Notes: generated by a model not told the origin, from the letters alone. A stretch of DNA of 64,000 bases from Eledone cirrhosa (GCA_964016885.1 OZ024742.1:279496001-279560000); one strand, 5' to 3'. Shown: positions 1-64,000, counted from the first letter of the stretch. Translations and numbers: made by a program.

Positions 1-785
1 TGAGGAGGTATAGGCCGACCAAATCAGTGACCTGCGCCGAGTCACTAGATCCCATGGTTATGTCGAAGTTGTTGTGCGTATCCTTGCGTGTCCATAGTTG
101 GTCCTCGAAGGTGATTATGGTTTTACGGGCCGCAAGGATGACTTCAACCTGGGCTCTAGTCAGGTCGCTATTGGTCATGGCCATGATAAGTGCCTTATTT
201 AATAGGATAGGGGAAATAGAGGTGTAGTATGAATTGATATCAAATTGAATAAATTTTTTGTTCTTATTATTCTTGATATCCTTGAACCATTCAATTACTT
301 CACCTGTATTTCCCCATTGTTTAAGGTGTATCTTATGTTTAATTTGTGGGATGATTTTATCCAAAATCTTCTTGCTGATAATACCAATGTCGGACTTGGA
401 AGGGCAGATAAGTCTTATCGTGGGGTTGCTGATGAAGTTCTCCTTATGGTCCTTCAGAGAGAATCTAGGGGGGTTCGGAGTGAAAGGTTGTGTATGCCTT
501 TGTAGTCCTAGTTTAGACACTATATTATAACCCTCTACATTAATATCTTCTAAGTTTTTCAAGGTGGTTTTTTTGTAGCTTTTATGTAGTTCATTATATA
601 TAAACTTTCTATAAGTAATATAATCTAGGCTGTATATGTTATTAGTTTTATCTGCGTGTACAATAATTTTATTACTAGTTTTGAATCCACTAATAGAAGT
701 GTTAAGTTTGTTTAAGAAGGTGTTGCTTCTAATATGGTGCTTATTGTATTTAATGTTCTTAACTAGTTTAACTAGGTCATTTTCA
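1..785 (-). mobile_element. Inverted, 5'-truncated copy of the adjacent Penelope-like element (continues off the left edge)
   Basis: 1-785 is the reverse complement of 1083-1867. Mirrored ORFs in the track (245..505+ vs 1363..1623-; 258..530+ vs 1338..1610-) translate identically apart from start-codon calls. Confidence 0.95.
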
Positions 786-849
786 TAAATAGTATAACTA
801 ATACTATTAACTGCTCCATATCGTTGAGCTGACATATAATATTGCCAAT

Positions 850-3309
850 ATGCTAATCAAAGACCAACTCCCCATGTCAACCAAGAACATACCAATACCA
901 TCCAGGAATACATATGAGAAATTGCTGATCAACAGTGTAAATTCATTTATCAATAGAGTGAGATGGAGGACATTCCATTATGATAGAAACAAATCTAACA
1001 ACTTGAATAATACTAACAATTTTGACTCCTTCGGCTTTAAAACCTTTAAAAGCCCCCCTCATAACACTCTACTTAACTCCTTTGAAAATGACCTAGTTAA
1101 ACTAGTTAAGAACATTAAATACAATAAGCACCATATTAGAAGCAACACCTTCTTAAACAAACTTAACACTTCTATTAGTGGATTCAAAACTAGTAATAAA
1201 ATTATTGTACACGCAGATAAAACTAATAACATATACAGCCTAGATTATATTACTTATAGAAAGTTTATATATAATGAACTACATAAAAGCTACAAAAAAA
1301 CCACCTTGAAAAACTTAGAAGATATTAATGTAGAGGGTTATAATATAGTGTCTAAACTAGGACTACAAAGGCATACACAACCTTTCACTCCGAACCCCCC
1401 TAGATTCTCTCTGAAGGACCATAAGGAGAACTTCATCAGCAACCCCACGATAAGACTTATCTGCCCTTCCAAGTCCGACATTGGTATTATCAGCAAGAAG
1501 ATTTTGGATAAAATCATCCCACAAATTAAACATAAGATACACCTTAAACAATGGGGAAATACAGGTGAAGTAATTGAATGGTTCAAGGATATCAAGAATA
1601 ATAAGAACAAAAAATTTATTCAATTTGATATCAATTCATACTACACCTCTATTTCCCCTATCCTATTAAATAAGGCACTTATCATGGCCATGACCAATAG
1701 CGACCTGACTAGAGCCCAGGTTGAAGTCATCCTTGCGGCCCGTAAAACCATAATCACCTTCGAGGACCAACTATGGACACGCAAGGATACGCACAACAAC
1801 TTCGACATAACCATGGGATCTAGTGACTCGGCGCAGGTCACTGATTTGGTCGGCCTATACCTCCTCAATGAAATCCATAAAGACCTCCCTTACCTCAACG
1901 GTGGTTTGTACCGCGATGATGCACTTCTACTCATAGAATATAAAAAATTTAATATAGAAAGAACTAGAAAACAACTGCATAAGACATTCAAAAACTTTAA
2001 CCTTAGTATCACCATGGACAAAAACACTAAAAATGTTAACTTCCTAGACGCCACACTATACCTAGACTCAAAAATATATACACCTTTCCATAAGCCTAAT
2101 GAGAAACTTATTTACGTAGATACCAAGTCTAATCACCCTAGATCGATATTAAACTCTATCTCTAAGGGGGTGTCCAATAGAATCTCTAGTCTGTCCTATG
2201 ACGCAAACATATTTAGCAAAAACTCACAATATTACAATCAAGCATTAGCTAGCTCCGGCCATAATATAGAAATTGAGTTCCTACCTAAGAAAACACATAG
2301 CTACAACATCATCTCGCACAACATGTCCATGAGGAAATCTAATAATAGGAATAGCAACCACAAGTACACCAAAGCGGAGGGTGCCACCGGAAGTAACCAT
2401 TACCATGGAAACTACTGTGAGGCCTTAGGAGGAAGCAACACACCAAACACTAAAAGCAAAAATAGAAGAAGAAATAATACATTTTTCAACCCTCCTTTCA
2501 ACCTAAATGTCTCCACCAACATACCTAGGGCTTTCTTCTCACTACTAGATAAAAACTTCCCTCTAGGACACAAGTACCACAACCTCTTAAACAAAAACAC
2601 CATTAAAATCTCATACTCTACGACGCCTAACTTAGCATACCACATAGCTAGCAGCAATAATAGTAAAATTAGTTCTTACTTCCAACAAACAAAATCACAA
2701 CGGGATGCAAACCCTCTAAATACCACTGTAGCAAGCAACAATAGCAACGGCAGTAACAATAGAAATAACACTAGTATAAGTAATAACACCAGGGTTGTCA
2801 ACCCGAACACCCAAAATCCTATATCCACCACACAGACTTCCGCATTGCATTATAACCAGCGGACTAACGCACAGAATAATTGTAACTGTAGAGCTAATAG
2901 AACCTGCCCTTTAGATAAAAAATGCCTAACCAAGGATGTCATATACTCATGCACAGTCACGACTAATAACTCTTCAGAAACCTATGTAGGCTCCACTTCT
3001 AACTGCTTCAAAATCAGATATAACTCGCACATCCACTCGTTCAAAAAGCACAGCCTAGCCAACTCCACCTCACTTTCTAGCTACATACACTATCTAAAAT
3101 CTAAAAATAAACCATACACACTCAAATGGGAAGTGATAGGCAGCGCGACCTCGTACAAACCACCTAATAAATTCTGTAACCTCTGTATACTAGAGACACA
3201 CAATATCATCTTCTCCAACCGTAACCTACTTAACAAAAAATCTGAGGTGTTTGCAACTTGCCAGCACCGCCTCAGACATTCCTTCCAAAACTTTAAGCCC
3301 TATATATAG
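850..3309 (+). CDS. PLE reverse transcriptase + GIY-YIG endonuclease (819 aa, intact)
   Basis: RT motifs RLICPSKSDIG, FDINSYYTSI, MGSSDSAQVTDLVG, GLYRDDAL, VNFLDATL. CNC-x5-CPL-x3-C linker. GIY-YIG VIY...YVGST...FKIRY...H. C-terminal CNLCILE and LLN...CQH. Confidence 0.93.
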   Translation: MLIKDQLPMSTKNIPIPSRNTYEKLLINSVNSFINRVRWRTFHYDRNKSNNLNNTNNFDSFGFKTFKSPPHNTLLNSFENDLVKLVKNIKYNKHHIRSNTFLNKLNTSISGFKTSNKIIVHADKTNNIYSLDYITYRKFIYNELHKSYKKTTLKNLEDINVEGYNIVSKLGLQRHTQPFTPNPPRFSLKDHKENFISNPTIRLICPSKSDIGIISKKILDKIIPQIKHKIHLKQWGNTGEVIEWFKDIKNNKNKKFIQFDINSYYTSISPILLNKALIMAMTNSDLTRAQVEVILAARKTIITFEDQLWTRKDTHNNFDITMGSSDSAQVTDLVGLYLLNEIHKDLPYLNGGLYRDDALLLIEYKKFNIERTRKQLHKTFKNFNLSITMDKNTKNVNFLDATLYLDSKIYTPFHKPNEKLIYVDTKSNHPRSILNSISKGVSNRISSLSYDANIFSKNSQYYNQALASSGHNIEIEFLPKKTHSYNIISHNMSMRKSNNRNSNHKYTKAEGATGSNHYHGNYCEALGGSNTPNTKSKNRRRNNTFFNPPFNLNVSTNIPRAFFSLLDKNFPLGHKYHNLLNKNTIKISYSTTPNLAYHIASSNNSKISSYFQQTKSQRDANPLNTTVASNNSNGSNNRNNTSISNNTRVVNPNTQNPISTTQTSALHYNQRTNAQNNCNCRANRTCPLDKKCLTKDVIYSCTVTTNNSSETYVGSTSNCFKIRYNSHIHSFKKHSLANSTSLSSYIHYLKSKNKPYTLKWEVIGSATSYKPPNKFCNLCILETHNIIFSNRNLLNKKSEVFATCQHRLRHSFQNFKPYI

Positions 3310-4752
3310 CAATGTCGGACTGGAACCTAACACCACATCTAGCATCAAACACCAGAGACACACCCTATACTACATACCCAACACTAGCTGATCCATTATA
3401 ACACAAACAACGACATCCCTCTGGAACCCTTCGCAGGGAATATACCCATTTATACCTCTACGGCAGGTGTGACAACATCCACCCACTTGGACGGCACTAC
3501 ACCGCTCTAAGGGTAATTTGAGCATGAATTGATCGGTTGGATGGTGTTGGGCAGAGGAAACACCTTCCTTAGACAGATGTAAAATGATTTAATCGAGTAG
3601 CGCTGTTGACCAGTAGGACCGGGCTGCTGAGCGCAGTGAGTGAATGCAATGCAACTGCCGTGCGGGTTGTACGTATATGGATGATCTGACGGTCAGAGAG
3701 GGGTCGCGAGGACTGCGGATTGACCTTTGGCCTGCCTGGGGACGATTATCTTTCGACATCCAATGTAGCAAGCGATGACCCAAATCTTACCAGAGATCAT
3801 TGGGTCCTGAAGCAATCCTGCAATCACCGCGCCTGGTCATATGAGCAGACTACAACCACAGAGATCATTAATTTAGAATCCTCGCTCATCATCTATAATT
3901 TCCATTTGTAGCACCTTAAGATGGGTTAATCCACCTTAATAATTATATGATCACCTTAAGCATAACTTAGTTAAACTACTCTATAGTTAGTACACTTTAT
4001 GCTTTAAAAGTCTCTCTTGGAAGGTGCACTTCACCATAGAGTTTAGGGTCTATATTGGGACACATTTTAATGGCTAGATATAGAAACCCCAGAGTTACCT
4101 CCCCGCATGCATTAACTCCCCTTAGCCACACACACACTTCCGGTATTCAATGGCGTTTCTCGAAACGTAACAACCTCCTGTATCGAACTAAAGAACACCA
4201 GACTACGATCTCTAACTGGATTGTCGTGGATTATGTGAAAGGCATATAATCGAAATATACACTCCCTTGACCATGAAAATGCCGAAGTACATGAATTACT
4301 TGACATCCCTGCGCTGTGCATCTCCAATACTTATAACACTTTTAAGGCTTGCACTATCTTTAATGCTTATAATATTTCCCCACACACAGACTATATCAAT
4401 CACATAAAGACTTTGCCACCAGATCTACCAACCTAACACTCTTATTTACCTACCTAAGTGCCTCTACCACACATATCTCTCTGCCACACTATATAAACAA
4501 GACGCACATGCGTGCCACACATATAACATTTGCACTATATAACCACTTATCTTCATGTTGTACTTTAACCTATATCTTTGATTTTTGATTGTACCTATTA
4601 ATATAAATGTAATCTCGAAGTGTGTACTGCCACTCTAAATTCTGTAATGAATGTTGACCCACAATGTTTGAATATGTATCAATGTTTGAATATGTAATGG
4701 TATGTCTCTCGGCTGAAAAGGAGGTCATATAACTGTCCATGCATTAATAAAT

Positions 4753-4799
4753 TGCTCCGAAGAATCCAAACCTCGGTTTGGAGGAAACAGCTGTAAGCA
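4753..4799 (+). ncRNA. Type I minimal hammerhead ribozyme motif (U4C core variant) in PLE 3' pLTR
   Basis: TGCT-CCGAAGA-a-TCCAAACC tc GGTTTGGA-g-GAAA-CAGCTG (palindromic stem III)-TA-AGCA. Confidence 0.7.
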
Positions 4800-4830
4800 C
4801 AATAATGTTTTGAACAGTTCTTTGATTCTT

Positions 4831-4890
<60 letters not shown>

Positions 4891-4973
4891 AGTTATTCCG
4901 GATTGAATCGGAGGTAACCACAGTAAGTAAGGTACTCAATAAATAGCAGAGTATACAAGTTTTAATATAGATG

Positions 4974-5024
4974 AGATTCTACAGGACTAGAACTGTTTCA
5001 TTCTTTAGAAATCATCAGGAATCT
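4974..5024 (-). ncRNA. Type I hammerhead ribozyme motif (left arm of foldback)
   Basis: Reverse complement reads AGATTC-CTGATGA-tTTCtaaaGAAt-GAAA-CAGttctagtcCTG-TA-GAATCT. Confidence 0.75.
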
Positions 5025-5843
5025 GACTTTCCAAAATAAATGTTGTGGTGTTTATATCTTTTCAGGTGGTAGGAGCGGGTGGGGAGTGTGATGGGTGGAG
5101 GTCATTAGTTGAAAAAAAGGGAATTCATTAAAAGCTAATTCTTTAAGGCTATAATTTATATTTAGAGTGACAAAGGCAGAAATAATTCTATGCACAAGTT
5201 CAGATTGGGGATCCACTCCTTATTTTTAAGTTTCTCTTAGGCTAACAATGCCTATATTTCAGGCGTCTATAAGATGGTTGGGGGTCGGCCATGGTTGATG
5301 GATTTAAAGTAAAGAGAAATTCTTTAAAAGATAATTCTTTAAAGCTCTACTTAGAGTAACAAAGGCCAAGAGAATTCTATAAACCAGTTCAAAATATTGG
5401 GTGCCTAAAATATCATTATTGTCATGTTTAGCTTCAGAGAAATATGACAATAATGATATGATAAGCACCCAATATTTTGAACTGGTTTATACAATTCTCT
5501 TGGCCTTTGTCACTCTAAGTAGCGCTTTAAATAATTAGCTTTTAAAGAATTTCCCTTTTCTTTAAATCCATCAACCATGATCGCCCCCAACGATCTTATA
5601 GACGCCTGACATATAGGCATTGTTAGCCTAAGAGATACTTAAAAATAAGGAGTGGATCCCCAATCTGAACTTGTTTATAGAATTATTTCTGCATTTGTCA
5701 CTCTAAATATAAATTATAGCCTTAAAGAATTAGCTTTTAATGAATTCCCTTTTTTTCAACTAATGACCTCCACCCATCACACTCCCCACCCGCTCCTACC
5801 ACCTGAAAAGATATAAACACCACAACATTTATTTTGGAAAGCC

Positions 5844-5894
5844 AGATTCCTGATGATTTCTAAAGAATGAAACAGTTCTAGTCCTGTAGAATCT
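5844..5894 (+). ncRNA. Type I hammerhead ribozyme motif (right arm of foldback)
   Basis: AGATTC-CTGATGA-tTTCtaaaGAAt-GAAA-CAGttctagtcCTG-TA-GAATCT; 6-bp stem I, GUA cleavage triplet. Confidence 0.75.
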
Positions 5895-6034
5895 CATCTA
5901 TATTAAAACTTGTATACTCTGCTATTTATCAACAAAGTTAATTTATAACAGATTTTAGAAGCACTCAACAGTTTTCTTCTAGAGTATAATATTAATAATA
6001 TTAATATATGGAACATATCCTTAAAGAACCATTT

Positions 6035-6095
6035 TGTTTTATTACACATATTTCAAGGATACCAGTATTTTGGTACGCTTTCTTCAGATAAAATA
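6035..6095 (-). ncRNA. Minimal type I hammerhead motif
   Basis: Reverse complement TATTTTAT-CTGAAGA-AAGcgTACCAaaatacTGGTAtcCTT-GAAA-tatgtg-TA-ATAAAACA. Confidence 0.6.
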
Positions 6096-6193
6096 TAATA
6101 TTTAGTTTAAAGATAATGACATATCGACATACGAACTTAATGTTAAGAGTTCAATGTATTGAACTCTTAACATTAATTTCATATTTAAACCAA

Positions 6194-6253
6194 TATTTTA
6201 TCTGACGAAAGAATACCAAAGTACTGGTACCTTGAAATATGTATAATAAAATA
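6194..6253 (+). ncRNA. Minimal type I hammerhead motif
   Basis: TATTTTAT-CTGACGA-AAGaaTACCAaagtacTGGTAcCTT-GAAA-tatgta-TA-ATAAAATA; perfect 8-bp stem I. Confidence 0.7.
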
Positions 6254-6333
6254 AATATGGTTCTATAAGGATATTTTCCAATTATTAATATTATTGATAC
6301 ACACAGACACATACACACACACACACACTTTAC

Positions 6334-6374
<41 letters not shown>

Positions 6375-6399
6375 GTGTGTGTGTGTAAAAGGTAAACAG

Positions 6400-6731
6400 A
6401 AATAACAACACATTCGGTACAGTATATGGATGGTATACATGCGGTTAACGCTTGATAAAGCAGGAAGAGGGTCTTAACGTTTCGGACGCTTGTCCTTCAT
6501 CAGAAGAAAGAATGTGAAATAAAATAGATTGAGGGGACGGCGGGGATGGAATTGGAAAAAATGTCTTTGATAAAAACAACAGGCCCATTCATGTTGACAT
6601 CTGTTGTAAAACTGTTGGTGCTGGCGTTTTGTGTATGATTTGATTTTTAGAAGAGTGAATGATGGAGCGCGTCTACCTGATATGAAAAAAAGCCGTTTTG
6701 TAAAAAGAGCTATATTTGAGCACGTGCGTAA

Positions 6732-6782
<51 letters not shown>

Positions 6783-7119
6783 TGTGTGTGTGTGTTATAT
6801 GTCCGTACGAAGCTAAGAAGAAATGTATCTTTATGTGTGAGTAAAAGTGTGTATGTGCATGTAAGTACGAAGATATGAGCAACAGTATGTTAAAATAAGG
6901 GTGTGTATCGGCATATATTAGTTGTAAGAGAAGCTGCTAACGATCAAGAGAAAGCGATAGGAATCTAGGGGTGTGATAATGGACGGGGTATTAGAGAAAT
7001 TCGGGAGGTGAGTTGTGTCCAAAACGGGAATAGGAGCCAAGACGGTGAATCAGATTTTGTTCAGTCCTGGTGCGCGAGGCCTGTGATCCATGATGTAAAA
7101 GGACACCCAGGACTGAAAC

Positions 7120-7120
<1 letters not shown>
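6400..7120 (-). mobile_element. 3' fragment of a Penelope/Poseidon-type PLE (GIY-YIG C-terminus + pLTR)
   Basis: Minus strand of about 6990-7119 translates VSVLGVLLHHGSQASRTRTEQNLIHRLGSYSRFGHN...*, like the PLE endonuclease end (R..EQ.LI.RLG...G.N). Minimal HHR downstream. Confidence 0.7.
6472..6507 (-). ncRNA. Minimal PLE-type hammerhead motif
   Basis: Reverse complement TCTT-CTGATGA-aGGACaagcGTCC-GAAACGTT-AAGA (palindromic AACGTT stem III). Confidence 0.7.
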
Positions 7121-7161
<41 letters not shown>

Positions 7162-7489
7162 TTTTCTTTCTCATCATCAGTCAATCTCTACAGATAGGTA
7201 GTTTTCAATGCGATAAGGTTGATACAATTGGATCTAGTACACAGAGGACAGTGGAAATGAGCAAAAGACAAGACGATTCTCTTTCGAGGATCCACAAATA
7301 AGAGAAATTATTCTACTAATCCATGTGCTGCAACCGGAAAGAAGTGATATCGATGAGGACCAACATATTGATTAGTCAAGAAGAAGAAGAAATAAAAGAG
7401 AGGCTGGAAGGGATGGAGATTATAAAAACGTTAATAAAAGTATTTTCCGTTTGTTTGGACGTTAAGTCCTGAAAGACGGACCTAAAGAG

Positions 7490-7720
<231 letters not shown>

Positions 7721-8039
7721 TGTGAAGAAAGACAGACGAACGTGGATGTGTAAAATAAAACGTGTCAATTTAAAAAAAAGAGAGTTCCGCCAGGCTCAAA
7801 GCATACAAAAGAATAAAAAATATATATAGGTGAAAACAGGAGATAAGAGTCACTTGTATCGATCTTAAAGTAATAAAAGGACATGTCTACTGATCGACTG
7901 ATAAGATGAGACTGTGCATTTGTTCATTTGTTTGTCTGCGCCTTTACATATAATTTTTATTCATGTCTATTATTTTAGCCAATATATAGATATATTTATA
8001 TATATAAATGAAAGGTATAGAAAATATTGTAGCAAATAA

Positions 8040-8228
<189 letters not shown>

Positions 8229-9210
8229 GTGATTGTGCCTGTATTTAAAGATATGTATACAATGCAAATAAATTGGATACCTTAAAGTCCTAGACACATA
8301 TCTATATAGAGACAGACTATAGAAGTGAAAGACTCACACGAATATAATATTCCTTATCTACGTTCATACAGGTAACAAAAGCGCTACCTAAGGTTTCATG
8401 ACCCAGTATTGTCCCCTTCAGAAAGTTGTGAGAGTGATCAAATATGGGACCTAATCTGGCATTTCGATGGATTTACATCGATATACCATGTCTTCTATCT
8501 CATCGCTTACAACATGCTCAATGGAAGATTCCAGATCACACCCGTATACTTTAAACTGTCATCTTATAACACTCTTAAATAGTAACCTTTGTGGTGAGCA
8601 ACGAAAAATCAATGATTCTACATTTCAATATAGCAAAAATTTAAGCCTTTCGAATCTAAATCTGCCGTATCCGGCGAGAATTTTTTTCTTTTCAAACCAG
8701 CTGTAACCGTCTACACATACAGGTATTGTTCTCAAAATAAATAATGTCAAAATCTCGTAGATTCGATATTTTGTGAGATAATTATGTGAGATAAAGTTCT
8801 TACAGTGAAAATACAATAGTAAATATAGAATTATTTAAATGCTAATGGGTTAAAATTATTCGCAATTTTTAATCATTTGAATAAAATCAGTATCTTCACT
8901 TTTAACATAGGAAAGCTCCTTGAATACTTACATACTTCGATCGACATTGTAAGGAACCGTTTAGGGATATTGAGGAAATTTGCTATCCATCGATTAATTT
9001 AAAACTAACAATCAAGAAAAACTTGACTATTAGCCTTCGTCAGCAAGCGAATTAATGAGAGAAATGCCCGAAATATCGACCTTACTGCTCGAATTTCAAG
9101 TCGACACTGGTATTCCACGTCTTAGAATTAATCTTTACAACTAATTAGTCAACCAACAGTAGCAGTGTCAGTTGCTTGGTCATGGTGGAAGCGTGCTTTA
9201 TATATATATA

Positions 9211-9260
<50 letters not shown>

Positions 9261-9279
9261 GGAAAAGTGTCAGGACCCC

Positions 9280-9385
9280 AGACGGAGCTCAGCCGTCGGG
9301 GTCCAGACTCTTTTCCTGTTACCCACTCTCCTACCCTAATTATCGAGTACTCTGGTGCGTTATGGTCCACCTGGTTCCTTACCAC
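9280..9385. repeat. Dispersed repeat, also present as a tandem dimer at 52765-52990
   Basis: Shared GAGCTC.GCCGTCGGG...CACTCT..TACCCTAA...GAGTAC.CTGGTGCGTTATGGTCCA.CTG. Confidence 0.75.
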
Positions 9386-9645
9386 ACATTCTTTGTTATA
9401 TATATATATATATATTATTTGCTCTTCGGTTCTTATATATTTGATATATATTTTCCTTATCGAGCCCTCTTTGGATTTTAGTCTTCAATTTTTTTAATTA
9501 TTACTATATATATACCATTAGTACACATTAAAGTTTAAGGAAATAATTTCTGCTTCCACTCCATTACGGAATCTTCTGAATAGGTTTTAAACATTTCCGT
9601 AATAGGCTGAAAGCCACATTTATTTGCTTATACTTTAATATGTTT

Positions 9646-10030
9646 TAATAATTGTTTCTACTTTTGGCATAAGGCCAGCAATTATCCCAGTACATTACTG
9701 GTACTTTATTTTATCGACCACGTATGGCTGAAAGGCAAAGTTATCCTAATAATTGTTTCCACTTTAGGCACAAGGCCAGCAATTAACCAGTACATTACTG
9801 GTACTTTATTTTATCGACCACGTAAGGCTGAAAGGCAAAGTTATCCTAATAATTGTTTCTACTTTAGGCACAAGGCCAGCAATTAACCAGTACATTACTG
9901 GTACTTTATTTTATCGATCCCGTAAAGATGAAAGACAAAGTTAACCTCGGCGCGATTTGAACTCAGACCGCAAAGGGACGTAACTATGCTGGAAAGCATA
10001 GCGTCCGACCCTATACCGATACTGCCAATT
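9646..10030 (-). mobile_element. tRNA-derived SINE (octopus-type, Nin/Deu-like core) with its 3' about 100 bp triplicated in tandem
   Basis: Reverse complement has a TGGCAGTATCGG A-box-like motif, a GAGTTCAAATC B-box and the core CTTTCATC....GGG.TCGATAAAATAAAGTACCAG. Units start at about 9646, 9747 and 9847. Confidence 0.8.
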
Positions 10031-10151
10031 AAATATACTTTTTCTATTATATATATACAATCCTTATCGATCCATCTTCGGATTTTGGATATATATATAT
10101 ATATTAGAAATATAAGCTATCATCGTACTTTGACTAAAGTACTTTTAGCCT

Positions 10152-10319
10152 GATAGTGGGGTTTAGAACCCTCAGAGAAATGGAAAAAGATGAGTATTGG
10201 GCGATGTGTTGGTGTAATGGTAGCACAGTGGTCTGGATAACCAAAGATGTGGGTTTGACTCCCATGTACGTCAATACTAACCTTTTTCCATTTCTCTGAG
10301 GATTCTAAACCCCACTATC
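10152..10319 (+). other. tRNA-like sequence (about 10200-10272) enclosed in a long inverted repeat
   Basis: 38-bp arms with one mismatch (10152-10189 / 10282-10319), extended by AGTATTG/CAATACT. Inside: A-box TGGTGTAATGG, D-arm GTG..CAC, stem TGGT/ACCA, T-arm GTGGG-TTTGACT-CCCAT. Confidence 0.7.
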
Positions 10320-10889
10320 GCTCACTGTTTCAAAAACATACTTACCTATATATATATAAATATAGTGTGCTTCTACTGTGTGTGTGTGGATGTCTTTGTG
10401 AATAACGATAATATGTGTATTTGTTCATATACGAGATTTTGAATTTCCTGTTTCTTTCTTTCCCTACATGTGTACACAACTATGTATGAAAGTCCCTGTC
10501 CATTTTATAGGAATGACCGTGGGTATGCTCAAATATGTTCTACATCTATTTAGATTACGCAAATTTGAAAAATAATCGAAGTCCCTTACTGAAAGAAGAA
10601 AGAATTGAAGTTAATGGTTAATAAATAAATGCCTGTGTGCTGTGGTGTATACAGATATTTAGGCGAAGGTTGCAATGGAAGAGAGAACGAAAGGCTGAAA
10701 CAATAAAAAAAATGTATGCAAGTAAAGTAATCGACTAAAGCAACGCAGACATGCCCCCCCCCCACACACACACACACACACCCACACACCCACACACACA
10801 TACATACACATACATATAAATATATTCATAGACACGCGCACATATATATCTGCATACAAAGAATCAAATATATATATATATATATATGT

Positions 10890-11100
10890 AAAGTTATATT
10901 TAAAATTGTTGGGTTACAACTAGTAAATATTTATAACTGATATAAAAGCACTCGACAAATATTTGGAGTATATTTACAATATTAAATAAATGGAAAACTA
11001 TATTTATAAAACCATATTTATTTCATTATATATATTTCGGGGATATCATATTAACAATATGCTATGCCTTCATCAGACAAAATACAATATAAACAGTTTT
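10890..11100 (-). mobile_element. Solo pLTR-like repeat of the 5984-6300 family carrying an HHR (11019-11084)
   Basis: Reverse complement TATTTTGT-CTGATGA-aggcatagCATATTgttAATATGatatcccc-GAAA-tatata-TA-ATGAAATA. Flanks match 5930-6040 and 62661-62995. Confidence 0.7.
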
Positions 11101-11543
11101 ATAGATAAATAGATAAATAGATTCGACATACCGTAATAACACCGACTTCATTTGAAGAGGTTTACGCTGGCAGTGAAAAAATTTTATACAGAGAGAAAGA
11201 AAGAGAGAAAAAAGAAAGAAAGACAAAACGAAGAAAAGGAAGAAAAAGAAGAAAAAGAAAAAGAAGAAATGCATGGAACAAAATAGAGAGATGGAAAGAT
11301 AGATAAAGCGAAGAACTTCATGTAAAGAAACAGAAAGAGACATATATATATAGAGAGAGAGGAAATAACTTGACTGTCACCACATATTATGAACCTGAAG
11401 ATTGCGAAAGCATGAAAGTACTTGTTCAATTAACACTTAACATTTAATATTCTATTATACTATTTCATTATAATACCATTATAAATTTTAAAGGATTGTA
11501 AATAAAAAGAGTAAATCAGACAAAGTTGGAATTCGTTTTGTAA

Positions 11544-11937
<394 letters not shown>

Positions 11938-12249
11938 TTAATTATGTATTTTATTCATTTATGTTTGTGTAGAGAAAGGGAGAGAGAGAGAGAATGAGTG
12001 GGGAAGAGACAAAAAGTCTCGTGAACTACATATGGCATGTAAAAAAAAACGTGATCATGTGGAGAGGAAAGAATATCCTCAGAATTTGATGATGGACTGT
12101 TCCCTTTGGTGTTCAAATAGTGCGAAGCACGGAAGGGGGTGGATTGTTGTAGGTGCGCAGATCAAATAATAATATATAATAATGTAATATAATATAAGAC
12201 ACACACATTCACACACCTACACACCCATACAGCCAAACAGCCCCCAACA

Positions 12250-12255
12250 CACCAT

Positions 12256-12287
<32 letters not shown>

Positions 12288-12289
12288 GC

Positions 12290-12320
<31 letters not shown>

Positions 12321-12336
12321 CATACATGTATATGTA

Positions 12337-12382
<46 letters not shown>

Positions 12383-12383
12383 A

Positions 12384-12430
<47 letters not shown>

Positions 12431-12445
12431 TACACATACACACAA

Positions 12446-12536
<91 letters not shown>

Positions 12537-12540
12537 TGCA
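12250..12540. repeat. Compound (CA)n/(TA)n microsatellite
   Basis: Direct inspection. Confidence 0.95.
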
Positions 12541-13209
12541 CATAGAGATAAGAATATTTCCCTGTGTAGATGTTTATTTAAAATCTGGTATGAAATATTT
12601 TAATGTGTTTGTATCTATATAAAAAATGGTTGATTTTTTGAAATGATTTTCTTTCAAACAAACACTTTTTTTCCTTGTGTGTGATTATTTTTTCCTCACT
12701 TATTTTTTCCGAGACAAAATCTTATCTATTTTTATTCCTAAACATCAAATAATTGAAATAATCGGCCTAAAATGTTTTGATCTTATATACTAAATAGATG
12801 GTGTAAGCTCGAATATTTCATAAGCATCCAATTATTTTTGTAAAGAGTATATTTTTTTCAAAGAGAAATAATTCTATACAATTCTTTTTAAGAATAATAT
12901 CACATTCAACATTCAACATTCTCTATGATAATATTTCCTTAATTTTTCTCAATTTTTACTTTTATATCATTACTTATTTATTTATTATTGTTACTTTATT
13001 TATTATTGTTACTTTACTGATTTATATATTTATTTATATATTTATTTATTTATTTATTTGATTTAATAATCCTCTTGTATATAATATACTTCTCTCCAAT
13101 ATGGAAGTGACAATAGTTTAGCACCCACTCTGGCAACAATCTCCTATCTATTTGGCTGTCTATCTATCTATCTATATTTTTAAAGATATCTATATATCTA
13201 TTTATCTAT

Positions 13210-13277
<68 letters not shown>

Positions 13278-13460
13278 TGGAAAAAATGAAATTTCATTTC
13301 TCACTCTTAGTACGTCTGTTACTCATGTTTTCCATTTATCGTTTTCGGTACGCCCGGCCGACTAACTCACTCGATATGCAAATTGGGCTGCTCAGCCGTT
13401 AATATGTATAAGGAAAGTATATACTTTCAAACGTTCAATCGACTGACAGGAAGGTATACT

Positions 13461-13497
13461 GTGCTGATGACAGCTAATAAGCTAGAAACTAGTTCAT
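13461..13497 (+). ncRNA. Minimal hammerhead motif in a short pLTR-like remnant (about 13275-13625) between (TA)n tracts
   Basis: GTG-CTGATGA-cAGCTaataAGCTa-GAAA-CTAG-TT-CAT; weak stem I. Confidence 0.5.
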
Positions 13498-13620
13498 CGT
13501 TCCTTTATCAGTGTTGAACAAAAGAGCAACGATGGTTGCCGACCACTGTACGGCTAATAATTCGGGCTGTTTCTTTACAAACAAAGTGAGCATTATAATA
13601 AATGTTCGGTAAGACCATAC

Positions 13621-13671
<51 letters not shown>

Positions 13672-13787
13672 CGACTTTGTATGTATATACATACTATAGT
13701 ACGTGTGTATACATATTCGTATGTACGTATACATACTTATATTCATACTTATATTCATATACTTATATATGCCTATCTATATTTCTT

Positions 13788-13894
<107 letters not shown>

Positions 13895-14119
13895 CTGTAT
13901 ATGTAAGTGTGTATGTGTACTTGTGTGTGTATATATATATATATACACGCACACTTCTGTCATGAGATGATGATTAACCAGGATTATGTATGCAATACTC
14001 TTATCAGTAAACGTGAGGCAATTCAATTCAAGCTCTCAACATCATGTGTAACCTTCCAAGTGTGATTTGGTATACGATGACCGAGTGAGTAAACGTAGAA
14101 TAATTATAACACAAATAGA

Positions 14120-14126
14120 TCTTCTT

Positions 14127-14207
<81 letters not shown>

Positions 14208-14219
14208 GTTATTGTTATT
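14120..14219. repeat. (CTT)n + (ATT)n microsatellite
   Basis: Direct inspection; flanks the 3' end of the Dong-like element. Confidence 0.95.
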
Positions 14220-15821
14220 CCTTGAATCTCAGTCATTGATGTTGGTTAACTGGAAAGTCCGTTGGATTGAATATCAAGCCACTACCTGCAGCCTCAGATA
14301 TTCAGGACGTATCGGAGGGTTCTTGCCGTTCCAAGCAAGCATGCCTTTTGAAGCGTTCCAAAAAGCGTGAAGGGGCCGATTTTCTTTAACCATCCCTGGA
14401 AACCTTTGGAGATAGTCCCCAGTGCGCCTATGACAATCGGGATCACTTTGACTTCATGGCAGTTCCAAATCCTTTTCACCTCCCACTTTAGGTCCTGGTA
14501 TCGGTTAATTTTCTCCCTCTCCTTCTCTTGCACTCTCGTGTCGAACGGGCAGGCCACATCCACAATCAGGCACGATCTTTTTTCTTTGTCCACAACCACC
14601 AGGTCAGGTCTATTGTGTTCCAGTTTTTTGTCCGTCTGTATCCTAAAATCCCACAGCACCTTCACCTGACTGTTCTCCATCACCGCCTCTGGCCTATGCT
14701 CATACCATTTCTCAGAATGTGGTAGATTGTTTACTTTGCACAGGTGCCAGTGGATCACCCTGCCCATCACATCGTGTCTCCAGCCCTTATAGTGGGTCTG
14801 GGCTAGGTGTTTACACTCGGACACAATGTGAGCCACAGTCTCCTCTCTCTCTCCACAGATCCTGCACAGTGGGCTAGCCTCCTCCTTGTAGATATGGTGC
14901 TTCAACCACTTCGTTTTGAGGGCCTGCTCCTGCGCAGCCATTAGCATTCCTTCTGTAGCCTTTTTGAGGTCTCCTCTTCTCAACCAGTTCCATGTCTGTG
15001 GATCTCTAAATTCAGTTTTCTCAAAGAAGGTACTATGAAGGGATTTTCCCTTAAGGCTGCTCTTCCTCCTTGATGTTATTTCCTCCTTGGGTATCCCCTG
15101 GCCTACTCTCCCCTCCTTCAGTACAGCTCTGAGCATTGGCTCCTTACTATAGGTCACGTATTTGTATAGGTTGTTTTTCTCCATCTGAACACAGTCCTCT
15201 ATGCTGATAAGACCTCTTCCACCCTCAGATCTCCTTAGGTAGAGTCTATCGACATCACTCCTCTTGTGGAACATGTTGTAGATAGTCAATAGCTTCCTAG
15301 TCTTCCTATCCATTTCTTTTTGTTCAGCAACATTCCATCTCAGAATTCCCGCACTGTACCTAATAATAGACACAGCTCGGGAATTTACTGCGCTTATGGC
15401 ATTTCTGCTGTTCAGATGTGACTTCAATACGCTCCTTACTCTCCGAATGTATTCAGTTCTTAACAATTCCTTCATTTTTTTGTTCTTTATGCCATCAGCC
15501 TCCAGAACGCCCAAATACTTGTATCCTTCCTCAGAGTCAATTTCCTTTATCATCTCACCTGTTGGTATCTGGATCCCGTTACTTCTGCTCAACCTACCCC
15601 TCCTCATCACAATGACTCCACATTTACCAATACCAAACTGCATACATATATCACTGCTGAAAATACGGACAGTGTCAACAAGCACATCCAACTCCTTCTC
15701 ACTTTTCCCGAAGAGCTTAAGATCGTCCATGAAGAGGAGGTGATTGATGGTAAGCTCTCCCCTTCCCAACTTGTATCCTGCTCTCACTTTTCGCAGCATA
15801 ATGGTCAAGGGCATCAGGGCA

Positions 15822-15822
<1 letters not shown>
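14220..15822 (-). mobile_element. R4/Dong-clade non-LTR retrotransposon, family A, 5'-truncated (open ORF 14294-15814)
   Basis: HLLFMDDLKLF RT motif, CCHC CRICGEREETVAHIVSEC, RHD, restriction-like endonuclease RPDLVVVD...IVDVACP...EKINRY, terminal LGTARTLR. (TAA)n on both sides. Confidence 0.88.
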
Positions 15823-15876
<54 letters not shown>

Positions 15877-15877
<1 letters not shown>

Positions 15878-18386
15878 TGCATTTATCTTGCTTTATGTTT
15901 ATACGAGTTATCACCAAGTCACAACCAGTGACCTCAAGAGACAACAAGGTTCGCCATGTTCAAGAAAGAACACACATATTCACACATGCATCCTTAGTGT
16001 TTAGACTTGTGATATACTTATATTGACAGGATCTTCCTTAGTATATGGGCAGTTCCCATTAGTACTATCTTTTGTATTTCTCCTATACGCGGGTTTCCTG
16101 GGATTTGCGATAAGTAGTCGTTAGACCCCTTAGGTATCATTCCCAGAGCGCCTACAACCACTGGTATTGTTTTAGTTCTCAATTTCCACATTTTTCCAAT
16201 TTCTATCTCCAGGTCCTTATACTTGCTCAATTTTTCAAATGTTTTTATAGATACATTCTTGTCTATTGGAACAGACATATCAATTAGCAGGCATACCCTC
16301 CTTTGAAAGTCCTTCAATATTATATCAGGTCTATTTGCATCTATTTTTCGGTCTGTTTGGATGCTAAAGTTCCACAAGATTGAGATGTGATCTTTTTCAA
16401 GTATGGGAGGTGGTTGATGCTCCCACCAATTCTTTTGATGGGGCAGGTCAAAATGCTTACACATTATCCAATGTATGTATTGTGCAGCTCTGTCATGCCT
16501 GTTGTTTAGGTATTCAGTTGGAGCTATAGGACTGCACATTGAAATTATATGGTCAATGGTCTCTGGTTGTTTTTTGCATACACGGCATAATGGGCTGCAT
16601 CCATTTTTTGTTATGTTGGCTTGGTAATTTTTTGTTGGCAGACACTGATCTTGTGTTGATATAATCAGTCCTTCAGTCTCCGATTTCAGTCCAGAGGATT
16701 CCAACCACTGATGGGTTAAAGTTTTGTCAACATCAGGATTGTTAGCTCGCTCTGGGTATTTTCCATACAGAGGCTTTTCTTGCCATTTCTTAGCCAGTTT
16801 CTGTAGCAGTCCTTTCTTTGCAGTTACTTTTACCTGCTTTGCTTTTTCTGTGTTTTCCATTTCAGCAGTAAATGGGACTTCTGAAATTTGTAGTCCATTA
16901 CTGTATATTTGTGCATCTTTTGTAATGGAATATGATCTTTTGATGCTTTCGTGTTTCAAAACGAGTTTGATCATCCAATCATGTGTTTCCCTTAGATATG
17001 TAGATAATCCAATTGTTGCAGTTTTCAACGCAATGTCTAACTGGATTAACCCACGTCCTCCTTCTTTCCTAGGGAGATATATTCTATCTATATCTGCCTT
17101 AGGGTGATGCATTCTGTGCATGGTTAATAATTTTCGAATTTTTGTATCGAGCCTACGGATCTCTGTGCTTGACCAGTTGATGACATTGTAACTGAAGGTT
17201 ACTACTGGTATGGCAAGCGTGTTTATGGCATCGATCCTATTCCTTGCATTCAATTACGTTCTTAAGATTGCTCTTACTCTGCGGTAACATTCCTTCCTTA
17301 TCCTTTCCCTCATTGTCGAGTGCTTGATTCCGTCTCCTTCACAAACACCTAGATATTTGTAAGTTTTTTCTTGATCAAGTTCTCTTATCACGTTCCCCCG
17401 ATCAAGATTAATGTCTGAACTCTTCAGCAGCTTTCCTCTGGTGAACGTTGCTTTGGCGCATTTATCTACTCCAAACTCCATTTTAATGTCATCACTGAAC
17501 TGCTCCGCAGTGGATAATAGACCTTGCAATTGTTCATCATTTTTTGCAAATAGTTTCAGGTCATCCATGTAGAACAAGTGATTAATGGTTTTGTCATAGA
17601 CTTTATATCCATGTTTTGTTTCGTTGAGCATTTTACTTAATGGTATATAGTGCGATGCAGAATAAAAGCGGTGATAAAGAATCACCCTGAAAAATTCCAC
17701 AATTAATATTAACTTCTCCAGCTTCCAGTGATTTTGTTTCACTATTCAAAAGGAGTGTCGTTTTCCATGTCCTCATACTGAATGACAAAAACCTCCTGAT
17801 ACGGGGGATATTTTGAAAATCTCTAAACATTTTTCAATCCAACTGTGTGGCAAACTATCGAATGCTTTTTTTATAATCTATCCAAGCAATCGATAGATTT
17901 TTGTGTCTATTATGACAATCTTCCAGTATCATTTCGTTAATCAAAAGCTGATCCTTACAGCCATATGAGCCTCCTTTACACCCTTTCTGCTCAATGGGAA
18001 ATAGGTCATTTGTTATCAGGTGGTCATATGTGTATTCAGTTAGGACTGATGTTAAAATTTCATACATTGTGGTCAAGCAAGTTATCGGTCTGTAATTTTT
18101 GGGATTGTTTGTCTCATCATTCTTCGGAAGCAGGAACGTAATGCCGTTAACTAGCCATGATAGTATCTGTTCTGGCTCCTTAACTATTTCATTGTAAAGT
18201 TGGGCTAACAGCTCATGAGACTCTGTGAAGGCATTTATCCAAACGTTTTGTATTTTGTCTTTTCCTGGGGATTTCCATTTGCTGGTTTTTCTTAGAGCCA
18301 AGCGCAACTGTTCAACTGTTATATTTTCCCATATTTGTTCCTCAAGGTGAGCTGTATCTTTCATTTGTCTGTCTATCCATGGGGCA
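15877..18386 (-). mobile_element. R4/Dong-clade non-LTR retrotransposon, family B, 5'-truncated and frameshifted
   Basis: ORF pieces 17855-18385, 17254-17830 and 16018-17253 carry NYRPITCL, GIFQGDSLSPLLF, HLFYMDDLK, CRVC..ETIDHII..C, RPDII..D and LMGTAHILRKIL. (TAA)n on both sides. Confidence 0.88.
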
Positions 18387-18392
18387 TTATTA

Positions 18393-18436
<44 letters not shown>

Positions 18437-18649
18437 GAATGCCATGGTTGACGGAGGCTCGGCTCTGTAAGGTATAGTAATTTTTAACCGTTAAAACAAT
18501 TGTAAATTGTTTAAAACTTGAACCAAATTGTTGATAAAGACACCCTCCTCCTCGTGAGAGGGGTCTTTCTGTCCGTTATTTGGCCCTTCGGGGTTAAATA
18601 ACCAGTTATTGGGGTTTTGTACCCAAAATTTCATTTTAAACAAAAAAAC

Positions 18650-20746
18650 ATGGCTACGAAAAAGAAATTTCATACGTCACTCCCACTCATTCCGTCTTCT
18701 TCTTCCTCAATCATCACTACAGCAGAGAGAAGATTGTCTCTCTCCCTCCCTTCTTTAAATGTGTCTCTCTCCCTCCCTTCTCTTTCGCAAGCGACGAAAG
18801 AAAAGAAAAGTCTCGTGCAAAGCGTGCAAGGTTTCTCCACGACGACGACGACAGCGACGAAACAGGTGTGCGGGAAATACGAAAACCCAGTTCATTCGTC
18901 TGACGTCAGGAATAATAGCAGTAGCAGCCGTAATAACAACAGCAACAGTGACAATGAAAACAACAGTAGCAGCCGCAACAGCATCACCAGCAGCATAAAC
19001 AACAACAGCATTAGCAGCAGCAACACCAACAACAACCACAGCAACAGCGGCGGAGGCAGTAGTCGTAGTACCTGCAGCAACAACAAAAGTACCAGCAGCT
19101 CTGACGACAACAACAACAGCAGAGAAAAACCAATCTCATTTGCAGGTATTGCGAAAAACTTGGAAACAATCCTCATAACAAATGAGGAATTAGAGGAAGC
19201 GAAGAAGATGGTGACAAAGAACGGACACCGAGCAATCTGCAAGGCAGCGAAAAATTTTTTCGAAACCCAAGAGCACTGTACGGTCACGTACCGTACAGTA
19301 AGTACAAAATCCCGTAGGGTGGAAAGAGCCACAGAGGCCCAAATACAAAAAGCCTTGGGGTCTGTGTGGCAGAGGAAAACGCACATCACCCGAGGCAAAA
19401 AATACGCCACCGTAGACGTACTTTTTGCCACACCCCAGGAGGCAAAGGCCCAATCAGTAGTGACCCTAAGGAGCGAGGAAATGGTGTTGGTGCCCTCCTA
19501 CTGCGGGCAAAAAATTGTGAGGGTCAAACTGACCCACGTCCCCCCCGGAATGACCCCTTCTTGGCTGGCCGCGTCTGTCCTCGTCGGAATCGAGGACAAA
19601 ACAACTGTACTGCAAGTACAGAAAAAAGTAAGAGAAGATTGGGTCGGCTCCTCCATTGAGATGCTAATCCAAACCAACCAGGAGTGCATCGAAGCTATCC
19701 CGGATGTGATAGACTTCGATAACGGCACTCAACTGCCCATAAGTGTTGAGGGCAAACGCCCGAAATGCTTTCGCTGTGGATCGAAGACTCACCTCAGGGC
19801 CTTCTGCAACGAGAAGACCCTGAGAAAGGAGAAAACCCCCCTCCTTCCGAATCCGGCTCCACGGCTACCAGCAACAGGACAAGCGGCAACCAGGAACGAT
19901 AGGTCCGTGGCACCCATACCCACTCCACGGAAATCAAAGACAGCAGCAGCAGTGGAAATATTAACAACAACAACAGCAATACCAAATGCAGCTGCAACAG
20001 AGACTCCAGTGCAAACATCACCAACAACAACAAGTGAAAGAGTGGAGCTGGTACCCCTCCCCGACCTTACAGAATCAGACATGGAGTGTGAGGTGGGAGA
20101 GGGATGGCAAAAGGTCGTGAGAAGGCACAAACGCAGAAGCAGCGCATCGTCGCCTTTGAAAAGGGAGGAAAGAAATGAGAAAAGGGTAAAGTCTACTGCA
20201 AAGAGACCCACAGCAGCAACACCACCAACACCATCACCACCCACACCAGCACCACCATCACCACCGGCGACAACCCCACCGCCAACAACACCTTCAACAC
20301 CACCACCACAAGCACCAACATCGCAAACACAACAACAAAACACACACACCCAGCAACAACGACAAGAAAATAGCAGAACCACACCCCACCCCCAGAAAAA
20401 CAAATGCACGGCAATAAACACACACAACAAGAAACTAATGACTTACATAATTGAACACACAGACATTTCACAACAGGACTACATAATACCAGCACCAATC
20501 AAAACGCCAACTAACATAAGACTGCTAAAAATAGCACAGAAACAATACACAAACATTAAAACGAAATTCCCCAACGCAGTTGGTGATTTCAGGGACCTAG
20601 GAGGAACCATTAATCGAAGAGTATATTCAGACATTCTCTTAGAAGAGCCGACGACCAGCCGAAGGGACGATTCAACGGTCCCTTCACCAGACAATCAAGT
20701 GAAAAGGGATGTAAAAACCATCCCTCCTCTACCAAAAGTACGGTAA
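18650..20746 (+). CDS. LINE ORF1 nucleic-acid-binding protein (698 aa; CCHC knuckle, N/S- and P/T-rich tracts)
   Basis: ATG at 18650; CFRCGSKTHLRAFC zinc knuckle; same 698-aa ORF in copy 3 (40376-42472). Confidence 0.85.
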   Translation: MATKKKFHTSLPLIPSSSSSIITTAERRLSLSLPSLNVSLSLPSLSQATKEKKSLVQSVQGFSTTTTTATKQVCGKYENPVHSSDVRNNSSSSRNNNSNSDNENNSSSRNSITSSINNNSISSSNTNNNHSNSGGGSSRSTCSNNKSTSSSDDNNNSREKPISFAGIAKNLETILITNEELEEAKKMVTKNGHRAICKAAKNFFETQEHCTVTYRTVSTKSRRVERATEAQIQKALGSVWQRKTHITRGKKYATVDVLFATPQEAKAQSVVTLRSEEMVLVPSYCGQKIVRVKLTHVPPGMTPSWLAASVLVGIEDKTTVLQVQKKVREDWVGSSIEMLIQTNQECIEAIPDVIDFDNGTQLPISVEGKRPKCFRCGSKTHLRAFCNEKTLRKEKTPLLPNPAPRLPATGQAATRNDRSVAPIPTPRKSKTAAAVEILTTTTAIPNAAATETPVQTSPTTTSERVELVPLPDLTESDMECEVGEGWQKVVRRHKRRSSASSPLKREERNEKRVKSTAKRPTAATPPTPSPPTPAPPSPPATTPPPTTPSTPPPQAPTSQTQQQNTHTQQQRQENSRTTPHPQKNKCTAINTHNKKLMTYIIEHTDISQQDYIIPAPIKTPTNIRLLKIAQKQYTNIKTKFPNAVGDFRDLGGTINRRVYSDILLEEPTTSRRDDSTVPSPDNQVKRDVKTIPPLPKVR

Positions 20747-20781
20747 GTGGTCTTTCCCATCTTTTCCACTCTATTTTAAAC

Positions 20782-23700
20782 ATGACCTCACTCAGAATAG
20801 GCAGCATAAATGCGCGTGGCTTGGGGTCGTCATGGAAGCAGGGTCACCTGCTCAACGACCTCAGGTCACTAAACATAGATGTAGTGGCCATCAGCGAGAC
20901 CAGAATCTCCGAAGCACGGGCCTTCGCACCGATCTTCGGCGGCTACGATGTGTACGCATCTCCCAGCCGTCCTGGATCGGGTGGAGGAGTTGCTGTGCTT
21001 TTTCGGAGAGGTTTGGATCTCGCCATACGGGCCATCTTCCTGGACCCAGAGGGTAAGCTGGTGGTGCTGGACGTGACCAGCGGAGACGGGCAAGCTTTCA
21101 GGCTAGTGGCCGTCTATGCCCCGACAGGAGCAGGGCGGCCTGATTTCTTCCGGCGTCTGGAGACCTTTCTTGGAACGTCCCGCTCTTTAGTGTTAGTGGG
21201 CGACTGGAACGGGATCTTAGATGCACGCTGGGACTGTGTGGGATTAGCGGATAGGGGTGGAGGGTGCAAGAGCCTCACCAACCTGCTCAGGCGTTTTGAA
21301 CTGTCTGACAGGTACCGATTGGATTTCCCGAATGTGCCAATGTGGACTTGGACAAACCGCATAGGGTCATCCAGATCATATCTAGATAGAGTATTTTGTA
21401 GGGAAATAGATAGGTCTAGCATAGGCTGTCCACAATCCAAGATAGTCAGCTACACGGACCACAAATTCGTGACCTGTGTGCTTGACTTAGATAGGCTTCA
21501 TAGACGAGGACCCGGCTACTGGAAGCTAAACGCGTCCTTACCAGCGCGCAAGGCCTACAGAGACCGGATTAGCGAACTAGTTAAGCGGGCGTTGACGGGG
21601 GCCATCGTCAACAACAAGTGGTGGTTTGCTCTGAAAAGAGCGATTAGAATAGAATCGATTAGGTTTAGTAAGGCTTTAGCAATAGAGAAAAATAGAGCAG
21701 AGGGAGAACTAGTTAGAAAATTAGACGAGGCGCTTAGCAAAGGCATTGCGACCGACGTGCTTGCGGCGAAATTGGCCCTTGACCAATTCTTCAATGCAAA
21801 GCACGAAGGCTGCGTTGTCAGAGCTAGGGTGCGTGCTCTCAGACACGAGGGGACGAAAGCCGTTCAATGGGCCCGAGTGGCGGAGGCGCGTCGTGGCAAC
21901 AAAGCCACGATCCGGTCTTTGGTGGACCACGACGGGCGCATGCTACTCGATCCCGGGCAAATGTGTGAAGCTTTTCAGCGACACTTCGCTCAGCTGTTCG
22001 GGGGCAGCGGGGGGCCGGGTAGAGGGATGGACTTTAGTGTCTACCTCGACGGACTGCCGCGGCTCTCGGCCACTGACGAGGTGTTGCGAAAAGCCGATAA
22101 CAGCCGCTGAAGTACGGGAGGCAATGACTGGCTGCACAAGGGGTAAATCGCCTGGTTTGGATGGTCTGCCCTATGAACTTTACGTACAGATGCCAGACTT
22201 GTTCGGAGGCCTCTTGGCGGACGTCTACTGCAACTGGCAACAGAACGGGAGAATTCCCAGTTCTGTGAGCCGAGGAGCGGTGGCACTGCTGAGAAAGGAT
22301 CCGAACAAGGGGGATAACATAGACAATTTCCGGCCCATAACTCTGCTAAACACAGAGTTTAAGATTTTGGCCAAGGTGCTAGCAAAGAGGTTGGCGCTTG
22401 TCGTTGGTGGTCTGGTGGGAGAGGCGCAGACATGCGCCATTCCCGACAGATCCATCCACGACAACCTCCACCTCATGCGATACATCGTAGAGAGGGTAGC
22501 TAGGGAACCTGGCACGGGTGGGTCCTTGATCAATTTAGATCAGTCGAAAGCTTTCGATAGGGTCGACCATCGTTACCTAGCGGCAGTCCTGAGGGCGGCT
22601 GGCTTTGGGCCCGTCTTCAGAGGCTGGATCGCTGCCATGCACAGCGACATCTGCTCTGTGGTGAGAGTGAACGGTCACCTGTCGGAACCGTTCAACATCA
22701 TGCGCTCGGTCCGCCAAGGATGTCCCCTCTCGTCCCTCTTGTACGTATTGACTCTCGAGCCATTACTGCACAAACTGGAGACGTTGAGGGGAGTCCCGCG
22801 CGAACTAGGATGCGGAAGATCCGTGTCAGCATATGCGGACGATGTCACCGTAGTGGTGTCGAACGCCAAACACATCGAGGCGATCGGCACTACACTAAGA
22901 GAATACGAAGCGGTGACAGGAGCAATGATCAACCAGGAAAAGTCAGTGGGACTGCAGCTCGGCACCTGGAGAGGCAGGTCCATGCCGTCCAACAGCGTCG
23001 TCGGGCGCTGGACGGACGGACCGGTTAAATTGCTAGGGGTCTGGTTCGGTCCGGACCTCCAGACGGACAAAAACTGGGACGAGGTGACGAGCAGGGTGGC
23101 TTCTCTCACCCAGAAATGGGCGGAGAGGAAGCTATCCCTGAAAGGTCGAGCGGAGGTGGCTAACGCGTACATCGCGTCTGTCATCTGCTACCGCCTAACC
23201 GTCGTACCTTGTCCTAAGCCTCGCCTGACTGCGCTGGAGCGTTTGCTCTTTCGCTTTTTGTGGAAGGGACGTGCTCCGATGGTCAGGCGGTCCATCTGTT
23301 GTCAACACCCGCTACGTGGAGGGCTGGGCATGCCGTGGCTGATGATGCGCAGGCACGCGCTCAGGCTAAGACATCTCCACCTCTTCCTCGGCGGTGATCA
23401 GGTGTGGTCGCCGTTTGCTAGACACGTCTTTCCCCAGCTTGTCTCCTTGACGGAGCTGCAGTCCTGGGCCAAGCGAAGACCGAGAGGGATCGCTTGGAGA
23501 CTGGAATGTTTTCAGGCGCTCACAGCCCTCGACCAATCGGGCAATGTGATCGGTGGAAAACCCCACCTTGGCGTTCTATAGAGGATTAGTGGAGGGGAAT
23601 AGCGACGACGTACTTGGAGAAAATCTAGGCGTCGACGAAAATCAACTAGCCAATCTCTTCGGAAGGACTTTTTGGCCGGGGCCTATGGACAACTTCCAGA

Positions 23701-24199
23701 AATCCCTGGCCTGGCAGTGCTACCAGGGACCTTTGCCAGTTCAGGATAAACTCTACAGTCATGGAGGTGCCGTCAGCCGGGCATGTACGAGATGCGCGCA
23801 GGGCGATGAAACCGTCCTGCACGCACTCGTCCAGTGTCCGAGCATTGCTGACTTGTGGGTTTATGTCGAACACCTGCTGTCACATGTAGGACGGATCCAG
23901 CTATCAGCTGAGTCCATCGTGAGGATTTCCCGCCCTCTTCCTCTAGCCGGGAAGGGCAGGCAGTTTTTATCTGCCTGGTGGCCATGGCGAAAGAGATAGT
24001 ATGGTGGACACGTTTGAAAGGGCTGAAGACGAGCACTTACCTCTTCGGTGATGCCCTGATTAACTTTTTCAAATTTCATTTGAAAAGGAAAATCAGGGTA
24101 GAGAGGGAAGTGCTCTCTTCCCAGCATTTTGTTGAAAGATGGTTGAGAGAAGCAAGTATGGCCCGAGTGAATGGGCCTACTCTGAGTATGTGTTTGTAA
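20782..24199 (+). pseudogene. LINE ORF2 (APE endonuclease-RT-zinc finger) with frameshifts near 22075, 23560 and 23930
   Basis: GSINARGL, ISETR, GDWN, SYLDR, TDH; GLDGLP, FRPITLLN, DQSKAFDRV, SVRQGCPLS, AYADDV; CTRC..ETVLHALVQC. Split over ORFs 20782, 21746, 23553 and 23978. Confidence 0.9.
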
Positions 24200-24475
24200 A
24201 TTAAAGGTGGAAAACTGGGAGAGGGCACTTGCCCTGGTGGTCAGGGTCACTGTGGTCTTTTAATGGGCTTTCTCCACAAATGTTCCTCGGAAGTCTCCCC
24301 CTATTGGGGAATTTTTCTTTGTTATTTTATTACATCCTGTTTTTTTTACACGCAGAAATGCCCATTTGTACCGTCTTGTATTGTCCTGTACTGTTCTTAA
24401 TGTCTACTTTATGTAAACCCTTGTGGTTAATAAAGAAAACATTATTATTATTATTAATATTATTATTATTATTAT

Positions 24476-24795
24476 CATTCTCCTCCTCGGGTTTCTTTTG
24501 GGGTGAATCATGGTGTCAGAGTAATCAAACACGCCAGTGGGTACCGTCAGAAGCAACTGTGTCTAATTCATCCGGCTGGAATCCCAAGCAAGACCAGGCG
24601 AGTTCAGAGATATTATCCAGATCTGGGTCTCCTGTATCAGAGAAGTAGTCGCTCTAATGAAGAGATCCTGTGACCTCCGAGCTGCACACTTTACCGAGTA
24701 ACTTTACTTCATAGATCATTCGGAGTAATCCCATTTTAGCCGCTTGTATTCGCCATCGTATTCTTTCAGTCATTACCCAAGATTCATAATTCATT
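24476..24795 (-). mobile_element. RTE-clade LINE 3' fragment with (TAA)n tail
   Basis: Minus translation YESWVMTERIRWRIQAAKMGLLRMI is typical of the RTE post-RT region; the 3' end runs into the (ATT)n at 24441-24475. Confidence 0.65.
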
Positions 24796-24962
24796 TTATT
24801 TTCGTAGTTCGAAAGATTACCTAATTGCACATGAATGACAGAGTAAGCTGAAGTCCAAGTACTTGGCTCCTTATCATTGATATTCCTTAAAGGCACTACT
24901 CCAGCATGGCCGCAGTTCACTTGTAGATACACAGGCACATAAGTATTTCTACGGAAATACTT

Positions 24963-25005
<43 letters not shown>

Positions 25006-25179
25006 CTTCATAGGTGTCTTTTAACCTTATAGCCTTGTTTAATTGTTTTTTTGTGTGGTTGATTATGCTGACTGGGAGAGGAAATAGTGTATATATTTTA
25101 TCAAATGATTCTATGGACATACTTTATTGTATATGTATATATATATATATACATATATATATGTGTATATATTTATCCT

Positions 25180-25286
25180 TATCTAGACCACTTTGGATTT
25201 TAGTCTTCACATTTATCATATATATATATATATATAAATATATTGTCTCTTTCTCTCTGTCTGTCTGTCTCTCTCACTCTCTCTCA

Positions 25287-25368
<82 letters not shown>

Positions 25369-25480
25369 TGAGAGAGAGACAGACAGACAGAGAGAAAGAG
25401 ACAATATATTTATATATATATATATATATGATAAATGTGAAGACTAAAATCCAAAGTGGTCTAGATAAGGATAAATATAT
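25180..25480. repeat. Palindromic microsatellite cassette: (CT)n-(TA)n-(GA)n with inverted unique flanks
   Basis: ATCTAGACCACTTTGGATTTTAGTCTTCACATTTATCATA (about 25181-25220) is inverted at about 25427-25466, enclosing mirrored CT and GA tracts. Confidence 0.8.
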
Positions 25481-25567
25481 ATCAAATATGTATATATATG
25501 CCTATAGAAATATGTTGTGCGCATGTATAGGTATGTAGATAAGAATGGATAGACACACACACACACC

Positions 25568-25673
<106 letters not shown>

Positions 25674-26151
25674 CATATATATATACACATGCATATATAT
25701 ACATATAGGTATGTAAATCTATAGGTGCGTGCAGAAGGAAGGGGGAGAAAGAGAGGGATATATATCGAAGGGAAACTAGGAGCTGTGTAAGAGAGGCTAA
25801 TATTATATTTAGCTCTACAGTAATACACAGGCAATTAATTGTTAATTTCCGCTTCAAGTTTATCACTTTATTGATTAAATACTAAAGCTTTCAGGCGGCG
25901 ACCTTCAATGAAAAACGGCTGCTTTTAATCAAAATCTGCAGATTCTCAAATAGGCAATTGTACGTGCGCACAAAACACATACGCACACATATACACACAC
26001 AGCTACATAGACACGTACCCCCCCATATATATATATATATATATATACACAAACGCTAACAAACAGGTACACTCCAAACACTTACACGCACATATATTGT
26101 TATCTTCTGATAATCTCTCATTCACACTATCCATTTACATTACAATATATG

Positions 26152-26208
<57 letters not shown>

Positions 26209-26299
26209 ATGTGCATGTGCGTGCGTATGTGTGAGTGTCGTTGTATTTTTATTTTTTCAAAAAATAATTTTTTTGTCATCCCCTTTAACGGTGTCGCGA

Positions 26300-26982
26300 T
26301 CGAAAGTAGGTTTTTAGCCTAGCAAATGATATGAAATGTCTTGCACATAATTTGCAATCATGATAAAATTATTCACTGGCAATAGCCGGCTGTGGTTGAT
26401 CTTCATGTAATTTTGCATGTCTTTGGAACCCTCCTGCTGATCTACACTCTTTTCCATATGCTTGACAGGTATGATGAGAAGCATCTCTGACAGCAGCCTA
26501 GTAGTCAACCACTAGTCACACTTTATGACTGCGAAGACGACTTTTGAGTCCAGCTTTGCTGAGGCAAAGTCTTACATAGACGCTGCATGTCATCGCTATG
26601 AGAGGACCTTTGCTGTCTGGAAATGTAACAGCAAAGCCTTTCCTGACATCTGTTCTTACGTTCTCGTATGCGGTTCGAAATGCTTCAAAACCAACTTTCC
26701 CCTCAATCTTACACAATTTACTACGATCAGCAGCTAATTTTTCCCATGTATCAGCAGAGATTTTAGCGTCTTTCAAGGAGGCTTTCAACAAGTCCTTATA
26801 CATCTTCTGAGCTTTATGTGGAGGTCGTTTTCCTTTAACTAACTCTCCACAAAAGAGTTATTTTAGTATCCTAGAATCCTCCATCCTGGCAAGGAGACCA
26901 CTCCATCGGAGACTTTGCTTAAGCACAAGAGCTTCTATACTTTTACACAGAGAGCTTTCCCAAACCTCGACATCACTGATGT
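26300..26982 (-). mobile_element. RTE (BovB-like) 3' fragment, diverged paralogue of 27064-30740
   Basis: LRWSGLLARMEDSRILK, YKDLLKASLK and CLSKAGLKSRLRSH match the neighbouring element. Confidence 0.8.
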
Positions 26983-27063
26983 ATATATGTATATATAAAT
27001 ACATACATACATACATACATACATACATACATACATACATACATACATACATACATACATACA

Positions 27064-30000
27064 TGATGGCTGCCCCCTCGTTATCGAGTATGGCCATTGC
27101 ACGAGAAGAAACAACATAATAATAACAATAATAATAATAATAACAACAATAATAATAACGACAACAACAACAATAATAATATACATATACATATATATAT
27201 ACGTACACGCACACACATAAGCATATCTACACACACACACACACACGGTAGCAACTAACAGCGCTGCGATCGAATGTGGCTTTTTAGCCCAGCCAATGAT
27301 TTAAAATGTCTTGCACAGAGTCGGCAACCAAAACATTCACTGGGAATAGTCGGCTGTGGTTGGAGTTCGTGTACTTTTGCATATCGTTTGAGCCCTCCTG
27401 CTGATTTACATTGTTGGCAACCATAATGAGTAGCATCTCCAACCAATGGTCTTACTTTATGACTGCGAAGATGACTTTCGTGTCCAGCTTTGCTTAGGCA
27501 GAGTTTCGCACAGACGCTGCATGTCAACACCATAGGAGGACCTTCGCCGTCTGGAAGTGCAACAGCAATGCCCTTCCTCACATCCCACTTTACTTTCTCG
27601 TATTCGATTCGAGATGCCTCAAAGGCAACTTTTCCCTCTTATACAGTCTTTCTCCATTTATTACGATCAGCAGCAACATTTTCCCATGTATCAGCAGAGA
27701 TGTTAGCGTCTTTCAAAGAGGCTTTCAAGGAATACTTATACTTCTTTTTTGGTTTATGTGGCGGTCGTTTTCCTTTAACTAACTCTCCATAAAAGAGTTG
27801 TTTTGCTATTCTAGAATCCTTCATCCTGGCAAGGTGACAACTCCAACGAAGTCGTTGCTTATGCACAAGAGCTTCTAACTGTCACACATAGAGCTTTCCA
27901 AAATCTCGACATCACTGATGTGGTCCCTCCAGTGAACGCCATGGATCCGTCTGAGACACATCTGATGGAAACGCTCCAATTGCTTAAGGTGGTGTCAATA
28001 TGTGACTCAGCTCTCGCAGGCATAAAGAAGAGAAGAGAGCACACAGGCCTTGTACATCTTTAACTTTGTCTTCTTGCATATGTCTCGTCGACCCCAGAGT
28101 CGCCTTTCTAGCTTTCCGAAAGCATCACTTGCTTTCCTAATCCTGAGTGGGATTTCACTGTCAAGGTTGCTGTATCGATTGATAGTGCTTCCCAGGTAGA
28201 TAAACTGATCAACCACTCCAAGTCGTTTACCATACACATAGATGTTTGGTTCAGTGTACTGCTTACCGGGGGCAGGTTGGTACATGAAGATGGTTTCCTT
28301 GAGACTGACAGTCAGACCTACAGCAGTGCAAGCATCAGAAAATGCATTCAAAATGTGCTGCATATCACTCTCTGTGTGCGTTACAAGATGCATACAAGAG
28401 GTCTCTTATGATTGATGTAAATACTTTTGGTTTTGCATCAAAGCGCCTCATGCTAAATATGCTGCCTGAGGTTCGATATCTGATGTAAACACCATGCTCG
28501 CAATTCCTGAATGCAATACAGAAAACCATTGAAAAGTATATGGCAAACAGGGTCGGTGCTGGAATATCCCCCTGTTTCACTCCATATTTTACTGACATAG
28601 GCTCCGACATGTTAGCTCCGACATTAACACAACCCTTAATGTCGTCATGGAAAGACCTAACTAAAGCAAGGAACTTATCAGGGCAACCAAGTTTCTGGAG
28701 AACCTTCCATAATGCATTTATGTTAACAGTATCGAAAGCTTTTGTCAGATCGACAAAACCCTTTTACAGATCAAAACCTTGTTCCATGCACTTCTCCTGG
28801 AGCTGTCTAGCTGAGAAGATCCTATCAGTAGTGCCGGGTCCAGCACGACATCCAGATTGACTTTCAGGAAGAACACAATCTGCAATGTGTGTAAGCAGAC
28901 GGTCCTGAAGCACACTACATAAAACTTTCCCTACGACAGTAAGCAATGATATACCATTGAAGTTCCCACAATCATTCCTGTTACCCTTTCCCTTGTACAA
29001 GACCACCATTAGTGCATCTCTCCAGTCCTCAGGTACGGATTCATTAGCCCATATCCTGCCAAACAAAGAGTGAATATGTTGCAGGAGTCTCTCACCACCA
29101 TATTGTAGGAGCTCAGCATGTGTGCCATCCATACCTGGTGACCTTCCACTATTCAGCTTCGAGATAGCCTCTGCAACCTCCACAAGCGTCGGAGTTTCTG
29201 CGAGAGCTACTTTCACAGGACTTTCTGGAATGAGATTGAGGAAATCTTCATTGACGACAGACGGCTGATTCAAAAGCTCATGAAAGTGCTCTCGCCACCT
29301 TCGTAGCATTCCTTGTGAATCACGAAGAAGTTATATCCCATCCTTGCTGCGAAGCGGTGTCACCATAGAAGAAGACGGTCCATAAACTTCACGCAAGAGA
29401 CTGTACAACAGCTTCGTGTTATTGGAATCTGACGCAGTTTGTGTCTCATCAGCCTTCTCACTCCACCACTGATCCTTCATCTGAGAAAGACTCTGCCTAA
29501 CACATGATTTCACATCCTTGAGTTCCTTATGTAGCATATTCTTCTCCTGTGGTTTTGCCGTCAAGTAGCGTGACAGAGCACGGCTCTTATCAGCCAACAA
29601 GTCTTCTATATGCTCATCAATCTCATTAAACCAGTCTTGATGTTTTCTCTGCAACAATCCCAGAACACACCTGCCTATATCATAAACCGACATTTTAAGG
29701 GTCGGCCAATCCTCACCAAGATCTGCAACCTGCATCTCTTCTTGCAATGTCCTCTTCACATTTTTATCCTTAAGACGAGCAGCATTCAATCTTCTGGGCA
29801 GGGCAACACCAGGAGCCCGGGTTTTACGTTTAGTGATTAGTTTCGCTTTTGCGCGTACCAGGCGGTGGTCCGTCCAGCACTCAGCTCCACGAAGAGCACG
29901 AACACACGGCACATCCTGTCTGTCACGCATCCTGACTAGGACGTAGTCCAAAAGATGCCATTCCTTAGATGCAGGATGCACCCATGTGGTCTTAAATTTG

Positions 30001-30740
30001 TTCTTTTGTTGGAACAGGGTGTTGGTAACACAGAGATCCAGCTCTTCATACATCTGCAGCAGGAGCATAACATTGTTGTTACACATCCCCACCCCATGCC
30101 TTGCGATTACATTCCATGTGTTAAAATACCTACCTACTCTAGCATTAAATTCACCAAGCACGATGACTTTGTTTGCCTGAGGGATATTTCCTAAAACACA
30201 TTTCAAGGCATGGTAAAAGGAAACTTTTTCTTCATCGACAGAATTCATAGTTGGAGCATACACACTCACCATGGACGCATATCTTACTTTATCCAGCGGA
30301 ATTATCATGGACATAAGACGCTCACCTCTCCCTACAGGGAATTCTTTTAATTTATTCACAAGAACAGACTTAACAGCAAATGCTATCCCAGACTCTCTTC
30401 TGGTTCCTTCATCTCTTCCGTTCCAGAAGAATGTATATTCTCCACAAAATTGTGTAAGATCACCTCTCCAGCTAACCTCGTCTCAGATAAAGCCACAATG
30501 TCAATATCGTAACGTCGAAGCTCCTTTGCAACTAGAGCGGTCCTTTGGAATCCCTGTCAGGCAGCGTCCATACGTTCCAGCAGCCAAGACTAAATGCCTT
30601 GTTTGGCTATATTACAGTGGGACAATGGCGAGCGGGCCCAAGCTGTGATAACCTGGGGCCCCTGCCCTTATTGCCAAGTATCTCTTTTGTTCCAGAATCT
30701 TTATTGCCAATTATCTCTGTTATATTGTTTTGGAACATCA
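27064..30740 (-). mobile_element. Near full-length decayed RTE (BovB-like) LINE with C-terminal C2H2 fingers and (ATGT)n tail
   Basis: APE (SVYAPT, VLGEFNARVG, LLDYVL, WTDHRLV), RT (SPGMDG, GISLL, GVKQGDIPAPTLF, FIYLGS, LLYACES), RLRWSCHLARM, CxxC..H..H fingers. 3' end GGCCATACTCG...CAGCCATC(ATGT)n. Confidence 0.87.
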
Positions 30741-30812
30741 TTGAATTCGGAAAAGAAAAGAAAAAAAAAAAGTAATAATAATAGTAACAATAATAATACT
30801 AATAATAATAAT

Positions 30813-33800
30813 GCTTTCTTTATTAACCACAAGGGTTTACATAAAGTAGACATTAAGAACTGTACAGGACAATACAGGATGGTACAAATGGGCATTTCTG
30901 CGTGTAAAAAAACAGAGGATGTAATAAAAAATAGCAATGAAAAATTCCTCAATAGGGAGGAGACTTCCGAGAGACATTTTTGAAGAAAGCCCATTAAAAA
31001 GGCCACAATGACCCTGACCACCAGGGCAAGTGCCCTCTCCCAGTTTTCCACCTTTAAGTTACAGACACATACTCAGAGTAGGCCCATTCACTCGGGCCAT
31101 ACTTGCTTCTCTCACCCATCTTTCAACAAAATGCTGGGAAGAGAGCACTTCCCTCTCTACCCTGATTTTCCTTTTCAAATGAAATTTGAAAAAGTTAATC
31201 AGGGCATCACCGAAGAGGTAAGTGCTCGTCTTCAACTCTTTCAAACGTGTCCACCATACTATCTCTTTCGCCATGGCCACCAGACAGATAAAAACAGCCT
31301 GCCCTTCCCGGCTAAAGGAAGAGGGCGGGGCAATCCTTACGATGGACTCAGCTGATAGCCGGTTTCCGTCCAACACGTGACAGCAGGTGTTCGCTATAAA
31401 CCCACAAGTCAGCAATGTTCGGACACTGGACGAGTGCGTGCAGGACGGTTTCGTCGCCCTGCGCGCATCTCGGACATGCCCGGCTGACGGCACCTCAATG
31501 CCTGTAGAGCTTATCCCGAACTGGCAAAGCTCCTCGGTAGCACTGCCAAGCCAGAGATTTCTGGAAGTTATCCATAGGCCCCGTCCCAAAAGTCCTTCCG
31601 AAGAGATTGGCTAGTTGATTTTCGTCGACGCCTAGATTTTCTCCAAGTACGTCGTCGCTATTCCCCTCCACTAATCCTCTATAGAACGCCAAGGTGGAGT
31701 TTCCACCGATCACATTGCCCGATTGGTCGAGGGCTGTGAGCGCCTGAAGACATTCCAGTCTCCAAGCGCTCCCTCTCGGTCTTTGCTTGACCCAGGACTG
31801 CAGCTCCGTCAAGGAGACGAGCTGGGGAAAGACGCGTCTAGCAAACGGCGACCACACCTGATCACTGTCGAGGAAAAGGTGGAGATGTCGTAGCCTGAGC
31901 GCATGTCTGCGCATCATCAGCCACGGCATGCCCAGCCCTCCACGTAGCGGGTGTTGACAGCAGATGGACCGCCTGACCATCGGAGCGCGTCCCTTCCACA
32001 AAAAGCGAAAGAGCAAACGCTCCAGCGCAGTCAGGCGGGGCTTAGGACAAGGTACGATGGTCAGGCGGTAGTCGATGACTGACGCGATGAACGCGTTGGC
32101 CACCTACGCTCGACCTTTCAGGGATAGCTTCCGCTCCGCCCTTTTCTGGGTTAGAGAAGCCACCCTTGCGTCACCTCGTCACAGTTTTTGTCCGTCTGGA
32201 GGTCCGGACCGAACCAGACCCCTAGCAATTTAACCGGTCCGTCAGTCCAGCGCCCGACGACGCTGTTGGACGGCATGGACCTGCCTCTCCAGGTGCCGAG
32301 CTGCAGGCCCACTGACTTTTCCTGGTTAATCATTGCCCCTGTCACCGCTTCGTATTCTCTTAGTGTAGTGCCAATCGCCTCGATGTGTTTGGCGTTCGAC
32401 ACCACTACGGTGACATCGTCCGCATATGCTGGCACGGATCTTCCGCATCCTAGTTCGCGCGGGACCGCCCTCAACGTCTCCAGTTTGTGCAGTAATCGCT
32501 CGAGAGTCAATACGTACAAGAGGGACGAGAGGGGACATCCTCGGCGGACCGAGCGCATGATGTTGAACGGTTCCGAAAGGTGACCGTTCACTCTCACCAC
32601 AGAGCAGATATCGTTGTGCATGGCAGCGATCCAGCCTCTGAAGACAGGCCCAAAGCAAGCCGCCCTCAGGACTGCCGCTAGGTAACGATGGTCGACCCTA
32701 TCGAAAGCTTTCAACTGATCTAAATTGATCAAGTACCCACCCGTGCCAGGTTCCCTAGCTACGGTCTCTACGATGTATCGAATGAGGTGTAAGTTGTCGT
32801 GGATGGATCTGTCGGGAATGGCGCACTCTGCGCCTCTCCCACCAAACCACCAACGACAAGCGCCAACCTCTTTGCTAGCACCTTGGCCAAAATCTTGAAC
32901 TCTGTGTTTAGCAGAGTTATGGGCCTGAAATTATCTATGTTATCCCCCTTGTTCGGATCCTTTCTCAGCAGCGCCACAGCTCGTCGGCTCACAGAGCTGG
33001 GAATTCTCCCGTTCTGTTACCAGCTGCAGTAGACGTCCGCCAAGAGGCCTCCGAACAAGTCAGGCATCTGTACATAAAGTTCATAGGGCAGACCATCCAA
33101 ACCAGGCGATCTACCCCTTGTGCAGCCAGTCATTGACTCCCGTACTTCAGCGGCTGTTATCGGCTTTTCGCAACACTCCGCCTCCGTGGCCGAGAGCCGC
33201 GGCAGTCCGTCGAGGTAGACAATAAAGTCCATCCTTCGATCCGGCAGGCCGCTGTCCCCGAACATCTGTGCTAAGTGTCGCTGAAAAGCTTTACACATTT
33301 TCCCGGGATCGAGTAGCATGCGCGCATCTTGGTCCACCAAAGACCGGATCGTGGCTTTGTGGCCACGACGCGCCTCCGCCACTCGGGCCCATTGAACGGC
33401 TTTCGTCCTCTCGTGTCTGAGAGCTCGCACCCTAGCTCTGACAACGCAGCCTTCGTGCTTTGCATTGAAGAATTGTTCAAGGGCCAATTTCGCCGCAAGT
33501 ACGTCGGTCGCGATGCCTTTGCTAAGCGCCTCGTCTAATTTTCTAACAAATTCTCCCTCTGTTCTATTTTTCTCTATTACTAAAGCCTTACTAAACCTAA
33601 TGGACTCTATTCTAATTTCTCTTTACAGAGCAAACCACCATTTGTTGTTGACGATAGCCCCCGTCAACGCCCACTTAACTAGTTCGCTAATCCGGTCTCT
33701 GTAGGCCTTGCGCGCAGGTAAGGACACGTTTAGCTTCCAGTAGCCGTGTCCTCGATTATGAAGCCTATCTAAGTCAAGCACACAGATCACGAATTTGTGG

Positions 33801-36640
33801 TCCGTGTAGCTGACTATCTTGAATTGTAGACAGCCTATGCTAGACCTATCTATTTTCCTACAAAATACTCTATCTAGATATGATCTAGCTGACCCTTAGC
33901 GATTTGTCCAAGTCCATATTGGAACATTCGGGAAATCCAATCGGTACCTGTCAGAAAGTTAAAAACGCCTGAGCAGGTTGGTGAGGCTTTTACCCCCTCC
34001 TGCCCTATCCGCTGATCCCACACTTTCCCAGCGTGCATGTAAGATCCCGTTCCAGTCGCCCACTAATACTAAAGATCGGGACGTTTCAAGAAAGGTCTCC
34101 AGACGCCGTAGAAATCAGCCGCCCTGCTCCTGTCGGGGCATAGACGGCCACTAGCCTGAAAGCTTGCCCGTCTCCTCTGGTCACGTCTAGCACCACCAGC
34201 TTACCTTCTGGGTCCAGGAAGATGGCCCGTATGGCGATATCCAAACCTCTCCGAAAAAGCACAGCAACTCCCCCCCCCCCTCGATCCCGGACGGCTGGGA
34301 GATGCGTATACATTGTAGCCACTGAAGATCGGTGCGAATGCCCCTGCTTCGAAGATTCTGGTCTCGCTGATGGCCACTACTTCTATGTTTAGTGACCTGA
34401 GGTCGTTGAGCAGGTGGCCCTGCTTCCATGACCACCCCAAGCAACGCGCATTTATGCTGCCTATACTGTGTGAGGTCATGTTGAAATGGAGTGGAAAAGA
34501 TAGGAAAGACCACTTACCTTACTTCTCGTTAGGGAAGGATGGTTTCTCCATCCTTTTCAATGCTTGTGGCCTCCTCCGGAAGGATGACCTCATAAATCCT
34601 CCTGGAGAGTGTTTGTCGGAAGTTTCCGATGTCTTTGGGGAATTTTTGTTTTAGTGTCGTGTACATTTTCTGTGTGATGCGAGTGATTTGTATGTGTGGA
34701 GGTGGTGTGAACGTTTGAGTTGTTGTGTAGTCTTTTTCTGTGATGCTGGTATTGTGTTGGATGTAGTGTAATAATTGGTTGTTGTTCAAATTTAATGCTG
34801 TGTAGTGTGTATCGTTTTGGTTGTTTTGTTTTGTTTGCGTTTGTTTCTGTTTCGCTTTTTGGTGTCTTTTGTGGTGTTGGTGATGATGGTGTTGGGGTTA
34901 ATGATGGTGATGTTGTTGGTGTTTGTGGTGATGGGGTTGGTGATGCTGGTGTGGATGGTGGCATATCTGTCCTAACTTTTTTGTTTGATAGTTTATTTTT
35001 TTGCATCTTTATTTTGATTTTGGAGGGGGAAGGAAATGATTTTTTTCTTTTTTGGTGTTTTTTTTCTTTTTTCCTGATATCGTTTCCCACTCCTCGTCGT
35101 CACAATCTGTCTCCAGTTGTGATAGGCCGGGGAGTGGAAAATCCTCCACAGGTGTTGGTTTTGGTTGTGGCGTGGTGGATGGTGTAGGCGCTGGTGCTAG
35201 TTCTGGCGCGTTGGGTGGTGGTGGTGTTGGTTTTGCTACTGTTGCCGGGGTTGTTGCTGTTACAGTTGCTTCTGATTTTGCTGCTACATTTGTTGCTGCC
35301 ATCTCTGCTGCTGGTGGTGTTGATGGTTGAGTCACTGGGGTGGGGATGAGAGGGGCCTCAACCTTTTAGCCTGAGGACAGAAAGCCCTTAGGTGGGTTCC
35401 TTCACTACAAACGTCACACCTAGGCCTTCTGCTCTCGACGATTACGGCGAGGTGGCTGCCGTCAGTGAGGTCTATTACCTCTGGGATCTCCTCAATGCTA
35501 TTTTGGTCCGCTTGGATCAGGAGCTCCATCATTGCTCCGGACCAGTTCTCCTGCTTTTCTTTCGCTATTTCGATTATCTTGGTGTTGGCTTCGATGCCGG
35601 CGAAGACGGCAGCTATTAGCCAGGGAATTTCGATGGCCGGTGGAACATGGGTCACCCTGATCTTTACGAGTCTCTGGTCACAATAACTTGAGACGAGTGT
35701 GAAGTCGTCACTTCTTAATGGGGCCATGGAGTGTTCTCTAGCCTCCTGTGGTGTTTCAAAGAACACGTCCACGGTTCCATATTTCTGCCCACGTCTGATG
35801 TGGGTTTTTTTTGTCCACACATGTCCCAAAGCTTTTTGGATTTGGGACTCGGATGCCCGTTCCACTCGGCACGATTTTATATTAATTGTTCTATAAGAGA
35901 CGGTGCATAGGCGCCGATGCTCCATTTTATTATGTGGGGTGGGGGTGAGGCTGACCCTGTACCCATGTTTCTTTACCATTTTTTGGCTTCTTCTAATTCC
36001 TCCTGAGTTACCTGAAATGCTTCGCAGTTTTGCTACTCTGGCAAAACTCAGGGTGGTTTTCTTAATGTCATTGTTGCTGTTGTTGTTATCGTTATTTTTG
36101 TTATTATTAATTTTAGTTTCAGTTGTGGTGGTGGTGGCGTCAGTGGTGTTCGGTGAGGAAGAGTTCATTTTGGTTGAATTCATTTCGATATCACGAGTTA
36201 ATTTATTTTTTTCTTTTGTTTATGTTGTCGCGATGGTGGTGGTGGTTTTGGCGCCTTTAACACCTGCAGTCATTGGTAATGGTGGGAAATGAATGTCTGT
36301 CTGAGACAAATTTAAAATATAACTACTGCTTATATTTTTAGTGTTGGCAAACGTAGTAATATTTACAATGGTGGTGTCGGTGTGAGGTGTTAGTTTGTGA
36401 GGAAGGAGTGACTCTGAGTCATCCATGATTTTTCAAAGAAAAACTTTTGTTTGATAATTATAAAAGTTTAAATTTTGGGCTCAAGGCCCCAATCTTTTTG
36501 GGTGTCCTTTTCAGATAACAATGTATGTGCACTTATATACAGTTAACAATAAAAATTTTCCATGAATGTCAATTTTAAACAACTGAAAATAACAAACCTT
36601 TGCGGAGCTCACGATGATACGATTTACTACGTAGGTCGCC
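30813..36640 (-). mobile_element. Full-length Tx1/L1-clade LINE, family B (different 5' UTR/ORF1, ORF2 close to family A), decayed
   Basis: ORF1 pieces 36426-34514 with CDVCSEGTHLRAFC. ORF2 pieces 34479-31059 are highly similar to family A. (ATT)n at both ends. Confidence 0.9.
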
Positions 36641-36696
<56 letters not shown>

Positions 36697-36956
36697 TTTC
36701 TTTATTAACCACAAGGGTTTACATAAAGTAGACATTAAGGACAGTGCAGGACAATGCAGAACGGTACAAATGGGCATTTCTGCGTGTAAAAAAACAAAAA
36801 CAGAGGATGTAACAAAAATAACAATGAAAATAACAATGAAAAATTCCCCAATAGGGGGGAGACTTCGGAGGGACATTTGTGGAGAAAGCCCAGTAAAAAG
36901 CCACAATGACCCTGACCACCAAGGCAAGTGCCCTCTCCCAGTTTTCCACCTTTAAT

Positions 36957-39900
36957 TTACAGATATATGCTCAGAGTAGGCCCATTCACTCGGGCCATTC
37001 TTGCTTCTCTCACCCATCTTTCAACAAAATGCTGGGAAGAGAGCACTTCCTTCTCTACTCTGATTTTCCTTTTCAAATGAAATTTGAAAAAGTCAATCAG
37101 AGCATCACCGAAGAGGTAAGTGCTCGTCTTCAGCCCTTTCAAACGTGTCCACCATACTATCTCTTTCGCCATGGCCACCAGACAGATAAAAACTGCCTGC
37201 CCTTCCCGGCTAAAGGAGGAGGGCGGGGCAATCCTCACGATAGACTCAGATGATAGCTGGATCCGTCCTAAACGCGACAGCAGGTGTTCGACATAAACCC
37301 ACAAGTCAGCAATTTTCGGACACTGGACGAGTGCGTGCAGGACGGTTTCGTCGCCCTGCGCGCATCTCGGACATGCCCGGCTGACGGCACCTCCATGCCT
37401 GTAGAGTTTATCCCGAACTGGCAAGGCTCCTCGGTAGCACTGCCAGGCCAGAGATTTCTGGAAGTTGTCCATAGGCCCTGGCCCGAAAGTTCTTCCGAAG
37501 AGATTGGCTAGTTGATTTTCGTCGACGCCTAGAGTTTCCCCAAGTACGTCGTCGCTCTTCCCCTCCACTAATCCTCTATAGAACGCCGAGGTGGAGTTTC
37601 CACCGATCACATTGCCCGATTGGTCGAGGGCTGTGAGCGCCTGAAGACATTCCAGTCTCCAGGCGCTCCCTCTCGGTCTTCGCTTGACCCAGGACTGCAG
37701 CTCCGTCAAGGAAACGAGCTGGGGAAAAACGCGTCTAGCAAACGGCGACCACACCTGATCACCGTCGAGGAAGAGGTGGAGATGTCGTAGCCTGAGCGCG
37801 TGCCTGCGCATCATCAGCCACGGCATGCCCAGCCCTCCACGTAGCGGGTGTTGACAACAGATGGACCGCCTGACCATCGGAGCACGTCCCTTCCACAAAA
37901 AGCGAAAGAGCAAACGCTCCAGCGCAGTCAGGCGAGGCTTAGGACAAGGTACGACGGTTAGGCGGTAGCAGATGACAGACGCGATGTACGCGTTAGCCAC
38001 CTCCGCTCGACCTTTCAGGGATAGCTTCCTCTCCGCCCATTTCTGGGTGAGAGAAGCCACCCTGCTCGTCACCTCGTCCCAGTTTTTGTCCGTCTGGAGG
38101 TCCGGACCGAACCAGACCCCTAGCAATTTAACCGGTCCGTCCGTCCAGCGCCCGACGACGCTGTTGGACGGCATGGACCTGCCTCTCCAGGTGCCGAGCT
38201 GCAGGCCCACTGACTTTTCCTGGTTGATCATTGCTCCTGTCACCGCTTCGTATTCTCTTAGTGTAGTGCCGATCGCCTCGATGTGTTTGGCGTTCGACAC
38301 CACTACGGTGACATCGTCCGCATATGCTGACACGGATCTTCCGCATCCTAGTTCGCGCGGGACTCCCCTCAACGTCTCCAGTTTGTGCAGTAATGGCTCG
38401 AGAGTCAATACGTACAAGAGGGACGAGAGGGGACATCCTTGGCGGACCGAGCGCATGATGTTGAACGGTTCCGACAGGTGACCGTTCACTCTCACCACAG
38501 AGCAGATGTCGCTGTGCATGACAGCGATCCAGCCTCTGAAGACGGGCCCAAAGCCAGCCGCCCTCAGGACTGCCGCTAGGTAACGATGGTCGACCCTATC
38601 GAAAGCTTTCGACTGATCTAAATTGATCAAGGACCCACCCGTGCCAGGTTCCCTAGACACCCTCTCTACGATGTATCGCATGAGGTGGAGGTTGTCGTGG
38701 ATGGATCTGTCGGGAATGGCGCATGTCTGCGCCTCTCCCACCAGACCACCAACGACAAGCGCCAACCTCTTTGCTAGCACCTTGGCCAAAATCTTAAACT
38801 CTGTGTTTAGCAGAGTTATGGGCCGGAAATTGTCTATGTTATCCCCCTTGTTCGGATCCTTTCTCAGCAGTGCCACCGCACCTCGGCTCACAGAACTGGG
38901 AATTCTCCCGTTCTGTTGCCAGTTGCAATAGACGTCCGCCAAGAGGCCTCCGAACAAGTCTGGCATCTGTACGTAAAGTTCATAGGGCAGACCATCCAAA
39001 CCAGGCGATTTACCCCTTGTGCAGCCAGTCATTGCCTCCCGTACTTCAGCGGCTGTTATCGGCTTTTCGCAACACCTCGCCTCAGTGGCCGAGAGCCGCG
39101 GCAGTCCGTCGAGGTAGACACTAAAGTCCATCCCTCTAGCCGGCCCCCCGCTGCCCCCGAACAGCTGAGCGAAGTGTCGCTGAAAAGCTTCACACATTTG
39201 CCCGGGATCGAGTAGCATGCGCCCGTCGTGGTCCACCAAAGACCGGATCGTGGCTTTGTTGCCACGACGCGCCTCCGCCACTCGGGCCCATTGAACGGCT
39301 TTCGTCCCCTCGTGTCTGAGAGCACGCACTCTAGCTCTGACAACGCAGCCTTCGTGCTTTGCATTGAAGAATTGGTCAAGGGCCAATTTCGCCGCAAGCA
39401 CGTCGGTCGCAATGCCTTTGCTAAGCGCCTCGTCTAATTTTCTAACTAGTTCTCCCTCTGCTCTATTTTTGTCTATTGCTAAAGCCTTACTAAACCTAAT
39501 CGATTCTATTCTAATCGCTCTTTTCAGAGCAAACCACCACTTGTTGTTGACGATGGCCCCCGTCAACGCCCGCTTAACTAGTTCGCTAATCCGGTCTCTG
39601 TAGGCCTTGCGCGCTGGTAAGGACGCGTTTAGCTTCCAGTAGCCGGGTCCTCGTCTATGAAGCCTATCTAAGTCAAGCACACAGATCACGAATTTGTGGT
39701 CCGTGTAGCTGACTATCTTGAATTGTGGACAGCCTATGCTAGACCTATCTATTTCCCTACAAAATACTCTATCTAGATATGATCTGGATGACCCTATGCG
39801 GTTTGTCCAAGTCCACATTGGCACATTCGGGAAATCCAATCGGTACCTGTCAGACAGTTCAAAACGCCTGAGCAGGTTGGTGAGGCTCTTGCACCCTCCA

Positions 39901-40340
39901 CCCCTATCCGCTAATCCCACACAGTCCCAGCGTGCATCTAAGATCCCGTTCCAGTCGCCCACTAACACTAAAGAGCGGGACGTTCCAAGAAAGGTCTCCA
40001 GACGCCGGAAGAAATCAGGCCGCCCTGCTCCTGTCGGGGCATAGACGGCCACTAGCCTGAAAGCTTGCCCGTCTCCGCTGGTCACGTCCAGCACCACCAG
40101 CTTACCCTCTGGGTCCAGGAAGATGGCCCGTATGGCGAGATCCAAACCTCTCCGAAAAAGCACAGCAACTCCTCCACCCGATCCAGGACGGCTGGGAGAT
40201 GCGTACACATCGTAGCCGCCGAAGATCGGTACGAAGGCCCGTGCTATGTTTAGTGACCTGAGGTCGTTGAGCAGGTGACCCTGCTTCCATGACGACCCCA
40301 AGCCACGCGCATTTATGCTGCCTATTCTGAGTGAGGTCAT
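36957..40340 (-). CDS. LINE ORF2 APE-RT-zf (1127 aa, open, with a 12-aa in-frame deletion in the endonuclease)
   Basis: All RT motifs intact (AYADDV); lacks DVVAISETRISE, which is present in copy 1. Confidence 0.9.
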   Translation of the reverse strand: MTSLRIGSINARGLGSSWKQGHLLNDLRSLNIARAFVPIFGGYDVYASPSRPGSGGGVAVLFRRGLDLAIRAIFLDPEGKLVVLDVTSGDGQAFRLVAVYAPTGAGRPDFFRRLETFLGTSRSLVLVGDWNGILDARWDCVGLADRGGGCKSLTNLLRRFELSDRYRLDFPNVPMWTWTNRIGSSRSYLDRVFCREIDRSSIGCPQFKIVSYTDHKFVICVLDLDRLHRRGPGYWKLNASLPARKAYRDRISELVKRALTGAIVNNKWWFALKRAIRIESIRFSKALAIDKNRAEGELVRKLDEALSKGIATDVLAAKLALDQFFNAKHEGCVVRARVRALRHEGTKAVQWARVAEARRGNKATIRSLVDHDGRMLLDPGQMCEAFQRHFAQLFGGSGGPARGMDFSVYLDGLPRLSATEARCCEKPITAAEVREAMTGCTRGKSPGLDGLPYELYVQMPDLFGGLLADVYCNWQQNGRIPSSVSRGAVALLRKDPNKGDNIDNFRPITLLNTEFKILAKVLAKRLALVVGGLVGEAQTCAIPDRSIHDNLHLMRYIVERVSREPGTGGSLINLDQSKAFDRVDHRYLAAVLRAAGFGPVFRGWIAVMHSDICSVVRVNGHLSEPFNIMRSVRQGCPLSSLLYVLTLEPLLHKLETLRGVPRELGCGRSVSAYADDVTVVVSNAKHIEAIGTTLREYEAVTGAMINQEKSVGLQLGTWRGRSMPSNSVVGRWTDGPVKLLGVWFGPDLQTDKNWDEVTSRVASLTQKWAERKLSLKGRAEVANAYIASVICYRLTVVPCPKPRLTALERLLFRFLWKGRAPMVRRSICCQHPLRGGLGMPWLMMRRHALRLRHLHLFLDGDQVWSPFARRVFPQLVSLTELQSWVKRRPRGSAWRLECLQALTALDQSGNVIGGNSTSAFYRGLVEGKSDDVLGETLGVDENQLANLFGRTFGPGPMDNFQKSLAWQCYRGALPVRDKLYRHGGAVSRACPRCAQGDETVLHALVQCPKIADLWVYVEHLLSRLGRIQLSSESIVRIAPPSSFSREGQAVFICLVAMAKEIVWWTRLKGLKTSTYLFGDALIDFFKFHLKRKIRVEKEVLSSQHFVERWVREARMARVNGPTLSIYL

Positions 40341-40375
40341 GTTTAAAATAGAGTGGAAAAGATGGGAAAGACCAC

Positions 40376-42472
40376 TTACCGTACTTTTGGTAGAGGAGGG
40401 ATGGTTTTTACATCCCTTTTCACTTGATCGTCTGGTGAAGGGACCGTTGAATCGTCCCTTCGGCTGGTCGTCGGCTCTTCTAAGAGAATGTCTGAGTATA
40501 CTCTTCGATTGATGGTTCCTCCTAGGTCCCTGAAATCACCAACTGCGTTGGGGAATTTCGTTTTAATGTTTGTGTATTGTTTCTGTGCTATTTTTAGCAG
40601 TCTTATGTTAGTTGGCGTTTTGATTGGTGCTGGTATTATGTAGTCCTGTTGTGAAATGTCTGTGTGTTCAATTATGTAAGTCATTAGTTTCTTGTTGTGT
40701 GTATTTATTGCCGTGCATTTGTTTTTCTGGGGGTGGGTTGTGGTTCTGCTATTTTCTTGTCGTTGTTGCTGGGTGTGTGTGTTTTGTTGTTGTGTTTGCG
40801 ATGTTGGTGCTTGTGGTGGTGGTGTTGAAGGTGTTGTTGGCGGTGGGGTTGTCGCCGGTGGTGATGGTGGTGCTAGTGTGGGTGGTGATGGTGTTGGTGT
40901 TGTTGCTGCTGTGGGTCTCTTTGCAGTATACTTTACCCTTTTCTCATTTCTTTCCTCCCCTTTCAAAGGTGACGATGCGCTGCTTCTGCGTTTATGCCTT
41001 CTTGCGACCTTTTGCCATCCCTCTCCCACCTCACACTCCATGTCTGATTCTGTGAGGTCGGGGAGGGGTACCAGCTCCACTCTTTCACTTGTTGTTGTTG
41101 GTGATGTTTGCACTGGAGTCTCTGTTGCAGCTGCATTTGGTATTGCTGTTGTTGTTGTTAATATTTCCACTGCTGCTGCTGTTTTTGATTTCCGTGGCGT
41201 GGGTATGGGTGCCACGGACCTATCGTTCCTGGTTGCCGCTTGTCCTGTTGCTGGTAGCCGTGGAGCCGGATTCGGAAGGAGGGGGGTTTTCTCCTTTCTC
41301 AGGGTCTTCTCGTTGCAGAAGGCCTTGAGGTGAGTCTTCGATCCACAGCGAAAGCATTTCGGGCGTTTGCCCTCTACACTTATGGGCAGTTGAGTGCCGT
41401 TATCGAAGTCTATCACATCCGGGATAGCTTCGATGCACTCCTGGTTGGTTTGGATTAGCATCTCAATGGAGGAGCCGACCCAATCTTCTCTTACTTTTTT
41501 CTGTACTTGCAGTACAGTTGTTTTGTCCTCGATTCCGACGAGGACAGACGCGGCCAGCCAAGAAGGGGTCATTCCGGGGGGGACGTGGGTCAGTTTGACC
41601 CTCACAATTTTTTGCCCACAGTAGGAGGGCACCAACACCATTTCCTCGCTCCTTAGGGTCACTACTGATTGGGCCTTTGCCTCCTGGGGTGTGGCAAAAA
41701 GTACGTCTACGGTGGCATATTTTTTGCCTCGGGTGATGTGCGTTTTCCGCTGCCACACAGACCCCAAGGCTTTTTGTATTTGGGCCTCTGTGGCTCTTTC
41801 CACCCTACGGGATTTTGTACTTACTGTGCGGTACGTGACCGTACAGTGCTCTTGGGTTTTGAAAAATTTTTCCGCTGCCTTGCAGATTGCTCGGTGTCCG
41901 TTCTTTGTCACCATCTTCTTCGCTTCCTCTAATTCCTCATTTGTTATGAGGATTGTTTCCAAGTTTTTCGCAATACCTGCAAATGAGATTGGTTTTTCTC
42001 TGCTGTTGTTGTTGTCGTCAGAGCTGCTGGTACTTTTGTTGTTGCTGCAGGTACTACGACTACTGCCTCCGCCGCTGTTGCTGTGGTTGTTGTTGGTGTT
42101 GCTGTTGCTAATGCTGTTGTTGTTTATGCTGCTGGTGATGCTGTTGCGGCTGCTACTGTTGTTTTCATTGTCACTGTTGCTGTTGTTATTACGGCTGCTA
42201 CTGCTATTATTCCTGACGTCAGACGAATGAACTGGGTTTTCGTATTTCCCGCACACCTGTTTCGTCGCTGTCGTCGTCGTCGTGGAGAAACCTTGCACGC
42301 TTTGCACGAGACTTTTCTTTTCTTTCGTCGCTTGCGAAAGAGAAGGGAGGGAGAGAGACACATTTAAAGAAGGGAGGGAGAGAGACAATCTTCTCTCTGC
42401 TGTAGTGATGATTGAGGAAGAAGAAGACGGAATGAGTGGGAGTGACGTATGAAATTTCTTTTTCGTAGCCAT
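40376..42472 (-). CDS. LINE ORF1 (698 aa, CCHC knuckle)
   Basis: CFRCGSKTHLKAFC; near-identical to 18650-20746. Confidence 0.85.
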   Translation of the reverse strand: MATKKKFHTSLPLIPSSSSSIITTAERRLSLSLPSLNVSLSLPSLSQATKEKKSLVQSVQGFSTTTTTATKQVCGKYENPVHSSDVRNNSSSSRNNNSNSDNENNSSSRNSITSSINNNSISNSNTNNNHSNSGGGSSRSTCSNNKSTSSSDDNNNSREKPISFAGIAKNLETILITNEELEEAKKMVTKNGHRAICKAAEKFFKTQEHCTVTYRTVSTKSRRVERATEAQIQKALGSVWQRKTHITRGKKYATVDVLFATPQEAKAQSVVTLRSEEMVLVPSYCGQKIVRVKLTHVPPGMTPSWLAASVLVGIEDKTTVLQVQKKVREDWVGSSIEMLIQTNQECIEAIPDVIDFDNGTQLPISVEGKRPKCFRCGSKTHLKAFCNEKTLRKEKTPLLPNPAPRLPATGQAATRNDRSVAPIPTPRKSKTAAAVEILTTTTAIPNAAATETPVQTSPTTTSERVELVPLPDLTESDMECEVGEGWQKVARRHKRRSSASSPLKGEERNEKRVKYTAKRPTAATTPTPSPPTLAPPSPPATTPPPTTPSTPPPQAPTSQTQQQNTHTQQQRQENSRTTTHPQKNKCTAINTHNKKLMTYIIEHTDISQQDYIIPAPIKTPTNIRLLKIAQKQYTNIKTKFPNAVGDFRDLGGTINRRVYSDILLEEPTTSRRDDSTVPSPDDQVKRDVKTIPPLPKVR

Positions 42473-42686
42473 GTTGTTTTTTGTTTAAAATGAATATTGG
42501 GTACAAAACCCCAATAACTGGTTATTTAACCCCGAAGGGCCAAATAACGGACAGAAAGACCCCTCTCACGAGGAGGAGGGTGTCTTTATCAACAATTTGG
42601 TTCAAGTTTTAAACAATTTACAATTGTTTTAACGGTTAAAAATTACTATACCTTACAGAGCCGAGCCTCCGTCAACCATGGCATTC

Positions 42687-42726
<40 letters not shown>

Positions 42727-42730
<4 letters not shown>

Positions 42731-42925
42731 GATAGTACTAATGGGAACTGCCCATATACTAAGGAAGATTCTGTCAATATAAGTACATCACAAGTATAAA
42801 CACTAAAGATGCATGTGTGAGTATGTATGTTCTTTCTTGAACATGGCGGACCTTGTTGTCTCTTGAGGTCACTGGTTGTGACTTGGTGATAACTCGTATG
42901 AACATAAAGCAAGATAAATGCAACT
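42727..42925 (+). mobile_element. Dong-like family B 3' end fragment between (AAT)n tracts
   Basis: KIVLMGTAHILRKILSI* plus 3' UTR matching the reverse complement of 15877-16075. Confidence 0.88.
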
Positions 42926-42970
42926 GTAATAATAATAATAATATAACACTATTAATAATTATTAATTAAT

Positions 42971-45530
42971 GATTTCTTTATTGGCCTCAAGGGCTGATAT
43001 CAAGAAAACATTACAGACGACACAGGACGGTACGATGTGGGTTTTGTGAGTGTAAATATTTTTATTATTTATATAGGAAAAGAAAAAAACATAAAAACAT
43101 ATATATATATATATAAACAATAAAAGTGAAAATTGAAACAATGAAAAATTCCCCAATAGGGGGGAATCTTCAGAGGGTTACTCGTGGCGAAAACCACACG
43201 AAAGACCATGGCCACTCTGACCCCAGGCAAGCGCCCTCTCTCAATTTTTCCATTTCTCAAACTACAGACGTATATTCAGAGCGGTCGCGTTCTCTCGGAC
43301 CATTCTCGCTACATTCACCCACCTTTCAACAAACTTGTTAGAAGGCAGCACTTGCCTCTCCACCCTGATTTTCCTCTTCAAGTGAAAATTGAAAAAGTTA
43401 AATAGGGATTTGCCGAAGAGGAAAGTGTCTGTCTTTAACGCTTTCAGCCTTGTACATCACACAATCTCTTTCGCCATGGCCACCAGGAAGATGAAAACCG
43501 CCTGCCCTTCCTCCTCGAAGGAAGACGGCGAGACCATCTGAAAAATGTACTCAGTCGATAACCGGATCAGTCCTACACGCGACAGCAACTGTTCGACATA
43601 GCTCCACAAGTCAGCAATGCTCGGGCACTGAACGAGTGCGTGCACGACGGTTTCGTCGCTCTGCGCGCATCTCGGACAGGCTCGGCTGACGGCACTTCCG
43701 TGCTTGTAGAGCTTCTCTCGAACCGATAGCACTGCCAGGCCAGGGATTTTTGGAAGTTATCCATAGACCCTGGGCTAAAAGTTCTCCGGAAGAGAGCATA
43801 CAGCTGATCTTCGACGCCCAGGATCTCTCCGAGAACGTCGTCGCTCTTCCTCTCCACTAGTCCTCTATAGAAAGCCGAGGTGGATGTTCCACCGATACTG
43901 GTGCCCAGCTGGCAGAGGGCAGTGAGCGCCTGAAGACATTCCAGTCTCCAAGCGCTATCCCTCGGTCTTTTTCTGACCCAGGACTGCAGCTCCGTCAAGG
44001 TGACGAGCTGTAGGAAAACGTGCCTGGCGAACCACACCTGTTCACCGTCAAGGAAGCACCAGAGATGTCGCAGCCTCAGCGCATGTTTGCGCATCATCAA
44101 CCATGGCATACCCAGTCCTCCACGCAACGGGTGTTGACAGCAGATGGATCTTCTGACCATGGGAGCACGTACCTTCCACAATAAGCGGAAGAGGAGGCGC
44201 TCAATTTTGGAGTTGGGCCCGAGCAAGGGACAACGGAGAGGCGGTAGCAGATGACGGATGCGATGTACGTATTCACCACCTCCGCCCGGCCTTTCAGGGA
44301 CAGCTTCCTCTCGACCCATTTCTGGGTGAGGGAGGACACCTTGCTCGTCACCTAGTTCCAGTTTTTCTCCATCTGGAAGTCCGGTCCGAACCAGACCCCG
44401 AGCAATTTAACTGGTCCGTCCGTCCAACTTCCCACGACGCTGTCGGACGGCATGGACTTGCCTCTCCAGGTGCCGAGCTGCAAGCCCACCGACTTTTACT
44501 GGTTTATCTTTGCTCCTGTCACCGCTTCGTATTCCTTGAGACCGGTGCCGAGTATCTGGACGTTTCTGGTGCTCGACACTACCACGGTGACGTCGTCGGC
44601 GTAAGCCCACTCGGATTTCCCGCATCCTAGTTCGGGTGGGACGCCCCTCATCGCTCCCAGCTTGTGCAGTAACGGCTCGAGAGCTAACACGTACAAGAGG
44701 TACGAGAGGGGACAACCCTGGCGGACTGAGCGCATGATGCTGAACGGCAGCGACAGGTGACCATTCACCCTCACAACTGATCAGATGTCATTGTACATCG
44801 CTGCGAACCAACTCCTGAAAATGGGCCCGAAACCGGCTGCCTCGAGGACCGATGGTCGACCCTATCGAATGCTTTGGATTGATCCAAGTTGATCAGGGCC
44901 CCACCCGTGCCAGGTTCCTTAACCACCCTCTCTATGATGTAACGCATGAGGTGGAGGTTGTCGTGTATGGATCTGTCCGGAATGGCGCGTGTCTGCGCCT
45001 CTCCCACCAACACTTGACGACAAGCCCCAACCTCGTTGCTAACACCTTGGCCAAAATCTTGAACTCTGCGTTTAGCAGGGTTATGGGCCTGAAATTATCG
45101 ATAACTTCCCCCTTGTTCGGGTATTTACTCAGCAGCGCCACCACTCCCCGGCTTACAAAACTGGGAATGCTCCTGTTCTGCTGCCAGTTGCAGTAGACGT
45201 CTGCCAAGAGATCACGGAATAAGTCTGGCATAAATGCGTAAAGCTCGTAGGACAGACCATACAAACCTGGAGATTTATCCCTCGTGCAGTTAGCCATCGC
45301 TTCCCTTATTTCACCGGCTGTTATTGGCTTTTCGCAACACTGTGCTGCGGTCTTCGAGAGCCGAGGCAGTCCGTCGAGGTATGCACTGAAGTCCATGTTT
45401 CGATCCGGGCCGCCGCTGCTCCCGAACAGTTCAGCAAAGTGCTGCTGGAAAGCTTGACACATCCGCTCGGGTTCGAGCATCACGCACCCACTTTGGTCAG
45501 ACAAAGACCGAATTGTGGTTTTGTTGCCAC
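42971..45530 (-). mobile_element. 5'-truncated, older Tx1/L1-clade LINE (family C)
   Basis: Fragmented ORF2 homologous to family A (FRPITLLNAEFKILAK, DQSKAFDRVDH, AYADDV, CPRC..ETVVHALVQC); 3' AATAAAGAAATCATT. Confidence 0.88.
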
Positions 45531-45534
45531 TTAT

Positions 45535-45815
45535 TAATGTAATCGTGCAATGCCTGTGCGTGACGAATATTTTTAAAGTGAGGAAAGACTATGCACTGAG
45601 CCAATCCCACTCTCTGAGCGACAGTAGCTATAACCCGAAAAGAAGAAAAGATCAACATCATCGGTAACTTCTTAGCCGCAGGTTTTATGTCAGAGTTAAC
45701 TCAGTTTCCTCAGATGCCCTCTCCTAGAAGTATGCCCTGAGAAGGGCTAGGTGTTCTTCACTCCCAGTGGTTTAACTGCGCGATCGGGTATACAGCCCGA
45801 CTATTTCTATGTGCC
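45535..45815 (-). mobile_element. Probable RTE 5' UTR segment
   Basis: Reverse complement contains GGC....TCTAGGAGAGGG...AACTCTGA.ATAAAACCTGC, shared with 46501-46580 and resembling RTE leaders as I recall them (not verified). Confidence 0.45.
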
Positions 45816-45947
45816 CGCGAATGAAAAAAAAAAATCCGTTATTGACACTTATACGTACGGCATACACACACGCGCACACACCAACACTCATACATACAAA
45901 CAAACACTCACACGCTACTCACTTACAGACGCACACACACACACACG

Positions 45948-46028
<81 letters not shown>

Positions 46029-46282
46029 ATGAGAAGAAAGAGGAATACTGCGCGGTTGCACATGGGTTACATATTATAAAATTAGTCCCTCGTCAGTGAT
46101 TTGCCAACCATCATTGGTATTTCATCGCATTAAAAATCATATACCTCAGGTTGGTGCGAGCAATAACTAAAAAAAGCTATTGGGACAAGTGAATCGCGTA
46201 AAGCGAGTGAGACAAGTAAACAACATAGAAGGATAAAAGAAAACCGAAGATAGGAAAAAAAACAAGCAACATGTGTGAAGTT

Positions 46283-46786
46283 TATGGACCGTCTTCTTCT
46301 ATGGTGATACCGCTTCGCAGCAAGGATGGGAAATAACTTCTTCGTGACTCACAAGGAATGCTACGAAGGTGGCGGGAGCACTTTCATGAGCTTTTGAATC
46401 TCTCCATAAAACTTTCCCTACGACAGTAAGCAATGATATACCTTGGAAGTTCCCACAATCTCTCCAGTCCTCAGGTACGGATTCATTAGCCCATATCCTG
46501 CACGGAGCCAGCGTTATGCAGGTGTTATATCAGAGTTTTCCTTCTCCTAGAATTCTGCCTTGACAAAGGCTAAGGGTTCATCTCTCCCGGTGATTTTGGA
46601 TGGCCATTGACTCTTAAGAGCTCCTTTGCCCTTTGACAGGTTTTGTTTTTAGTCTTGTAGGATGTCCAAAGTCCCCCTCCTCACCAAGAAACCTTGGTGG
46701 GGTTGCCAGTTTAGTCGCCAACGACCCGTCCATGAGACAGGTTGTACTGGGATACATGTTACCAGTATCATCAACTGGTGACCTGA
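46283..46786 (-). mobile_element. Rearranged RTE derivative: putative 5' UTR joined to three short internal RTE pieces, one inverted
   Basis: 46283-46400 is the reverse complement of about 29268-29385; 46405-46460 matches about 28918-28972; 46461-46501 matches about 29018-29059. Starts at a (CATA)n tract. Confidence 0.75.
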
Positions 46787-46892
46787 CATACATACATACA
46801 TACATACATACATACATACATACATACATACATACATACATACATACATACATACATACATACATACATACATACATACATACATACATACA
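46787..46892. repeat. (CATA)n microsatellite
   Basis: Direct inspection. Confidence 0.97.
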
Positions 46893-47037
46893 TGCCTATA
46901 TACATATTGTACATAGATAAATACAAATGTATATGTATACATATGTATATTATATATACACGCATGTTCTCTCACACACGCCTACATATTTAAGTATATA
47001 TATATTTATAGGAAAAGAGTCAAAACTCCGACGGCGC

Positions 47038-47756
47038 AGTTCCTTTTCGTTACATTCCATAGTGAATTGTATGGCTTCATGAAGCCTGTTTAGGATCGAA
47101 TAAAATTTTTGTAGGTCTGTTTGGCTTCTGTTCCAGAAGATGAAGCAGTTATCTAGGTAACGTTTCCAGTTTTTATTAATGTAGAAGGCGAAGTCGTGAC
47201 TGAATGTTATCTGTAGTTGGGAATATAATTTTGCCTCTAAGTGACCCATAACGAGCGTTGCATATGTAGGGGCCACTTTGGTACCCATGGCTGTTCCTTT
47301 TATTTGTAGATAAAGTTCGTTGTCAAAGAAGAAGTGGTTGTTTTCCAATACTAATTTAAGTCCTTCCAAGATGAATTCTTTGGGGAATCTTTCTGAAATG
47401 TGACTTGAGTGTTTTGTAATCCAGAAGTCCACAGCTTCAATCCCTAAGTCGTGTGGGATGTTAGTGTACAGGCTTATTACATCAAAACTGACTAGGATTG
47501 TATCCTGGTGTACTTTTTGGGGGATATAGTTAAGGAATTCCATATCATCTCTGATGTAGCTTGGAACTTTTTTACATAGGGGTTTGAGTATGATGTCTAA
47601 TAGGTTGCTTAGACGTTGTGTGCTTGAGGCTGGGCCAGCAATAATGGGGCGTAATTTTAAGTCTGTCGGTTTTGGTGCTTCGATGTATGATGTATTTTTC
47701 CCTTTTATGTTGTTTTGGATTTCTATGGATTTGTGAATTTTTGGTAATCCATATTT
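47038..47756 (-). pseudogene. Internal RT fragment of a third PLE family (Neptune/Poseidon-like), catalytic motif mutated to YLDN
   Basis: YGLPKIHK...LRPII, LVSFDVISLYTNIP, QIKGTAMGTKVAPTYA, WKRYLDNCF, IQFTME. Confidence 0.85.
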
Positions 47757-47845
47757 GGTAATACGCTTAGGAGAATTCTTCCAGGGTATACAATACGAGG
47801 AAGAATCACTGGTGAAAAACAAAAAGAACTTCACATCCCCGCTAA

Positions 47846-49330
<1,485 letters not shown>

Positions 49331-49901
49331 GTGTGTGTTGAACAAAGGACTAACTTTGGGATGGACGTAGAAAAAATCTTCAGGAAAAAAAGAAGAAAAA
49401 AATAATTATTCACAAACTTGACAGGTGCGATTTGCCTGTGACCATTCTCAACACAAAAGCAATGCTAAAAGCTTTTTCCCCTGAATAAAGGAATTTTTCG
49501 AGAATGACCGGGGCAGGCCGCACTTGCTACATTTCTGCCCACCCAACCCTACTCACCGTCTCAACTCATTACTGCTATGAACACTTTTTCAACACACCTA
49601 CACCCATGCACTTATTAAAAGGGGAGAAAAGAAAACCCACCACACCACAGACATGTTAAATCCCTATATATAGAACACCACACCACATACACATCAGTTT
49701 GACAAGCGCACCTGAGCGTGAAAGGTCTTTCTAAAAACGAAACAATACCTCCTACGTTAACCAAGAACTCCTAAGACCTAACCAACAACCAACAACTTAA
49801 TTTATAAAATAATTTTTTTTAAGAAAAATTCATTTTGGATTTTGTGAAGAAAATAAATTTGTTGAAAGCACAAGTGAAGCCATTTTTTCTTCCCCCCTGT
49901 C

Positions 49902-50038
<137 letters not shown>

Positions 50039-50842
50039 GTATATTGGGAGAGAGAAAGAGAGAGGTTTGGTTGCCTCAAAGGTCTTCATCTTTGTAGTCA
50101 GTTGGAAAAACTCAGACTTTACTGTAACGTCGCCCTGAGCATGTATATATATATACATAAAATATGTGTGCCAGTGTGAGTCAGATAGTCGTTATGTGTG
50201 TGCCTTTGTGTTTATGTGTGTGTATGTGTGTGGTGTTATGTATGTACAATGTATCGAACATTTGTCATTGGTCAATAAAGTAGCATCTTCAATATGTACT
50301 GTTTCTCCACGGTTGTTATATATAAACTGTTATCCCATTTACCAAACGGTAGGTTACTTAGTGAAAACTCATAGCAGCAGCTATTCAACCACGAATTAAT
50401 CACTAGACAAAACCTTATCAAATATAATATGAAATTGACGTGTCACACTGAGAACATTTCATAAACCATTCATTTTCATTTGCTGGGACGCAGGCAACCT
50501 ACTTAATACAATTGAACCTGAACATTCCCTAGTTTGTTTATCGAGCCGTAATAATATTTGGACTTTTCTTATAGTAATTACTGAAAAACTTGTGCCTTTG
50601 TAATGCTACTGCGTTATTGTTTTATACATTAGTTTTTAGTCGTGTTTGTTTAGATCTAGGTCATCTTTATATCGTACAAATAAACATTGGCGTTGAAAAC
50701 GCATTTTAGTTCTGGTGATTATATATCTAATTTAGAGAGAGAGTGTATCTATGTTTTCATTACACAATGAGTCATTCCTTTTTCGGGACGATTATTGAAA
50801 TAATGTAGGGGAAAGTTGGAACAGGAGGTGGAGGAGAAGAGG

Positions 50843-50902
<60 letters not shown>

Positions 50903-50940
50903 CAGCAGCAGCAGCAGCAGCAATAGCAGCAGCAGCAACG

Positions 50941-50997
<57 letters not shown>

Positions 50998-51000
50998 GAT
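50843..51000. repeat. (TAG)n/(CAG)n microsatellite
   Basis: Direct inspection. Confidence 0.95.
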
Positions 51001-52049
51001 ATGGTAGTGCAGATATGATAATGAAGATTTTAATGATGATGATCAATCGAATAAAGATTCCGCAATAAAATATGTTTGGAAACTACTGACGTAGAAATCG
51101 TCTGCGTGTATTCTGAGAGGGATGATATACTACAATGGTATACACAAATACCATTCACATATCTAATCAACCACACTAATTTGAAATTTATGAAGGGTTT
51201 CTTATTGTCAAACAAAAATAGGAAATTAACATGACATAATTAGTCCGACTTTTCAAACAAGAATACAAATGGTTTACAAAAATGAAAAATATTTATTGAA
51301 TGTTTCTATAATAAACGTAGTCAGCCGTGGCAAAAATCATGTCTATGTGTACGTGTGTCTGTATAGGTGTCCACCAAAGTGTCATATTTCTATGTGTATG
51401 TATGTCCGCTAATATATGGTAGGAGTAATTATTGTATTTCACTACATGTTTCCACTAGTGTGTCACAAGAATTATGTATCTTGTGTATGTGTTCCCGGCA
51501 ATGTATGACAAAAGTCATGTTTCCATGTGCATGTGAGGACGTATAAGTGATGGACCTTGTGTGACAACGGTAATATTTCTGAATGTATGTCTGTCGACAA
51601 TAGTCCCAGAAAGTGTATGAGTGAAACCCACATTTGACTAGCGGAGAATCCTATGGAAATCAAATAGGATTTAAATTGCTTTAAAGAATTCAGATTTTTT
51701 ACAATTACTTTCTAGGTACGCTTGAATAAATTAGGTTCACCGGGTATTTTTTCTAACTAGTTTCTGATTGGTTACATATAACTTTCGACCAATATAAGTC
51801 TTTGTTCTAGGTATTGTAAGAAATGTTCTTGTAAACCCTAATTTCATGGTTTTACATTATATATGGTGTACTTCCCATAATAATGACGGTAAGATCTGCG
51901 ATACGATTTTGTTGCTATTTTAAGCAATTCCACTGACCTGTTAGACTTACTCGCCGAATAATGAAGCAGAGTGTTCAAAATTAGGGTGCATGGTGTAGCT
52001 ATTTTTTTACAGAAAATTAGATTTACTAAAATAAAGGAGCCGAAAATAC

Positions 52050-52242
52050 AAATAATTGTTTCTACTTTTGGCACAAGGCTAGCAATTACCCAGTGCATTA
52101 CTGGTACTTTATTTTATCGACCCCGTAAGGATGAAAGGCAAAGTTAACCTCGGCGGGATTTGAACTCAGAATGGCAAGGGTCGTAATTCTATGCGTCAAA
52201 GCATAGTGTCCGACCCTCTACCGGTACTGCCAATCCACCGAC
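52050..52242 (-). mobile_element. tRNA-derived SINE, full-length (same family as 9646-10030)
   Basis: Reverse complement GGTGGATTGGCAGTACCGG...GAGTTCAAATCCCGCCGAGGTTAACTTTGCCTTTCATCCTTACGGGGTCGATAAAATAAAGTACCAG. Confidence 0.85.
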
Positions 52243-52764
52243 GAAAATACAAATAATAAACATATTTATAAAAGCAAGATTAGACTGTTTTATCAAGAAA
52301 TTATCAGATAACCAATTAAGATTTTCTTACGGCGAAACATACCCATCAAAACTATACTGAGCAAAAGATATTTGTTATATTGACGACAGAAAGCACAAAG
52401 GCTTTCCATAAAGATGCGTGAAAATGATTATTTACAAATCTACAGCAATGAAAGTAACGAGAACACTAATTCAGTTGTGAGACACGAACCACAAGATATG
52501 ATAATTAAGTACGAAAGGGCTAAACATTAACAAAGAATATACTGACTCTATTTGTTGTATGTTCAAGGTACTACACAAACAGATTAACTGCAGTCGATAA
52601 GGGATGATTAAATGCATATATAAAATATATATGTGGTGTGTGTAATCCTATCTGTAATATAGGTGTGTGTGTATGTTTTTCTTGTATATATATATATATA
52701 TATATACCCCCTGAGAAGTTCGGCTATTTATTTACCAGGCTAAAAATTCTTATTTAGTCCAGAA

Positions 52765-52990
52765 TTAGCCGTCGAAACGGCTTGAGCTCTGCCGTCGGGC
52801 TCATACTTGTTCCTATTAGCCACTCTATTACCCTAAGCATTGAGTACATTGGTGCGTTATGGTCCATCTGGTTCCTTACCAGCAATAGCCGTCTAAACGG
52901 CTTGAGCTCTGCCGTCGGGGTCATACTTTCTCCTATTACCCACTCTGCTACCCTAAGTATTGAGTACTCTGGTGCGTTATGGTCCATCTG
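52765..52990. repeat. Tandem dimer of an about 121-bp dispersed repeat
   Basis: TAGCCGTC.AAACGGCTTGAGCTCTGCCGTCGGG... twice; homologous to 9280-9385. Confidence 0.85.
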
Positions 52991-53133
52991 ATTACTGGTA
53001 CTTTATTTTATCGACCCCGTAGGATGAAAGGCAAAGTCAACCGCGGCGGGATTTGAACTCAGATCGTAAAGGGACGTATCTATGCTAGAAAGCATGGCGT
53101 CCGACCCTCTACCGATACTACTAATCCACCGTC
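52991..53133 (-). mobile_element. SINE, 3'-truncated
   Basis: Same head and core as 52050-52242. Confidence 0.8.
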
Positions 53134-53875
53134 CAATATATATATATACATAATGGTGGTATGTGTGTGTATAGACTAAAATAAATCTATTTCAGTCATA
53201 TCATAAATAGCTCAAACTATATTTAATACGTTTTAAAAGAAAAATATTTTTTTACCTACAAACATGTGCTTATACCACGCAAGTTTATTTGATAAAGAAA
53301 ATTACTAATTAAGTTAATTACCCATTAGTTGATACGTCAACATTATCAGTAAGCCTGCTATTATAACAAACCTAACAGCAAAAGGACTCGCTCATATCAT
53401 AAAATATAAAAACGACGGCTTTTAGCATTGAAGGCCATAAGGTCTGACGTAAAAAGCCAAGGGTTAATAGGAAAGCTAGAAATAGATAAACAAATCTTCT
53501 AATATATACAACTCAACATAGACGAATTTAATTAATTAAAGGGAGAAGCGATAATATACGTATAGACTAAACTAAAACTATTTTGGTGATATTACACCAT
53601 AAATGTTACAGGCTAAAACCTATATTGTATAGTGCTTCGTAGATACAAATTATATTGGAGTAGTAGCGTGAAAATATAATAACGAGTCGTGGCCCGACGG
53701 TTCAGCTCTTGCCAGTTTGACAGTAAATTCCAAACTGGAGACGTATCGTTCTGATGTGAATAAGTTGTTTCATCATGGACCTGGCCTAAAGTCATTGACG
53801 CGTCGAATATGTGGTGAAGTGGTCAAGAAAAGGATATTGGCCTTTTTAAGGCCATTATTATAGGTTTTAGAGGCA

Positions 53876-53993
53876 TTGGATTGGCAGTATCGGTAGGTCA
53901 GATGCTATGGTTTGCATCATGGAGTTATGGCCCTTTACGTTCTGAATTCAAATCCCGCCGCGGTTAACTTTGCCTTTCATCCTTACAGGGTCA
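53876..53993 (+). mobile_element. SINE fragment
   Basis: TGGATTGGCAGTATCGG...TTCAAATCCCGCCGCGGTTAACTTTGCCTTTCATCCTTAC. Confidence 0.78.
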
Positions 53994-54289
53994 TCTCGTT
54001 TTATTAGTGTGTGTGGTAGTACAGTGTGTGGTAGCACGTCCGCACACAGACACCACACTCACAGAGACGCAAACTCTCTCACACACACACACATACACAC
54101 TTACATAAACGCACACAGATATGCACATATATAATTTGTATGCTGCCATAGATATCGTCAGAACCACTGACCTTCCTATTATTATTTTTGGGGGGTTTAT
54201 TAAATGTTCATTAACCGGTTTCTCAATATTCTGATTGTTGATATTATTGTTGCTTTTTCGGGTGTGTTGTTGTTGTCATTATGCTTGTT

Positions 54290-54700
54290 GTATTGTTGTA
54301 TTGCGGTGGATTAACAGTATCGGTAGAGAGTCGGACACCATGCCTTGCAGCATAGAGTTATGATATGAGTTCAAATCCCACCGAGGTTAACTTTGCCTTT
54401 CATCCTTACGGGGTCGATAAAATAAAGTACCAGTAATACACTGGGTAATTGCTGGCCTTGTGCCTATAGTAGAAATCATTATGTTTGTTGTATTATGGTA
54501 TTGCGGTGGATTGGCAGTATCGGCAGAGAGTCGGACACCATGCCTTGCAGCATAGAATTACGGCGCTTTATGATCTGAGTTCAAATCACGCCGAGGTTAA
54601 CTTTGCCTTTCATCCTACGGGGTCGATAAAATAAAGTTCCAGTAATGCACTGGGTAATTGCTGGCCTTGTGCCAAAAGTAGACACAATTATGTTTGTTGT
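54290..54700 (+). mobile_element. Head-to-tail SINE dimer (units about 54290-54490 and 54490-54700)
   Basis: Two full copies, each preceded by TTGTATT.T.GTATTGCGGTGGATT. Confidence 0.85.
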
Positions 54701-54919
54701 ATCTGTTTTGGGGTGTGCCGGAGAGTGTTGTTACGCTAAAATATATTTGTGCTTTTGTTTTACCGGTGAATGTGTGCATTTGCCTGTATATGTTAATCGT
54801 TCTAAAACTAGACTATTTTGCATATAAAGTTATAAGGTTGCGTGTGCATCTGTGTTTGGTTGCATGTAAGTGGGTGGTGTTGTTATTGGTATGTTTTGCA
54901 GTGTTGCTTATGGGTACAT

Positions 54920-55095
54920 TATTGGCAGTATCGGTAGAGCGTTAGACACCATGCTTTAAAGCGTAGAGTTATGGCCCTTTAAGTTCTGAGTAGAAACCCT
55001 ACCGAGGTTAACTTTACTTTTCATCCTTACGGGGTCGATAAAATAAAGTACCAGTAATGCACTGGGTTAATTGCTTCCAAAATTAGAAACAATTA
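54920..55095 (+). mobile_element. SINE copy
   Basis: TTGGCAGTATCGGTAGAG...CTTTCATCCTTACGGGGTCGATAAAATAAAGTACCAG. Confidence 0.8.
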
Positions 55096-56844
55096 TTGTA
55101 AATGGTAAGTCAATCCATGTATAAAAATGTATAAAAATGTGACTGTGCATGTTTCTGTGGATGTGTATGAGTGAGTGTTGATATTTTGTTAAAGATTGCA
55201 GTGTTGTTCATGTGTACAGAATTAGGGTCTGTTGACCAGCACTCGTTTCGAAATGTGTGCGCATATGTGTGTATGGGACATTATACATGCTTCAGTATAT
55301 GTGGGTGTGCCTATGCTTGCGTGTGTGCATGTGTGCACGCGTGTGTGTGTGTGTGCGTGTCTGTGTGTGTATGAGAGAGAGAGAGAATGAGAATGTGTGT
55401 GTAGTACGGACATTTTTTTAATTTCGTTCTTGTGTACTTTTGTCATACTATGATTTCAGTGCGTGCATGTGTGTTCTCTCGTATGTATGGTTGTTGTTTT
55501 TATGCAATGGGTTGTCTGGGTGAGTGTTGTTGTTGTTGAACAGTAGTTAGATTGAAGTCGCTTTACCAGCCTATTTGAGGGTGTGCGTGTATAATGATGG
55601 TGTTGAGATTGGGTTTGATTGGTATGAAAATGTCTGCATGTGTGCGTTCAGAAATGAGCATGTTTCTATATTGCTGTGTAACTGTGTATGTGCATGCGTA
55701 CCTTAGCGGGCGCGAGTGCATGTGCGTGTGCATGTGTTGGGTGTCCAGGGTACTGATTCTGGGTGTGATATTGTGGAATCTCTTGGTGTATTTTATAGTT
55801 TTATGCATAATACACAAGCACACATACGGGGGTGTATGTGCTTGTGTTGGGAAATAGTCTTACCCTCCTGGATCGCATAGAGGCCTAAGTTTGTGTTAGG
55901 TGTTTGTGCGAAGTAGTGAGTTCGCTCTTTTTGTTAAGTAGCTGTACCTTCACCACTCTAAAACTGCAGTATTTCAAAACCGTATACACATAAGCCCAGA
56001 TACCAAAAATAACACACACAGACGTCCAGATACCAAAACGCACACACACGCAAGCACACGCAAGCACGCTCGCGCACAACTAATCCCAGAAAATACAAAA
56101 ATATATATAAACTTGATTCTAGAAACTGACAAGCGCCTCTCCATTTTTTCTGTCCACCCGATTTTCTAAATCATTATTTATGAGCTATTGTTGTGGACAT
56201 TTGCGTGAGGAATCAAACATTTCCTATTTAAATTATACATATATCCACGTGCGTGTGTGTGTGTGTATGTGTGAATGCGATTGTTTGTGTGTGCGTGTTT
56301 ATGTATATATGTTAGTCTAGAAAAACTAGATGATATAACTACTATATGGATCCAGCCAATTCAAGCCTCACTATATACATATGACATTCTCCAGCAGATG
56401 TTTTATATGCAAAATATGTTAATTTATAGCTTATTCAAAATATTCTAACATTGATAATTGTCGCAAATTTTATGAAACAGTACTGTTTGGTATTAGCACA
56501 TGGCCATTGAGATAGTTGTGACAGGTTCATAGACTTAAACAGTCAGAGCGAGACTTATATATGCGTAGTATACATAAATATATCATTTATTCATTCATAT
56601 ACATCTACTAGAAGATTTTATTAAAAATGTACGCATAGCGGTGGACTTAAGCAGGATTGGGAGCATATGAAATTTGAAATTTTTGCGCCCGAACGCAAAT
56701 GTGTATAACAAAAATCGGGCACTATAAATAATAGCTGAATAAATCGGGTAAAGTAGCGGAAAATTGAATGGGGAGCGTGCTTGGAATCGATTACAAATGT
56801 ATATATTTATGTTTTTAGTACTGGCTTCTGCAGTTTCCATCTAT

Positions 56845-56972
56845 GAAATTACACACCAAGTCACTGGTCAAACCGAGGCTATCGTAGTAGACTTGCCCAT
56901 GGTGCATTGCAGTGGAATTAAACCCAGAATCACTCTGATTCATCTGGTTGTGAAGCGCACACCTTAACCATA
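56845..56972 (-). mobile_element. Fragment of a second tRNA-derived SINE family
   Basis: Reverse complement TGGTTAAGG (A-box)...GGGTTTAATTCCACTGC (B-box-like)...CACCATGGGCAAGTC.ACTACGATAGCCTCGG. Confidence 0.6.
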
Positions 56973-57284
56973 GTTTTTACTTTATTTTGCTTCACGTCTA
57001 TTTATATATTTAGCTATGAAAACAGTGTTCTATAATTAGATCCCTCGATTTCTTTTACATTTTTACATTTTGTCTTGTGAGAGATTCATTTCAATTATTG
57101 TGAAATCAATATTACCTCTGACGCTATTTACTATTATAGTATGTTTGTTTAAGTTGTCTTTCTCCCGCTATTTATATATTGTCAATAATCCTCTATCTCT
57201 TTAGTTTACAGAAGAAATATTTGATTTTCTCATGATATTCTTCCATTTTCTTTTTATGTCTCTATTTTGTAATAGCCGTTTATT

Positions 57285-57502
<218 letters not shown>

Positions 57503-58462
57503 TTTGTAGCTTTTCATGATTGTTTTTATCATCCTCATTGTAAATAGATTTACATGAACATTTGTGGGATAAAATAACGAATCTAGCCTTATACGTTGTT
57601 GATGTTTATTTGTTTTTTAAATGTAATTTAGCAATGGATGATGTATGTAAATATTTGGTTAATTTATGAAAGAATGAGGGAAATTTGATAATTTAAAATT
57701 TGAAAATATGTTAGTCACAATGCAGACATTTATAAGTAAATAATTGGTGACTATAAATCATAGATCAATAGGACCAATAAAATACCCATGTAGACAGAAA
57801 AATTGGCCAGAGACGCCTGTCCAAATCGAAACGCGCCTCCAAATGTATTTTACTGGATCTGTTCATCTATTATTATTTACTCATAATTGTCCGTATTATG
57901 GCAAAAATATTTTCAAACATAGCAGGAAATTCTAATTGCTTATTTTTTTAACTTTAAATCAATATTTCAATTCTCTTCGCTTTAGCTAGAGATTAAATTA
58001 ATTTTGTCTGTCATTTTATCTGTACTATTTTTTCTCGTTTGTATTAACTTTCTCATCATTCCTATATTTTCCTATCAATAGAACTATGCATTCCACTCAG
58101 GTGGATCCGTCATTTTAGAGGTATCTAGATGTATCCTGAAGTATCTATTTTAATATAACCTACTTTGTTAAAAGCAGTCATTTATAATTTGAACGAGAAT
58201 TGTATTATGTAGTTTAGTTAGACAAGTTTGAATTAGATGGAGCTAAATTATGATGAAATTTAATCCATTGCTGATCATTCCCTTTTTTTCGGGGACATTC
58301 AAGAGTGAATTCCTTACATTTAACATTTCCTCGCTGCTTCATCGTTCAGGTTATGGTCGTACATTTCTATCGTAGTTTTCAGCATTAAATATGTAATGAT
58401 CTTTCAACATAAATATATGGTGATTATATTATAAATACTCAGAAAGATTTCCAAATACACAT

Positions 58463-58581
<119 letters not shown>

Positions 58582-59515
58582 AAATAACAGGAGGCTGGAC
58601 TGGTGTAAATCCTTGAAAAGTTTATTAAACTATGATCATGTCAATGACCGGGTTCAGTATGAATCCGGTGATATCATCAGGTATTCGAAATATAAAAAAA
58701 GAAATATAAAATCCATGGGGCTGAAAATCAGAGACAAGAGGACGACTGACTATTTAGCAGCTTCTGCCTCAGTCGGTCGCCCTCGTGAGTTGATTATTAA
58801 GTCTACTTATGACCATCTGGTGAGGGGCGTAAGCTTATAATGTACTACTTACCTCTCCGTCAAAGAGAAAATGTCATGCCACAATCAGGCTGACCGTGCG
58901 TGCTAGAAATTGCCGCGAAAAAGTTTTTTTCCAAAGCACTTTCCAAAACATCTTTAACAAAGGCATATATAGTGGGGTCTGTATGGTATAATGTGTGGAC
59001 AGAAATTTCGGTTAGCAACGTCCTCCCGGGAAACGCCTTCTCCATTCTGTCCGCTGGGGCTGTGGGTGGGCCCCATCGCGTACCAATAAAATAGTTAAAT
59101 ACCATTCTTTCATCTGTTTAGAGTTATAGGATGAAATTAGAAAAATAAGAGAAATAAGGTTTAAGGTTTCGGTTGTGAGATTTAGTTAAAGAATTTACAG
59201 AAAGAGTCTTTTATGAAGAAGTTTAAGTGTATTATATATATTCTCGACAAGTTTTCAGGGTAGGATATAGTGTAAAGATTAAACCCTTGTTAAGCAGTCA
59301 ATAATCAGCGACGACTGCAGATCCCGGCCAACCCTTCCTAATCACGTGTCAGCCGTTCCGAGTGATATTTTAAAATAATTAACTCCGTACTTGCACCACC
59401 AACTACACAAATGAAACCGGGTGAGTTGCATTACGTTGAGTACTCTCCATAATATTACATCAATATTGACATTACGGAATGACCAGTTCTATCCAGTGGT
59501 GAAGCAACTAACCTA

Positions 59516-59544
<29 letters not shown>

Positions 59545-59551
<7 letters not shown>

Positions 59552-61867
59552 AATCAAAAAGAACAGAAAGATGCAGTAAAAGAGATTTATTCGGTTCTAA
59601 CGTACGTTTCAATAGACATCAATTTGCCTAGATCTCGCTGCATCTATAATATTATATAGTTAGTAGAGCATTCGACATGCAATGCACACTCGCTTCCATA
59701 TCATCAGAGATTATGTTTACCGTACCAGAATGTTCAGGTTTTTATAGGAATACATGTGAAGTTGAATTAGAGAAGAAGGAGGATGTGACAAAGACGAGAG
59801 AGATAGGGGGGGTTTTCATGGTTGTTGATGTAAAACAGAGGGGAGGATAAAATACGATAATGAAGTCTAGATATGGACTAGTCCAACTGTGTGTGTGCTA
59901 GGGAGATGGTAGACGTTGATAGGTTTATGATCTATGAAAGATGGAGGCAGGGGACATTAGGGCGAGTGACTTGTAAAGTATGTAGGAGGAGAGTTGAATA
60001 GGGGAGATGTGGTCAATCGACGGCATAGCAATAATCCATGGGGACAGATAGAGGAGGTAGAAGGAAGATAGAGGAAAGCAGAAGTCGCAGGATCAAATCA
60101 AGCCAGATTTGTATTTCGAGAACGTAGCCTTGAGTCTGTGATTGCAATATAGAGTCCTTTCCGTTCTGTTGTTGAGAAGAGTATAATTCGATGTTAGTAT
60201 GTAAAATAGCTCCATATTGCATAATCGGCAGTAAGGCTGGCCTGCACGATATGCGGAAGCACTAGAGAGTTTTGTCCTTTTCAAAGTGTATTGCAGGTTA
60301 CCTTCGCGCAACTGCCAAATTGTATTGGCTAAGGTAGTTACGGAACGGTATTTGATGTTCTTCATCGAACTACGGTGTTGGTACCAACGAGATTTAAAAG
60401 TGGTAGAGGTACAGCCGATATAGTGCCATCTCCGGTTATCCGATTCAACGGTGCATTGATACACCATATTGGATTCCATGCATTTGTTATTCAGAGGGCA
60501 ACGATCAGGTAGGTTGCAGTTGCACTTATCAGCTCTTGTAGTATTATTATCTTGTACAGGTTGCGTTAGGTTTATATGTGTGTCTGCTGCAGGAGGGTTT
60601 ACATTCAGTGGTTGAGAGTTTGAGGAAGTGTTAATGTAGTTTGGGATGCTTCGTGTGGATGTGCTGACTAATCGTTTGGAGTTAAGTTTTTTAATAATTA
60701 GATCGAGATTGGGTGCTGTAGAATATGAAAGCTTAATGGACCTTAGATTTAGTATTTTAGCGTATCGATGTGCAGGAGGAAAATGTGTTTTGATTAAATT
60801 GAAGAAAAGTGAAGAAATTTTAGGAGATGTTGAGGCATTGTATATTGGGTTGTACCAAAGGTAGCTACGATTCCGCTTTCTAGCTAGGTTGGGTTGTGTG
60901 CTTCTATTTCGACTATGCCTATGCGGAAAGTGTATGTTGTGTATCGACCTATATTATTGTTTATGCTAGTGCGTTGTGAGCCCTTATTTCTATATTGGTG
61001 TGCTGGATCTATGTACTCTATTTTGTCTTGGTATCTAGCCGCCTTAAGCGCGTTGTTATAGTAGTAAGCGTGCTCACTAAAGACCTGGGGGGGGGGGTAG
61101 ATGACAGGCGTGATATTCTAAGGGAGATGGCCCGAGGGATAGACTGTATAACCGAGGGTGGATGATTAGATTTATGGTCAACATACATAATATTTTCATT
61201 AGATTTATGGAATGGGGGGGGGGGGGATTTCCCCCGTCTCTAGATTAAATGTTACATCCAAGAAATTTGTTTCGGTCAGGTTGTACTCAAAAGTAATGCT
61301 AAATCCAAGACTGTTTAAAAATTCGCTAACTTGCTTAGGTAATCTTTCTATTATCTGATTGTTTAGGTGCTTAGCTAAAAGGAACGCATCGTCGCGGTAG
61401 ATTCACCCTTGTAGATTGCGGAATTTTTTCTCTAGTGCTTGAGCGATGAAGATGCCCACTACGTCTGTAACTTCGGCCGAGTTGTTGGAGCCCATCGTGA
61501 TATCAAAGAAAGATAGTCGATCTTTGCGCACCCAGTAGCTATCATCAAACTTAATTATGGTTTTTCTGGCCTCAAGGATGATGCCTATTTCCGCGTCGGT
61601 TAGTTCAGAATTCTCTCCGGCAAATATTAGGGTCTTATGCAGGGTATCGGGTGATATGGAAGAGTAGTAGTCGTTTATGTCGAATTGGATAAATTTTGAT
61701 TCATCCCTATCCTTGATATTACTAAACCAACATACCGCCTCCTCAGTATTTGCCCAGAGTTTTATGCCAGTTATCCGTTTTAACTGGGGGATTAGTTATA
61801 TATATTTACTTACTCTACCTATATCCGATTTCGATGGGCATATTAGTCTAATCTGGGGCTTTGCTCC
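59545..61867 (-). mobile_element. 5'-truncated, decayed PLE of the same clade as 850-3309, inserted in (TA)n
   Basis: Minus strand gives IRLICPSKSDIG, FIQFDINDYYSSISP, FDITMGSNNSAEVTDVVG, IYRDDAF, CNC..P.RCPL..KC and the GIY-YIG ORF 60093-60479 (VYQC...YIGCT...CRLC..E...LLN...CNH). Stops and frameshifts present. Confidence 0.88.
59596..59710 (-). ncRNA. Hammerhead-like motif with an about 90-nt stem II insertion in the PLE pLTR
   Basis: Reverse complement TCT-CTGATGA-tATGGA...(90 nt)...TCTATt-GAAA-CGTACG-TT-AGA. Confidence 0.5.
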
Positions 61868-62585
<718 letters not shown>

Positions 62586-62613
62586 TTATATAAATACACA
62601 CACATACACACAT

Positions 62614-62660
<47 letters not shown>

Positions 62661-62662
<2 letters not shown>

Positions 62663-62995
62663 GATATTAACAAATGGAAACTATATTTATAAAACCATAT
62701 CTATTTCATTATACATATTTCAAGGACACCAACGGGAGCTTCCAATAGTAATGGTTGCATTATTTAAGGGTATGTCAATATTTATTTATAAAACTGCTCT
62801 ATATTATATTTTATCTGATGAACGCACACCATAATTTAACTTGGTGTCCTTGAAATATGCATAATTAAATAAATATGGTTTTATAAATATAGTTTCCATT
62901 TGTTAATATCGTATTTTTACTCCAATTATTTGTTGAGTGGTTTATATCAGTTATAAAAATGGTTGTTTGTATAACATCAATTTAAATAGAACTTC
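62661..62995 (+). mobile_element. pLTR-like repeat of the 5984-6300 family with inverted partial arm; HHR at 62807-62871
   Basis: 62661-62732 is inverted at 62841-62912. TATTTTAT-CTGATGA-acgcACACCAtaatttaactTGGTGTcctt-GAAA-tatgca-TA-ATTAAATA. Confidence 0.7.
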
Positions 62996-63029
62996 TACAT
63001 ATATATGTATATATATATATATATATATA

Positions 63030-63069
<40 letters not shown>

Positions 63070-64000
63070 TATGTATATGTACATACAAATATGTATACAG
63101 GCGTACAGTAGTATGTATATACATACATACATACATGCGCACACATATATATATATAGAATTCCCAAGAATCAAAGCTATGTTCAAAGCATTTATTCACT
63201 TACAATTGTTTCATCCAAACCTAGGCTTGGTGTCTTCGGAGCATTTTTCAATGTTTGTACACATAATTGACCTCCTTTCCAACGCAAGAGACATACAGAT
63301 ACATATATATGTATTTTTGTAGAGTGGAGTGGCATATATTATACTATACAATTTTTGTACAGCAATTCAAATTCAAAATCAAAATCAAAATTAAAATACA
63401 TTTGGCAGATAACACAGATAATGCAAGAGGATAGTCTGATAGTCAGATTTAGTAGGTAGTGTATGCGTTAGTTACACGTGGCGCATGCAAGTGTGTCTCA
63501 TTTTTATACTATTATTGTGTGGCAGGGTGTTACACGTAATGCAAGTACTTTAAGCGGGTAAGCAAGATAATTATGTTGGTTGTAGTGGTAAGGTATTCTT
63601 TGTATAGAACAACAAAGTATGTGTGCAGAAAAATAAAAATAAAAAGAAGAAGCAAAAGAAAGTAATGGTTTTCGTATCCACCATCATTTTCACATTCAGA
63701 AGACGAAAGATATGTTTCTACATCCATCACATAAGTAAAGATGATTCCGTATTGAATGTTTGATGCATTAAAATAAATTATTTTAGCGTATTGAAGCTCA
63801 GTATTATTTATTCCAAGTTTTTAGAATAGGTTGATTCTGCTGCGAGAATTTACAGCGGTTTATTACCCGGAAGTATGTGTGTAATTAAGGGGAGTTAATG
63901 CGTAAGGGGAGGTAGCTAGTCGAATCTCATAACTAAATTCATTGTTCTAACCTACATTATAAAGCGCCTCAATTGAGTCCCTTATATAGACGGTTATACA

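Follow-up and report, generated by a model that had tools for sequence, protein, structure and literature searches.

A conserved 5' splice-site consensus at the ORF1/ORF2 boundary of a Tx1-like LINE lineage in Eledone cirrhosa

The 64,000-nucleotide stretch of Eledone cirrhosa DNA analysed here (GCA_964016885.1 OZ024742.1:279496001-279560000), referred to as the window, carries on its plus strand, at 18437..24440, a full-length Tx1-like LINE with (ATT)n on either side. This element is copy 1 of family A. Its ORF1 (18650..20746, plus strand) encodes about 698 amino acids and contains a zinc knuckle of the CCHC type, read in the sequence as CX2CX4HX4C and shared with Tx1-clade ORF1 proteins, and a ZCCHC3-like RNA-binding region. 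ORF1 has no Pfam match, and its look-alikes in the Atlas are CCHC and ZCCHC3-RBD (0.91-0.93). A pyrimidine-rich spacer (20747..20781, plus strand) separates the ORF1 stop from the ATG of ORF2 at 20782. ORF2 (20782..24199, plus strand) comprises an AP endonuclease, a reverse transcriptase, and a C-terminal zinc-binding zf-RVT domain (Pfam PF03372, PF00078, and PF13966), the domain set of the L1/Tx1 group, and its closest solved relative is L1 ORF2p (E 4e-49, versus 1e-21 for R2). In copy 1 this frame is shifted near 22077, 23560, and 23930. The element closes with the poly(A) signal AATAAA (24429..24434, plus strand), followed by an (ATT)n run from 24441.

Three related copies lie on the minus strand of the window. 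Family A copy 3 (36696..42686) is 97% identical to copy 1 and has both ORF1 and ORF2 open, with a 12-codon deletion in the endonuclease. A family B copy (30810..36640) has a different ORF1 and the same ORF2/3' module as family A, and a family C copy (42970..45530) is truncated at its 5' end. The (ATT)n repeat flanks both sides of copies 1 and 3 and also trails family C 3' ends, so that the repeat-targeted insertion of the Tx1 clade is seen on all of these, and the elements abut each other. The element is a young, high-copy, two-ORF Tx1-like LINE inserted in (ATT)n and a new member of a known group; the label "Tx1-like" is given by its anatomy and its microsatellite target, which fit the clade. 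Elsewhere in the genome, family A copies form head-to-tail arrays with a spacing of about 6.05 kb (e.g., G000 C1:55427384-55453342), and different families adjoin one another via (ATT)n. Read-through RNA is possible from such head-to-tail arrays.

The rest of the window contains a perfect 785-bp inverted repeat (1-785 and 1083-1867, 100% identical), which may extend past the window start and overlaps an 832-codon stop-to-stop frame without a Pfam match (811-3309, plus strand). More distant LINE-like frames occupy 14294-18490, 28569-30482, and 46950-47975, all on the minus strand, with RT or zf-RVT matches in three; one of these frames seems to contain or adjoin copy 1.

An earlier note on this DNA had proposed that the whole of ORF2 may be an intron, with a donor on the ORF1 stop and an acceptor and in-frame mini-exon in the 3' UTR. 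The motifs themselves are located exactly as it described. The 5' splice-site consensus G|GTAAGT occupies 20742..20748 (plus strand), its GT at 20743 overlapping the ORF1 TAA (20744-20746). An acceptor-like T tract ending in CAG occupies 24336..24355 (plus strand; AG at 24354-24355), and the proposed mini-exon (24356..24416, plus strand) has 19 codons open in one frame up to a TAA at 24414-24416, with the AATAAA at 24429-24434 beyond it. All of these motifs recur in copy 3 (donor 40379, acceptor 36780) and in the family B copy (34517 and 30898). Scored with an approximate splice matrix, the donor ranks first among the 316 sense-strand GTs of copy 1 and first among 283 in family B; for a donor of this strength close to a stop, P is about 0.0065 (post hoc). 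The 3' UTR acceptor ranks second among 441 AGs, and a site of this quality arises with P of about 0.14 in resampled T-rich 3' UTR. The open reading of the mini-exon is unremarkable because a different frame stays open through all 29 codons read, and we rejected it as evidence for splicing. On the antisense strand of 18437-24440, two donors outscore the sense donor and several strong acceptors are present; these antisense sites might exonise in host genes.

The earlier note had advised testing the splice sites in related families, and for the donor the outcome is better than was claimed. The motif is kept in every related family examined: GTAAGT is found in families A, B, C, C2, D, and F, GTAGGT in E, and among the older families, most G and H copies have the hexamer too. 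The donor counts per family are not rates, since the loci were partly chosen as mutants. In nine related (sub)families, which share 69-99% identity over the first 700 nt of ORF2 (identities drawn from comparisons other than the one table that includes mosaic loci such as L207), the donor lies 31-40 nt upstream of the ORF2 ATG. The first hallmark of a copia shGAG-type switch, a donor kept where the structural ORF ends, is thus found across all nine. Donor positions -1, +1, +2, +3, +5, and +6, six of the seven core positions, are invariant among them, compared with 2 of 23 other columns in the flanks and, within ORF2, 11 of 37 four-fold sites; family G entered this column count through one of five copies, and its copies were inspected separately. 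By hand estimate, conservation of the donor block has a P of about 0.004, or roughly 0.01-0.06 when positions doubling as stop, Gly, or Lys codons are set aside, in a count that is anchored on the motif and draws on nine families that are kin rather than independent.

The reading phase at the donor differs among the families. It is 2 in A and B, 1 in C and C2 (and likely in E and F), and 0 in D, where ORF1 stays open for up to 618 codons across the donor. The phase 2 junction on which the proposed intron depended is therefore conserved in A and B only. Three reading phases at one motif mean that a single coding frame cannot explain it, and positions +7 to +9 and -2 to -4 vary while the donor block stays fixed. 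Outside these families the motif is rare: a metagenome scan gave 72 loci, and among the 14 in which a clear ORF2 start was read, all distant relatives at 24-30% protein identity, only one has a strong donor at its ORF1 stop. That relative, L113, carries the consensus donor on its stop at 1933-1935. The donor is hence not a general Tx1/L1 feature but one local to this lineage. No relatives were found among viral contigs; relatives at 39-44% and 79% identity were found as protein sequences. The donor is a stronger finding than either the acceptor or the intron.

The acceptor has a much narrower distribution. Families A and B are alike (94% identity) all the way from about 20700 through the 3' UTR to the end of the element, and because they have one ORF2/3' module in common, family B had to be rejected as an independent witness to conservation of the motif; the earlier note itself had cautioned that related 3' UTRs are weak evidence. 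The premature TAA that it had held against family B is indeed present in the window copy, but it is private to that copy (1 of 30 B loci) and was dropped as a family trait. Its observation that the family C copy lacks the acceptor AG extends to the family, which has CAC at that position and no acceptor AG in any of 26 readable loci out of 30. The AG is likewise missing from all 18 readable loci of 20 in family D, all 8 of 20 in family F, and all 13 of 20 in family E, three of which have a weaker AG nearby. Since C, D, E, and F are multi-copy families and all lack the acceptor, which is restricted to A and B, the acceptor and the mini-exon are dispensable for the lineage. Neither the mini-exon nor its in-frame reading is kept beyond A and B. 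The second hallmark of the shGAG type, a conserved acceptor with a terminal exon, was accordingly not found in these families, in which the AG nearest the donor is conserved but weak. The 3' UTR CAG is likely a recent point variant of A and B inside a T-rich UTR, and the proposed intron spanning all of ORF2 has the look of a coincidence limited to one lineage.

Copies of a spliced RNA would leave a precise junction in the genome. In 3.0 Gb of genome sequence, a gapped probe for the exact junction between the ORF1 end and the 3' exon matched no copy, compared with 1,473 unspliced ORF1 ends as a control and 7,335 intact acceptor boundaries. The exon start was found behind non-acceptor sequence in nine matches, all nine of which are unspliced and represent point variants or truncations. 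On the donor side, we inspected copies without T at +2 (2 in A, 18 in B, 10 in C, 19 of C2 type, and 26 in D/F), and no donor-to-3'-UTR splice product occurs among them; all of those in A, B, C, and C2-type, and 25 of the 26 in D/F, are point mutants or short deletions. Precise donor-to-3'-UTR loss, the mark of a SpIRE-type spliced retrocopy, is thus absent from the genome searched. No multi-copy ORF1-only family of the HAL1 type was found either, and the seeding of HAL1-like copies by this splice, which the earlier note had suggested as a possibility, has not taken place here. One A-type locus of 30, L185 (G000:C1:43285524-43288545), has a 2.9-kb internal deletion with the ORF1 end and the 3' end retained; it is HAL1-like in shape, and its breakpoints lie away from the splice sites.

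This result bears on the reading in which, in families A and B, the segment 20743-24355 is spliced out as a regulated switch; the products would be an ORF1p whose tail is new and, in the genome, copies with ORF1 alone. In favour of this reading are the strength of the donor, an acceptor ranked second of 441, and a short last exon that carries AATAAA, and an RNA that lacks ORF2 could be copied only in trans, so that few genomic copies are expected. From 0 of 7,335, we calculated by hand that the product of spliced ratio and trans efficiency is below about 4e-4. Trans-mobilisation by L1 has an efficiency of 0.2-1%, at which our hand estimate caps a spliced isoform near 5-20% in the germline. Against it, no spliced copy was found beside 1,473 ORF1 ends that are unspliced and 7,335 acceptors that are intact, C, D, E, and F lack the acceptor, and the phase 2 junction is confined to A and B. 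We regard the whole-ORF2 switch as quite improbable. As the genome holds no trace of ORF2 removal, the donor likely works mostly without splicing.

Of seven public sequencing runs, none of them on record as RNA, five (X1, X2, X5, X6, and X7) were examined as contigs. No joint from 20742 occurs among the joints listed (15 of 1,151 and 15 of 24) in these runs of unrecorded kind, and because contigs drop rare variants, the runs cannot show absence of the junction. Run X5 is probably poly(A) RNA, given its strong 3' skew (about 7,900 in the last bin and about 80-800 in the body), in which X2 is unlike it. A single X5 contig of depth 78 spans 19397-20808 unbroken across the donor, and X6 contigs cross both donor and acceptor. 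Depth in X5, whose kind is unrecorded, is about 78 just upstream of the donor versus about 2,200-7,900 in the last two bins, which counts against the whole-ORF2 switch. Between 24048 and 24445 coverage in this run climbs gradually toward the 3' end, by about 30-80-fold, and the acceptor is not marked by any step; provided that the run is RNA, this rise suggests many polyadenylated 3' ends. The contigs are weak evidence against a major spliced isoform and silent on rare ones, and low-level splicing in A and B is compatible with all five of these runs, given their unrecorded kind.

Two genomic configurations hint at occasional use of the donor. The first is family A itself. By sequence comparison, it is a chimera of a C2-type ORF1 and a B-type ORF2: most of its ORF1 is 88-96% like that of C2 (a family of 66 copies), and its ORF2 and 3' UTR are 91-100% like those of B. 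The join lies at 20698..20700 (plus strand), with C2-type ORF1 up to 20699 and B-type sequence from there on, and after 40423 in copy 3. In the 50 nt upstream of 20700, 49 match C2 and 14 match B. The join coincides precisely with the C2 donor and directly follows an AG in the ORF1 tail of B. About 2,400 copies bear it (2,387 matches in a pattern search, 30 of them read), and no two-step intermediate was found. Splicing in the read-through RNA of a tandem array may have produced this join, and a template switch at the 2-nt microhomology that it carries may also have done so; the poor acceptor score there (-2.2) counts against splicing. The second configuration is L293 (G000:C3:46207649), an F-type copy with a precise 53-nt loss that starts at the donor and ends with the first AG downstream, which lies in codon 5 of ORF2. 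It is one of 1,295 D/F copies and has a 3-nt microhomology at the deletion, while another copy, L303, has an imprecise deletion starting at the same point. L293 and the family A join are candidates for a SpIRE-type precise loss from the donor to another AG; both carry 2-3 nt of microhomology, which could account for either. We regard these cases as leads rather than proof.

L293 has the form predicted by an EVD-like micro-intron that would begin at the donor, end 52-54 nt further on at the first AG, and take the ORF2 ATG with it. In copy 1 this AG occupies 20794..20795 (plus strand), in the Arg codon 5 of ORF2, and would end an intron of 53 nt. The products would be an ORF1-only mRNA in phase-0 and phase-1 families and an in-frame ORF1-ORF2 fusion in A and B. 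An AG at 52-54 nt is present in all seven families checked, and a branch-like motif lies 20-24 nt upstream of it in C, C2, D, E, and F. However, the AG belongs to a conserved Arg codon, its acceptor scores are weak (-2.9 to 4.8), and A and B have no branch motif. The single precise copy stands against 1,294 unspliced D/F copies, and none of the 30 inspected exon-side variants of A, B, and C (of 34) shows a loss of the 53-nt type. The X5 contig that crosses the donor retains the segment. On balance, a micro-intron seems unlikely. Beside this AG, D and some F copies (e.g., L199 near 2541-2580) have a pyrimidine tract with an AG 30 nt downstream of the donor, directly upstream of the ORF2 ATG and polymorphic in F, which is a possible acceptor for an ORF2-only RNA.

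What, then, accounts for a consensus 5' splice site held between ORF1 and ORF2 throughout the lineage? Our preferred reading, to which we assign a probability of roughly 0.5, is by analogy with known retroelements: the donor would offer U1 a place to bind on a bicistronic RNA that mostly stays unspliced, and would guard this RNA against premature polyadenylation. Bound to the donor, U1 snRNP would keep the unspliced RNA from being cleaved too early at poly(A) hexamers of ORF2 or of the A-rich ORF1 end, and the outcome would be full-length bicistronic RNA. From this RNA, ORF2p could be made by termination-reinitiation over the 35-nt spacer, as proposed for L1. Occasional splicing of the donor, a weaker part of the proposal, might lie at the origin of family A and of the one copy with the 53-nt deletion. 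In HIV-1, a poly(A) site is suppressed by a donor located downstream of it. Copy 1 has a candidate cryptic poly(A) signal, as an AATAAA within ORF1 (20413..20418, plus strand) lies 330 nt upstream of the donor, and all nine copies scanned have an AATAAA 155-500 nt upstream of it; the chance of such an upstream hexamer is 0.2-0.4 per family, which places the ORF1 AATAAA near chance expectation in an A-rich region. A precedent is the copia element EVD, whose conserved donor is described as both splicing and blocking premature termination (PMC5580714).

The motif might also have no role in U1 binding at all, being kept by descent together with constraint on the stop and the C-terminal codons, or as a termination-reinitiation signal for ORF2. 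The hexamer holds a TAA, which serves as the stop in A, in B, and probably in H; together with the next bases the hexamer gives a second stop used by phase-1 families. The length of the spacer (31-40 nt to the ATG) and the bases directly upstream of the ATG are conserved too, the antisense strand has chance donors that score as high or higher, and L1 and SART1 are described as making ORF2p by reinitiation (PMC5972666). Such constraint does not readily predict an invariant block that follows the donor consensus base for base through three reading phases while its neighbours vary, nor a family A join that lands exactly on the donor. We consider this reading possible, although not probable. Beyond protection by U1, the conserved site could switch the element, in the manner of copia, from full-length RNA to RNA with ORF1 alone, and could drive ORF1 swaps as well. 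Family A, with its roughly 2,400 copies, would then have been founded by a splice joining the C2 donor to the ORF1 tail of B in read-through RNA of a tandem C2-B array. We hold this extension of the U1 reading to be doubtful; if true, replacement of a LINE 5' end by splicing would have given rise to a new and successful autonomous family, not a dead end.

Among known systems, the Tx1-clade LINEs Kibi and Koshi, which target microsatellites (PMC4494074), are alike in having two ORFs, an ORF2 with AP endonuclease, RT, and zf-RVT domains, a CCHC-type ORF1, microsatellite insertion, and head-to-tail arrays. They differ in their target, which is (TC)n or (TTC)n rather than (ATT)n, and the accessible text of their description makes no mention of a conserved donor (PMC4494074). 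HAL1 (half-L1) elements resemble the predicted product of the proposed splice in that it would encode ORF1p alone (PMC5753468); unlike them, the lineage studied here yielded no ORF1-only family, only the internally deleted copy L185. The SpIREs of human L1 use a donor in the 5' UTR, make up about 2% of full-length L1s, keep ORF2, and are described as mostly dead ends (PMC5860796). They are spliced LINE RNAs copied into the genome, and both L293 and the join of family A look like fossils of this sort. A form that has lost all of ORF2 is absent here, and family A, if born from a splice, has been highly successful, in contrast to SpIREs.

We did not find a conserved ORF-boundary donor described for a LINE in the literature searched, a search for which most subscription journals and Repbase notes lay outside coverage. 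The Ty1/copia element EVD, which is an LTR element, likewise has a conserved donor at the end of its structural ORF, from which shGAG is made, and its likeness extends to the prospect that U1 binding at the donor would favour full-length RNA (PMC5580714). EVD differs in that its intron, its acceptor, and a proximal poly(A) site have all been demonstrated (PMC5580714), whereas here there is no conserved strong acceptor, and no spliced RNA was found in runs of unrecorded kind. The comparison touches two open questions of LINE biology, namely how far more ORF1p than ORF2p is produced and how 5' ends and ORF1 are swapped. A donor held at the ORF boundary across a radiation of families would offer one mutable site that bears on protection of the RNA by U1, on the control of dosage, and on chimeras born from splicing in a non-LTR element.
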